Notes under the pieces: model-generated
Seen by the model: the letters and a program-made list of their open reading frames with translations, nothing else
What the model was told of the DNA's origin: nothing
Database searches by the model: none
Shown here: positions 1 through 46,672 of the stretch, in pieces
Position numbering within the stretch: the first letter of the stretch is position 1
Layout of the letters: each line of letters opens with the position of its first letter
Translations under genes and position numbers: made by a program
DNA from: Paracoccaceae bacterium
Lineage (GTDB): Bacteria > Pseudomonadota > Alphaproteobacteria > Rhodobacterales > Rhodobacteraceae
DNA: 46,672 bases
Assembly: GCA_027045905.1 (NCBI GenBank)
Contig: JALTZY010000194.1
Coordinates: 1-46,672, forward strand
Reading direction: 5' to 3'

Positions 1-132
1 CCATCTCGTGGATGGAGACAGTGAATCAGAAAAAGAATCAGAAAAATCCGCGATTGAAATCCCTGATGCGATTCAGACAGAAATCATCTCGCTCCAGGCG
101 CCCGTCCGAGCGCAGGAAGACCCCCGAATCTC

Positions 133-156
133 CAACATTTTTCGCGAAAAATGTTG
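133..156. repeat. 24-nt perfect palindrome CAACATTTTTCGCGAAAAATGTTG, one of three related A/T-cored palindromes (others at 23777-23797 and 30568-30588)
   Basis: Read directly from the sequence. It is preceded by CCCCCGAATC (121-130), as is the 30568 copy. It lies 32 nt downstream of the minus-strand M23 peptidase stop. Confidence 0.6.
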
Positions 157-187
157 CTTTTCCGGGGCCGCGCGCAAGCGCGCGGTA

Positions 188-1170
188 TCAGCGCGTAACC
201 TCGATGCCCCGCACGAGCTTCGGGCCGAGCGGAATGCCGTCCCGCAGAAGCTGGCTCTCGCCACGATAGATCCCGGGCGCCCAGCCGCCCGCGGGCCGCC
301 GCTTGCCGATGGCACGAAACAGGCGGGCCCGGTTGCGCTCGATCAGGTGGTCCCGGCTGACCAGCAGCCGCCCGTCGGGGGCGCGGATCGTCAGGCGCAG
401 CACATCGCCCGACCGCGCACCAAAGGCCTGGACCCAGATTACCAGCGCCGGCGCTTCGGGGGTGGTACTTTCCACGCTCGCGAGCCCGGCCTTGATCGCA
501 CCGTATCGGGGCACGCCGAGCGCCATGCCCGCGCTTACCAGCCCGCCGGGCTGGTAAGACACCGGCTCGAGCCAGAGAGCATCCTCACCGGGTGCGCTGC
601 AGCCAGGCACTCCGTCGCGGTCGAACGGATCCACCGCTTCGCCGTCCCTGCGCAGTTCGAAATGCAGGTGGGGAAATTCGGTATTGCCGGAAAAGCCTAC
701 CTCCCCCAGCCGCACCCCCATGCCCACGCGCTGACCGGGCGTCACGGCGATGGAGCCCCGTTTCATGTGGCAATACTGGCTCTCCCATCCGCCGCCATGG
801 TCGATCACCACGCCATTACCGCATTCCTTGCCGGGGATCACGCTGCCGTCATCGGGCTCGCCGTCGCGCAGGGCACGCACCACGCCGGGCGCGGCGGCGC
901 GCACCGTAACGCCGGCGCGCATCGCCGCCATGTCGAAAAGCGCAATGTCGGTGCCCCTGTGCCCGTCATAGCTGAGCGTCCCACAGGCAAAGTCCGCGAC
1001 CCCCGGCCCCGGCTCGCTGTCGCGATAATTCTGCACGAAGCAGGTTTCGCCCGGGGCGCAGTCCACCGGCCAGCCCAGCCGGAAGTCGCGCGCATCGGCC
1101 ATATGCGCTCCCGCGAACAGCAGCACCAGCCACATCGCGATGCGAATCGTCACGCTCCCCCGCGCCCGGC

Positions 1171-1174
<4 letters not shown>
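188..1174 (-). CDS. M23/LytM-family metallopeptidase, probably secreted
   Basis: The ORF carries the HxxxD motif (GHRGTD) and the HxH motif (FPHLHFE) typical of peptidase M23, plus a signal-like N-terminus (RIAMWLVLLFAGAHMADA). The start appears to be TTG at 1174, overlapping the clpA stop (TTGA); an alternative ATG lies at 1135. Confidence 0.8.
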
Positions 1175-3510
<2,336 letters not shown>

Positions 3511-3661
3511 CTCTCCGTCTTGGGGCGGGGCGGAACCGGACCGATCGGGCCGGCCTGTCCACCCCACTTTCTCCGCATATCCTTAAAGTTCGGTGTTTGC
3601 GGCGAATGTTCAACCCCTTTCTGCTCACATTCGCGCGCAACAGCCCCGGCACCGCCCGAAG

Positions 3662-3711
3662 CCTTTCATCTTTCCGGCAATACTCCGGGGGTGTGGGGGC
3701 CGCGCCCCCAC
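3662..3711 (-). repeat. REP-like element copy A (8-bp GC hairpin GTGGGGGC-GCG-GCCCCCAC plus tail ACCCCCGGAGTATT-GCCG-GAAAGATGAAAGG)
   Basis: Read on the minus strand. The same tail recurs at 14487-14519, 16872-16907 and 23740-23770. This copy lies between the gloB stop and the clpA start. Confidence 0.75.
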
Positions 3712-3743
3712 ATGGGTCGCCTGCGCCAGCAGGCGAAATTCCT

Positions 3744-4511
3744 TCAGAAATCGTCCTTGCGGCGGCGAATCTCGGCAAATACCTCCGCATCCCGCGCCCC
3801 CTCCATGCCCAGCGCCGCCTTCACCTGCGGCAAATCCGCCCGCAGGAAGGGATTGGTGGCCAGTTCCAGCGACAGCAGCGAGGGCACCGTCGCATCGCCC
3901 TTCGCGCTGAGCGCCCTGACCTCCGCCATGCGCGCCACCAGCGCCTCGTTGCCGGGCTCGATGGTCAGGGCGAAGGCGCCGTTGGCCTCGGTATATTCAT
4001 GCCCCGAGCAGACCCGCGTTTCGCCGGGCAGGGCGGCGATTCGCCCGAGACTCTCCCACATCTGCGCCGCACTTCCCTCGAACAGCCGCCCGCAGCCCAG
4101 CGCCATCAGGCTGTCGCCGGTAAAGACCGCGCCGGCATCGGCGATGTAATAGGCCACATGGCCCAGCGTATGGCCGGGCACATCGAGCACCTCGACCGCA
4201 TGGCCGGACCAGTCGAATGTCTCGCCCCCGGCCACGGCGCGGTCGAGCTTCGGCAGGCGGTGGGCATCGGCCGCCGCCCCGGTCATTTCGAGATCGAAGG
4301 CCTGCCGCAGGTCGTCCAGCCCGTCCACATGGTCGTAATGATGGTGCGTCAGAAGGACATCGGTGAGCGTCCAGCCGCGCGCCTCGAGCGCGGCAACGAT
4401 CGGCCAGCTTTCCGGCGCATCCACCAGCAGGGTCCGACGGCTTTCGTTGTCATGCAGCAAAAAGGCGTAATTGTCGGCCAGACAGGGGACGGTCACGAGT
4501 TCAAGGGTCAT
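3744..4511 (-). CDS. gloB: hydroxyacylglutathione hydrolase (glyoxalase II)
   Basis: It has the metallo-beta-lactamase motif THHHYDHVDG, GHTLGHV, and a C-terminal glyoxalase II-type tail. The start is set at ATG 4511 (MTLELVTVPCLADNYAF). Confidence 0.85.
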   Translation of the reverse strand: MTLELVTVPCLADNYAFLLHDNESRRTLLVDAPESWPIVAALEARGWTLTDVLLTHHHYDHVDGLDDLRQAFDLEMTGAAADAHRLPKLDRAVAGGETFDWSGHAVEVLDVPGHTLGHVAYYIADAGAVFTGDSLMALGCGRLFEGSAAQMWESLGRIAALPGETRVCSGHEYTEANGAFALTIEPGNEALVARMAEVRALSAKGDATVPSLLSLELATNPFLRADLPQVKAALGMEGARDAEVFAEIRRRKDDF

Positions 4512-4647
4512 CGGGTACCTCGCAGGTCCAAGCGTGATTGCAAGCCAAGTCTTGCCGATCGGACGCGCATTGGCAATATGGGGGTAATGTGGATGGGGCG
4601 AAGTGCCGGGCGGCATGACATTGCGAAAACGGGATGAGAGGAATCAA

Positions 4648-5190
4648 ATGACCGATTTCAATCTGCTGGGCCTGTCGGGCTCTCTGCGCAAGGGATCCTG
4701 GAACACGCGCCTGCTGCACGAGGCCGCCCGGTTGGGCGATGCGCGCCTGACACTGGGCGACCTGCGCCTGCCGCTCTACGACGGCGACCTCGAAGAGGCC
4801 GAAGGCATCCCGCAGGCGGTGCGGCACCTGGCCGGGCAGGTCGCCGATGCCGATGCGGTGCTGATCGCCACCCCCGAATACAACAAGAGCTTCCCGGGCG
4901 TGCTCAAGAACGGACTCGACTGGATCAGCCGGACGGAAGGCAACCCCTGGCGCGACAAGCCCGTGGCGATCGTCTCGGCGGCGGCGGGCCGGGAAGGAGG
5001 CGCGCGGGCGCAATTCGCCCTGCGCCTGGCCATGAATCCGTTCCGCCCGCGCCTGCTGACAGGCCCCGAAGTGATGGTGGCCGCCGCCGAGGAGCAGTTC
5101 GGCGCCGACGGCACCCTGACGGGAGGGAATTATGCGCGCCTGCTGAGCTTGCTGGTGGAAGGGCTGAAGAAAGCGGCGGGCAAGGGATAG
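4648..5190 (+). CDS. NADPH-dependent FMN reductase family oxidoreductase
   Basis: The motifs LLGLSGSLRKGSWN and ATPEYNKSFPGVLKNGLDWIS match the FMN_red family pattern. The start is set at ATG 4648 (MTDFNLLG). Confidence 0.75.
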   Translation: MTDFNLLGLSGSLRKGSWNTRLLHEAARLGDARLTLGDLRLPLYDGDLEEAEGIPQAVRHLAGQVADADAVLIATPEYNKSFPGVLKNGLDWISRTEGNPWRDKPVAIVSAAAGREGGARAQFALRLAMNPFRPRLLTGPEVMVAAAEEQFGADGTLTGGNYARLLSLLVEGLKKAAGKG

Positions 5191-5496
5191 GCCCGCGGGC
5201 GGGCGACATTTTCGCCGCTTCCGAAAGGCCGGCGGTCAGGGGCATCCTGGCGCGCCTCGATCCTCGGGCGTTCCCCGCATGAGCGCCCCCTTCGCCATCG
5301 CCTCTCCGCCGGCATCCGCAGGCACCGGAAAGCCCGGGCACGGGTCTTGCAATCCGCCACGGCGCGGAAAATACTGGCCGAAAGCCGGGAAGCACCCCGA
5401 CCGCGCCCGGGCGCCGAGCGGAGGGCAAGCGCGAACACAGACCCCGGGCGACGAGGGCGCCGGGGCGGGCGGCGAGAAAGAGCAGGAGGAGACCCC

Positions 5497-6201
5497 ATGA
5501 CCATACACATCGGTGCCGCGCCGGGAGAGATTGCCGAAACCGTGCTGATGCCGGGCGACCCCTACCGCGCGCGCTGGGTGGCGGAGAACTTTCTCGAAGA
5601 CGCCCGGCTGGTCAACGAGGTGCGCGGGATGCTGGGCTTCACCGGCACCTGGCAGGGAAATCGGGTCAGCGTGCAGGGCTCGGGCATGGGGATGCCCTCC
5701 TTCTCGATCTATGCCAACGAACTGATCCGCGACTATGGTGCCAGAACCCTGATCCGCATCGGCAGCGCCGGGGCGATGCAGGAGCATGTGGCAATCCGCG
5801 ACCTGATCATCGCCATGACCTGCTCTTCGGTCTCCACCCCGTCCGCGACCATCCTGCGCGAGCTCAATTTCGCCCCCTGCGCCGACTGGTCCCTGCTCAG
5901 CGCCGCGGTGGCGGCTGCCGAGCGTCGCGACGTCCGGGCCCATGTGGGCGGGCTCTATTCCTCCGACACCTTTTATGACGAGCGCGACGACCTGCAGAAG
6001 CAGCTGATCCGCCATGGCGTGCTCGGGGTCGAGATGGAAGCGGCCGAGCTTTACATCCTCGCCGCCCGCCACGGCATCCGCGCGCTGGCCATCGTCACCG
6101 TCTCCGACCACCTGCTCACCCACGAGGCGCTGCCCTCTTCAGAGCGCGAGCGGAGCTTTTCCGAGATGGTGGAAATCGCCCTGGAAGCCGCCTTTGCCTG
6201 A
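5497..6201 (+). CDS. deoD: purine nucleoside phosphorylase, DeoD type
   Basis: The product begins [25 protein letters not shown] and contains [17 protein letters not shown] and [10 protein letters not shown]. An AGGAGGA ribosome-binding site lies at 5484-5490. Confidence 0.9.
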
Positions 6202-6243
6202 AGCGCCGGTCGCCGCGCTGGCAGCTGCGAAAGGACGCAGCCT

Positions 6244-8313
6244 ATGCCCCCCTCTCCCTACGACATCCTGTTCGAGCCGGTGCGGATCGGACCGCTTATG
6301 GCGCCCAACCGCTTCTACCAGGTGCCCCATTGCACCGGCATGGGCCACCGCTACCCGCAGGCCGAAGCCCGCCTGCGCGCGATCAAGGCCGAGGGCGGCT
6401 GGGGCGTGGTCTCGACCCAGGAGACCGAGATCCACCCGAGTTCCGACCTGACCCCGGCCAACGAGGCCCGCCTGTGGGATGCGCGCGACCTCCCCGCCTT
6501 GCGCCTCGTTGCCGAGGCGATTCACGAACACGGCAGCCTCGCCGCGATCCAGCTGGCCCATAACGGCCTGCATACCGCCAACCGCCATTCGCGCGCGCTG
6601 CCGCTGGCCCCCTCCCCGGCCCCCGTTGACAGCAACGACCCGGTGCAGGCGCGGGCCATGGACAAGGCCGACATCGCCGCCTTTCGCCGCTGGCACCGCG
6701 AGGCCGCCCTGCGCGCGCGCGAGGCCGGCTTCGACATCATCTATGTCTATGCCGGCCATGACATGACCCTCTTGCAGCACTTCCTGCTCAGGCGCCACAA
6801 CCACCGCAGCGACGAATATGGCGGCCCGCTCGAAAACCGCCTGCGCCTGTTTCGCGAGGTGCTGACCGATACCCGCGACGCGGTGGGCGACAGCTGCGCC
6901 ATTGCCGTGCGCCTGGCGGTGGACGAACTCCTGGGCGAGGCCGGAATCCGCCATGACGGCGAAGCGCGCGAGATCATCGAGGCCCTGGCCGATGAGCCGG
7001 ACCTGTGGGACGTGAACATCTCCGACTGGGCCAATGACAGCCAGAGCGCGCGCTTTTCGCAGGAGGGCTATCAGGAGCCCTATACGCGCTTCGTCAAGCA
7101 GGTGACCAGCAAGCCGGTGGTGGGCGTGGGGCGCTATACTTCGCCCGACACCATGGCGCGGCTGATCCGATCCGGCCATCTCGACCTGATCGGCGCCGCC
7201 CGCCCCTCGATCGCCGATCCTTTCCTGCCGGAAAAGATCCGCTCCGACCGGCTTGAGGAGATACGCGAATGTATCGGCTGCAATATCTGCGTCTCGGGCG
7301 ACAATACCAACGTGCCCATGCGCTGCACCCAGAATCCGACCATTGGCGAGGAATGGCGTCGGGGCTGGCACCCGGAGCGGGTGGCGCCGCTCCCGGCACC
7401 CGAGCGCCATCTGGTGATCGGCGGCGGCCCGGCGGGGCTGGAGGCGGCGCTGACGCTGATGCGCCGGGGCGCCGAGGTGACCCTGGCCGAGGCGCGGGGA
7501 GAGTGGGGCGGGCGCGTCACGCGCGAAAGCGCCCTGCCCGGCCTTGCCGCCTGGGCGCGCCTCCGGGACGGGCGCCTGTGGCAGCTGCGCCAGAGCGCGC
7601 GGGTGTCGCTCCACCTCGAAAGCCCGCTTGCAGCCGAAGACGTGCTGGAACTGGGGCACACCCATGTGGCGATTGCCACCGGCGCGCGCTGGCGCGTGGA
7701 CGGGGCCGGCCGCCGGCACCGCTTGCCGCTCGCCTTTCTCGACCCGGCCCGCGTGGTCGGCCCGGATGCGCTGCTCGCGCGTGGTGCCGAGGCAATCGCC
7801 GCGCCGGGGCCCGTGGTGATCTATGACGATGACCGCTTCTATCTCGCGAGCCTGCTGGCGGAACTGCTCGCCCTGGCCGGGCGCGAGGTGGCCTTCGTCA
7901 CTCCGGCGCCGGTGGTGGCGCCCTGGAGCGAACACACGCTGGAGCAGGCGCGCATCCAGAAGCGGCTGATCAAGCTCGACGTGCCCCTCTACCTGTCACG
8001 GGAACTCGCCGGCATGGGGGCGGCGCGCCTCACCCTCGCCTGCACCTATTCGGGCCGGCGCGAGGAGATCGCCTGCGCCACGCTGGTGCCGGTCACCGCG
8101 CGCCTGCCGGAAGACGGGCTCTGGCAGGCGCTTCAGGCGCGCCGGGGCGAGTGGGAGGAAGCGGGCATCCGCTCCGTCAGCCGGGTCGGCGACTGCCTCG
8201 CCCCCGGCCTGATCGCCGCCGCGGTGCAGTCCGGCCATGCTTACGCCCGCGCCGCCGGGAGCGGCGAAAAGCCCCCCCTGCGCGAGGATTACGGACATGT
8301 CCAGCGCATCTAG
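6244..8313 (+). CDS. FMN/FAD/4Fe-4S flavoprotein of the trimethylamine/dimethylamine dehydrogenase - 2,4-dienoyl-CoA reductase family (substrate unknown)
   Basis: It has an N-terminal OYE-type barrel, a Cys cluster CIGCNICVSGDNTNVPMRCTQNP, then the dinucleotide fold VIGGGPAGLEAA. The stop TAG shares a CTAG tetranucleotide with the convergent gene at 8310. Confidence 0.8.
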   Translation: MPPSPYDILFEPVRIGPLMAPNRFYQVPHCTGMGHRYPQAEARLRAIKAEGGWGVVSTQETEIHPSSDLTPANEARLWDARDLPALRLVAEAIHEHGSLAAIQLAHNGLHTANRHSRALPLAPSPAPVDSNDPVQARAMDKADIAAFRRWHREAALRAREAGFDIIYVYAGHDMTLLQHFLLRRHNHRSDEYGGPLENRLRLFREVLTDTRDAVGDSCAIAVRLAVDELLGEAGIRHDGEAREIIEALADEPDLWDVNISDWANDSQSARFSQEGYQEPYTRFVKQVTSKPVVGVGRYTSPDTMARLIRSGHLDLIGAARPSIADPFLPEKIRSDRLEEIRECIGCNICVSGDNTNVPMRCTQNPTIGEEWRRGWHPERVAPLPAPERHLVIGGGPAGLEAALTLMRRGAEVTLAEARGEWGGRVTRESALPGLAAWARLRDGRLWQLRQSARVSLHLESPLAAEDVLELGHTHVAIATGARWRVDGAGRRHRLPLAFLDPARVVGPDALLARGAEAIAAPGPVVIYDDDRFYLASLLAELLALAGREVAFVTPAPVVAPWSEHTLEQARIQKRLIKLDVPLYLSRELAGMGAARLTLACTYSGRREEIACATLVPVTARLPEDGLWQALQARRGEWEEAGIRSVSRVGDCLAPGLIAAAVQSGHAYARAAGSGEKPPLREDYGHVQRI

Positions 8314-9584
8314 CGCGCCCCGGCCAAGTGGCCGAGCAGCGCACCGGCCTCGTAGAATGCCTGCCTGAGGCGCACCAGCCGCTCGCGATGTTCGGCGACC
8401 GGTGCCAGCGGCAGCCCCCCCGTGTCGCCCGACAGAAGCGCCCGTGCCGCCGCCTCGCCAAACATCGTGCCCGGTCCGATCCCGCGCCCGGAATAGCCGA
8501 GGCAGGAGAGCGCGTCGGGGCCGATCCGCACCAGCTTCGGCAGGTGATCGGCGGTCATGGCGATACGCCCGTGCCACTGGTATTCTACAGGCATGTCAGC
8601 GGCTTGCGGGAAAAGCTCCGCCAGCTTGCGCCGCGCCCAGCTTGCATGGATGCGCCCGGCCGCGTGATCCAGCCGGCCGATCCCGCCGACGATCAGCCGC
8701 CCGGCCCGGTCGAGCCTGAAGGAGGACATGACCAGCGCCGTATCCCAGCAGCCTTCGCCCCCGGGCATGATCTCTGCCCGCAGCTCCGGCGGCAGCGGTG
8801 CGGTGGCGATCTGGGCGAAGTGGACCGGCACGAAATCCTGCCGCACCGGGGCGATATCGCCCCGTATATAGGCGTTGGTCGCCAGCAGCAGGGCACGGGC
8901 GCGGATCGTGCCGCCCGGTGTCTCGACGATCCATGCCCCGCGCTCGCGGCGCAGGGCGCGGGCCGGGCTGTGCGCATGGAGGCGTGCCCCCAGTCCATGC
9001 GCCGCCCGTGCAAGGCCCAGCGCATAGGCGCGCGGCTGGATGGTCCCGGCGCGCGCATCGAACAGGGCGCCGTGGATGCGCTCCGTCCCCACCCGCGCCC
9101 GGGCCTCTGCCGCCCCCAACAGGCGCACCGGCGCGCCGGCGGCGACAAGCTGGCGGTGGCGCTCGGCAAGCTCGCGCATCCCCGCCGACGCATGGGCGCA
9201 ATGCAGCGTGCCGCGCCGCCTCGCCTCACAGGCGATGCCATGCGCCTCGATCAGTTCAAAGACCCGCGCCGGGGCCCCGGCCAGCAGCGCATTGAGCCGC
9301 CCGCCCGCCTCGGCGCCCAGCCGCGCGGCGATCTCTCCGGGGGGCGTCCAGAGCCCGGCATTGACCAGCCCGACATTGCGCCCGGAGCCGCCATGGGCCA
9401 GCGTTTCGGCCTCGACCAGCGCCACCTTCGCCCCCGCCTTCGCCGCCCACAGCGCCGCCGACAGGCCGGTGAAGCCGCCGCCGATCACGGCCAGATCGGC
9501 CCCGGCCTCGCCCGACAGGGGCGGCGCTGCCGGCCCGCTGCCGGAGGTGTCGCTCCAGAGGATCTTCTGCCCGTCCGCCGTCAT
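8310..9584 (-). CDS. FAD-dependent oxidoreductase (DAO family, gamma-glutamylputrescine oxidase-like)
   Basis: It contains LAVIGGGFTGLSAALWAAKAGAKVALVE and GGSGRNVG. The start is set at ATG 9584 (MTADGQKILW); the longer 742-aa ORF upstream is a GC artefact that overlaps the transporter gene. Confidence 0.8.
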   Translation of the reverse strand: MTADGQKILWSDTSGSGPAAPPLSGEAGADLAVIGGGFTGLSAALWAAKAGAKVALVEAETLAHGGSGRNVGLVNAGLWTPPGEIAARLGAEAGGRLNALLAGAPARVFELIEAHGIACEARRRGTLHCAHASAGMRELAERHRQLVAAGAPVRLLGAAEARARVGTERIHGALFDARAGTIQPRAYALGLARAAHGLGARLHAHSPARALRRERGAWIVETPGGTIRARALLLATNAYIRGDIAPVRQDFVPVHFAQIATAPLPPELRAEIMPGGEGCWDTALVMSSFRLDRAGRLIVGGIGRLDHAAGRIHASWARRKLAELFPQAADMPVEYQWHGRIAMTADHLPKLVRIGPDALSCLGYSGRGIGPGTMFGEAAARALLSGDTGGLPLAPVAEHRERLVRLRQAFYEAGALLGHLAGAR

Positions 9585-9970
9585 CGCGACACCACGCCTG
9601 CCCCGTTCCCGTCCCCGCCGCGCCCCTGCCGCACCCCGCTCCGCGGCAGCCGGCGCGACCGGCAGATGCCGCGAAGAGACCGCTCCTGCCCGGCTGGAGC
9701 GGATATCGATTCGCCTCTCGGGAGGCTCGGCCACCCGCCGGCAAATGGCAAGCCCCGGCCCGCGCTTGAACCGGCCCGCACTCGGAGAGGCCATGGTGCG
9801 CGCCGCCGGGCACCGGTGCCCTTGACGCATCTGTCGGTTTTCGTGGCTGCCGTGCCGCCGCCGATCTGCCGCCTTGCAAGGGAGCGGTGCCGAAGCGGAT
9901 ACAGGCAGGAACGCCCCTGAAGAGAAAGACCGGCGCCGCCAGCGCCCGCGGGCTCGGGCGCCCGGGCGCT

Positions 9971-11854
9971 TCAGTAAACCAGCGCCATGACCCCCTGACT
10001 GACCACCAGGAAGATCACCGTCATGATCCCGCCCGAGCGCAGGAAATCGGCGACCTTGTAGCCCGCCGGGCCCATGATCAGCGCATTGACCTGGTGGGTG
10101 GGGATGATGAAGCTGTTGGAGGTGGAGATGGCCACGGTCAGGGCGAAGATGGCCGGATCGCCCCCGGCGGCGACCGCGATGGAGACCGCCAGCGGTACCA
10201 GCAGAACGGTAGCGCCGACATTGGACATGACCAGGGTGAAGCCGGTGGCCAGCAGGGCGACGCCGGCCTGAAGCGCCCAGACCGGCCAACCGTCGAGCAG
10301 GGTGATCACCTGATGCGCGATCCAGGCCGCCGTACCGGTATCCTGCACCGCCACCCCCAGCGGGATCAGACTGGCGAGCAGGAAGACCGTATTCCAGCCC
10401 ACGGCGCGATAGGCTTCGTCCATGGAAAGCACCCGGCTCAGGATCATCCCCACCGCGCCCACCAGCAGCGCCAGCGACAGGCGCACGTCGGTAAACAGCA
10501 CCAGCCCCAGCGCGACGGCAAAGAAGAGGAGCGCCCACTGTACCTTGTGCGGGCGCAGCTCCTCTTCGGGGAAATCGGCAGTGACGATGACGAAATCCTT
10601 GATCTTCTTCATCCGCGAAAGCTGCTCCCAGGGCGTGTAGACCACCAGCGTATCGCCGGCCTGAAACGGCACCTGGACGATGCGGGTCGCTTCCTGGTCG
10701 CCGTCTTCGACCAGGCTCATCGTGGCCTCACCCCGGTGAATGGCCAGCAGGCTCATCCCGTAGGAGCGGCGGAACTGCAGCTCCTGAGCGGTCTTGCCGA
10801 TGATGGAGGAGCCCGGCGTGATGACGATCTCGGCCACCCCGGCCTTGGTCGGAGCGAAATCCTCGGCGAAGTGGTCGAGCTCGGGCAGCACTTCCAGCCC
10901 GTAGATGTCGCAGATCTCCTGGATCACCTTCTTGCGGCCGAGGATGGCCAGGCGGCAGGGCGGCTGAATCTCGGTGTCGATGCGCGGGGCGATGACCTTC
11001 ATGCCGCGGTATTCGGTACCGATGATATACATGTGGTGGGCATCCATCATGTCGCCGATGGTCTGGCCGACGAGAATATTGCCCTCGGGCACCAGTACCT
11101 CGACCAGGTCGGCCTTGAGCCCGTAGGTGCGCTTGAGATAATCGGCCATGCTCTGGCCGGCGGTGGCTTCCTCGCCCTTTGCGGTCCGAGGCAGCACCCA
11201 GCGGCCGAACAGCACGAAGTAGAGGATGCCCGAGACGATCAGCGCAAGCCCCACCGGGAGCGGAGCGAACAGGCCGAAAGGCTGCATCTGCGCCTCCGGC
11301 GGCAGGTCGGCATTGGCGGTAACGAGCAGGTCGTTGAGCAGGATCATCGGCGAGGAGCCGACCATGGTCATGGTACCGCCGAGTATGGCGGTAAATCCCA
11401 TGGGCATCAGCAGGCGCGAAAGCGGCAGGTCGGTACGCGCCGAGATCCGGCTGACCACCGGCAGAAACAGCGCCGCGGCGCCGACATTCTGCATGAAGGA
11501 GGAGATGAAGCCCACCGTGCCGGAGATGATCGGGATGATGCGCGCCTCGGTGGAGCCGCCGTATTTGAGGATGACGGCTGCGACCTTGTTCATCAGCCCG
11601 GTCTTGTCCAGCCCCGCGCCGATGATCATCACCGCGATGATGGAGATCACGGCATTGGAGCTGAAGCCATCGAACAGGTGGCCGATATCGGCGAGGTTCT
11701 CCAGCCCCGGCAGATAGCTGAGACCGCCCAGCAATACCATCACCGAGAGCGCGGCCAGGTCCACCCGGACCACCTCGCTGATGAACAGGAACATGGTGAA
11801 TCCCAGCACACAGAGCACGGCGATCATTTCCGTGGTCAGGGCGATGGTTTCCAT
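9971..11854 (-). CDS. SLC13/DASS-type anion permease with two central TrkA-C-like domains
   Basis: The product is polytopic and hydrophobic, split by a soluble central region of about 180 aa, which is the typical DASS/TrkA-C layout. The start at ATG 11854 is preceded by GGGGAGAAAGG. Confidence 0.8.
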   Translation of the reverse strand: METIALTTEMIAVLCVLGFTMFLFISEVVRVDLAALSVMVLLGGLSYLPGLENLADIGHLFDGFSSNAVISIIAVMIIGAGLDKTGLMNKVAAVILKYGGSTEARIIPIISGTVGFISSFMQNVGAAALFLPVVSRISARTDLPLSRLLMPMGFTAILGGTMTMVGSSPMILLNDLLVTANADLPPEAQMQPFGLFAPLPVGLALIVSGILYFVLFGRWVLPRTAKGEEATAGQSMADYLKRTYGLKADLVEVLVPEGNILVGQTIGDMMDAHHMYIIGTEYRGMKVIAPRIDTEIQPPCRLAILGRKKVIQEICDIYGLEVLPELDHFAEDFAPTKAGVAEIVITPGSSIIGKTAQELQFRRSYGMSLLAIHRGEATMSLVEDGDQEATRIVQVPFQAGDTLVVYTPWEQLSRMKKIKDFVIVTADFPEEELRPHKVQWALLFFAVALGLVLFTDVRLSLALLVGAVGMILSRVLSMDEAYRAVGWNTVFLLASLIPLGVAVQDTGTAAWIAHQVITLLDGWPVWALQAGVALLATGFTLVMSNVGATVLLVPLAVSIAVAAGGDPAIFALTVAISTSNSFIIPTHQVNALIMGPAGYKVADFLRSGGIMTVIFLVVSQGVMALVY

Positions 11855-11879
11855 ATCCTTTCTCCCCATGCGATCAGGT

Positions 11880-11949
11880 TCGCGACATAATGCCAAGGGT
11901 GGCCGGGCGGCGGCAAGTAGAAATATTGCGATAGACGAATATGTCGCGA
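11880..11949. promoter_or_regulatory. 10-bp perfect inverted repeat TCGCGACATA (11880-11889) / TATGTCGCGA (11940-11949) in a divergent promoter region
   Basis: Read directly. It lies in the lower-GC 206-nt gap between the transporter start (11854, minus) and the coiled-coil gene start (12061, plus). Confidence 0.4.
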
Positions 11950-12060
11950 TTTTTCCACGAAAACCGGAGCCCGCCGGCAAAACCCGCTGGGAAGGGTCTT
12001 CAAATCGCGCTAAGCTCGACCTAGATGGATGTTTATACGATTAACATACCGGGAGGACTC

Positions 12061-13137
12061 ATGGCCGATTTCGACGCACAGATACGCGAGAGCAGGGAGC
12101 AGGTGGAGGCCGCACAGGCGAAGATTTCCGAGCTGACCAGCCGCATCGAGGCGGCACGCGAGAAGATGGCGGCGGGCACCGACGTGTCGATCGACATCGA
12201 AAACGCCACGCTCGAGGATGTGCACGCCCATGCCGAGGCCATGAATGCCAATATCGCCGACCTGATCATGGGCCTCGATGAGGTCACCGCCGGATTTTCC
12301 CGCGACTTCGACGAAATGCGCAACAAGACCGGCTGGGAGAAATTCGTCGGCATCTTCGCCCCCGCCAAGGCAGAGAGCATGCGCCAGGAGCGGATGCGCA
12401 CGGCCAGTATCGACGACAAGCTGCAGGACCTGATCGCCAAGTCCGACATCATCGTGAACCTGCTGCAGGGCCAGCTTGACCTACTCAACACCCAGAAGGA
12501 GCGGGTGGAGAAGAACCTGACCGAGACGCTCGACGAGCGCGAGGCGGTGGTGGGCGCGCTCGAGCAGCTTCGCGCCGATATCGAGGCGATGGACCCGAAG
12601 ATCATCGAGCTTGAGAACAGGATCTCGATGGAGCAGGACGCCGCCGAGCGCACCAAGCTCGAGAGCGAACTTGCCGCGCTCAACGCCAAGTATAACGAGA
12701 TGGTGCAGGAAGAGCAGGTGAAGCTGGCGAAAAGCCAGACGCTCGAGCGCTATATCGAGCAGGGCAAGACCTGGATCGACTCCCTGCAGAACCAGGCCGC
12801 GACCCAGATGGTGCTGATCAACAAGCTGCAGACCGACACGAAGCAGCGCGTGGTGCTCTATGACGCGCTGTCCAAGTCGCTCAAGACCGCCCAGCAGCAG
12901 GATGTGGCCCACCGGATCAACGAAATCGGCGTCGAGACCGACAAGGAAGCCCAGGCCGCCATGGCCGCGATCGGGGCGGCCACCAATACCCGCATGGCCG
13001 AGATGATGGAGGCGCATGAAGACAGCATGGTCTTTGCCCGCAAGGTGCTGGAGCAGAAAGCCAGGGCCGACGAGCGCTTCGCGCGGCGGTTTGCCAAGAT
13101 CGTCGAGAAGCACGACAAGAACCTGTATGGCGAATGA
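12061..13137 (+). CDS. 358-aa all-helical coiled-coil protein (TelA-like / PspA-ESCRT-III-like in architecture only), first gene of the orphan cluster
   Basis: ATG 12061 follows a GGGAGG ribosome-binding site. The sequence is Glu/Lys/Gln/Ala-rich and heptad-like throughout, with no TM segment. The codon third positions are typical of the host. Confidence 0.85.
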   Translation: MADFDAQIRESREQVEAAQAKISELTSRIEAAREKMAAGTDVSIDIENATLEDVHAHAEAMNANIADLIMGLDEVTAGFSRDFDEMRNKTGWEKFVGIFAPAKAESMRQERMRTASIDDKLQDLIAKSDIIVNLLQGQLDLLNTQKERVEKNLTETLDEREAVVGALEQLRADIEAMDPKIIELENRISMEQDAAERTKLESELAALNAKYNEMVQEEQVKLAKSQTLERYIEQGKTWIDSLQNQAATQMVLINKLQTDTKQRVVLYDALSKSLKTAQQQDVAHRINEIGVETDKEAQAAMAAIGAATNTRMAEMMEAHEDSMVFARKVLEQKARADERFARRFAKIVEKHDKNLYGE

Positions 13138-13304
13138 AGACCGCTTTCTCCGCCCTGCTGCTCGTGGTGGTCATCGCTCTGGCCAGCTTCAGTTTCGCCC
13201 CGGAAGGCGCGCTCAAGGGGCCGGTGCTGTGGGCCGGCCTGGGGGTGCTGATGCTTGCCGGTGGGTTGGTCTGGTGGCTTGACTGGCGGAGGCGTGATGA
13301 CTGA
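13134..13304 (+). CDS. 56-aa two-TM membrane peptide (below the ORF-track length cutoff)
   Basis: My manual translation is MKTAFSALLLVVVIALASFSFAPEGALKGPVLWAGLGVLMLAGGLVWWLDWRRRDD. Its ATG overlaps the upstream stop (ATGA), and its 3' end overlaps the next ATG by 8 nt. Third codon positions are G/C-rich. Confidence 0.6.
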   Translation: MKTAFSALLLVVVIALASFSFAPEGALKGPVLWAGLGVLMLAGGLVWWLDWRRRDD

Positions 13305-14436
13305 CACCGACTCCCTCACCGCCGATCACCAGAGCCTGACCGACAGCGAGGCGACAAGGCGCTATTTCGCCAAGTTCGAGCGTATCACCCGGCATCTGGC
13401 CCAGGTAGCGGCGCGGATGCAGGGCGAGGGGCAGCTGAGCAGTGCCGAGGTCGAGGTGCTGGCGCGCTATCTGATCGCGCTGGGCTATACGTTCAAGGCG
13501 CTGGACAACAAATATTTCATGGCCGGGCGCGCGCCGGCAGCGGGCGAGCTTACCTTTGACCGGGTGGAGAGCGGCTTTCCGGTGCATGCGGAGCTTTTGC
13601 AGATGGCCGCCGACGCCCAGCAGGCGCGCGCGCACCTGAAGAACATGCCCTCGGGCGAGGATCTGAAGGCCGCCATGGTGCGCGAGATCGTGGGCGAGCT
13701 GAAAGTGCCCACCCGCCTGCAATACGCCTATTCGCAGCGGCTTTACTACGAGGAATTGCTCAAGGGCGATCTGTTCTGGCCGCAGATGCACCCGGATGCC
13801 ATCTGGCAGGGCAATTCCGGCAAGCGCGGGCGCGATCTGAGGCGGCGCTATCTGGTGCATTGGGCGGTCTATGACAGCGTGCGCAACGTGCCCACCGTCT
13901 ACCTGATGGAACTCGAAGATACCGGGCGCATGGCGCTGCCCAGGGACGAGCGCCGCTGGCCCGCGGCGCAGGCGCATCTGCTGGCGCAGAGCACTTCCGG
14001 GCTGAAGCTCGTGACCATTGCCAGCGGGTTCGACCGGGATTTCGACGACCTGCACCCCAAGCGGCTCAAGCGCATCCATCTGGGACCGATGTACAGCCAT
14101 GCCTTTACCAGCCAGCTGGGGCCGTTGCGCGAAGTGCTGGAAGAGGCGAAAAGTCCGCCGGGCGAGGACTGGGCACTGGCCTGGACGGTGGAGGAGCTTG
14201 AGAGCGAGCGGGTGGAGATGGAGAAATCAGGCTGGTTTTCCTCGGTGGAGCGGGAGGTATTCGCGCTGGACCCGTTTTCGGGTCGGGCGACCGACAGCGG
14301 GGCGACGCGCCTTGAGCGCGCGATCATCCTGCCGCAGCGCCCCTATCAGGTGCTGGCGGAGAAGAACCCGCCGGGGTTTCGCGATGTGCGCAAGTTCGTG
14401 GTCAGCCCGGGGGGGCGGGTGCTGAGCTATCGGTAG
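13297..14436 (+). CDS. 379-aa soluble protein of unknown function
   Basis: The ORF has coding-type third-position bias. The start is set at ATG 13297 (MTDTDSLTADHQ), coupled to the small ORF upstream. I recognise no motif in it. Confidence 0.8.
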   Translation: MTDTDSLTADHQSLTDSEATRRYFAKFERITRHLAQVAARMQGEGQLSSAEVEVLARYLIALGYTFKALDNKYFMAGRAPAAGELTFDRVESGFPVHAELLQMAADAQQARAHLKNMPSGEDLKAAMVREIVGELKVPTRLQYAYSQRLYYEELLKGDLFWPQMHPDAIWQGNSGKRGRDLRRRYLVHWAVYDSVRNVPTVYLMELEDTGRMALPRDERRWPAAQAHLLAQSTSGLKLVTIASGFDRDFDDLHPKRLKRIHLGPMYSHAFTSQLGPLREVLEEAKSPPGEDWALAWTVEELESERVEMEKSGWFSSVEREVFALDPFSGRATDSGATRLERAIILPQRPYQVLAEKNPPGFRDVRKFVVSPGGRVLSYR

Positions 14437-14443
14437 GGGGTTC

Positions 14444-14520
14444 GCCGGGCTTGAGCCCGGCGACCGGCCGGGGGCGCTGCCCCCGGACCCCCGGAGTATT
14501 TGCAGAAAGATGAAAAGGGA
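14444..14520 (+). repeat. REP-like element copy B (hairpins GCCGGGC-TTGA-GCCCGGC and CCGGGGG-CGCTG-CCCCCGG plus tail ACCCCCGGAGTATT-TGCA-GAAAGATGAAAAGGG)
   Basis: Read directly. It fills the 90-nt gap between the 379-aa gene and the AAA+ gene. Its purine-rich 3' end (AAGGGA) sits 7 nt before ATG 14527. Confidence 0.8.
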
Positions 14521-14526
14521 AAATCC

Positions 14527-16467
14527 ATGAACATGCCGGCCGATCAGATGGAGCTTCGCGAGGAGGAGATCCGGGCGCATTACGAGGCGGCTTTGGGGTA
14601 TCTGGACGGGTTCGACCATGCACCGCGGATTGCAAAGGCGAAGGAGGCGGCGTCGGTGCGGGAGCGCAGCCCCGGGATCGGCACACGGCGGCGATTTCGC
14701 TCCACCACGCCGGGGCTGGTGGGGCGCTCCACGGCGCGGCCCGAGGGGGTGCGGCTCATCGAGCGGATCGAAGCGGCGGATGGGGGCGATCCGCTGATGA
14801 GCCCGGTGCAGGCGGCGATGCTGCACGGGCTGCGCCGGGCGATTGCCATCTCGCTCGCGGTGGGGGAGGCTTACGGCGAAGCGACCGGGCTGAAGGCGCT
14901 GAAGAAGGACAATCTTGCCGGCGCGCTGCCGCGCAGCCGGGCGGCGGAATTTGCCGAGCTTCTGGCGGCCGAGGCGCTGGTGGTGCTGCATGTCTTTGCC
15001 AATGCCACGGCCTTTCTTCTGGCTTCGCATCGCGGCGAGGTGAGCGTGGAGCTGGGCGCGGTGGAGGAAGTGCTGACCGACAATGCGGCGCTGGCGCTGA
15101 GCGGCGCGCTCTGGGAGCTGGATCAGGACATCGCCGCCTTTGCCGACAGCGAGGCGAAGCTGGTGGCGGTGGTGATCGCCTTTGCCGAGCAGCTGATGGA
15201 GAAGGTGGCGCGGCGCGCCGAGAACGCCCCGCGCCTTGGCCCCTTTACCGGCGCGCGTTACCGGGTGGAGGCGGACGGGCTGACCATTGCCGGGTTTGCG
15301 CCTGCGCGCAGCAGCCGCGGCACCGCCCTGACCATGACGTTCAAGAAGCCCAATGAGGTGGTGGGCAACCATATCGCCAAGTATCAGGCGATGAAGCTCG
15401 CCAAGATGCTGATGGCCTATGATTTCGAGCGCAAGATGAACCCCTTTGCCGAGCTTGGCGGCTTCATCTTCACCTTCATGGGTGACGGGATGCCGGGCAC
15501 CGGCAAGACCACGCTCATACAGATGATGGCCGGGCTGATCAACGATTATTGCCAGGAGGCGGGCTATCCTTTCCGCTATCAGAATCTTTCGACCGAGAGC
15601 ATCGACTCCTACCAGGGCAAGAGCGCGCAGAATGCCAAGGCCTTCATCAACAACGTGCTGGATCCGAACGTGATCGGCTTTGGCACAATCGACGATATCG
15701 ACCAGCTGGCGGGCAAGCGGGGCGACCGGCAGGCTTCGGCCGGGCAGCTTGAGATCACCGCCGTGCTGATGGAGAGCTTTGCCGGGGCCAATACGGTGGT
15801 GCGGGGCAATTGCACCTTCGGCATGTTTTCCAACTACCCCGAGGCGGTGGACGATGCGCTGAGACAGCGGGCCGGCGCCCGGTTCCTGGTGGACGGGCCG
15901 CAGACGCGGGAAGATTACATCGACATCCTCGCCCTGCTTCTGGGCAAGAACCACTCGATCCCGCTCGGAGATCACAAGCTTTATGCGGCGCAGGAGATCA
16001 AGCGCGCCGTGGCCGAGAGCTTCGAGCGCCACAACCGCCCGCGGGAAAGGGCGCTGGAGCGGGTCTATGAGCGGGTGAGCGAGGAACTCGGCAAGCTCGA
16101 TACCATCGCCGAGCTTGGCACTTACCTGAAGGCGATCCAGGAGGCCGATCCGCGCTTTACGGGCCGCGCGATCAAGAACATCACCGATGCGGTCAAGGTG
16201 CGGGCGATGGATTTCGAACTGCCGGACGAATGGATGGAAGAGCCCGAGCTTTTCCTGTTTAAGCCCTATGACGAGAAGAAGGCCATGATAGAAGAGCTGC
16301 GCCGGCCGATCACCGTGGAAATGGTGATCCAGGAGATCAACCGCTATGCCGACAGCGAGTTTCGCTATGCGGAGAAGTCGGACGAGGCGGCGATCAAGGC
16401 GATGGTGCGCGACTTCAGACGCCAGGAAGAGGCCAGGCGGCGGTATCTGGAGGAGAAGGGGGGATGA
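14527..16467 (+). CDS. 646-aa classical-clade AAA+ ATPase with about 300-aa unknown N-terminal domain and about 170-aa helical C-terminal extension
   Basis: Walker A is GMPGTGKTT (15487-15513) and Walker B is VIGFGTIDDID (15670-15702). An SRH-like segment SNYPEAVDDALRQRAGARF lies at about 15828-15890. The start is set at ATG 14527 (MNMPADQ). Confidence 0.9.
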   Translation: MNMPADQMELREEEIRAHYEAALGYLDGFDHAPRIAKAKEAASVRERSPGIGTRRRFRSTTPGLVGRSTARPEGVRLIERIEAADGGDPLMSPVQAAMLHGLRRAIAISLAVGEAYGEATGLKALKKDNLAGALPRSRAAEFAELLAAEALVVLHVFANATAFLLASHRGEVSVELGAVEEVLTDNAALALSGALWELDQDIAAFADSEAKLVAVVIAFAEQLMEKVARRAENAPRLGPFTGARYRVEADGLTIAGFAPARSSRGTALTMTFKKPNEVVGNHIAKYQAMKLAKMLMAYDFERKMNPFAELGGFIFTFMGDGMPGTGKTTLIQMMAGLINDYCQEAGYPFRYQNLSTESIDSYQGKSAQNAKAFINNVLDPNVIGFGTIDDIDQLAGKRGDRQASAGQLEITAVLMESFAGANTVVRGNCTFGMFSNYPEAVDDALRQRAGARFLVDGPQTREDYIDILALLLGKNHSIPLGDHKLYAAQEIKRAVAESFERHNRPRERALERVYERVSEELGKLDTIAELGTYLKAIQEADPRFTGRAIKNITDAVKVRAMDFELPDEWMEEPELFLFKPYDEKKAMIEELRRPITVEMVIQEINRYADSEFRYAEKSDEAAIKAMVRDFRRQEEARRRYLEEKGG

Positions 16468-16781
16468 GTTTTTTCCTCGACATCGCCCTGCCCGTCCTCG
16501 CCCTGATGGGGCTGGCGCTGGGGTTACCCTATCTGTGGGCGCTTTTTGTGCCGGAAGGGATTGGCGGGCTGGTGGTGAGCGGGCTGTTGTCGGTGGCAGT
16601 GATTGCGGCGGCGGTATCGGTTTACCTGCTGATCTGGTATGGTGGGGCGCGCGGCGTGGCTCCGGGCGCGCTCGTGGTATTTCTGGGGCTATGGGTCGCC
16701 AAGACCGCGCTGGCCTGGGCGCCGATGCTGGTGCTGGGGCTGGCGGCGCAGCCGCGGCGCTGGAAGGAGGCGGTGTGGTGA
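16464..16781 (+). CDS. 105-aa three-TM membrane protein
   Basis: Its ATG overlaps the AAA+ stop (ATGA at 16464-16467). It has three hydrophobic stretches of about 22-26 aa. Confidence 0.75.
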   Translation: MSFFLDIALPVLALMGLALGLPYLWALFVPEGIGGLVVSGLLSVAVIAAAVSVYLLIWYGGARGVAPGALVVFLGLWVAKTALAWAPMLVLGLAAQPRRWKEAVW

Positions 16782-16818
16782 GAAAGAGCTTGTGGCGGAC
16801 CCTGTGGATGGTGCGGGA

Positions 16819-16907
16819 GCGAGGGGCCAGCCCCTCGCGCTGCAGGTTGATGCGAGGGGCCAGCCCCTCGCGCTCCCCGGAGTATTTCCCGAAAGATGAA
16901 AGGGGGG
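16819..16907 (+). repeat. REP-like element copy C (tandemly duplicated hairpin GCGAGGGGCCAGCCCCTCGC at 16819-16838 and 16852-16871, plus tail GCTCCCCGGAGTATT-TCCC-GAAAGATGAAAGGGGGG)
   Basis: Read directly. It fills the gap between the 105-aa gene and the 470-aa gene, and its 3' G-run abuts the GTG start at 16909. Confidence 0.8.
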
Positions 16908-16908
16908 C

Positions 16909-18321
16909 GTGGTGAAGCGGCTGATCGAACGCGGGTTGATGTTCGGCAACATGATCCGGGTGGACAGCCCGGCGCTGATCCGCCGCTACAATCGCGCCAT
17001 GAAGGCGCTTTGCGGGCGCGAGACGGCGCTTGGGGAATTTCACATCGACATATCCGGCTACAGCCCCGAAATCGGCGAGGAGCTCGGCGATGAGCTCTAT
17101 CTGAACCCCAATGGCTGCAACCGGCAGTTCATCATTCTCACCACCGAGCAGAAGAAGGCACCTTTGCTCAATGCCAAGTTCTCGACTTCGCGCGGAATAT
17201 TGCGCCGGTTCATCACCGATAACGAGGCGAAGCTGTTTGCGCTCACGGCCAATGACGCGGTGGCCGGCGAGCTTGACAATTCGGTGTTCGAGGTCGAAAG
17301 CCCGGCGCGGCTGTTTGACATCCGTCGCATCGTCGTGCGCGCCGACACCACGCAGGCGCATGTGAAGAATGCCCGCAAGCTGGCCGAGAAGATCGACCGT
17401 TTCATGCAGGAGCCGGATGCCTGGCACGATGATGTGCTGATCGCCGAGATGATCCTGCTGGCGGAAAAGACCGGCGATATCACCCGCAACCCGGTCGATC
17501 TCGACCAGCCTGCCTATGAGCAGGGCAATTTCCACACCTCGCTGTTTGGCGGCATCTACATCTTCCGCGATGTGGAGCATCCGGCGGCGATCGTCATGGG
17601 CGATCGGGGGAAGCTGGGCAAGCTGCCGATTGCCGATACTTTCGGGAGCGATCAGCCCAATGGCATCGCCACCTTTCTTGACCTCAACAATCTGGTCGAG
17701 CCGGTAATCAAGGCGCGCGGGGTCAATGGCGCGCGTATCCTGCGCGAAAAGATGGATTTCATCGTCGTCGATGCCGCCAGCAGCGCCGGGATCGACCTGG
17801 GCGACATGACCCCGCGCGATCTGCACCGCGCCGCCCAGCGGCTGGGGCGTGATCTGCCCGAGGCGTTCAAGGGGCTGGCGGCGCTGGTGCGCTGGGCCGA
17901 AAACGGCGGCAAGTGGCCGCGCATCACCAGCGAGCACCCGGCCTATTTCTACTCCCTGCGCGCGCGCCCCGGCCACCCGGACCGCGACCTGATCAACCAG
18001 CTCCTGGCCGAGCTCAGCCCGCTCGATTTCCGCCAGCTGTTCATCATGCACAAGGAGGCATTCTATGCCGCCTATCGCACATGGGGCGAGCAGAAGCGCG
18101 AATATGCGGCCGAGTTCCTCTACCGCGACTACATGGCCAACAAGGCCGGGGCGCGCGAGGCGCTGTTCGGCGGGCTGGAGGCGGTGCCGGAAGCGCCCGA
18201 TGCGCCGCCTCCGCCGCCCCCGCCTTCGGACGGTGAGAATCTGGTCGATCTGGTCGGCCCCTGGGGCGCGGTCCGGCGCGCGCGCAGGGCATCGCGGAGG
18301 AGGAAGGGACCATGGGACTGA
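16909..18321 (+). CDS. 470-aa soluble protein of unknown function with a Pro-rich then Arg-rich C-terminal tail
   Basis: The ORF starts at GTG 16909 (GTG GTG AAG). It has coding-type codon bias. The tail reads PDAPPPPPPPSDGENLVDLVGPWGAVRRARRASRRRKGPWD. I recognise no catalytic motif. Confidence 0.8.
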   Translation: MVKRLIERGLMFGNMIRVDSPALIRRYNRAMKALCGRETALGEFHIDISGYSPEIGEELGDELYLNPNGCNRQFIILTTEQKKAPLLNAKFSTSRGILRRFITDNEAKLFALTANDAVAGELDNSVFEVESPARLFDIRRIVVRADTTQAHVKNARKLAEKIDRFMQEPDAWHDDVLIAEMILLAEKTGDITRNPVDLDQPAYEQGNFHTSLFGGIYIFRDVEHPAAIVMGDRGKLGKLPIADTFGSDQPNGIATFLDLNNLVEPVIKARGVNGARILREKMDFIVVDAASSAGIDLGDMTPRDLHRAAQRLGRDLPEAFKGLAALVRWAENGGKWPRITSEHPAYFYSLRARPGHPDRDLINQLLAELSPLDFRQLFIMHKEAFYAAYRTWGEQKREYAAEFLYRDYMANKAGAREALFGGLEAVPEAPDAPPPPPPPSDGENLVDLVGPWGAVRRARRASRRRKGPWD

Positions 18322-18587
18322 TCCGCCTGATCGTCTTCGGCTTCATTGCGCTCAGCGTGATCTATTTCGCCATCTCCATCTATTCGCGCTCGGTCAGGCG
18401 CGAGAAGCTCGAAAACCGGTGGGCCGAGGAAAACCCCGGCTCCGATGACATGGAGGCGCGCACCGCCTATGTGGAAAGGGGCCTGAAGGAATACGACAAT
18501 TCCATCCGGCCCAGGCTGATCCTGCTGGTCTATGTCATCCCCACCGTCATCGTCATCGCCACCCTGATCGCCGTCAACTGGAACTGA
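18312..18587 (+). CDS. 91-aa two-TM membrane protein
   Basis: ATG 18312 follows AGGAAGGGA and overlaps the upstream gene by 10 nt. TM segments sit at both ends, with a charged loop between them. Confidence 0.75.
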   Translation: MGLIRLIVFGFIALSVIYFAISIYSRSVRREKLENRWAEENPGSDDMEARTAYVERGLKEYDNSIRPRLILLVYVIPTVIVIATLIAVNWN

Positions 18588-18597
18588 GGAGAGCGCC

Positions 18598-19284
18598 ATG
18601 CGCAAAGTGACCCTGACCCTGAAGGTGCTGGCCCTGGTGCTGGCCGGCGCGCTCCTGCATTACGTCCTGCCCCAGCACGACGTGGCCCGCATCACCTCGA
18701 CCGAGGTGATCCGCATGGATTTCACCCGGTTCAACCGCCTCTTCTTCGCCCAGCCCGACAGCGGCAATCAGGAATTCGCCACCCGTGACATCCGCCTGAT
18801 CAACACGATGCGCAAGAAGACCTGGCTGCTGGGCTTCATCCGCCGCGATGCCGAGGGGGTGATGGTATATCGCAACGAGGATACCGGCTGGATCTGGCCG
18901 CCCTATTTCAAGTTCGACAGTTCCGACCTGCAGGCCGAGGCCAGCGCCAATATCTCGACCCCGGACAAGCCGCAATGGGTGGTGATCACCCATTACGGCT
19001 GGCGCAACCGCTTCTTTACCGTCTATCCCAACGCGGTGGTGATCCGGCCGGTATCCGGGCCCGATGTGACCATCATCCCGTGGTTCAATATCTTCTTTTT
19101 CCTGTTCCTCGCGGCCGCATGGCTGTTTGTCCGGGCCATGTGGCGGCAGTTTCGCGAGCGCACCATCGACCCGGCGCTGGAAAGCGCGGGGGAGACATGG
19201 GAGCAGGTGGACGAACGCGCAAGCCGGGCCCGCGGCCGCTTCACGCGCTGGCTCGCCACCTGGCGGGGCAAGCCGCGCCGGTGA
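18598..19284 (+). CDS. 228-aa membrane-anchored protein, DUF1523-like
   Basis: ATG 18598 follows GAGGAGAG. It has an N-terminal TM, a central domain with WPPYFKFDS, and a second TM (IIPWFNIFFFLFLAAAWLF). The DUF1523 assignment is from memory and unverified. Confidence 0.75.
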   Translation: MRKVTLTLKVLALVLAGALLHYVLPQHDVARITSTEVIRMDFTRFNRLFFAQPDSGNQEFATRDIRLINTMRKKTWLLGFIRRDAEGVMVYRNEDTGWIWPPYFKFDSSDLQAEASANISTPDKPQWVVITHYGWRNRFFTVYPNAVVIRPVSGPDVTIIPWFNIFFFLFLAAAWLFVRAMWRQFRERTIDPALESAGETWEQVDERASRARGRFTRWLATWRGKPRR

Positions 19285-19406
19285 GGGGGCGCACAGAGGC
19301 CGGCACGGATTCGGTATCATACCGAGAAAAACCTTGCCAGATCCGGGGCCGGTAGCGTTTCATGGGAATACCCCGGTATACGGAACACAGACTCGGAGGG
19401 AGAGAG

Positions 19407-20879
19407 ATGAAGAAACTGCTGACAAGCGCCGCCATGACGGTGGCCCTGAGCGCGGGGGCCGCACTGGCCGGCAAGGATACGCTGACGCTTGGCATGGTGC
19501 TGGAGCCGCCGAACCTGGACCCCACCGCCGGCGCGGCCGCCGCGATCGACGAGGTGGTCTATTCCAACATCTTCGAGGGCCTCACCCGCTTCGGCCCCGA
19601 TGGCTCGGTCAATCCCGGCCTCGCCGCCTCCTGGGACGTCTCCGAGGACGGCATGACCTATACCTTCCACCTGCGCGAGGGGGTGAAGTTTCATGACGGC
19701 ACCGAGATGAATGCCGACGACGTGGTGTTCAGCCTCGACCGCGCCCGGGCCGAGGACAGCACCAATGCGCAGAAGGCGCTGTTTGCCTCGATCGAGAGCG
19801 TGACCGCGGTGGACCCGCTCACCGTGGAGGTGAAGCTCTCCGAGCCCAACGGCAACTTCCTCTTCAACATGGCCTGGGGGGACGCGGTGATCGTGGCGCC
19901 CGAGAGCATCGACAGCGCCGCCACCAGCCCGGTGGGGACCGGGCCGTTCGTGTTCAAGGAATGGGTGCAGGGCGACCATGTGACCATCACCCGCAACCCG
20001 GATTACTGGGGCGAGCCGGTGGCGCTCTCGGAGGCGACCTTCAAGTTCATCTCCGACCCCAACGCCGCCTTTGCGGCGATGATGGCGGGCGATGTGGACG
20101 CCTTTCCGAACTTCCCGGCGCCCGAGACGCTCGCCCAGTTCGAGAACAACCCGCAGTTCAAGGTGATCGTCGGCTCGACCGAGGGCGAAACCATCCTCTC
20201 GACCAACAACAAGGCCGAGTGGCTGAGCGACATCCGGGTGCGCGAGGCAATCGCCCATGCGATCAACCGGCAGGAGATCATCGACGGTGCCATGTTCGGC
20301 TACGGCACCCCGATCGGCACTCATTTCGCGCCGCACAACCCGGATTACATTGACCTCACCGGCCTGTCGGAATACGACCCCGAGAAGTCGAAGGCCCTGC
20401 TCGCCGAATCCGGGGCCGAAGGCATCACCCTGCGCCTGATGCTGCCCCCGCCGAGCTATGCGCGGCGCGGCGGCGAGATCGTCGCGGCCCAGCTGCGCGC
20501 GGTGGGGATCAATGTGGAGATCAGCAATCTCGAATGGGCGCAGTGGCTCGAACAGGTGTTCAAGGGCAAGGATTACGACCTGACCATCGTCAGCCATACC
20601 GAGCCCAACGACATCAATATCTACGCCCGGCCGGATTACTACTTCCAGTATGACAACCCGTCCTTCCAGGCGCTGATCCGCGAGCTCGAAGTCACCTCCG
20701 ACCCGGCGGCGCGCCGGGCGCTCAATCACGTCGCGCAGCGGATCATCGCCCAGGATTACGTCAACGGCTACCTGTTCCAGCTGGCCAAGACCGGCGTCGC
20801 CAATGCCGATGTCATGGGCCTGTGGGAAAACGCCCCCACCCAGGCCAACGACCTCACGGGCGTTTACTGGGCCGACTGA
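19407..20879 (+). CDS. ABC transporter substrate-binding protein, family 5 (peptide/nickel type)
   Basis: It has the signal peptide MKKLLTSAAMTVALSAGAALAG. Conserved SBP_bac_5-type blocks are present (LVRFGPDG-like, WSDGTPMTA-like: HDGTEMNADDVVFS). A GGAGGGAGAG ribosome-binding site precedes ATG 19407. Confidence 0.85.
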   Translation: MKKLLTSAAMTVALSAGAALAGKDTLTLGMVLEPPNLDPTAGAAAAIDEVVYSNIFEGLTRFGPDGSVNPGLAASWDVSEDGMTYTFHLREGVKFHDGTEMNADDVVFSLDRARAEDSTNAQKALFASIESVTAVDPLTVEVKLSEPNGNFLFNMAWGDAVIVAPESIDSAATSPVGTGPFVFKEWVQGDHVTITRNPDYWGEPVALSEATFKFISDPNAAFAAMMAGDVDAFPNFPAPETLAQFENNPQFKVIVGSTEGETILSTNNKAEWLSDIRVREAIAHAINRQEIIDGAMFGYGTPIGTHFAPHNPDYIDLTGLSEYDPEKSKALLAESGAEGITLRLMLPPPSYARRGGEIVAAQLRAVGINVEISNLEWAQWLEQVFKGKDYDLTIVSHTEPNDINIYARPDYYFQYDNPSFQALIRELEVTSDPAARRALNHVAQRIIAQDYVNGYLFQLAKTGVANADVMGLWENAPTQANDLTGVYWAD

Positions 20880-20904
20880 GCACGGATACCGCAAGCCTCG
20901 GGAT

Positions 20905-20930
20905 GCGCCCCTGACGGGGTGCCCCTTTTC
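20905..20930 (+). terminator. Rho-independent terminator candidate GCGCCCC-TGAC-GGGGTGC followed by CCCTTTTC
   Basis: The hairpin plus T-run lie 26 nt after the SBP stop codon. Confidence 0.6.
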
Positions 20931-21074
20931 CGTCCGGCTCCGTCCGGCAGGCCGGGTGCCCTCGTCGGCAAGCGCGTTGCCCGAAGCGCCCCATGCAACC
21001 CGGGGCAGAGAAATAGAGAAACGACCGGATGCCCCGCCTGCCTCCGGGACGCAGTCAGGCTCGAGCTCTGAGCC

Positions 21075-21302
21075 CTAATGCACGTTCACCGGCGCATAAT
21101 CATGGCTGCGCGCCAGCGCAAAGGCCATATGCCTCCCGTTGACCAAGGCCAGCTGCACGCCGTTCTTGTCGTGGACGGCATAAAGGTTTTCGGCCCGGCC
21201 AACCTGGGCGCGCACTTCGTCGGGCAGTTCTTCCGCCCGAACCGGACGCACATAGACGATACGATCGCTGCTGTCGGCAAACGGATCCTGCTTGACGTTC
21301 AT
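21075..21302 (-). CDS. DUF1150 family protein (usual partner of alphaproteobacterial small HSP genes)
   Basis: The 75-aa product reads MNVKQDPFADSSDRIVYVRPV...LYAVHDKNGVQLALVNGRHMAFALARSHDYAPVNVH. It lies directly downstream of hsp20. Confidence 0.8.
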   Translation of the reverse strand: MNVKQDPFADSSDRIVYVRPVRAEELPDEVRAQVGRAENLYAVHDKNGVQLALVNGRHMAFALARSHDYAPVNVH

Positions 21303-21327
21303 GCCTTCCCCCTTTCTCCGCCGTTTC

Positions 21328-21741
21328 TTACCCCTTGCGAATCTCCACGTTCTGCACGACCTTCTCCGGCTCGATACGCTTGAGGTCGATATGCAGAAGG
21401 CCGTTCTCGACCGTCGCCCCCACCACTTCAACCCCATCAGCCAGGACAAAACTCTTCTGAAACTGTCGCCGGGCAATGCCCTGATGCAGAAAAACCCGCG
21501 CCGTGTCATCGCTCGCCTGACGGCCGCGCACCAGGAGCTTGTTTGCCTCGACCGTGATCGACAGATCATCCTGGGAAAATCCCGCCACGGCAAGCGTGAT
21601 GCGATAGGCGCTTTCGCCGGTCTGTTCGATATTGAAGGGCGGATAGCCGTCATTGCCCGACTTGGTGGCCTGCTCGACCATGCGCTCGAGCTGCTCGAAA
21701 CCCAGCAGCATCGGATGGGCGGTAAAAGTCATCTTGGTCAT
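21328..21741 (-). CDS. Hsp20/alpha-crystallin family small heat-shock protein (IbpA-like)
   Basis: The alpha-crystallin core reads YPPFNIEQTGESAYRITLAVAGFSQDDLSITVEANKLLVRG...GLLHIDLKR. The start is set at ATG 21741 (an alternative ATG is at 21732), with a GAAAGGA Shine-Dalgarno sequence. Confidence 0.88.
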   Translation of the reverse strand: MTKMTFTAHPMLLGFEQLERMVEQATKSGNDGYPPFNIEQTGESAYRITLAVAGFSQDDLSITVEANKLLVRGRQASDDTARVFLHQGIARRQFQKSFVLADGVEVVGATVENGLLHIDLKRIEPEKVVQNVEIRKG

Positions 21742-21744
21742 CTG

Positions 21745-21774
21745 GCACGTCCTTTCTCTACAAGCGACCTGTGC
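21745..21774 (-). promoter_or_regulatory. ROSE-like RNA thermometer candidate in the hsp20 leader
   Basis: The minus-strand RNA GCAC-AG-GUC-G-CUU [GUAGAGA] AAG-GAC-GUGC forms an imperfect stem. The stem sequesters the SD AAGGA. It carries the UYGCU signature (UCGCU) and a bulged G opposite the SD. Confidence 0.45.
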
Positions 21775-21804
21775 TGCGGCCCCCAAACGGGCAACCTGCC
21801 CTGC

Positions 21805-21835
21805 AAATATGGGAACCATCCCCGCCCGGTGCAAG
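21805..21835 (-). promoter_or_regulatory. sigma-32 (RpoH)-type promoter candidate for hsp20
   Basis: The minus strand reads CTTGCA, then 15 nt, then TCCCATAT. The consensus is CTTGAA-N13-17-CCCCATNT. It lies about 65-95 nt upstream of the hsp20 ATG. Confidence 0.55.
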
Positions 21836-21916
21836 AGTACAGCCCGCGCAAGCCCGCTTGGCCCATGGGCGCTTTCCGGCTAGACTGCGCCCACGGTGAA
21901 CGAGTCGGCCGGAGCC

Positions 21917-22135
21917 ATGAGCAAAGCCGAAAGGATGAAAAGCGACGAGGTTCTCAGGATCGAGCTGGAAGTCTTCCGGCGCGAGCACCGGGATCTCGAT
22001 GATGCCATCGCCGCGCTCGAAGCCTCCGGGCGCGCCGACCAGCTGCGCCTGCGCCGGCTGAAGAAGCAGAAGCTCGCGCTCAAGGACAAGATCGCCCGGA
22101 TCGAAGACCAGCTGACCCCGGACATCATTGCATAA
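21917..22135 (+). CDS. DUF465 (YdcH-like) family protein
   Basis: The motif REHRDLDDAIAALE...LRRLKKQKLALKDKIARIEDQL fits the DUF465 pattern. The start is ATG 21917; an in-frame GTG at 21896 is an alternative. Confidence 0.75.
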   Translation: MSKAERMKSDEVLRIELEVFRREHRDLDDAIAALEASGRADQLRLRRLKKQKLALKDKIARIEDQLTPDIIA

Positions 22136-22184
22136 ACCGCACACCCCGCTATAAGCGCGGCAAACGGGGCATCCGGGGGGCGCC

Positions 22185-22673
22185 ATGGAAGAAATATCGG
22201 TCGGAATCATCATGGGCAGCCAGTCGGACTGGCGGACCATGCGCGAGGCGGCGACACTGCTCGAAGAGCTCGGCGTGGGCTACGAGACCCGCATCGTCAG
22301 CGCCCACCGCACACCGGACCGGCTCTGGAAATACGGTCGCGAAGCCGCCGGGCGCGGGCTCAAGGTCATCATCGCCGGCGCCGGGGGGGCGGCACATCTG
22401 CCGGGCATGATGGCCTCGAAAACCCAGCTGCCGGTGATCGGCGTACCGATCCAGACCCGCGCGCTGGGTGGCGTGGACAGCCTCTATTCCATCGTCCAGA
22501 TGCCGCGCGGCTTCCCGGTGGCGACCATGGCCATCGGTGCCGCCGGCGCCGCCAATGCCGCCTTGATGGCCGCCTCCATCCTCGCCCTCTGCGATCCAGC
22601 CCTCGCCAAGCGTCTCGCCGCCTGGCGCGAAGCTCTCGCGGCCTCGGTCGCGAAGGAGCCGAGCGATGACTGA
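22185..22673 (+). CDS. purE: 5-(carboxyamino)imidazole ribonucleotide mutase
   Basis: It contains [18 protein letters not shown]...[10 protein letters not shown]...[14 protein letters not shown]. Its 3' end overlaps the purK start. Confidence 0.93.
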
Positions 22674-23739
22674 CCCCCTTGCACCGGGCGCACGCATCGG
22701 CATCCTCGGCGGCGGCCAGCTCGGGCGGATGCTGGCCATGGCCGCGGCGCGCCTCGGATTCACCTGCCATATCTACGAGCCGGGTGAGAACCCGCCCGCG
22801 GGCCAGGTCGCCCACCGCGTCACTCGCGCCGCCTATGAGGACCGCGCCGCGCTCGAAGCCTTCGCCCACTCGGTCGATGTCATCACCTACGAGTTTGAAA
22901 ACATTCCCACTTCCGCCCTCGACCTTCTGGAAAATCTGCGCCCGATCCGCCCCAGCCGCGAGGCACTGCGCGTATCGCAAGACCGCCTCACCGAGAAGGA
23001 GTTTCTTACCGGACTGAGGCTGAAAACGGCCCCCTTCGCCCCCGTCAGCGACGCCGCTTCGCTCGCCCGCGCACTGCAGATAACCAGTACGCCCGCGATC
23101 CTCAAAACCCGCCGCTTCGGATACGACGGCAAGGGACAGGCTCGGATCATGGCGCCGGACGAGGCCGAATCCGCCCTTGCCGCCATGCAGGGCGCCGAAG
23201 CGATCCTCGAGGGCTTCGTGGACTTCTCCCACGAGATCAGCGTCATTGCCACGCGCAGCCCTTCCGGCGAAATCGCCTGCTTCGATGCGGGCGAGAATGT
23301 CCATGTAAACGGCATCCTCTCCACCACCACGGTGCCCGCGCGCCTCGGCGCCGCCGAGCGGACCGACGCCGTGCTGATCGCCGCCAAGATCCTGAACGCG
23401 CTCGATTATATCGGCGTGATCGGGGTTGAGCTCTTCGTCACCCCCGCCGGGCTCATGGTCAATGAAATCGCCCCGCGCGTACACAATTCCGGCCACTGGA
23501 CCCAGGACGGCTGCCTGATCGACCAGTTCGAACAGCACATCCGCGCCATTGCCGGCTGGCCGCTGGGCGACGGGACACGCATCGCCGATGTGGTAATGGA
23601 AAACCTGATCGGAGACGATATCGACCGTATCGGCGAAATCGCCGCCGATCCCGACGCCGCCCTGCATCTCTACGGCAAGGCCGAAACCCGCCCGGGCCGC
23701 AAGATGGGTCATGTGAACCGCCTCAAACGCAGCCCCTGA
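22666..23739 (+). CDS. purK: 5-(carboxyamino)imidazole ribonucleotide synthase
   Basis: It has an ATP-grasp fold, with [14 protein letters not shown] and GYDGKGQ. It is adjacent to and overlaps purE. Confidence 0.9.
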
Positions 23740-23797
23740 CCCTTTCATCTTTCCATCAATACTCCCGCCGGAGGCACGATTTTTCTGCGAAAAATCG
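23740..23797 (-). repeat. REP-like element copy D: A/T-cored palindrome CGATTTTTC-GCA-GAAAAATCG (23777-23797) in place of the GC hairpin, plus tail GGCGGGAGTATT-GATG-GAAAGATGAAAGGG
   Basis: Read on the minus strand. It lies between the convergent stops of purK (23739) and lpdA (23810). Confidence 0.75.
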
Positions 23798-23809
23798 CCC
23801 CCCGCGGGC

Positions 23810-25198
23810 TCATGCGTGAATCGCTCCGTCACCGCAATCGAGCGCCGCTTCGCGCACCGCCTCCGAGAAGGCCGGATGCGCATGGCAGGTGCGGGCGAGG
23901 TCTTCGGCGCTGGCGCCGAATTCCATCGCAACGCAGGCCTCATGGATCAGCTCCCCCGCCGCCGGGCCGATGATGTGCACGCCCAGGATCCGGTCGGTCT
24001 CCTGATCCGAAAGGATTTTCACGAATCCTTCCCCCTGGAAGACCGTCTTGGCCCGGGCATTGGCCATGAAGGAGAACTTGCCCACCTTGTAGGCCCACCC
24101 GGCCTCTTTCAGCGCCTCTTCGCTCTGGCCCACACTGGCCACTTCGGGGCTGGTATAGATTACGCCGGGGATCACGTCGTAATTCACATGGCCCGCCTGG
24201 CCCGCGATGCACTCGGCCACCATGATGCCCTCTTCCTCGGCCTTGTGGGCGAGCATCGGGCCTTCGGTCACATCGCCGATCGCCCAGATGCCCGCAACCG
24301 ACGTGCGGCCCTGGGCGTCGGTCGCGATCTGCCCGCGTTCGGTCATCTTCAGACCCAGCGCCTCGGGTGCGATACCGGCAAGGAAGGGGCGGCGTCCGGT
24401 GGCGACAAGCACGGTATCGGCTTCGAGCACGTTTGCCGAGCCGTCCTTCTTCAGTTCATAGGTCAGTTTCAGCTTGGTCTTGAGCTTCTCCACGACCTTG
24501 ACCGCCGCGCCAAGGATGAATGTAAGCCCCTGTTTTTTCATCGATCTTTGCAGAGCCTTGCCGAGCCCCTTGTCGAGCCCCGGGGTGATATGGTCGAGAT
24601 ACTCCACCACCGTCACCTCGGCGCCGAGCCGGGCATAGACCGAGCCGAGCTCGAGCCCGATTACCCCGGCGCCGATCACCACCAGGCGCTTCGGGATCCT
24701 GCCCAGCGACAGCGCCCCGGTCGAGGTGACGACGCGCTCTTCATCCACCTCCACACCGGGCAGGCTCGCGGCCTCAGATCCGGTGGCAATCACGATATGG
24801 CGGGCGGAATGGACCTCTTCATCCACCCGGACCTTGCCCGGGCCGAGGATCTCGCCCCAGCCCTTCATCCAGTCTATCTTGTTCTTTTTAAACAGGAACT
24901 CGATGCCTCTGGTGTTCTGCTCCACCACCGCATCCTTGTATTCGAGCATCTTCGGCCAATCAACCGAGGGCGCCTTTCCCCTCAGCCCCATGGCGGCGAA
25001 ATTGTGCTCTGCCTCATGCAGCATGTGGCTCGCATGCAGGAGCGCCTTTGATGGAATGCAGCCCACATTCAGGCAGGTCCCGCCCAGGGTTTCGCGGCCC
25101 TCGACCACCGCCGTCTTCAGCCCCAACTGGGCGCAGCGGATCGCCGAGACATAGCCCCCCGGCCCGGCACCGATGATAATCACGTCATAGTCTGCCAT
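23810..25198 (-). CDS. lpdA: dihydrolipoyl dehydrogenase (E3)
   Basis: It contains [12 protein letters not shown], the redox disulfide [13 protein letters not shown], and a C-terminal HAHP motif. It is the last gene of the suc cluster. Confidence 0.93.
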
Positions 25199-25317
25199 GT
25201 GGGTCTCCTTTGGCGGAACTCTTGGCTGTTTTCCCGGCCGCCAGAGCGCATGCGCAATCTGCGCGGCCGGAATATCCTGAATATTTGCGCCCCTGCAGGG
25301 TCATCGCCTCGCTCTGC

Positions 25318-25329
25318 TTGTGATCACAA
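25318..25329. promoter_or_regulatory. 12-bp perfect palindrome TTGTGATCACAA overlapping the sucB stop, about 125 nt upstream of the lpdA ATG
   Basis: Read directly. The same GTGATCAC core occurs as paired sites upstream of sucC and sdhC. Confidence 0.45.
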
Positions 25330-26883
25330 ATCCATCAGCAGGCGGCGCGGATCTTCGAGCGCTTCCTTGACGCGCACGAGGAAGGTCACCGCCCCCTTGC
25401 CGTCCACGATCCGGTGGTCATAGGAGAGCGCCAGATACATCATCGGCCGGATCACAATCTCGCCACCCACCACCACGGGCCGCTCCTGGATCTTGTGCAT
25501 GCCGAGGATCCCCGATTGCGGCGGGTTCAGGATCGGCGAAGACATCAGCGAGCCATAGACCCCGCCATTGGAGATGGTGAAGGAGCCGCCCTGCATCTCG
25601 GCCAGGCTCAGCTTGCCCTCACGCGCGCGCTTGCCCAGTTCGGCGATCTTCTGCTCGATGGCGTGAAACGACATCTGCTCGGCATTGCGGATCACCGGCA
25701 CGACAAGACCGCTGGGCGTGCCCACCGCCACGCCCATATGGACGTAATGCTTGTAAACCACCTCATCGCCGTCGATCTCGGCATTGACCTCGGGCACCTC
25801 GTTCAGCGCATGCACGCAGGCCTTGACGAAGAACGACATGAAGCCGAGCTTGACCCCATGCTTTTTCAGGAACAGGTCCTTGTATTCATTGCGCAGTTCC
25901 ATGATCGCCGACATGTCCGCCTCGTTATAGGTGGTCAGGATCGCAGCCGTATTCTGGGCCTCCTTCAGACGGCGGGCGATGGTCTGGCGCAGGCGGGTCA
26001 TCTTCACCCGCTCCTCGCGCGCCGCATCCTCGGCGGGGACGGTCGGGCGCGGCGCGGCTGGAGCCGCAGGCGCGGCGGGGACGGCAGGCACGCTCGTCGC
26101 AGCGGTCGGAGTTGCGGCGGCAGAGGCGGCGATGGCGGCCTGCACGTCCTCCTTCATCACCCGGCCATCGCGGCCGGTGCCCTGGACCTGATCGCGCGAG
26201 AGCCCGGCTTCGGCCATGGCCTTCTTCGCCGAAGGCGCGTCCTCCACGTCCCGCTTCGGCGCCGAAGGCGCCGCCCCCGAATCCGCCGGGGCGCCGACCC
26301 CAGTCGGCGCAACGCTGCCGGAGGTGGCGATGATCGCCAGCCGCGCGCCCGGGCTCACCACCTCCCCTTCGGGCGCGGCGATCTCGGCCAGAACACCCGC
26401 CTGTGGTGCGGGCACCTCGACCGAAACCTTGTCGGTCTCCAGTTCGCACAGCATTTCGTCGGCAGCCACCGCATCGCCCGGCTGCCTGTACCAGGTCGCG
26501 ACCGTGGCTTCGGTGACGCTCTCGCCCAGGGTCGGCACGACGACCTCCACCGCCCCGCCGCCGGCGGCATCCGGCGCGGTGGGGGCCGGGCTCGGGGCGC
26601 CTGCCGGAGCCTCTGCCACCGGGGCTGGCGGGGCGCCCGCGCCTTCCTCGATCCGTGCCAGAAGCGCACCGACCCCCACGGTCTCGCCTTCCGCGGCAAT
26701 GATTTCCGCCAGCGTCCCGGCCACCGGCGCGGGCACTTCCACCGTCACCTTGTCGGTCTCCAGTTCGCACAGCATTTCATCGGCCGCCACCGCATCGCCG
26801 GGCTTCTTGAACCAGGTCGCGACCGTGGCCTCGGTGACGCTCTCGCCCAAAGCGGGCACATGTACTTCTACTTCCTTGCTCAT
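25324..26883 (-). CDS. sucB: dihydrolipoyllysine-residue succinyltransferase (E2 of 2-oxoglutarate dehydrogenase) with two lipoyl domains
   Basis: Two copies of [13 protein letters not shown]...ELETDKV are followed by Ala/Pro linkers, an E3-binding segment and a catalytic domain with the DHR motif (SYDHRIVDG). The ATG at 26883 overlaps the sucA stop (ATGA). Confidence 0.92.
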
Positions 26884-29855
26884 GCTTCGTTTCCTTCGAT
26901 GGCGAGCGCGTCTCTGACCAGCGCTTCCTGTTGTTCCTTGTGCGACCTGGCGAGCCCGGTAGCCGGCGAGGCCGAGGCCGGACGCCCGGCATAGGCAGGG
27001 CGGGTATTGACAGCGCCGATACGACCCAGCACCCACTCGATATTGGGCTCGATGAAGGTCCAGGCTCCCTGATTCTTGGGCTCTTCCTGGCACCAGACGA
27101 ATTCCGCCCCCTTGAAGCGCTCCAGTTCCTTGACCATGGACAGCGCCGGGAAGGGGTAGAATTGCTCGATCCTGAGCAAGTAGATATCGTCGATCCCGGC
27201 GGCATCGCGTGCCTCCAGCAGGTCGTAATAGACCTTGCCCGAGCACAGGACCACGCGGCGAATCTTCTCGTCCGCTACCAGCCTGGTGGGCGAACACCCG
27301 ATTTGCGCGTCATCCCACAGCACACGGTGAAAGGAGGAACCGGTGGTGAAGTCCTCGCGCCGCGACACCGCCTTCTTGTGGCGCAGGAGCGATTTCGGCG
27401 TCATCAGGATCAGCGGCTTGCGGAACGAGCGGTGCAGCTGGCGGCGCAGGATGTGGAAATAGTTGGCCGGGGTGGTGCAATTGGCCACGATCCAGTTATC
27501 CCCCCCCGAAAGCTGCAGGTAGCGCTCGAGCCGGGCCGAACTGTGCTCCGGCCCCTGCCCCTCGAAGCCATGCGGCAGCAGGCAGACCAGCCCGGACATG
27601 CGCAGCCACTTGGCCTCGCCCGAGGAAATGAACTGGTCGAACATGATCTGCGCGCCATTGGCAAAGTCGCCGAACTGCGCCTCCCACATGACCAGCGCAT
27701 TGGGCTCAGCCAGCGAATAGCCGTACTCGAAGCCCAGCACCGCGTATTCCGAGAGCATCGAATCGATCACCTCGTAGCGGGCCTGGCCCTCGCGGATATG
27801 GTTGAGCGGGTAGTAGCGCTCTTCGCTCTCCTGGTCGATGAAGGCCGAGTGGCGCTGGCTGAAGGTGCCGCGGGTGCTGTCCTGCCCGGCCAGGCGCACC
27901 GGATAGTTCTCGAGCAGCAGCGAGCCGAAGGCCAGCGCCTCGCCGGTGGCCCAGTCGATCCCCTCGCCCGCCTCCAGCGCCTGCTGCTTGGCCGCGAGCA
28001 TCCGCCCCACGGTCTTGTGCAGATGGAAGCCCTCGGGCACCCGGGTCAGGGCCGCCGCCACCTCGTCATAGGTCTCGGGCGCGATCGCGGTCTCTCCGCG
28101 CTGGTATTCCTTGCCTTGGCGGTCGAGCTTCGACCAGCGCCCGTCGAGCCAGTCGGCCTTGCTCGGGCGGTAACTCTTGCCGGCCTCGAATTCCTCGTTG
28201 AGAAAGGCCTGGAAGGCCATCTTCATGTCCTCGACCTCCACCGGGTCGATCAGCCCGTCGGCGGCCAGCCGCTCGGTATAGAGCTGGAGCGTGGTCGGGT
28301 GCTGCTTGATCCGCTTGTACATCAGCGGATTGGTGAACATCGGCTCATCGCCCTCGTTATGACCGAAACGGCGATAGCAGAACATGTCGATCACCACGTC
28401 CTTGTGGAACTTCTGGCGGAACTCGGTCGCCACCTTGGCGGCGTGGACCACCGCCTCGGGGTCGTCGCCATTGACGTGGAAGATCGGCGCTTCGACCATC
28501 AGCGCGATATCGGTGGGATAGGGCGAGGAGCGGCTGAAATGCGGCGCGGTGGTGAAGCCGATCTGATTGTTGACGACGATATGGATCGTGCCGCCGGTGC
28601 GGTGGCCGACAAGGCCAGAGAGCCCGAAACACTCGGCCACGATCCCCTGGCCGGCAAAGGCCGCATCCCCGTGCAGCAGCACCGGCAGCACCCGGGCGCG
28701 CTCTGCGTCCTCGCGCTGGTCCTGCTTGGCCCGCACCTTGCCCAGCACCACCGGGTTCACCGCCTCGAGGTGGCTCGGATTGGCGGTCAGGCTGAGATGC
28801 ACCTTGTTGCCGTCGAACTCGCGGTCGGAAGAGGCACCGAGGTGATATTTCACGTCGCCCGAGCCGTCCACATCCTCAGGCTTGAAGGAGCCGCCCTGGA
28901 ATTCGTTGAAAATGGCTCGAAACGGCTTGCCCATCACGTTCGCGAGCACGCTCAGGCGGCCGCGATGGGGCATGCCGATCACGATCTCCTCCACCCCCAG
29001 CGCACCGCCGCGCTTGATGATCTGCTCCATTGCCGGGATCAGGCTCTCGCCCCCGTCGAGGCCGAAGCGCTTGGTGCCCATATACTTGACATGCAGGAAT
29101 TTCTCGAAGCCCTCGGCCTCGACCAGCTTCTTCAGGATCGCCTTGCGGCCCATCCGGGTGAACTGGATCTCCTTGCCCAGGCCTTCGATGCGCTCCTTGA
29201 GCCAGCCCGCCTGCTCCGGGTTGGAAATATGCATGTATTGCAGCGCGAAAGTGCCGCAATAGGTGCGGTTCACGATCTCCATGATCTGGCGCATGGTCGC
29301 TGTCTGCAGCCCCAACACGTTGTCGATGAAGATCGGCCGGTCCATATCGGCCTCGGTGAAGCCGTAGGAAGCCGGGGCAAGCTCCGGGAGCGCCGGGATC
29401 TCGCGCAGGCCCAGCGGGTCGAGCCTGGCCTTTCGGTGGCCGCGGATGCGGTAGGCGCGGATGATCATCAGCGCGCGGATCGAGTCGAGCACGGCGCGGC
29501 GCACCTGCTCGTCCGAGACGCTGACCTCGCGCTTCTCGGCCTCGGCGACGATCTTTTCGGCGATCTTGGCGCCATCCTGCGGCCCGGTCTCCTCGGGCCA
29601 CATGCCATCGAGCGCGTGGGTGAGCTCGTCATCGGGCATCGGCGGCCAGTCGGCCCGCGCCCAGGAGGGGCCGGCGGCCTCGGCCTCCACATCGCTTCCG
29701 GCATCGCCCAGCGCCGCGAAATACTCCGCCCAGGCCGCATCCACCGCCTGCGGGTCGCGCGCCCACCGGGCATAGAGATGCTCCATGTAATCGGCATTGT
29801 GCCCCTGCAGGAAGGATGAGGCCCGGAAGCTTTCGTTTGGCGAATGATCGTTCAT
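26880..29855 (-). CDS. sucA: 2-oxoglutarate dehydrogenase E1 component
   Basis: The 991-aa product is collinear with SucA, with blocks such as [14 protein letters not shown] and [12 protein letters not shown]. The gene order is sucA-sucB-lpdA. Confidence 0.95.
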
Positions 29856-29884
29856 GATATGCTCCGTTGCGGAGGATGAAAGGG

Positions 29885-30601
29885 TTACTGGGTCGGGGGC
29901 TTGCGGTGCAGATTGGCTGAAACGAGGGCGCCGTGGCGTGAGAAAACCCCGGTCTTGTCGGGATCGGGGGCCATGCGGGAAGCATCCGGCTGAATGAGGG
30001 GCAGCAGGGAGGACCGGCGCGCATGCCGATCTTCGACCAGGTAACCTGGCAGCGAGCGAAAGATCGTGCCCGACTCGGGAACAAAGGTTGCCGCCCCCCC
30101 TTCAAGGGTGCGCGCCATGTCGTCGCGGGTCAGGACAGCATTGCATGAAACATCTTCGCCCCAGGCGAAATGGATGACATCGACGCGCAGGACCGATCCC
30201 GAAGCACTGGCAAAGAACGTATGAGAAACCGGGCTGCCGGGCGGCAAAAGCTTGCGCAGATCACCGCGCGCATTGGCCCGGGCAAAACCCCAATCCATTG
30301 CGAGCCTGTCGGCGGTTGTCGGGGCCTCACCAATCCGCTCCCACAGACGCGCAAGCGCGAACGCATCCAGCATCGGCTCGCTCAAGGATTCCGCCGTGAC
30401 GACCGCCCAGCCAAGCCTGCCGAGTTCCTCGGGCTGCACCGCCCCTCCAAGGCACGCCTCGACCGTCAACCGGTCCAGCCCCCCCTCGCGCTGAGACGCC
30501 ATTGCGGCGGGTGGGGGCACTATGGTCACAAGCGCCAGACCGAGCGCAGCGAGGCCCCCGAATCGCCCGAATTTTCTGCGAAAATTCGCGGCCACCGCCA
30601 C
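29885..30601 (-). CDS. 238-aa predicted secreted protein of unknown function, inserted between sucD and sucA
   Basis: The ORF has a signal-like N-terminus (RRKFGRFGGLAALGLALVTIVPPPAAMA). Its GTG start at 30601 and first codons overlap the palindromic repeat at 30568-30588, so the start is uncertain. Confidence 0.5.
   Translation of the reverse strand: MAVAANFRRKFGRFGGLAALGLALVTIVPPPAAMASQREGGLDRLTVEACLGGAVQPEELGRLGWAVVTAESLSEPMLDAFALARLWERIGEAPTTADRLAMDWGFARANARGDLRKLLPPGSPVSHTFFASASGSVLRVDVIHFAWGEDVSCNAVLTRDDMARTLEGGAATFVPESGTIFRSLPGYLVEDRHARRSSLLPLIQPDASRMAPDPDKTGVFSRHGALVSANLHRKPPTQ
30568..30588. repeat. A/T-cored palindrome CGAATTTTC-TGC-GAAAATTCG preceded by CCCCCGAATC
   Basis: Read directly. 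It lies 17 nt downstream of the sucD stop on the minus strand. It is related to the copies at 133-156 and 23777-23797. Confidence 0.6.
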
Positions 30602-30604
30602 CTC

Positions 30605-31486
<882 letters not shown>

Positions 31487-31510
31487 GACGGCGCTCCTCT
31501 GTTTTCTGTT

Positions 31511-32053
31511 TCAGTCGTATTGCTTCTTGATGGAGGTGGCGATTTCGACGCCGCGTTCGGTGCTGTAGTCGAGCGCCACGGCGAGGGCGTCATTGGCGGC
31601 GTTGTGAAGCAGCCAGTCATGGCCGTCCACATGCGGGCTGGGATCGTCCTCGATACTTTCCAGATGGTTGGGATCGCGGGCGGTGATCTCGGCATCCAGC
31701 GCCGCCTCGACCTCCTTGTAGGCATCATGGTCGCCCAGCGGCGGGGCGAAGGTGATCATGCAGGCGACATGATCGACCCCGCGCGTCACCACCACCTGCT
31801 GCTGAAGCGGGATGCCGAACATCGCCGCCTGATCGGTATCGCTCAGCGCCATCAGCCCCATCCCGGCCGCCGCATCGCGCGCCGCCTTGAACGGGGTCGC
31901 CACATCGCCGGTTTCGGCAAACAGGCAGGGCCCGGTCGCAAGCGCGATGAAGGCATCGAGGTCCGGCCCGTTGCCAGTGTCGGCCTGCTGCGACCATGCC
32001 GGCCCCGCAATCAGAGCCGCGCCCAGAACAAAGGCTGAAATACCCGCTTTCAT
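31511..32053 (-). CDS. 180-aa predicted secreted protein of unknown function, inserted between sucC and sucD
   Basis: ATG 32053 follows a GAGAGG ribosome-binding site. The signal peptide is MKAGISAFVLGAALIAGPAWSQ. I recognise no motif. Confidence 0.6.
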   Translation of the reverse strand: MKAGISAFVLGAALIAGPAWSQQADTGNGPDLDAFIALATGPCLFAETGDVATPFKAARDAAAGMGLMALSDTDQAAMFGIPLQQQVVVTRGVDHVACMITFAPPLGDHDAYKEVEAALDAEITARDPNHLESIEDDPSPHVDGHDWLLHNAANDALAVALDYSTERGVEIATSIKKQYD

Positions 32054-32101
32054 GTCGATACCTCTCTATTATTGATCCGCGAAAATATCCCTGAAAAGTC
32101 G

Positions 32102-33295
32102 TTACCCCTTCACCGCCTTGACGATCTTACGTGCCGCGTCCCCCAGATCGTCGGCCGCGATCACGTCGAGGCCGCTTTCATTGAGGATGCGCTTGCCCTC
32201 TTCCACCTTGGTGCCTTCAAGCCGCACCACCAGCGGCACGGAGAGGCCCACATCCTTCACGGCCTGCACCACGCCTTCGGCGATCACGTCACAGCGCATG
32301 ATGCCGCCGAAGATATTGACGAGGATGCCCTTCACCTTGGGGTCGGAAGTGATGATCTTGAACGCCGCGGTGACCTTCTCGGTGGTCGCCCCGCCGCCCA
32401 CATCGAGGAAGTTCGCGGGCTCCGCGCCATAGAGCTTGATGATGTCCATGGTGGCCATGGCCAGCCCCGCGCCATTGACCATGCAGCCGATCTCGCCATC
32501 GAGCGCGATATAGTTGAGGTCGTATTTCGATGCCTCCAGCTCCCTGGGGTCCTCCTCCGAGGTATCGCGCAGATCGGCGATGTCGGGGTGGCGGTAGAGC
32601 GCGTTGTTGTCAAAGCCCATCTTGGCATCGAGGCACAGAAGCTGGCCCTCGCCGGTCAGCACCAACGGGTTGATCTCCAGCATCTCCATGTCCTTGTCGA
32701 TGAACATCTGGTAAAGCGTGCCCATCAGCGCCACGCATTGCTTGACCTGCTTGCCCGCAAGCCCGAGCGCAAAGGCGATGCGCCGTCCGTGAAAGGGCTG
32801 GTAGCCGGTGGCCGGATCGACGCTGAAGGAGAGGATCTTCTCCGGCGTGCTCGCCGCCACTTCCTCGATATCCATGCCGCCCTCGGTGGAAGCGACGAAA
32901 GAGACGCGGCTCGACTGCCGGTCCACCAGCAGGGCGAGATAGAATTCGCGGGCGATATCGGCGCCATCCTCGATATAGATGCGCCCGACTTCCTTGCCCA
33001 CAGACCCGGTCTGCTTGGTGACAAGCGTGCGCCCGAGCATCTTGCGCGCTTCCTCGGCGGCCTCGCTCACCGAGCGGGCAAGGCGCACGCCGCCGCCTTC
33101 GCCGGCCTCGGCTTCCTTGAAGCTGCCCTTGCCGCGCCCGCCGGCATGGATCTGCGCCTTGACCACCCAGACCGGGCCGTCAAGCTCCCCGGCGGCAGTC
33201 TTGGCCTCTTCGGCACGGGTTACGAGGCGGCCGTCGCTGACCGGGGCACCGGCGGCGCGCAGCAGTGCCTTGGCCTGATACTCGTGGATATTCAT
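32102..33295 (-). CDS. sucC: succinate--CoA ligase (ADP-forming) subunit beta
   Basis: The product begins [22 protein letters not shown] at ATG 33295, and the ATP-grasp region is collinear with SucC. Confidence 0.95.
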
Positions 33296-33408
33296 GAATG
33301 CGTCCTGTCTGTTCAAGAGCCCGTCTTCGGCGGGACCATGCCTGACAGATTTGTGTAAAGAAACGGTTTTTTCCTTGAAACAAGGAAAGATGACAGATTT
33401 CTTCGATT

Positions 33409-33440
33409 TTGTGATCACGCGAAAATAAGTGTGATCACAC
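33409..33440. promoter_or_regulatory. pair of GTGATCAC palindromes (cores 33411-33418 and 33431-33438, 20 bp apart) upstream of sucC
   Basis: Read directly. The second site is the 12-bp perfect palindrome GTGTGATCACAC. The sites are centred about 119 and 139 nt upstream of the sucC ATG, in the mdh-sucC gap. Confidence 0.5.
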
Positions 33441-33535
33441 ATTCCGTTTTCGGCATTGATTCGATACCGCCCCGTCGCGAAGCCCCCGGTGCCCGGCACC
33501 GGGGGCTGAAAGGTGCGCCAGGCGGTCCGGCCCGG

Positions 33536-35005
<1,470 letters not shown>

Positions 35006-35119
35006 TTAACCATGCGCACGCCGCCCCGCGCGCCGTTTCTGCGGCGCGGCACAAAAGGGCTTGCGGAAAGGTGCCCATATGTGGTCGTTTGCGCAAGAAT
35101 ATTGCCCGGAGGCAGAATC

Positions 35120-35980
35120 ATGACCCAGACCGACCGCCCCTTCCGCTCCGTCCTCTACATCCCCGCCGACAAGCCGCGCGCGCTCGACAAGGCGCGCACG
35201 CTTGCCTGCGACGCGATCATCTTCGACCTCGAAGACGCGGTGGCGCCCGATGCCAAGGACGCGGCCCGCCAGACGCTGAGGGAAGAGCTCGCCCGCGGCG
35301 GCTACGGGGCGCGTTTCCGCCTGGTGCGGGTCAACGGGCTCGATACCGAATGGGGCCGGCGCGACCTGGTGGAACTGCGCGAGGCCGATTTCGACGCCCT
35401 GCTGATCCCCAAGGTCTCCACCGGCTGGGACGTGGAAGCGGCCGCCGAGCTTGCCGGCGACAAGCCGCTCTGGGCGATGATGGAGACACCGCCCGCCTTC
35501 ATCAATGCCTGCGAGATCGCCTCCCATACCCGCATGGAGGGGCTCGTGATGGGCACCAACGACCTCATCAAGGATCTCGGCTGCCGGGCACGGGCTGATC
35601 GCCTGCCGCTGCTCACCGCGCTGCAGACCTGCGTCATCGCCGCGCGCTCGGCGCGCATCCCGGCGATCGACGGGGTGTATAATACCTTTCGCGACGAAGA
35701 GGGCCTGCGCGCCGAATGCGAGCAGGGGCGCGATTTCGGTTTTGACGGCAAGACCCTGATCCACCCGGCCCAGCTTGCGGTGGCCAACGAGGTCTTTGCG
35801 CCCAGCGAGGAGGAGCTGGCGCTGGCCCGGCGCCAGATCGAGGCCTTCGAGGCGGCCAAGACAGAGGGCAGGGGGGTCGCGGTGCTGGACGGGCGGATCG
35901 TCGAGAGCCTGCATATCGTCACCGCCCGCGCGCTGCTCGAAAAGGCCGCGGCGATTGCCGAGATGGAGGCGGGCGCATGA
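35120..35980 (+). CDS. mcl2: CitE/HpcH-family protein, probable (3S)-malyl-CoA thioesterase / malyl-CoA lyase-like enzyme
   Basis: It shows the CitE-like pattern SVLYIPADKPRALDKA...DAIIFDLEDAV. The symbol comes from remembered R. sphaeroides synteny (mdh-suc / mcl2 / mch / sdh) and is not verified. Confidence 0.6.
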   Translation: MTQTDRPFRSVLYIPADKPRALDKARTLACDAIIFDLEDAVAPDAKDAARQTLREELARGGYGARFRLVRVNGLDTEWGRRDLVELREADFDALLIPKVSTGWDVEAAAELAGDKPLWAMMETPPAFINACEIASHTRMEGLVMGTNDLIKDLGCRARADRLPLLTALQTCVIAARSARIPAIDGVYNTFRDEEGLRAECEQGRDFGFDGKTLIHPAQLAVANEVFAPSEEELALARRQIEAFEAAKTEGRGVAVLDGRIVESLHIVTARALLEKAAAIAEMEAGA

Positions 35981-36180
35981 AGCTCTATCGCCTGCTCACC
36001 GAGGACGACACCGCCGCCTTCTGCCACAAGGTCACCGAAGCGCTGAACAGGGGCTGGGAACTGCACGGCTCGCCCTCTTACGCCTATGACGCAGGCAAGG
36101 GGGTGATGCGCTGCGCCCAGGCGGTGGTCAAGGAAGTGCCTGGCGAGTACAGCCCGGACCTGAAGCTGGGAGCACAATGA
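35977..36180 (+). CDS. DUF1737 family small protein
   Basis: The 67-aa product begins MKLYRLLTEDDTAAFCHKVTEALNRGWELHGSP. ATGA overlaps occur at both ends (35977 and 36177). Confidence 0.7.
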   Translation: MKLYRLLTEDDTAAFCHKVTEALNRGWELHGSPSYAYDAGKGVMRCAQAVVKEVPGEYSPDLKLGAQ

Positions 36181-37208
36181 TGCGCAAGACCGATCCGGGC
36201 CGCTTCTTCGAGGATTACCGGCTGGGCGATGTGATCACACATGCGGTGCCGCGCACCATCTCCGGCGGGGAGCGGGCGCTCTACCACGCGCTCTATCCGG
36301 CCCGCCACGCGCTTTATTCCTCCGACGACTTCGCCCGCGCCTGCGGTCTGCCCGCAAGCCCGCTTGACGACCTGATCGCCTTTCATACCGTGTTCGGCAA
36401 GACGGTGCCGAACATTTCGCTGAACGCGGTCGCCAATCTGGGCTATGCCGAGGGGCGCTGGCTGCGGCTGGTCTGGCCTGGCGACACCCTGCGCGCGGAG
36501 AGCGAAGTCATTGGCCTGAAACAGAATTCTTCCGGCAAGAGCGGTATCGTCTGGGTCCGCACGAGGGGGCTCGACCAGCGCGGTGAAACGGTGCTCGAAT
36601 ATGTGCGCTGGGTGATGGTACGCAAGCGTGATCACAGCGCGCCCGCGCCGCAGACGGTAGTGCCCGAGCTTGCCCGCGCGGTGGATGCAAGCCGCCTCGT
36701 CGTGCCGGCGGGGCTCGACTTCTCGGCCTACGACTTCACGCTGGCGGGCGAGGCGCATCGGCTCGGCGATTACGCCGTCGGCGAGGTGATCGACCATGTG
36801 GATGCGGTGACCATCGAGGAGGCCGAGCACATGCTCGCCACCCGCCTGTGGCAGAACACCGCCAAGGTGCATTTCGACGCCACCATGCGCGAGGATGGCC
36901 GCCGGCTGATCTATGGCGGCCATGTGATCAGCCTTGCCCGCGCGCTCAGCTTCAACGGGCTCGCCAATGCGCAGATGATCGTCGCCCTCAACGGCGGCAG
37001 CCACGCCAACCCCTGCTTTGCCGGCGATACGGTGCGGGCCTGGTCCGAGGTGCTGGACACGGCCGAAACCGGCGCACCGGGCGTGGGAGCGATCCGCCTG
37101 CGGCTGGTGGCCACAAGGGGCGAGGCGGGCGCGCTCAGGGGCGCGGACGGCAAATATCTGCCCGACGTGCTGCTCGACCTCGACTATTGGGCGCTGATGC
37201 CGCTCTGA
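36177..37208 (+). CDS. mch: MaoC-like double hot-dog dehydratase, probable mesaconyl-CoA hydratase
   Basis: The 343-aa product has a MaoC dehydratase layout. The symbol comes from remembered synteny and size in R. sphaeroides. Confidence 0.6.
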   Translation: MMRKTDPGRFFEDYRLGDVITHAVPRTISGGERALYHALYPARHALYSSDDFARACGLPASPLDDLIAFHTVFGKTVPNISLNAVANLGYAEGRWLRLVWPGDTLRAESEVIGLKQNSSGKSGIVWVRTRGLDQRGETVLEYVRWVMVRKRDHSAPAPQTVVPELARAVDASRLVVPAGLDFSAYDFTLAGEAHRLGDYAVGEVIDHVDAVTIEEAEHMLATRLWQNTAKVHFDATMREDGRRLIYGGHVISLARALSFNGLANAQMIVALNGGSHANPCFAGDTVRAWSEVLDTAETGAPGVGAIRLRLVATRGEAGALRGADGKYLPDVLLDLDYWALMPL

Positions 37209-37311
37209 AGCGCACTGCCGGGCGGCAAACCGGGCAAACGCCCCCCTCCCGCAGCATTTTCCAGGTGAAGAATGGCCTTGACGCATTAGGGAAATTGGCG
37301 ATTCTGAATGG

Positions 37312-38130
37312 ATGGGAAAGAAACGCATCTTCGCCCCGCAGGCAATTGTCCTTTCACTGCTGGCCGCGCCGGCAGCGGCGGACATCCGGGGCGACAAGGA
37401 CGATTTCACGAGAGCCCGCCCCGGCCCCGGACAGATCCTGCCTCCCGGAGAAGGCACGGAGGAAAGCGGCTTCAGGGACCCTGTGCAGCGCTTCATCGAA
37501 TCCAACGTGCTGGAAACCCTCTATCACGAGATGGCCCATGCGCTGATCGACAAGATGGACCTGCCCGTTTTCGGCCCCGAGGAATATGCCGCCGATTTCT
37601 TTGCCGCAGTGCTGCTGGACAGGGTGCATGACCAGGACACCACCCGCCAGCTGGTCGCCGATGTGCTGGCTTCCTATCGCCATGACGGCAGCCAGGGCGG
37701 CCATGTGGCCTGGGATGAGCACGGCAGCGCCATGCAGCGCTATTACAACCTTGCCTGCCTCTATTACGGCGCCGATCCGGAAGGGCGCAAGGGCGCGCTT
37801 GCCGCCTTCAGCCTGCCCGACGATCGCGCCGACACCTGCCCGTCGGAATATGAGCTGGCCAGCTTTGCCTGGGAGAGGGTGCTGGAGGAACTGGCCGAGG
37901 AAGCCCCGGGTGATTCGATCACGCTGGACTGGTATCTCGACAAGGACAGCCACCTGACCCGCTATGTGACCAGGGAGATCGAGGCTCTGAACCGGATGCT
38001 GGTACTCCCTGAGCCGATCGTGGTCAGTGTCATCCCCTGCGGCGAGGTCAATGCCTATTATGATCCCGACAAGAGCGAGATCATCATCTGCACGGAATTG
38101 TCCGATCATCTGGCCAGGATCGCTCCCTGA
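37312..38130 (+). CDS. putative secreted zinc metallopeptidase (DUF4344-like)
   Basis: It has a signal peptide, the HExxH motif (LYHEMAHALID) and FGPEEYAADFFAAVLL. The family name is from memory. Confidence 0.65.
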   Translation: MGKKRIFAPQAIVLSLLAAPAAADIRGDKDDFTRARPGPGQILPPGEGTEESGFRDPVQRFIESNVLETLYHEMAHALIDKMDLPVFGPEEYAADFFAAVLLDRVHDQDTTRQLVADVLASYRHDGSQGGHVAWDEHGSAMQRYYNLACLYYGADPEGRKGALAAFSLPDDRADTCPSEYELASFAWERVLEELAEEAPGDSITLDWYLDKDSHLTRYVTREIEALNRMLVLPEPIVVSVIPCGEVNAYYDPDKSEIIICTELSDHLARIAP

Positions 38131-38159
38131 GGCGAAGAGATTATCCGCATCTTCCGAAT

Positions 38160-38192
38160 ATGTGATCACGGCGAACATTCATGTGATCACGT
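38160..38192. promoter_or_regulatory. pair of GTGATCAC palindromes (cores 38162-38169 and 38183-38190, 21 bp apart) upstream of sdhC
   Basis: Read directly as ATATGTGATCACGG and TCATGTGATCACGT. The sites are centred about 144 and 123 nt upstream of the sdhC ATG. Confidence 0.5.
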
Positions 38193-38309
38193 ATGAATTT
38201 TTTCTGCAAAATCAGCCAAAACTGCCGGATTTTTCCGCGCTTCGTGCGTGACTCCGGCGTCGATCCGTCGCATTGTGAAACGGTATACCGCTGCATGGGA
38301 AGAACTGAC

Positions 38310-38693
38310 ATGTCTGACATGAAAACGGGCGCCCGCCCGCTGTCCCCGCATCTCCAGATCTACCGGATGCCGCTTAACGCCGTGCTCTCGATCGCCCACC
38401 GGATCACCGGAGCGGCCATGGCCGGAAGCGCGGCCCTGATCGTCTGGTGGTTCCTGGCCGCGGCGACATCCGAAGCGTATTTCGCCTTTGTCAACGGGCT
38501 TCTGACCTCCTGGGCAGGCGACATCCTGCTGGGCCTGTCGGCGCTGGCGCTGTGGTTCCATTTCTCCAATGGAATCCGCCACCTGGTGTGGGATACCGGC
38601 GCGCATATGGGCCGCAAGCGGGTGCGCCAGACCGGGTACGCGGCCATCGGCGCCACCCTGCTCCTGACCCTCCTGACCCTGTTCGCCCTCTAG
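38310..38693 (+). CDS. sdhC: succinate dehydrogenase cytochrome b556 subunit
   Basis: It contains RPLSPHLQIYRMPLNAVLSIAHRITG. The start is set at ATG 38310. Confidence 0.9.
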   Translation: MSDMKTGARPLSPHLQIYRMPLNAVLSIAHRITGAAMAGSAALIVWWFLAAATSEAYFAFVNGLLTSWAGDILLGLSALALWFHFSNGIRHLVWDTGAHMGRKRVRQTGYAAIGATLLLTLLTLFAL

Positions 38694-38710
38694 CACGGGA
38701 GAGCCTGACC

Positions 38711-39091
38711 ATGACTTCCTATCGCACCCCCCGCGCCCGGGTTGCCGGGCTGGGCAGCGCCCGCAGCGGCACCGGACATTTCTGGGAGCAGCGCATTACC
38801 GCGGTGGCGCTCCTGTTTCTGACACCGGCCTTCGTGATCACCTTTGCCCGCAACCTCGGAGGAGGCTTCGAGGAGGTGCGCGCCACCTATGCCAACCCGT
38901 CCAACGCGCTGGTCGCCCTGGCCTTCGTGATCACCGCTTTCCTGCACCTGTTTCAGGGCCTGACGGTGATCGTCGAGGATTATGTGCACGGACGCAAGGG
39001 CACCTTCCTGATCATCGCGATCCGCCTGCTGACAGCCCTGTTCGCACTGACCGGCATCTTCGCCATCCTGAAAATCGCCCTTGGCGCCTGA
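38711..39091 (+). CDS. sdhD: succinate dehydrogenase hydrophobic membrane anchor subunit
   Basis: The product begins [32 protein letters not shown], has three TM segments, and sits between sdhC and sdhA. Confidence 0.88.
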
Positions 39092-39101
39092 GAGGTTCGA
39101 C

Positions 39102-40904
39102 ATGGCAGCTTACGAAGTGGAAACGCACAATTATGACGTGGTGGTGGTGGGCGCCGGCGGCGCGGGTCTGCGCGCCACCCTGGGCATGGCCGAACAGGGC
39201 CTGCGCACGGCCTGTGTGACCAAGGTCTTTCCCACCCGCAGCCACACGGTCGCCGCCCAGGGCGGCATCGCCGCATCCCTGGGCAACATGGGGCCGGATC
39301 ACTGGCAGTGGCACATGTATGACACGATCAAGGGCTCGGACTGGCTGGGCGACATGGACGCCATGGAGTACCTTGCCCGCGAGGCCCCCCAGGCTGTGAT
39401 CGAGCTCGAACATTACGGCGTGCCGTTCTCGCGCACCGAAGAGGGCAAGATCTACCAGCGCCCCTTTGGCGGTCATACCACCGAATTCGGCGAAGGCCCG
39501 CCCGTGCAGCGCACCTGCGCCGCGGCCGACCGCACCGGGCATGCCATGCTGCATACGCTCTATGGCCAGAGCCTGAAACAGCGCGCCGAATTCTTCATCG
39601 AGTATTTCGCGCTCGACCTGATCATGGACGACGGGGCCTGCACCGGCATCATGGCCTGGAAGCTCGACGACGGCACGCTGCACCGCTTCAATGCCAAGCT
39701 CGTGGTGCTGGCCACCGGCGGCTACGGGCGGGCCTATTTCAACTGCACTTCGGCGCATACCTGCACCGGCGACGGGGCCGGCATGGTGGCGCGCGCGGGG
39801 CTGGCGCTGCAGGACATGGAATTCGTGCAGTTCCATCCCACCGGCATCTTCGGCCCGGGCATGCTGATCACCGAGGGTGCGCGTGGCGAAGGGGGCTACC
39901 TGACCAATTCGGAAGGCGAGCGCTTCATGGAGCGCTATGCGCCGACCTACAAGGACCTGGCCTCGCGCGACGTGGTCAGCCGCTGCATGACGCTGGAGAT
40001 CCGCGAGGGCCGCGGGGTCGGACCGAACAAGGACCATATCCATCTGAATCTCAGCCACCTGCCGCCCGAGGTGCTGGCCGAGCGCCTGCCCGGCATCTCC
40101 GAAAGCGCGAAGATCTTCGCCGGGGTGGACGTGACCCGCGAGCCGATCCCGGTGCTGCCCACGGTGCATTACAACATGGGCGGCATCCCGACCAATTACC
40201 GGGGCGAGGTGCTCGACCCCACCGAAGACGACCCAAACCGCGTCGTGCCCGGCCTGATGGCGGTGGGCGAAGCCGGCTGCGCCAGCGTTCACGGTGCCAA
40301 CCGGCTGGGTTCCAACAGCCTGATCGACTTGGTCGTTCTGGGCCGCGCCGCCTCGATTCGCGCGGGCGAGGTGGTGGACCGGCGGGGCGCGGTGCCACAG
40401 GCGCCGCGAGCACGGATCGACAGGATCATCGCCCGCTTCGACGCGATCCGCCACGCCGACGGCGCGGTGCCCACCGCCGAATTGCGGCTGGAGATGCAAA
40501 AGACCATGCAGGACGACGCCGCCGTTTTCCGCACCGAGGAAACGCTGGCCGAGGGTGTCGAAAAGATGACCGCGATCGCCGCCCGGCTCGACGATCTGCA
40601 CGTCACCGACCGCTCGCTGCACTGGAACACCGACCTGATGGAGACGCTGGAGCTGACCAATCTGATGCCCAATGCGCTGGCCACCATCAACGGCGCGCTC
40701 GCCCGCCGCGAAAGCCGCGGGGCGCATGCGCGCGAAGACTATCCAGAGCGCGACGACAAGAACTGGCGCAAGCACACGATCGCCCGCGTTGACGGCACCA
40801 GGGTCACCCTGAGCTACCGCCCGGTGGTGACCGAGCCGCTGACGCCGCCCGAAGCGGGCGGGATCGACCCGGAGAAGATCCAGCCGAAGAAGCGCGTCTA
40901 TTGA
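39102..40904 (+). CDS. sdhA: succinate dehydrogenase flavoprotein subunit
   Basis: It contains [14 protein letters not shown], the covalent-FAD region [11 protein letters not shown], and [11 protein letters not shown]. Confidence 0.95.
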
Positions 40905-40916
40905 GGAGAGAAGCAG

Positions 40917-41696
40917 ATGGTTGAACTCGCACTCCCGAAAAACAGCCGCATCCGGGTCGGCAAGACCTGGCCCAGACCGGAAGGCGCCACCAATCTGCGC
41001 AAGTTCCTGATCTATCGCTGGGTGCCGGAGGATGGCGAGAATCCGCGCATCGACACCTATTTCGTCGATACCGACGATTGCGGCCCGATGGTGCTGGACG
41101 CGCTGATCTGGATCAAGACCCATATCGACCCAAGCCTTGCCTTCCGCCGCTCGTGCCGCGAGGGGATCTGCGGGTCGTGCGCGATGAATATCGACGGGCA
41201 GAACCATCTCGCCTGCATTTTCGGCATGGACGAGGTCAAGGGCGATATCAGGATCTACCCCCTGCCCCATACCGAGGTGGTGCGCGACCTGATCCCGGAC
41301 CTCACCCATTTCTACGCCCAGCATGCCTCGATCCGCCCCTGGCTCGAGACGAGCAGCCCGGCGCCCGAGCGCGAATGGCGTCAGTCGATCGAGGATCGGG
41401 CGAAGCTCGACGGCCTCTACGAATGCGTCATGTGCGCCTCCTGCTCGACCTCGTGCCCCAGCTACTGGTGGAATTCCGACCGCTATCTCGGCCCTGCCGC
41501 GCTGCTCGCGGCCGAACGCTGGCTCGAGGACTCGCGCGACGAGGCCACCGGCGAGCGGCTCGACGAGCTCGAGGATCCGTTCCGGGTCTATCGCTGCCAC
41601 ACGATCATGAACTGCACCCAGACCTGCCCCAAGGGGCTGAACCCGGCCAAGGCAATCGCCGAGATCAAGAAGAAGCTGGTGGCGCGAGTCGTCTAG
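40917..41696 (+). CDS. sdhB: succinate dehydrogenase iron-sulfur subunit
   Basis: It has the three Cys clusters [27 protein letters not shown] and [17 protein letters not shown]. Confidence 0.95.
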
Positions 41697-41957
41697 CCCC
41701 AGGATCCATCAACCCCGCGCTCAGAGCGACTTGAGGCGCGAAATATCAGGTTTTTTGCCCGCCGGACAGGGTGGCCCTCCTTTCCAAGGGCAAAAGACCC
41801 CTGAGATGAAGTGCCTGCGCCGCCCTGCGGGCCCGGCGGATTTGCTCCCTGAATGCGTCGCAAGAGATTGAAAATAGCACCACTATTACTGCGGTCTTGC
41901 GCCTGTTCAGGAAACAAATCCGCTGGACTGTGAACGTGGGATTGATGAGTCCTGAGC

Positions 41958-42119
41958 CTAATCTTCAGGCGGCCTGTCGTCCCAGCGGTCCGACAGGATG
42001 CGGTTGGCGTCACCCTCGGGGTCATCGTACTGATTGCTGCGCAGGGTCCAGAGAAACATGACAAGGCCGAAGCCGCCGAGGAGGAGCGAAGCGGGAATCA
42101 GGTATATCAGCACGTTCAC
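41958..42119 (-). CDS. ccoS: cbb3-type cytochrome oxidase assembly protein CcoS/FixS (53 aa, not in the ORF track)
   Basis: My manual translation from GTG 42119 is VNVLIYLIPASLLLGGFGLVMFLWTLRSNQYDDPEGDANRILSDRWDDRPPED, ending at TAG. The GTG overlaps the ccoI stop (GTGA). Confidence 0.75.
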   Translation of the reverse strand: MNVLIYLIPASLLLGGFGLVMFLWTLRSNQYDDPEGDANRILSDRWDDRPPED

Positions 42120-44317
42120 GAGCGTTTCTCCCAGATCAGGCGCAGGGAATTGAGCGATACGGTTATGGAGGAGAACGACATTGCCAGGGCCGCGGCCAGC
42201 GGGGTGGCAAAGCCCGCCACCGCCAGCGGTACGGCAACGATGTTGTAAAAGGTCGCTATGCTGAAGTTTTCGCGGATCCGGCGGGTAGCATTGCGGGCCA
42301 GTTCCACCGCATCGCCCAAAGGCGCGAGAGAGGTGCCGAGAAGCACCATGTCGGAGACCACCCGGGTAGCTTCGAGCGCCGAAGCGGGCGAGATCGAGAC
42401 ATGTGCCGCGGCCAGGGCGGCGGTGTCATTGAGCCCGTCACCCACCATCAGGACACGCTCGCCGACCGCTCCCATGTCGGCGACCATGCGGGCCTTGTCC
42501 TCGGGCAGGACGCCCGCATGCCAGTCGTCGATCCCCAGTTCGCGGGCGATGGCCTCCACCGCGCCGGGCGCATCGCCCGACAGCAGGGTGACCCCCAGCC
42601 CCTGCGCCTTGAGCGCGGCGACAGCCTCGCCGGCGCCCGGGCGCAGCGCATCGGTGAAGGTAAAGGCCAGGCACCGTTCGCCGACGGAAAGAAAGGTGGC
42701 GGTGCGGGTTTCAGGCGTGGCGCCGACCCATTCGGCCCGGCCCAGACGTACCCGCCGGCCCTGCCAGACAGCCTCGATGCCGTGGCCCGGGCGCTCGCGC
42801 ATGTCGCTGATATCGGCGGGCGTCACGCCCAGTTCGCGCGCCGCGCCGGCAAGGGCTGCCGCCAGCGGATGAGCCGAGCCCTCGGCCAGAGCCAGGGCCA
42901 GGGCCAGGTCTTCGCGCGCCACATGATCCAGGTTGTCCGGGCGCAGCTTGCCCTCGGTGAGGGTGCCGGTCTTGTCAAAAACCACATGAGTGGCTTCGGC
43001 GAGCCGCTCGATCGCCGTAGCGCTTTTCAGCAGCATCCCCTGCCGGTAGAGCCGTCCGGAAGCCGCCGTGGTGACAGCGGGGACCGCGAGACCCAGGGCA
43101 CAGGGGCAGGTGATGATCAGAACCGCCACGGCGATCCCTACGGACAGGCGCAGGTCTCCGCCGGAATACCAATACCAGAACAGCCCCGCCAGAACCGCCA
43201 GGATATGCACCAGCGGCGCATAGAGCCCGGCGGCCTTGTCCGCCAGAGAAGTATAGCGGTTGCGGGCATTTTCGGAGAGGGCCACCAGTTCGGCCAGGCG
43301 GTGCAGGCTGGTGTCGCCGCCGGCGGAAGTCACGCGCACCACCAGCGGGCCGGTGAGATTCACCTCGCCGGCACTTACCCGGCTGTCGGGTCCGGCAAAT
43401 ACGGGATCGCTTTCGCCGGTAAGCAGGGCACTGTCGAGCTCGCTTTCGCCCTCCACCACCACGCCATCGACCGGCACCCTCGCGCCGGGCACGACCCGCA
43501 CCCGGTCGCCGGGCAGAAGTTCGGCCACCGGCACCGTTTCCTCGCCCTCCTCCGTCAGCCTTGTCGCCCGCGGCACTTCCAGTGCCGCCAGTTCCTCGGC
43601 CGCGGACCGCGCGATGGAGCGGGTGCGATGGTCAAGGTAACGTCCGGCGAGCAGGAAAAATGTGAGCGAAAGGGCAGCGTCGAAATAGGCGTGCTTGCCC
43701 GACTGGCCGGTTTCATAGAGCGACAGGCCGACTGCGAGCAGGATCGCCAGGGAAATCGGCACGTCCATGTTCAGCCGCCCGGCGCGCAGTGCGCTCCAGG
43801 CCGAGGTGAAGAATATCTGAGCGGAGAAGGCAATGGCCGGCAGGGTGATCGCCGCCGAAATCCAGTGGAACAGGTCGCGGGTGGCATCCGTGGCACCGGA
43901 CCAGACCGAAATCGACAGCAGCATGACATTCATCATGGCAAAGCCGGACACCCCCAGGCGCATCAGCAGATCGCGTCCGCGCCGGTCGAGACCCTGGGCG
44001 GTGATCTGAGAGGGGTCCAGCTCGTAGGCCTCATAGCCCAGAGAGGTGAGATACTCGGCCAGCGCCTGCGCATCGGTGCCCGGGTCCGCGTCGATGGTGG
44101 CGCGTTTCAGGGTCAGGTTGACCCGCGCCTGGCGCACCCCCGGCTGGCGGGAAAGCCCCGCCTCGACCCCGGCAATGCAGGCGGCGCAATGGATGCCGGG
44201 CAGCGACAGGATGATGCGCCGGGCCTCGCGCCCGTCGCCCTTGTAGGTCCCGCCTGCCGTTTCCTCGGCCAGCGGCGCGGCGGTACAGGCCGGACAGGCT
44301 GAAACCGGCGCCGCCAT
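42116..44317 (-). CDS. ccoI: copper-translocating P1B-type ATPase CcoI/FixI
   Basis: It has an N-terminal HMA domain with CAAC, the transmembrane CPC motif (ITCPCALG), the phosphorylation site DKTGTLT and the hinge GDGLND. Confidence 0.92.
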   Translation of the reverse strand: MAAPVSACPACTAAPLAEETAGGTYKGDGREARRIILSLPGIHCAACIAGVEAGLSRQPGVRQARVNLTLKRATIDADPGTDAQALAEYLTSLGYEAYELDPSQITAQGLDRRGRDLLMRLGVSGFAMMNVMLLSISVWSGATDATRDLFHWISAAITLPAIAFSAQIFFTSAWSALRAGRLNMDVPISLAILLAVGLSLYETGQSGKHAYFDAALSLTFFLLAGRYLDHRTRSIARSAAEELAALEVPRATRLTEEGEETVPVAELLPGDRVRVVPGARVPVDGVVVEGESELDSALLTGESDPVFAGPDSRVSAGEVNLTGPLVVRVTSAGGDTSLHRLAELVALSENARNRYTSLADKAAGLYAPLVHILAVLAGLFWYWYSGGDLRLSVGIAVAVLIITCPCALGLAVPAVTTAASGRLYRQGMLLKSATAIERLAEATHVVFDKTGTLTEGKLRPDNLDHVAREDLALALALAEGSAHPLAAALAGAARELGVTPADISDMRERPGHGIEAVWQGRRVRLGRAEWVGATPETRTATFLSVGERCLAFTFTDALRPGAGEAVAALKAQGLGVTLLSGDAPGAVEAIARELGIDDWHAGVLPEDKARMVADMGAVGERVLMVGDGLNDTAALAAAHVSISPASALEATRVVSDMVLLGTSLAPLGDAVELARNATRRIRENFSIATFYNIVAVPLAVAGFATPLAAALAMSFSSITVSLNSLRLIWEKRS

Positions 44318-44319
44318 GG

Positions 44320-44823
44320 CTATTGCTCCGAGATATATATCTGCAGGCGCTGCTGGAACAGCGTGCCGTCAGCCGCATATGCCTTGAGGCGCAGGTACCA
44401 CTTTCCCGGGTTGAGCGGAGTGATGGGGGCCAGGTAATAGCCCTGGGGCATGCGCTCGAAGGCCAGTTCCTGGTCCTCGTCGCGCTCGGTGGGCCGCCCG
44501 ATGCTGGCCTCGATCGAAGCGATTTTTTCGGCGGCGACGAAGCCGCCCTCCCGGTCGGTGAAGTCGAGGCGCAGGCGCTCCGGCCCGTCGAGCCCGGCAA
44601 TCGCGGTCCAGCCCAGCGCCAGCTGCGCGGCGCGATTGGCGTCGAACTGCTGGCTGGCGACATAACCATTCCTGACTTCGAGCCCGGAGAAGGTGCCGAT
44701 CGCCTTGATCGCCATGAACAGGTTGACTCCGATGATGACCGCAAAGAAGCTCAGGGTGACGATGAGCATGTGCCGCCCGGTGAACTCCCGCTCTCTCTTC
44801 CGGCGCGAAGCTTGCTCTGTCAT
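44320..44823 (-). CDS. ccoH: FixH/CcoH family protein
   Basis: The N-terminus reads REFTGRHMLIVTLSFFAVIIGVNLFMA. The gene sits between ccoG and ccoI and overlaps the ccoG stop. Confidence 0.85.
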   Translation of the reverse strand: MTEQASRRKREREFTGRHMLIVTLSFFAVIIGVNLFMAIKAIGTFSGLEVRNGYVASQQFDANRAAQLALGWTAIAGLDGPERLRLDFTDREGGFVAAEKIASIEASIGRPTERDEDQELAFERMPQGYYLAPITPLNPGKWYLRLKAYAADGTLFQQRLQIYISEQ

Positions 44824-46244
44824 GGTGAGTCACCCTTCCCGTTGAACACCGTATCCTTGAAGGCGCGGTCTCCGGATTCGCCATCCGTCACCCAGATGCG
44901 CACCTCGGTACGATCACGCATGGCTTCGGGCGAGCCGGCCGGCGCGATCAGGTAGAGACGCTGCTTATACTCGGAATCCGCCGGCGCGACAACGGAAACC
45001 CCCTCCTCTCCCTCCAGGCGGATGGTCAGGTTCGTCTCCTCTCCCAGGGAGAAATAGAAGGGGCGGTCGGTTCCGTGCTTGTTGCGAATGCCCACATCGT
45101 AGGTGTTGCGCACCGAGCCATCGGACAGAACCACATAGGTCGGATTGCGCACCGGACGCACGGTCAGGTCAATCGCCGGACGAATGAACAACGCCACCAG
45201 CAGGGCAATACCCACGCCGCCCCACAGCACCGTATAGAGGATGGTGCGCGGGCGGAAAATATGCCTGGTCACCGGCAGATGCTCCTTGCCTGCGCGCTCC
45301 AGCGGCTCGTCCTTGAGGGCAATGTAGCCGATCAGCCCGGTCGGCTTGCCGACCTTGGTCATCATCTCGTCGCAGGCATCAATGCACAGGCCGCAGGTGA
45401 TGCACTCCAGTTGCTGGCCGTCGCGGATATCGATCCCCATCGGACAGACATTCACGCAGGCATTGCAGTCGATGCAATCGCCCAGACCTTCACGCTTCTT
45501 TCCCTTGCCGCGGGGTTCTCCGCGCCATTCCCGGTAGCCGATGGTGATGGTATCCTCGTCCATCATCGCCGCCTGGATACGCGGCCAGGGGCAGGCATAG
45601 ATGCAGATCTGCTCGCGCGCGACCCCACCGAAGAAGAAGGTCGTGGCGGTAAGAGTCGCCATGGTCAGATAGGCAATCGGGTGCGCTTGACCCGTAACCA
45701 AGTCCTTGAGCAGGGTCGGCGCATCGGCGAAGTAGAATATCCAGGCCCCGCCGGTGGCAAGCCCGATCAGCAGCCAGACGACCCACTTGAACAGGCGCAA
45801 GCGCCACTTGCGCGCGTCCCATTTCGACTTCCACAGGCGGATGCGTGCATTGCGATCGCCCTCGATCCAGCGCTCGGTAAGGATGAACAGGTCGGTCCAC
45901 ACCGTCTGCGGGCAGGCATAGCCGCACCAGACCCGCCCCAGCGCCGAGGTGAACAGGAACAGGCCGAGGCCGGCCATGATCAGCAGCCCGGCGATGAAAT
46001 AGAACTCATGCGGCCATATCTCGATCCAGAAGAAGAAAAAGCGGCGATTTGCAAGGTCGATCAGGACCGCCTGGTCGGGCAGGTTCGGCCCCCGGTCCCA
46101 GCGGATCCAGGGCGTCAGGTAATAGATGCCCAGAGTAACGGCCATGATGATCCATTTCAGAGAGCGAAACTTGCCCCTGACACGGCGAGGAAAGACGGGT
46201 TCGCGCGGAGCGTAGAGTTTGCCGGTGGATTCATCATTGGCCAT
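44820..46244 (-). CDS. ccoG: cytochrome c oxidase accessory protein CcoG/FixG (polyferredoxin)
   Basis: It has the Cys clusters CGYACPQ, CIYACPW, CIDCNACVNVCP and CITCGLCIDACD. The start is set at ATG 46244 (MANDESTGKLYAPREPVFPR). Confidence 0.9.
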   Translation of the reverse strand: MANDESTGKLYAPREPVFPRRVRGKFRSLKWIIMAVTLGIYYLTPWIRWDRGPNLPDQAVLIDLANRRFFFFWIEIWPHEFYFIAGLLIMAGLGLFLFTSALGRVWCGYACPQTVWTDLFILTERWIEGDRNARIRLWKSKWDARKWRLRLFKWVVWLLIGLATGGAWIFYFADAPTLLKDLVTGQAHPIAYLTMATLTATTFFFGGVAREQICIYACPWPRIQAAMMDEDTITIGYREWRGEPRGKGKKREGLGDCIDCNACVNVCPMGIDIRDGQQLECITCGLCIDACDEMMTKVGKPTGLIGYIALKDEPLERAGKEHLPVTRHIFRPRTILYTVLWGGVGIALLVALFIRPAIDLTVRPVRNPTYVVLSDGSVRNTYDVGIRNKHGTDRPFYFSLGEETNLTIRLEGEEGVSVVAPADSEYKQRLYLIAPAGSPEAMRDRTEVRIWVTDGESGDRAFKDTVFNGKGDSP

Positions 46245-46306
46245 TGGTCGATCCGATCCTGTGTTTCGCGTGGGCCCCCATATAGGGACCACAGGTTTCG
46301 CAATCC

Positions 46307-46320
46307 TTGACGTGGATCAA
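46307..46320. promoter_or_regulatory. FNR/FixK-type box TTGAC-GTGG-ATCAA upstream of ccoG
   Basis: It matches the TTGAT-N4-ATCAA consensus at 9 of 10 positions. It is centred about 70 nt upstream of the ccoG ATG. Confidence 0.6.
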
Positions 46321-46627
46321 TAGATATCCTGACCTCTCGCATATGAGCCCGTCCGCCCGGGAATTCACCGCGACAAACCGGCGCGGCAAGCCCCGGATAC
46401 GCCGGCAAGACATCCCGGACCTCTGCGGTCGGCTGCTCCGCAATCCCGCCGGGTCCTGCCCCGGACACCCCCGCTCCGAAAGCGCCGCAGACGACGAAGC
46501 GGCGCGGCCTGCACCGCACCGCCCCTATACTATAAGAGCGGCACCGACCCCGGAGAAACGCGCGAACAGGATCAAGGGTCGGTGCCTGCCGGGGAGTGAG
46601 GCCCCGGGTCTCGTCTAGCTGACCGGC

Positions 46628-46672
46628 CTATTCGCCACCGCCCAGCTGGTGTACATAAGCCGTCACCGCAGA
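46628..46672 (-). CDS. 3' end of a gene truncated by the window edge, probably ccoP (cbb3 oxidase diheme subunit)
   Basis: The minus-strand reading is ...SAVTAYVHQLGGGE followed by TAG. The call rests on this C-terminal flavour and on the position upstream of ccoGHIS. Only 14 codons are visible. Confidence 0.4.
   Translation of the reverse strand, partial: SAVTAYVHQLGGGE

What the first reader, a model, noticed from the sequence alone, without database searches (positions are those of the whole stretch)
12061..19284. Eight-gene translationally coupled cluster around a classical AAA+ ATPase, a long coiled-coil protein and four small membrane proteins: candidate undescribed membrane-associated system
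All eight ORFs run in the same direction. Their junctions are typical of obligatory co-expression:
- an ATGA overlap at 13134-13137;
- an 8-nt overlap at 13297-13304;
- an ATGA overlap at 16464-16467;
- a 10-nt overlap at 18312-18321;
- a 10-nt gap at 18588-18597.
The only larger gaps are 14437-14526 and 16782-16908, and each is filled by a copy of the same REP-like element. The cluster is therefore split into three modules:
- coiled-coil protein + 56-aa 2-TM peptide + 379-aa orphan protein;
- AAA+ ATPase + 105-aa 3-TM protein;
- 470-aa orphan protein + 91-aa 2-TM protein + 228-aa DUF1523-like 2-TM protein.
Apart from the AAA+ module, I recognise no catalytic or characterised motif. The mix of a coiled-coil scaffold, a classical-clade AAA+ and several tiny membrane anchors suggests membrane remodelling or repair, or extraction of a membrane substrate. 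The classical clade is the one that contains FtsH, Cdc48 and Vps4. This functional idea is inference only. The flanking genes (a divergent DASS transporter and a downstream orphan SBP) are functionally unrelated. There is no integrase, tRNA or IS at the borders, so the cluster does not look like a recently acquired mobile island.
Basis: partly seen in the sequence, partly recalled or inferred. Interest (0 to 1): 0.85.

Follow-up and report, generated by a model that had tools for sequence, protein, structure and literature searches.

The report
Conserved unknown AAA+ four-protein membrane-linked system
The cluster is real, and at its heart is a four-gene module (coiled-coil protein, unknown protein, AAA+ motor, DUF6638 protein) kept in the same order from marine Rhodobacteraceae to Bacteroidota and Patescibacteria, with no described function and no recognisable fold for three of its four proteins.

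Summary
But the unit is not eight equal genes.

- **Core:** four soluble proteins are colinear in about 75 of 80 Rhodobacteraceae loci. They are g1 (coiled coil), g3, g4 (classical-clade AAA+) and g6 (Pfam DUF6638, not an orphan). The same order recurs in Rhizobiaceae, Vibrio, Flavobacteriia, Saprospiraceae and Patescibacteria.
- **Family add-on:** g7 and g8 (DUF1523) are tightly coupled membrane partners specific to Rhodobacteraceae. Other lineages carry unrelated membrane proteins at that position.
- **Variable slots:** g2 and g5 sit in two variable slots. Across genomes these slots hold mostly non-homologous small multi-TM proteins.

Pfam, NCBIfam, PADLOC, PHROGs, PDB sequence and fold searches and the literature gave no function. 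Confident or fair AlphaFold models of g3 and g6 match no solved fold. A conserved RpoH-like promoter motif precedes g1.

Best reading (about 0.35): a stress-induced AAA+ remodelling or unfolding machine working at the inner membrane. That the genes form one undescribed system is much firmer (about 0.9).

The parts
11998..12026 (+). Promoter-like bipartite motif CTTCAAA-N14-ACCTAGAT. It ends 34 nt before the g1 ATG and resembles RpoH (sigma-32 type) promoters.
   Evidence: - Read from the sequence.
- The motif sits at a fixed distance in 64 Rhodobacteraceae loci. 35 of 64 have at most 4 mismatches to CTTGAAA-N12-16-CCCCATAT, against 5.4 +/- 2.0 in shuffles.
- It scores 9.1 bits with a matrix built from 136 R. 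sphaeroides RpoHI-associated promoters (sequences from PMC3441632 Table S2).
- The HSP20 gene in the same window carries CTTGCAC-N14-TCCCATAT.
12061..13137 (+). g1: 358-aa soluble coiled-coil protein. Core component A and the most conserved protein of the cluster.
   Evidence: - ORF.
- 74-83% identical across 74 loci.
- Homologues of 441-459 aa head the cluster in Bacteroidota and Patescibacteria (E 4e-15 and 2e-10; alignment A4).
- The only database hits are coiled-coil noise.
13134..13304 (+). g2: 56-aa 2-TM peptide occupying variable slot A, between g1 and g3.
   Evidence: - ATGA overlap with g1 and 8-nt overlap with g3.
- GC3 0.82.
- No tblastn homologue in 80 loci.
- In other genomes slot A is empty or holds 1-3 unrelated small TM ORFs.
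13297..14436 (+). g3: 379-aa soluble protein of an unnamed family. Core component B.
   Evidence: - 3176 homologues, all named 'hypothetical', none with a Pfam domain.
- Homologues in distant phyla at E 1e-31 and 1.5e-24.
- AF2 model with pLDDT 89.5 and pTM 0.88.
- No PDB fold match (best E 0.31) and none in BFVD.
- Residues invariant across phyla: S92, F94, P95, Y150, W189, D193, P199, D246, P254, R259, G263, P264, S303, Q351.
14470..14519 (+). REP-like dispersed element (GC-rich hairpin plus CCCCGGAGTATTTGCAGAAAGATGAAAAGGG) in the g3-g4 gap.
   Evidence: 4 copies in the window against 0 expected. No Rfam family.
14527..16467 (+). g4: 646-aa AAA+ ATPase. Core component C.
- N-terminal helical domain (about 1-275).
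- One classical-clade AAA module (about 276-560).
- Conserved C-terminal extension.
   Evidence: - PF00004, E 1e-11.
- PDB profile hits to VAT/Cdc48/p97/AFG2/Rpt, E 3e-24 to 4e-16, over profile positions 311-469 only.
- Motifs from alignment A5:
  - Walker A GxPGTGKT;
  - pore loop S-[Y/F]-Q-G;
  - Walker B hhhDD (D389 and D390 nearly invariant, Asp in place of the usual Glu);
  - sensor-1 N436;
  - Arg R448.
- 708 clusters at 50% identity with E<1e-3.
16464..16781 (+). g5: 105-aa 3-4-TM protein occupying variable slot B, between g4 and g6.
   Evidence: - ATGA overlap with g4.
- GC3 0.82.
- Its family is found in 19 further loci, of 75.
- Slot B spans 7-4322 nt elsewhere and holds 0 to about 6 ORFs from at least 9 recurrent families, 8 of them TM proteins.
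16819..16905 (+). Second REP-like copy (two GC hairpins plus CCCCGGAGTATTTCCCGAAAGATGAAAGGGG), directly upstream of the g6 start.
16909..18321 (+). g6: 470-aa DUF6638 protein. Core component D, with a disordered Pro-rich and basic C-terminal tail.
   Evidence: - PF20343, E 5e-218.
- 2974 homologues.
- Follows the AAA+ gene (directly, or after inserted genes) in all 10 distant loci examined.
- AF2 pLDDT 79; residues 414-470 are below 50.
- No PDB fold match (best E 1.2).
- The tail motif GPWG (G450-G453) is invariant within the family.
18312..18587 (+). g7: 91-aa 2-TM protein. Rhodobacteraceae-specific membrane partner.
   Evidence: - Present in 72 of 80 loci.
- The g6-g7 spacing has a median of 2 nt and is at most 15 nt in 68 of 68 loci.
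- Hydropathy.
18598..19284 (+). g8: 228-aa DUF1523 protein. It has an N-terminal TM, an extracytoplasmic domain of about 135 aa, a second TM and a basic cytoplasmic tail. Rhodobacteraceae-specific membrane partner.
   Evidence: - PF07509, E 4e-63.
- Present in 72 of 80 loci.
- The g7-g8 spacing has a median of 10 nt.
- The motif RNEDTGW.WPPYFKFD is conserved, mostly through invariant residues (alignment A6).
- No homology to the large TM proteins at the same position in other phyla (hhalign probability 0.2%).
- The topology is inferred from hydropathy and the positive-inside rule.

Best explanation
**What is there.** The window carries the Rhodobacteraceae form of an ancient, undescribed four-protein cytoplasmic module. 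The genes always come in the order:
1. coiled-coil protein (g1);
2. unnamed alpha/beta protein (g3);
3. classical-clade AAA+ ATPase (g4);
4. DUF6638 protein (g6).

In most lineages the module is followed by lineage-specific inner-membrane proteins, here g7 and the DUF1523 protein g8. In Alphaproteobacteria it is interrupted by two slots that collect fast-turnover small genes, mostly multi-TM proteins (here g2 and g5).

**Most likely mechanism (inferred, not shown).**
- g4 forms a hexamer. It uses its conserved aromatic pore loop and arginine finger to thread or pull apart a protein substrate at the cytoplasmic face of the inner membrane.
- g1 acts as an elongated scaffold, or is itself the polymer that gets disassembled.
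- g3 and g6 act as adaptors or regulators.
- The cytoplasmic loop of g7 and the tail of g8 dock the machine to the membrane or report on the envelope.
- The slot-encoded small membrane proteins are clients or alternative anchors.
- In Rhodobacteraceae the operon is probably switched on by an RpoH-type stress sigma factor.

**Shown:** gene content, colinearity across phyla, the AAA+ motifs, the lack of known folds, the TM enrichment and the conserved promoter-like motif.
**Inferred:** the physical complex, the substrate, the membrane location of the core and the identity of the sigma factor.
For: **One functional unit.**
- Colinear in 72-77 of 80 Rhodobacteraceae loci while the flanks differ.
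- The same A-B-AAA-DUF6638 order occurs in Spongiivirga, Saprospiraceae, two Patescibacteria and three further metagenomic genomes, and in S. meliloti and V. vulnificus.
- Homology is confirmed by blastp and HMM.
- g1 and g4 are 79% and 76% identical on average across genera, which points to strong purifying selection.

**Threading AAA+.**
- Profile hits to VAT/Cdc48/p97/Rpt.
- Walker A, the pore loop [Y/F]QG, sensor 1 and the Arg finger are conserved down to 24% identity.

**Membrane link.**
- g6-g7-g8 are tightly coupled in all or nearly all loci.
- In 5 of 8 Bacteroidota/Patescibacteria-type loci, a small TM protein and then a TM protein of 530-700 aa (no Pfam match) follow DUF6638. In two others only a small TM protein follows, and in one nothing does.
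- DUF2333 follows it in S. meliloti.
- Slot ORFs with at least 2 TM segments: 13 of 15 in slot A and 40 of 51 in slot B, against 27 of 325 among flanking genes (Fisher 1e-11 and 5e-26).
- 8 of the 9 recurrent slot-B families are TM proteins.

**Stress control.**
- A bipartite motif conserved at a fixed distance.
- A score inside the range of experimentally defined RpoH promoters.
- The same architecture in front of the window's HSP20 gene.
Against: - No direct evidence exists for any protein-protein contact, for ATPase activity, or for membrane localisation of the four core proteins. All four lack TM segments.
- The Vibrio version has no membrane partner at all. One metagenomic locus also has none.
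- The g1 family shows no profile similarity to PspA, Snf7 or any other known membrane-remodelling polymer.
- The catalytic Walker B Glu is Asp throughout the family, which might mean slow, switch-like ATP turnover rather than processive threading.
- The RpoH reading is weak at the -35 box. The critical TTG is ATG or TTC in many loci. Only 23% of loci reach 10 bits, against 4-7% of most controls and 19% of windows upstream of g8.
- The slots could simply be permissive insertion sites. An IS and a small endonuclease gene sit in slot B in S. meliloti.
- The coding-likeness filter used slightly favours hydrophobic proteins.
Confidence: 0.35

Rival explanations
1. A conflict system (anti-phage defence or toxin-like). 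The conserved AAA+ core senses an invader or a stress. The interchangeable small membrane proteins in the slots, and the downstream TM proteins, are effectors that permeabilise the membrane.
For: - The distribution is patchy and spans phyla: Alpha- and Gammaproteobacteria, Bacteroidota and Patescibacteria.
- The core is present on about 0.9-Mb Vibrio replicons filed as plasmids.
- Hypervariable small-gene slots lie inside a conserved frame.
- An IS and a selfish-looking endonuclease gene sit in slot B.
- Swapping of TM effectors is a known habit of defence systems (general knowledge).
Against: - No PADLOC model matches beyond the generic AAA domain.
- There are no PHROG or viral-contig relatives.
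- No nuclease, protease, TIR or other known effector domain is present.
- Within Rhodobacteraceae the cluster looks vertically inherited. It occurs in many genera and in several species of one genus, at 74-83% identity for g1 and g4. That is unlike arms-race genes.
- The slots are empty in many loci while the core is retained.
Confidence: 0.17
2. A purely cytoplasmic proteostasis or assembly machine. The four soluble proteins act on soluble or nucleoid-associated substrates, for example as a disaggregase-like or complex-disassembly chaperone. The neighbouring membrane genes are lineage-specific passengers.
For: - All four core proteins lack TM segments.
- The Vibrio locus is the bare core.
- The membrane partners are non-homologous between lineages.
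- The RpoH-like promoter fits a heat-shock chaperone.
- The nearest AAA relatives (Cdc48/VAT/Rpt) are general unfoldases.
Against: - The DUF6638-g7-g8 spacing of about 2 and 10 nt is kept in 68 of 68 and 95% of loci.
- Membrane proteins recur immediately after DUF6638 in unrelated phyla.
- The strong TM enrichment in both slots is hard to explain by chance adjacency.
Confidence: 0.18
3. An ATP-dependent degradation machine in which g3 or g6 is a peptidase of a new fold, fed by the g4 unfoldase.
For: - Classical-clade AAA+ unfoldases commonly pair with a peptidase (FtsH, proteasome; general knowledge).
- g3 keeps a small set of invariant polar residues across phyla: S92 in the SGFP motif, D193, D246 and S303, plus a near-invariant His before P254.
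- Stress-type promoter.
Against: - No peptidase family or fold was matched by Pfam, NCBIfam, PDB sequence or Foldseek.
- The His of the HPK motif is replaced in two of 15 sequences.
- There is no evidence for a self-compartmentalising oligomer.
Confidence: 0.08
4. Chance or merely local juxtaposition of unrelated genes.
For: The g3-g4 and g5-g6 gaps carry dispersed repeats. No sigma-70 consensus promoter or terminator structure defines an operon.
Against: The order and strand of the four core genes are conserved in about 75 Rhodobacteraceae loci and in 10 loci from other classes and phyla, at 20-30% protein identity.
Confidence: 0.02

Closest known systems
Vps4 / ESCRT-III (archaeal CdvABC; bacterial PspA/Vipp1 as the ESCRT-III relatives)
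   Same: - A single-module classical-clade AAA+ with a helical N-terminal domain.
- It is encoded next to an elongated all-helical protein and next to membrane-associated partners.
- Plausible logic: the ATPase disassembles a helical polymer at a membrane.
   Different: - The g1 family has no profile similarity to PspA or Snf7.
- No MIT domain was detected in g4.
- Two extra conserved globular proteins (g3, DUF6638) have no counterpart.
- Walker B is DD rather than DE.
Cdc48/p97/VAT and proteasomal Rpt/PAN unfoldases with adaptors
   Same: - These are the closest AAA domains by sequence (E 3e-24 to 4e-16).
- The pore loop, Arg finger and lid motif are conserved.
- Dedicated cofactor proteins are expected.
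   Different: - g4 has one AAA module, not a D1-D2 tandem.
- The N-domain is an unrelated helical region with no PDB match.
- No 20S-type peptidase partner is present.
- The partners are three unknown families.
Psp/Lia envelope-stress modules (PspA with PspBC, LiaH with LiaI)
   Same: - A coiled-coil cytoplasmic protein is encoded with very small TM proteins.
- A stress-type promoter is predicted.
   Different: - No PspA_IM30 domain is present.
- The ATPase here is an unfoldase-type classical AAA, not a bEBP like PspF.
- The predicted promoter is RpoH-like, not sigma-54.
AAA+-containing anti-phage systems (CBASS TRIP13/HORMA, Gao_Iet IetA/IetS)
   Same: - An AAA+ ATPase plus partners of unknown fold.
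- Variable membrane-protein genes nearby.
- A patchy inter-phylum spread.
   Different: - Only the generic AAA domain matches (TRIP13 E 7e-7, IetA E 6e-3).
- No HORMA, protease or cyclase partner is present.
- The cluster is strongly conserved and apparently vertical within Rhodobacteraceae.

Membership tests
Classical-clade AAA+ ATPases (PF00004) | Walker A P-loop GxxGxGKT | tested here: met
   GMPGTGKT. G324, G326 and K327 are invariant in 28 sequences down to 24% identity. PF00004 E 1e-11.
Classical-clade AAA+ ATPases (PF00004) | Walker B hhhhDE with a catalytic Glu | tested here: inconclusive
   The motif is hhhDD. D389 and D390 are nearly invariant, with Asp replacing the usual Glu throughout the family. 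Whether Asp supports hydrolysis cannot be told from sequence.
Classical-clade AAA+ ATPases (PF00004) | Pore-loop-1 aromatic-x-Gly, and a second region of homology with sensor-1 Asn and an Arg finger | tested here: met
   - S-[Y/F]-Q-G is aligned with the KYxG position.
- N436 is invariant and R448 nearly invariant.
- There is an FtsH-like lid motif RFTGRAIKNI.
- The best PDB relatives are VAT/Cdc48/p97/AFG2/Rpt.
ESCRT-III / PspA / Vipp1 superfamily (for g1) | Detectable Snf7 or PspA_IM30 domain | tested here: not met
   - No such Pfam hit appears among the families listed for 19 g1 homologues at E<=1 (25 of 35 families shown).
- hhalign of the g1 profile against E. coli PspA and yeast Snf7 gives probabilities of 0.9% and 0.4%.
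Vps4-type ATPase (for g4) | N-terminal MIT domain that binds MIM motifs of the polymer | tested here: not met
   Pfam and NCBIfam find nothing in residues 1-275. The PDB profile search matches only positions 311-469. No structural model of the N-domain was made.
Known anti-phage defence systems (PADLOC-DB v2) | Significant match of the component proteins to a system's models, in the system's gene arrangement | tested here: not met
   - Only generic AAA hits appear (TRIP13 7e-7, IetA 6e-3).
- There is a coiled-coil hit to LmuB (2e-5).
- g2, g3, g5, g6 and g8 have no hit.
- g7 has only a marginal one (PDC-S02, E 0.03).
Pfam DUF6638 (g6) and DUF1523 (g8) | Full-length match above the gathering score | tested here: met
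   PF20343 scores 724.7 bits (cut-off 27) over 1-439 of 439 profile positions. PF07509 scores 212.3 bits (cut-off 23) over 1-176 of 176. Both are families of unknown function.
RpoH (sigma-32 type) regulon | -35 TTG and -10 CC(C/T)ATNT-like boxes at the RpoH spacing, upstream of the first gene | tested here: inconclusive
   - The window has CTTCAAA-N14-ACCTAGAT.
- It scores 9.1 bits with a matrix from 136 R. sphaeroides RpoHI-associated promoters (training quartiles 8.9 and 13.5).
- 23% of loci reach 10 bits, against 4-7% of most controls and 19% of windows upstream of g8.
- The -10 half is well conserved, but TTG is often ATG or TTC.
- No expression data were available.

The most novel reading that the evidence does not exclude
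A previously unrecognised, phylum-spanning bacterial machine built from an AAA+ unfoldase and three protein families with new folds. It extracts, inserts or remodels small inner-membrane proteins, or a coiled-coil scaffold on the membrane, during heat or envelope stress. This would be a new class of membrane proteostasis or remodelling system, alongside FtsH, Psp and ESCRT.
Probability: 0.3. Interest if true: 0.88.

Novelty: categorically new. Interest (0 to 1): 0.72.

Why it matters
- **Abundance.** Rhodobacteraceae are among the most abundant marine heterotrophs. They appear to keep this cluster under strong purifying selection, yet nothing is known about it.
- **Breadth.** The same four-gene core in genome-reduced Patescibacteria, in Bacteroidota, in rhizobia and in Vibrio points to a basic and portable cellular function.
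- **New protein space.** Three of the four core proteins have no sequence or structural relative of known function. Two of them have confident or fair models but no PDB match.
- **Tractability.** The system can be studied in S. meliloti, Ruegeria, Dinoroseobacter and Vibrio, all of which have genetics.
- **Concrete experiments.** A predicted stress promoter, plus a clear set of conserved motifs to mutate, gives a direct starting point.

Tried and rejected
**Database and profile searches**
- Pfam, NCBIfam, PADLOC and PHROGs on all eight proteins. Only AAA, DUF6638 and DUF1523 matched.
- EAD9 (effector-associated domain) hits on g1 orthologues. Rejected: below threshold and at shifting positions, so coiled-coil noise.
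- PDB sequence and profile searches for g1, g3 and g6. Nothing beyond coiled-coil noise.
- hhalign of g1 against PspA and Snf7, of g3 against g6, and of DUF1523 against the large TM proteins of other phyla. No homology.

**Fold searches**
- Foldseek of the g3 and g6 models against the PDB. No hit with E<0.001.
- Among the weak g3 hits were pore-forming proteins and T-fold enzymes, at E 0.3-2.8. Judged meaningless.
- Foldseek of g3 against BFVD. A run of ssRNA-phage maturation proteins at E 1.7e-3 to 0.4 with TM-scores of about 0.1. Not significant.

**Other tests**
- A hydrophobic helix in the g4 N-domain as a possible TM anchor. Rejected: not consistently hydrophobic across the family.
- Phage and viral-contig searches. 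None found.
- Profile-based locus scans of metagenome and viral collections failed, because the alignments were too divergent.

**Literature**
- No paper mentions DUF6638. DUF1523 and DUF2333 get only passing mentions.
- The S. meliloti locus tags gave one ChvI-binding fragment in SMc02733, whose mapping is unverified.
- The R. sphaeroides RpoH regulon tables list two AAA genes (RSP_0152, RSP_1743). Neither fits this cluster's architecture.

**Promoter and RNA scans**
- A CtrA box upstream of g1. Only 1 of 64 loci has a full site.
- The sigma-70 scan found no consensus promoter.
- Rfam found nothing.

Full report
**1. Observation**

The eight + strand ORFs are present exactly as listed.
- g1: 12061-13137
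- g2: 13134-13304
- g3: 13297-14436
- g4: 14527-16467
- g5: 16464-16781
- g6: 16909-18321 (GTG start)
- g7: 18312-18587
- g8: 18598-19284

The junctions are 4-, 8-, 4- and 10-nt overlaps and a 10-nt gap.

All eight have gene-like codon-position GC (GC3 0.82-0.88 against GC2 0.34-0.49), including the tiny g2 and g5. Hydropathy gives 2, 3-4, 2 and 2 TM segments for g2, g5, g7 and g8, and none for g1, g3 and g6. Two borderline hydrophobic stretches in the g4 N-domain are addressed in section 5.

The two larger gaps each hold a copy of a dispersed element: a GC-rich hairpin followed by CCCCGGAGTATTTnCnGAAAGATGAAArGGG. The window has four copies against zero expected. No Rfam family matches.

**2. 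What the proteins are**

- **g4** carries one AAA module (PF00004, E 1e-11). A profile of 28 family members hits VAT, Cdc48/p97, AFG2 and proteasomal Rpt subunits at E 3e-24 to 4e-16. The match covers only profile positions 311-469.
- The g4 alignment shows Walker A GxPGTGKT, a pore loop S-[Y/F]-Q-G, sensor-1 Asn, an Arg finger and an FtsH-like lid motif. It also shows a nearly invariant Walker B "DD" instead of "DE".
- The g4 N-terminal 275 residues and the C-terminal extension match nothing.
- **g6** is Pfam DUF6638 (E 5e-218) and **g8** is DUF1523 (E 4e-63).
- **g1** gives only coiled-coil noise: SMC, LmuB, SbcC and designed coiled coils.
- **g3** has 3176 homologues, all "hypothetical" and without a Pfam domain.
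- PADLOC and PHROGs add nothing.

**3. Structures**

- AlphaFold2 with 62- and 61-sequence alignments gave a confident g3 model (pLDDT 89.5, pTM 0.88) and a fair g6 model (pLDDT 79, disordered tail 414-470).
- Foldseek against 350,542 PDB chains found no match with E<0.001 for either. The best were E 0.31 and 1.2, with TM-scores of about 0.1.
- g3 against viral predicted structures gave only weak hits to ssRNA-phage maturation proteins, with TM-scores of about 0.1.
- HMM searches of the PDB were empty.
- Within the limits of these libraries (no AFDB, no HHpred), g3 and g6 have no recognisable fold.

**4. Conservation within Rhodobacteraceae**

- A scan of one genome per GTDB species with g4 found at least 594 relatives. 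The best 80 are all Rhodobacteraceae/Paracoccaceae at 73-96% identity.
- tblastn of all eight proteins shows g1, g3, g4, g6, g7 and g8 colinear on one strand in 72-77 of 80 loci. Most of the exceptions are short or truncated contigs.
- The DASS-type transporter and the SBP are not conserved neighbours, and no other flanking gene is shared by more than 36 loci.
- Mean identity to the window is 79% for g1, 76% for g4, 64% for g3, 61% for g6, 52% for g8 and 47% for g7.
- The g6-g7 spacing has a median of 2 nt (at most 15 nt in 68 of 68 loci). The g7-g8 spacing has a median of 10 nt (95% at most 15 nt). The g3-g4 spacing has a median of 71 nt.

**5. Two variable slots**

- g2 is never detected by tblastn, and g5 in only 7 of 80 loci.
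- The g1-g3 interval ranges from -4 to 1080 nt. It is empty in about a third to half of the loci (25 of 74 have a gap under 150 nt). Otherwise it holds one to three unrelated small 2-TM ORFs.
- The g4-g6 interval ranges from 7 to 4322 nt and holds zero to about six ORFs. Typical contents are one to three proteins of about 100-115 aa with 3 TM segments, starting at the AAA stop codon, plus proteins of 170-390 aa.
- Clustering gives at least nine recurrent families, eight of them TM proteins, plus 56 singletons.
- The g5 family is the largest. Even so, jackhmmer finds it in only 19 further loci, of 75 with both flanking genes.
- Among coding-like ORFs, at least 2 TM segments occur in 13 of 15 (slot A) and 40 of 51 (slot B), against 27 of 325 flanking genes of similar size (Fisher 1e-11 and 5e-26). 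The caveat is that the GC3-GC2 filter mildly favours hydrophobic proteins.
- A hydrophobic helix in the g4 N-domain is not consistently TM-like, so the core is soluble.

**6. Conservation beyond the family**

- A full-database HMMER search with g4 found 708 clusters at 50% identity (195 with E<1e-30). Full-length relatives of about 620-675 aa go down to 24% identity.
- Source names place them in Zooshikella, Flavobacteriales, Bacteroidia, Saprospiraceae, Spongiivirga and Patescibacteria/Sungbacteria.
- Eight such contigs all show the same layout:
  1. a coiled-coil protein of 441-459 aa;
  2. zero or one small variable ORF;
  3. a g3-like protein of 352-397 aa;
  4. an AAA of about 650 aa;
  5. 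a DUF6638 protein of 406-423 aa.
- After DUF6638, five of the eight have a small TM protein and then a TM protein of 530-700 aa with no Pfam match. Two have only a small TM protein, and one has neither.
- blastp and HMM searches confirm homology: g1 E 4e-15 and 2e-10, g3 1e-31 and 1.5e-24, g6 1e-56 and 6e-45.
- tblastn against PLSDB found the module at 55-57% identity in chromosome-sized Sinorhizobium and Shinella replicons and a 1.3-Mb Rhizobium replicon. It found it at 42% identity in Vibrio replicons of about 0.9 Mb.
- In S. meliloti the order is tdk, g1-like, g3-like, AAA, a small endonuclease-domain gene plus ISRm16, a DUF6638-like protein, then DUF2333.
- In V. vulnificus the bare four-gene core is followed by mfd.
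- DUF1523 is not homologous to the large TM proteins of other phyla.
- The invariant unit is therefore four soluble proteins. Membrane partners are usual but lineage-specific.

**7. Regulation**

- No sigma-70 consensus was found.
- Aligning the 160 nt upstream of g1 in 64 loci revealed a bipartite motif at a fixed distance. The -10 block ends about 29-38 nt before the ATG. The motif is [C/G][T/A]T[G/C][T/A]AA, then N13-14, then CCCCATAT.
- 35 of 64 loci have at most 4 mismatches to CTTGAAA-N12-16-CCCCATAT, against 5.4 +/- 2.0 in shuffles. Shared ancestry inflates this contrast somewhat.
- The window's version is CTTCAAA-N14-ACCTAGAT at 11998-12026. This also argues for the 12061 start, since the upstream ATG at 12025 lies inside the motif.
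- I built a matrix from 136 R. sphaeroides RpoHI-associated promoters (PMC3441632, Table S2). The window site scores 9.1 bits (training quartiles 8.9 and 13.5).
- 23% of loci reach 10 bits. Shuffles, random windows and the regions upstream of g3, g4 and g6 give 1-7%; windows upstream of g8 give 19%.
- The HSP20 gene in the same window carries a textbook CTTGCAC-N14-TCCCATAT.
- The -35 TTG, shown to be critical in that paper, is often ATG or TTC here. RpoH control is therefore a moderate inference.
- Vibrio and Patescibacteria loci have sigma-70-like promoters instead.

**8. Interpretation**

The joint-function claim is strong (about 0.9). Order and strand are preserved at 20-30% protein identity across phyla.

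The mechanism is inferred. A classical-clade AAA+ with intact pore loops is expected to thread or disassemble proteins (established knowledge of the clade). Its most conserved partner is an elongated coiled coil. Membrane proteins are persistently encoded after and within the cluster. A stress-type promoter is likely.

I therefore favour a stress-induced remodelling or unfolding machine acting at the inner membrane (about 0.35). The rivals are:
- a conflict system with swappable TM effectors (about 0.17);
- a purely cytoplasmic chaperone or disassembly machine (about 0.18);
- a degradation machine with a new-fold peptidase (about 0.08).

Points against my reading:
- the Vibrio locus is a bare core;
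- Walker B is DD.

**9. Known systems and novelty**

The closest analogies are Vps4/ESCRT-III, Cdc48/VAT with adaptors, Psp/Lia modules and AAA+-containing defence systems. For each, a defining feature was tested and not met: the Snf7/PspA domain, the MIT domain, the tandem AAA, or the PADLOC models.

Full-text search found no paper mentioning DUF6638 and only passing mentions of DUF1523 and DUF2333. The only possible experimental trace is a ChvI-bound fragment inside SMc02733 (PMC3687685). By gene order this may be the S. meliloti AAA gene, but I could not verify the mapping.

I rate the system as categorically new. The caveat is that AFDB-scale fold search and HHpred were not available.

Noticed in passing
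window 3664-3686 (-), 14493-14515 (+), 16879-16901 (+), 23743-23765 (-): A dispersed REP-like element: a GC-rich hairpin followed by CCCCGGAGTATTnnCnGAAAGATGAAAGG. There are four copies against zero expected by chance, and no Rfam family matches. Both in-cluster copies end a few bases before a start codon (g4, g6), so the element may supply or affect the ribosome-binding region.
   Followed up: partly
window 21807-21835 (-), upstream of the HSP20 gene at 21328-21834 (-): A canonical RpoH-type promoter, CTTGCAC-N14-TCCCATAT, in front of a small heat-shock protein gene. It is one of only three sites in the whole window with at most 3 mismatches to the consensus. I used it as an internal control for the g1 motif.
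   Followed up: partly
Rhodobacteraceae loci such as L011, L012, L016, L018, L024, L034 and L035, about 45 nt upstream of the -35-like box of g1: A second conserved box, TTTGCAACACT, is present in about 12-14 of 64 loci. It is absent from the window. It could be a regulator binding site.
   Followed up: no
window 26336-26859: A 203-nt direct repeat (78% identity, 321-nt spacing). It is explained by two tandem lipoyl domains in a sucB-like E2 gene on the - strand. Ordinary.
   Followed up: yes
L087 9986-11731 (S. meliloti Ak57, record CP090106.1): A small endonuclease-domain gene and an ISRm16 transposase sit exactly in the AAA-DUF6638 interval (slot B). This interval is therefore a recurrent insertion point outside Rhodobacteraceae too. 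The 3.7-Mb record is labelled pSymB but is chromosome-sized.
   Followed up: partly
L088 5473-11021 (V. vulnificus FORC_036, NZ_CP015514.1): Vibrio replicons of about 0.9 Mb, filed as plasmids, carry the bare four-gene core. It has a sigma-70-like promoter (TTGACA-N16-TAATAT) and sits directly upstream of an mfd copy, with no membrane partner.
   Followed up: partly
S. meliloti 1021 SMc02733 (literature, PMC3687685): A ChvI (envelope-stress response regulator) binding fragment was mapped inside SMc02733. Counting genes from choXWV, this could be the AAA+ orthologue, but the mapping was not verified.
   Followed up: no
window 18130-18321 (g6 residues about 414-470): The Rhodobacteraceae DUF6638 proteins end in a disordered Pro-rich stretch followed by a conserved VGPWGAVRR basic motif (GPWG invariant in the 61-sequence alignment). 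The homologues of 406-429 aa in other lineages lack it. It may be a docking peptide for g7/g8 or the AAA+.
   Followed up: no

Follow-up and report, generated by a model that had tools for sequence, protein, structure and literature searches.

Paired palindromes upstream of two TCA-cycle operons

The locus raises the question which protein recognizes the two copies of the palindrome GTGATCAC that lie upstream of sdhCDAB in the window, i.e., the whole stretch of 46,672 nucleotides from an uncultured Rhodobacterales organism that was analyzed. A preliminary description had viewed these copies as part of a candidate operator shared by three TCA-cycle transcription units, and it had not recognized the sequence as the site of a described TCA regulator. 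The latter view had to be revised, because the sequence is the published motif of AkgR, GTGATCAC-N13-GTGATCAC (PMC4323418). The paired palindromes of the window are not a new element but the known AkgR site, seen here in a further, uncultured Rhodobacterales genome.

The first pair forms an AkgR-type composite site at 38162..38190, to which no strand is assigned. It consists of a distal copy (38162-38169), a 13-nt spacer and a proximal copy (38183-38190); both copies are exact, and they are 21 bp apart from start to start. The ATG of sdhC is at 38310, and thus the centers of the two cores lie 144.5 nt and 123.5 nt upstream of it, which confirms the coordinates and distances (about 144 and 123 nt) that had been given before. 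The second composite site, also without an assigned strand, is at 33411..33438, where mdh (33536-34498) and sucC (32102-33295), both on the minus strand, are separated by 240 nt. Its distal copy (33431-33438) and its proximal copy (33411-33418) are again exact, the spacer has 12 nt, and the spacing of 20 bp was the same as described earlier. The sucC ATG is at 33295 on the minus strand, and the cores are found 115 nt and 135 nt before it. The proximal core is, accordingly, separated from the first ATG by 115 nt at sucC and by 119 nt at sdhC, and the range for all sites is 115-145 nt upstream of the operon's first ATG. The core reads GT-GATC-AC, and the operators of GntR-family regulators are palindromes of the form GT-Nx-AC. 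GT-N4-AC is the signature of this family and its usual half-site arrangement.

The target operon of the first pair is sdhCDAB (38310..41696, plus strand), which was assigned with NCBIfam equivalog matches and the gene calls of the source contig. It comprises sdhC (38310-38693), sdhD (38711-39091), sdhA (39102-40904) and sdhB (40917-41696), all on the plus strand. The second pair precedes an operon that extends from sucC to lpdA (23810..33295, minus strand), which was also assigned with NCBIfam equivalog matches. On the minus strand, sucC is followed by a 180-aa ORF in the interval between sucC and sucD (31511-32053), to which no function could be assigned by family, and by sucD (30605-31486), sucA (26880-29855), sucB (25324 to about 26550) and lpdA (23810-25198). 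The gene order agrees with sucCDAB of Rhodobacter sphaeroides (RSP_0967-2), where the genes from sucC to lpdA were treated as one unit (PMC4323418).

Several further features were seen in and around these operons. The 180-aa ORF has a coding-like GC3 and is without a Pfam or NCBIfam match. The 749-nt gap between sucD and sucA (29856-30604) holds a 238-aa ORF, also without matches. Inserts between sucC and sucD are present also in relatives, with a variable size of 0 to 1.8 kb. The interval between mdh and sdh contains genes for a malyl-CoA lyase-like protein (HpcH/HpaI), a DUF1737 protein and a mesaconyl-CoA hydratase (35120-37208, plus strand), which were read as genes of the ethylmalonyl-CoA pathway. 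The gene directly upstream of the sdh AkgR site encodes a putative metallopeptidase (DUF4344). A poorly characterized cluster is located at 14500-19284 (plus strand), and it encodes an AAA ATPase (655 aa), a DUF6638 protein (470 aa), a 91-aa ORF and a DUF1523 protein (228 aa). It is preceded by two ORFs of 370 aa and 393 aa (12025-14436) without a family match.

Frequency of the palindrome in the window

The window contains 11 copies of GTGATCAC, compared to 0.58 +/- 0.71 copies expected from dinucleotide shuffles, and none of 100 shuffles reached this number. In the 4,961 nt of non-coding DNA that were scored, 0.053 copies were expected, and four fully intergenic copies as well as one copy across a stop codon were seen. 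The Poisson probability of this intergenic excess is about 3e-7, and on this basis a chance origin of the intergenic copies was rejected. It had been claimed that five intergenic copies all lie in front of TCA-cycle genes. Four of them are fully intergenic, and the copy assigned to lpdA overlaps the stop codon of sucB. The additional claim that all other intergenic regions of the window are free of the palindrome was borne out, and not even a copy with one mismatch was detected in any of them.

The six intragenic copies (10302, 18982, 36231, 36628, 38834 and 38927) had been attributed to codon preference. Five of them are read as Val-Ile-Thr (GTG ATC ACx) and one as Arg-Asp-His (CGT GAT CAC). 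When synonymous codons were shuffled within each of 39 genes, 3.6 +/- 1.3 intragenic copies were obtained (P = 0.07 for the six observed copies), and, therefore, codon usage is an adequate explanation for them. Relatives do not share the intragenic copies in sdhD and mch. Codon bias was also considered as a source of the intergenic copies and was rejected, as it accounts for the intragenic copies only. A methylation or restriction role of the internal GATC or of TGATCA was likewise found to be without support; GATC is common, with 417 copies in the window.

Identity with the AkgR site of Rhodobacter sphaeroides

AkgR (RSP_0981) is a GntR-family activator of R. sphaeroides, and its name stands for 'alpha-ketoglutarate regulator' (Imam, Noguera and Donohue, mBio 2015, PMC4323418). 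ChIP-seq and expression analyses in that species revealed that AkgR is bound at GTGATCAC-N13-GTGATCAC upstream of sucCDAB and sdh, the peaks were 58- and 84-fold, and the peak sequences with this motif are GTGATCACGGGCTCGAAGGGTGTGATCAC and GTGATCACAGGCCCGCATCTTGTGATCAC (PMC4323418). Seven weaker peaks were reported in addition, five with a lone exact GTGATCAC, one with GTTATCAC and one without a listed motif, and in none of these cases did the expression change (PMC4323418). Ectopic expression of akgR led to a 2- to 3-fold upregulation of the sucCD, sucAB and sdh transcripts, and deletion of akgR slowed the growth on alpha-ketoglutarate, pyruvate, acetate and propionate (PMC4323418). A later paper gives the same motif as the AkgR site. 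A full-text literature search for GTGATCAC yielded, outside the AkgR literature, only primer sequences.

As the published AkgR site agrees in its cores, in the arrangement as a pair and in both target operons, the locus is an ordinary instance of a known system. Judged from this match in sequence, the two pairs are very probably binding sites for an AkgR orthologue. The preliminary proposal that the palindromes are transcription factor sites for TCA-cycle operons was right, and AkgR ChIP-seq signals lie at the same two operons (PMC4323418). The term 'operator', in contrast, does not apply in the repressor sense, since AkgR is an activator.

Conservation among Rhodobacterales

Eighty loci of up to 21 kb each were fetched with the SucC protein of the window from contigs that represent one genome per species. 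L001-L019 are from Rhodobacterales/Paracoccaceae and have SucC identities of 79-85%. They include Leisingera, Phaeobacter, Sulfitobacter, Yoonia, Paracoccus, Roseinatronobacter, Cypionkella, Pseudorhodobacter, Amylibacter, Aquimixticola and several MAGs. As controls, 59 loci (975 kb) with the same genes from other Alphaproteobacteria were used, i.e., Rhizobiales, Caulobacterales, Sphingomonadales, Rhodospirillales and others.

All 19 Rhodobacterales loci have the pair upstream of sucC, at a distance of 105-147 nt to the start of the gene. Both copies are exact in 17 loci, and in L009 and L011 the second copy is GCGATCAC. Upstream of sdhC the pair is present in 12 of the 13 Rhodobacterales loci that reach the sdh promoter, and L015 has one copy. 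The spacer of the relatives is mostly 13 nt (17 of 19 at sucC). A spacer of 12 nt is shared by the sucC sites of L001 and L004 and the sdh site of L006, and, therefore, the 12-nt sucC spacer of the window is a recurrent variant. Altogether, L001-L019 have 73 copies of GTGATCAC and 28 pairs in 336 kb, whereas the 59 control loci have 19 copies and not a single pair.

The 12 sdh upstream regions were aligned with MAFFT (alignment A1), and the mean column identity was 43%. Only 22 columns are invariant, and 16 of these are the two 8-mers; the others are the start codon, the TG of a GTGAC box and one A. The surrounding intergenic sequence could not be aligned, with the exception of the GTGAC box. 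An exchange of the neighboring genes was found in L010, where mdh is the gene before sdh and mch the gene before sucC, opposite to the arrangement in the window. Both pairs were retained in this locus, showing that they track the downstream gene and not the upstream gene.

The sequence and position of the pairs, their statistical excess, their conservation and their restriction to Rhodobacterales are direct observations. With this conservation and with no pair in the 59 control loci, both an even spread of the motif over unrelated intergenic regions and its absence from the orthologous regions, the two outcomes that would have spoken against the preliminary description, were rejected. The result reproduces the 2015 prediction, made across Rhodobacterales for 20 species, that the motif lies upstream of sucCDAB and/or sdh (PMC4323418). 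It widens this prediction by about another 20 genera or MAGs, and the negative controls were clean.

Two further observations were made in this survey. A third exact GTGATCAC lies 104-150 nt upstream of the sdh pair in L010 (position 3118, Sulfitobacter, intergenic) and in L004 (position 4119, uncultured Rhodobacteraceae); these copies may be auxiliary sites. The AkgR motif is absent at both promoters in L016, L020 and L021. These three are MAGs of uncertain placement that are labeled only 'Pseudomonadota', and their SucC identity is 75-80%. In all three mdh adjoins sucCDAB, and in L020 sdh is also located upstream. They may represent the phylogenetic boundary of the AkgR regulon.

Putative promoter elements and their distance to the AkgR sites

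The GTGAC box is nearly invariant in the 12 sdh upstream regions of A1. It lies 57-60 nt downstream of the proximal core in 8 of the 11 sequences scored, and the exceptions are two Paracoccus loci (47 nt) and Sulfitobacter (80 nt). Between the box and the sdhC ATG the spacing is variable (56 to 99 nt). In most sequences a CTAT-like element follows about 16-17 nt after the box, and the two elements together resemble the alphaproteobacterial -35/-10 pattern and probably are the sdh promoter. In the window the putative promoter is at 38248..38276 (plus strand), with a -35-like GTGACT (38248-38253), 17 nt, and a -10-like CATTGT (38271-38276). CATTGT is the best -10 candidate of the window, and it is weak. 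Relative to the predicted start, the centers of the AkgR cores would be at about -97 and -118. A sigma-70 scan of 33200-38400 did not reveal a promoter. The scan uses an E. coli-type consensus and the host is an alphaproteobacterium, so this result was expected, and conservation was used instead to place the sdh promoter.

At sucC, 10 of 19 sequences (the window and 18 relatives) have a C(G/C)TTT box downstream of the proximal core, at a distance of 44 or 45 nt. At 33340-33366 (minus strand) the window has a conserved A-rich run together with a C(G/C)TTT(A) box, which is shared with nine relatives, among them L001, L004, L005, L006, L008, L011, L015 and L019. This box could be a promoter element or the site of another regulator.

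The paired AkgR sites keep a fixed distance to downstream promoter-like boxes. The two exceptional distances at sdh, 47 nt and 80 nt, are shorter than 57-60 nt by about one helical turn and longer by about two, respectively, which looks like helical phasing. That the AkgR pairs act from an unusually distant, helically phased position and/or that in this lineage lpdA has its own AkgR-responsive promoter inside the operon, provided by the copy at the sucB stop codon, is possible, but we regard it as rather doubtful. If true, helical phasing would mean face-of-helix-dependent activation from roughly -97 and -118, a mode of action that is not described for AkgR.

The lone copy at the sucB stop codon

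The lone copy of GTGATCAC is at 25320..25327, again without an assigned strand. It overlaps the end of sucB, whose stop codon is its TGA (G-TGA-TCAC, minus strand), and the ATG of lpdA follows 121 nt downstream. The preliminary description had based a third TCA-cycle transcription unit on it, which would imply an operon-internal, AkgR-controlled promoter that drives lpdA. This copy is the only other non-coding GTGATCAC in the window, and its distance to the lpdA ATG is close to that of the proximal copies from their genes, 115 nt for sucC and 119 nt for sdhC. In addition, lone copies give a weak ChIP enrichment in R. sphaeroides (PMC4323418). However, no partner is present even at one mismatch, half of the copy is the stop codon, and the lone sites of R. 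sphaeroides were without an effect on expression in a species in which sucC to lpdA are treated as one unit (PMC4323418). The comparison with 14 relatives points in the same direction. None of them has an exact or one-mismatch GTGATCAC at or near the sucB stop codon, none has an exact copy 100-150 nt before lpdA, and in most of them the interval between sucB and lpdA carries additional genes.

As the copy stands alone, as none of the 14 relatives has it, and as lone copies did not affect expression in R. sphaeroides, a third AkgR-controlled unit is unsupported, and an internal lpdA promoter of this kind is unlikely. Two of the three transcription units proposed initially, those starting with sdhC and sucC, are supported. 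The copy at lpdA is probably a non-functional or weak half-site.

Alternative explanations and the regulator gene

The two identical palindromes of a pair are also inverted repeats of each other, and so the pairs could form an RNA or DNA hairpin, a terminator or processing signal of the upstream DUF4344 or mdh gene, and not a protein site. The predicted RNA hairpins have energies of -17.2 kcal/mol at sdh (z = -2.9) and, at sucC, of -15.7 kcal/mol in the sense of mdh and -19.7 kcal/mol on the opposite strand; the overall range is -16 to -20 kcal/mol, with z = -2.7 to -3.4. The sequence TTTTTT is found within 8 nt after the sdh hairpin, and a terminator scan flagged 33410-33439. This hit is, however, on the strand antisense to mdh; in the sense of mdh, it is AAAATCGAAG and not a T-run that comes after the hairpin. 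The loops have 12-13 nt and the stems only 50% G+C, and thus the G+C-rich stem, the short loop and the direct T-run on the sense strand of a Rho-independent terminator are not seen together at these sites. Each arm is itself palindromic, which is unneeded for a hairpin, and the 8-mers are invariant across genera without compensatory changes, whereas a structural element would covary. Furthermore, the pairs stay with sucC and sdhC after the change of the upstream gene in L010, and the sites of R. sphaeroides were shown by ChIP-seq to be bound by a protein (PMC4323418). A hairpin function is, on this evidence, extremely improbable, and the capacity to form hairpins is probably a by-product of the repeated palindrome. 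Hairpins of 9 to 13 bp are possible at 38150-38215 and 33395-33455, where flanking bases lengthen the stem.

A regulator other than an AkgR orthologue could recognize the same palindrome in this organism. A point in favor is that the sequence of the contig that was read contains no akgR-like gene. Pfam and NCBIfam scans of about 50 ORFs of the window revealed no GntR-family protein, and no GntR-family gene was present in the roughly 56 kb that were read of the 59.7-kb metagenomic source scaffold, where the 10 kb beyond the window contain only ccoNOQP, usp, prs and atp genes (atpAGDC). A tblastn search of the window and all loci with E. coli PdhR and FadR probes gave a single match, a truncated HTH with which the L011 locus ends. 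The akgR gene is two genes away from sdh in R. sphaeroides, and this linkage is kept neither here nor in those loci of relatives that extend past sdhB. Against another regulator stands that the sites are identical with the experimentally defined AkgR sites in their core, pair architecture, target operons and taxonomic range, and that GT-N4-AC is the GntR-family signature. Binding by another regulator is thus very unlikely. No akgR gene was found on the roughly 56 kb of contig that were read, and that AkgR is encoded by the source organism is therefore inferred.

Proposed mode of action

According to the GntR-family rule, each 8-bp palindrome (GT-N4-AC) would be bound by one AkgR dimer, and the two dimers, 20-21 bp apart, would be located on the same face of the helix. 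The preliminary description had proposed a dimeric HTH regulator for palindromes that are two helical turns apart, and the arrangement indeed fits two HTH dimers. From its fixed position upstream of the promoter, the AkgR pair would lead to a modest activation (2- to 3-fold in R. sphaeroides) of the sucC-sucD-sucA-sucB-lpdA operon and the sdhCDAB operon. The activation would provide more capacity for the steps from 2-oxoglutarate to fumarate when flux through the TCA cycle is needed, e.g., with alpha-ketoglutarate, pyruvate, acetate or propionate as growth substrate. The binding in vivo, the activation and the growth phenotype are findings from R. sphaeroides, where the effects were small (about 2-fold).

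The sdhCDAB and sucCDAB-lpdA operons of an uncultured Rhodobacterales organism can thus be assigned to the AkgR regulon. The tolerance of a 12-nt spacer at AkgR sites and the fixed distance between the pair and the promoter-like boxes downstream are small refinements of the known system, and the significance beyond annotation is little.

Comparison with known systems

PdhR and FadR of E. coli are GntR regulators of the FadR subfamily that control central carbon or respiratory genes. Their operators have in common with the sites described here that they are short GT-Nx-AC palindromes, that they are bound by a winged-HTH dimer, and that the targets are carbon or respiratory genes, but their sequence and spacing are different. 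In addition, PdhR and FadR are mainly repressors that use single sites overlapping the promoter, whereas AkgR is an activator with a tandem pair of sites about 100 nt upstream.

CceR, a LacI-family protein with the site (T/C)GTT-N6-AAC(A/T), co-regulates sdh in R. sphaeroides and was reported at the sdh promoter together with AkgR. Like AkgR, it is a Rhodobacterales regulator of TCA and energy genes, but its motif is different. The CceR motif has no exact match in the whole window, and its three one-mismatch matches in the non-coding DNA of the window are all outside the sdh upstream region.

The closest counterparts are the AkgR sites of Rhodobacter (Cereibacter) sphaeroides 2.4.1. The differences are that the spacer sequences are unrelated, the sucC spacer of the window has 12 nt instead of 13 nt, akgR is not adjacent to sdh on the contig of the window, and the window has the extra lone copy at the sucB stop codon. 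In contrast, the 8-bp core GTGATCAC and its presence in two copies are the same, as are the 13-nt spacer at sdh, both target operons, the place before the first gene, and the order Rhodobacterales.
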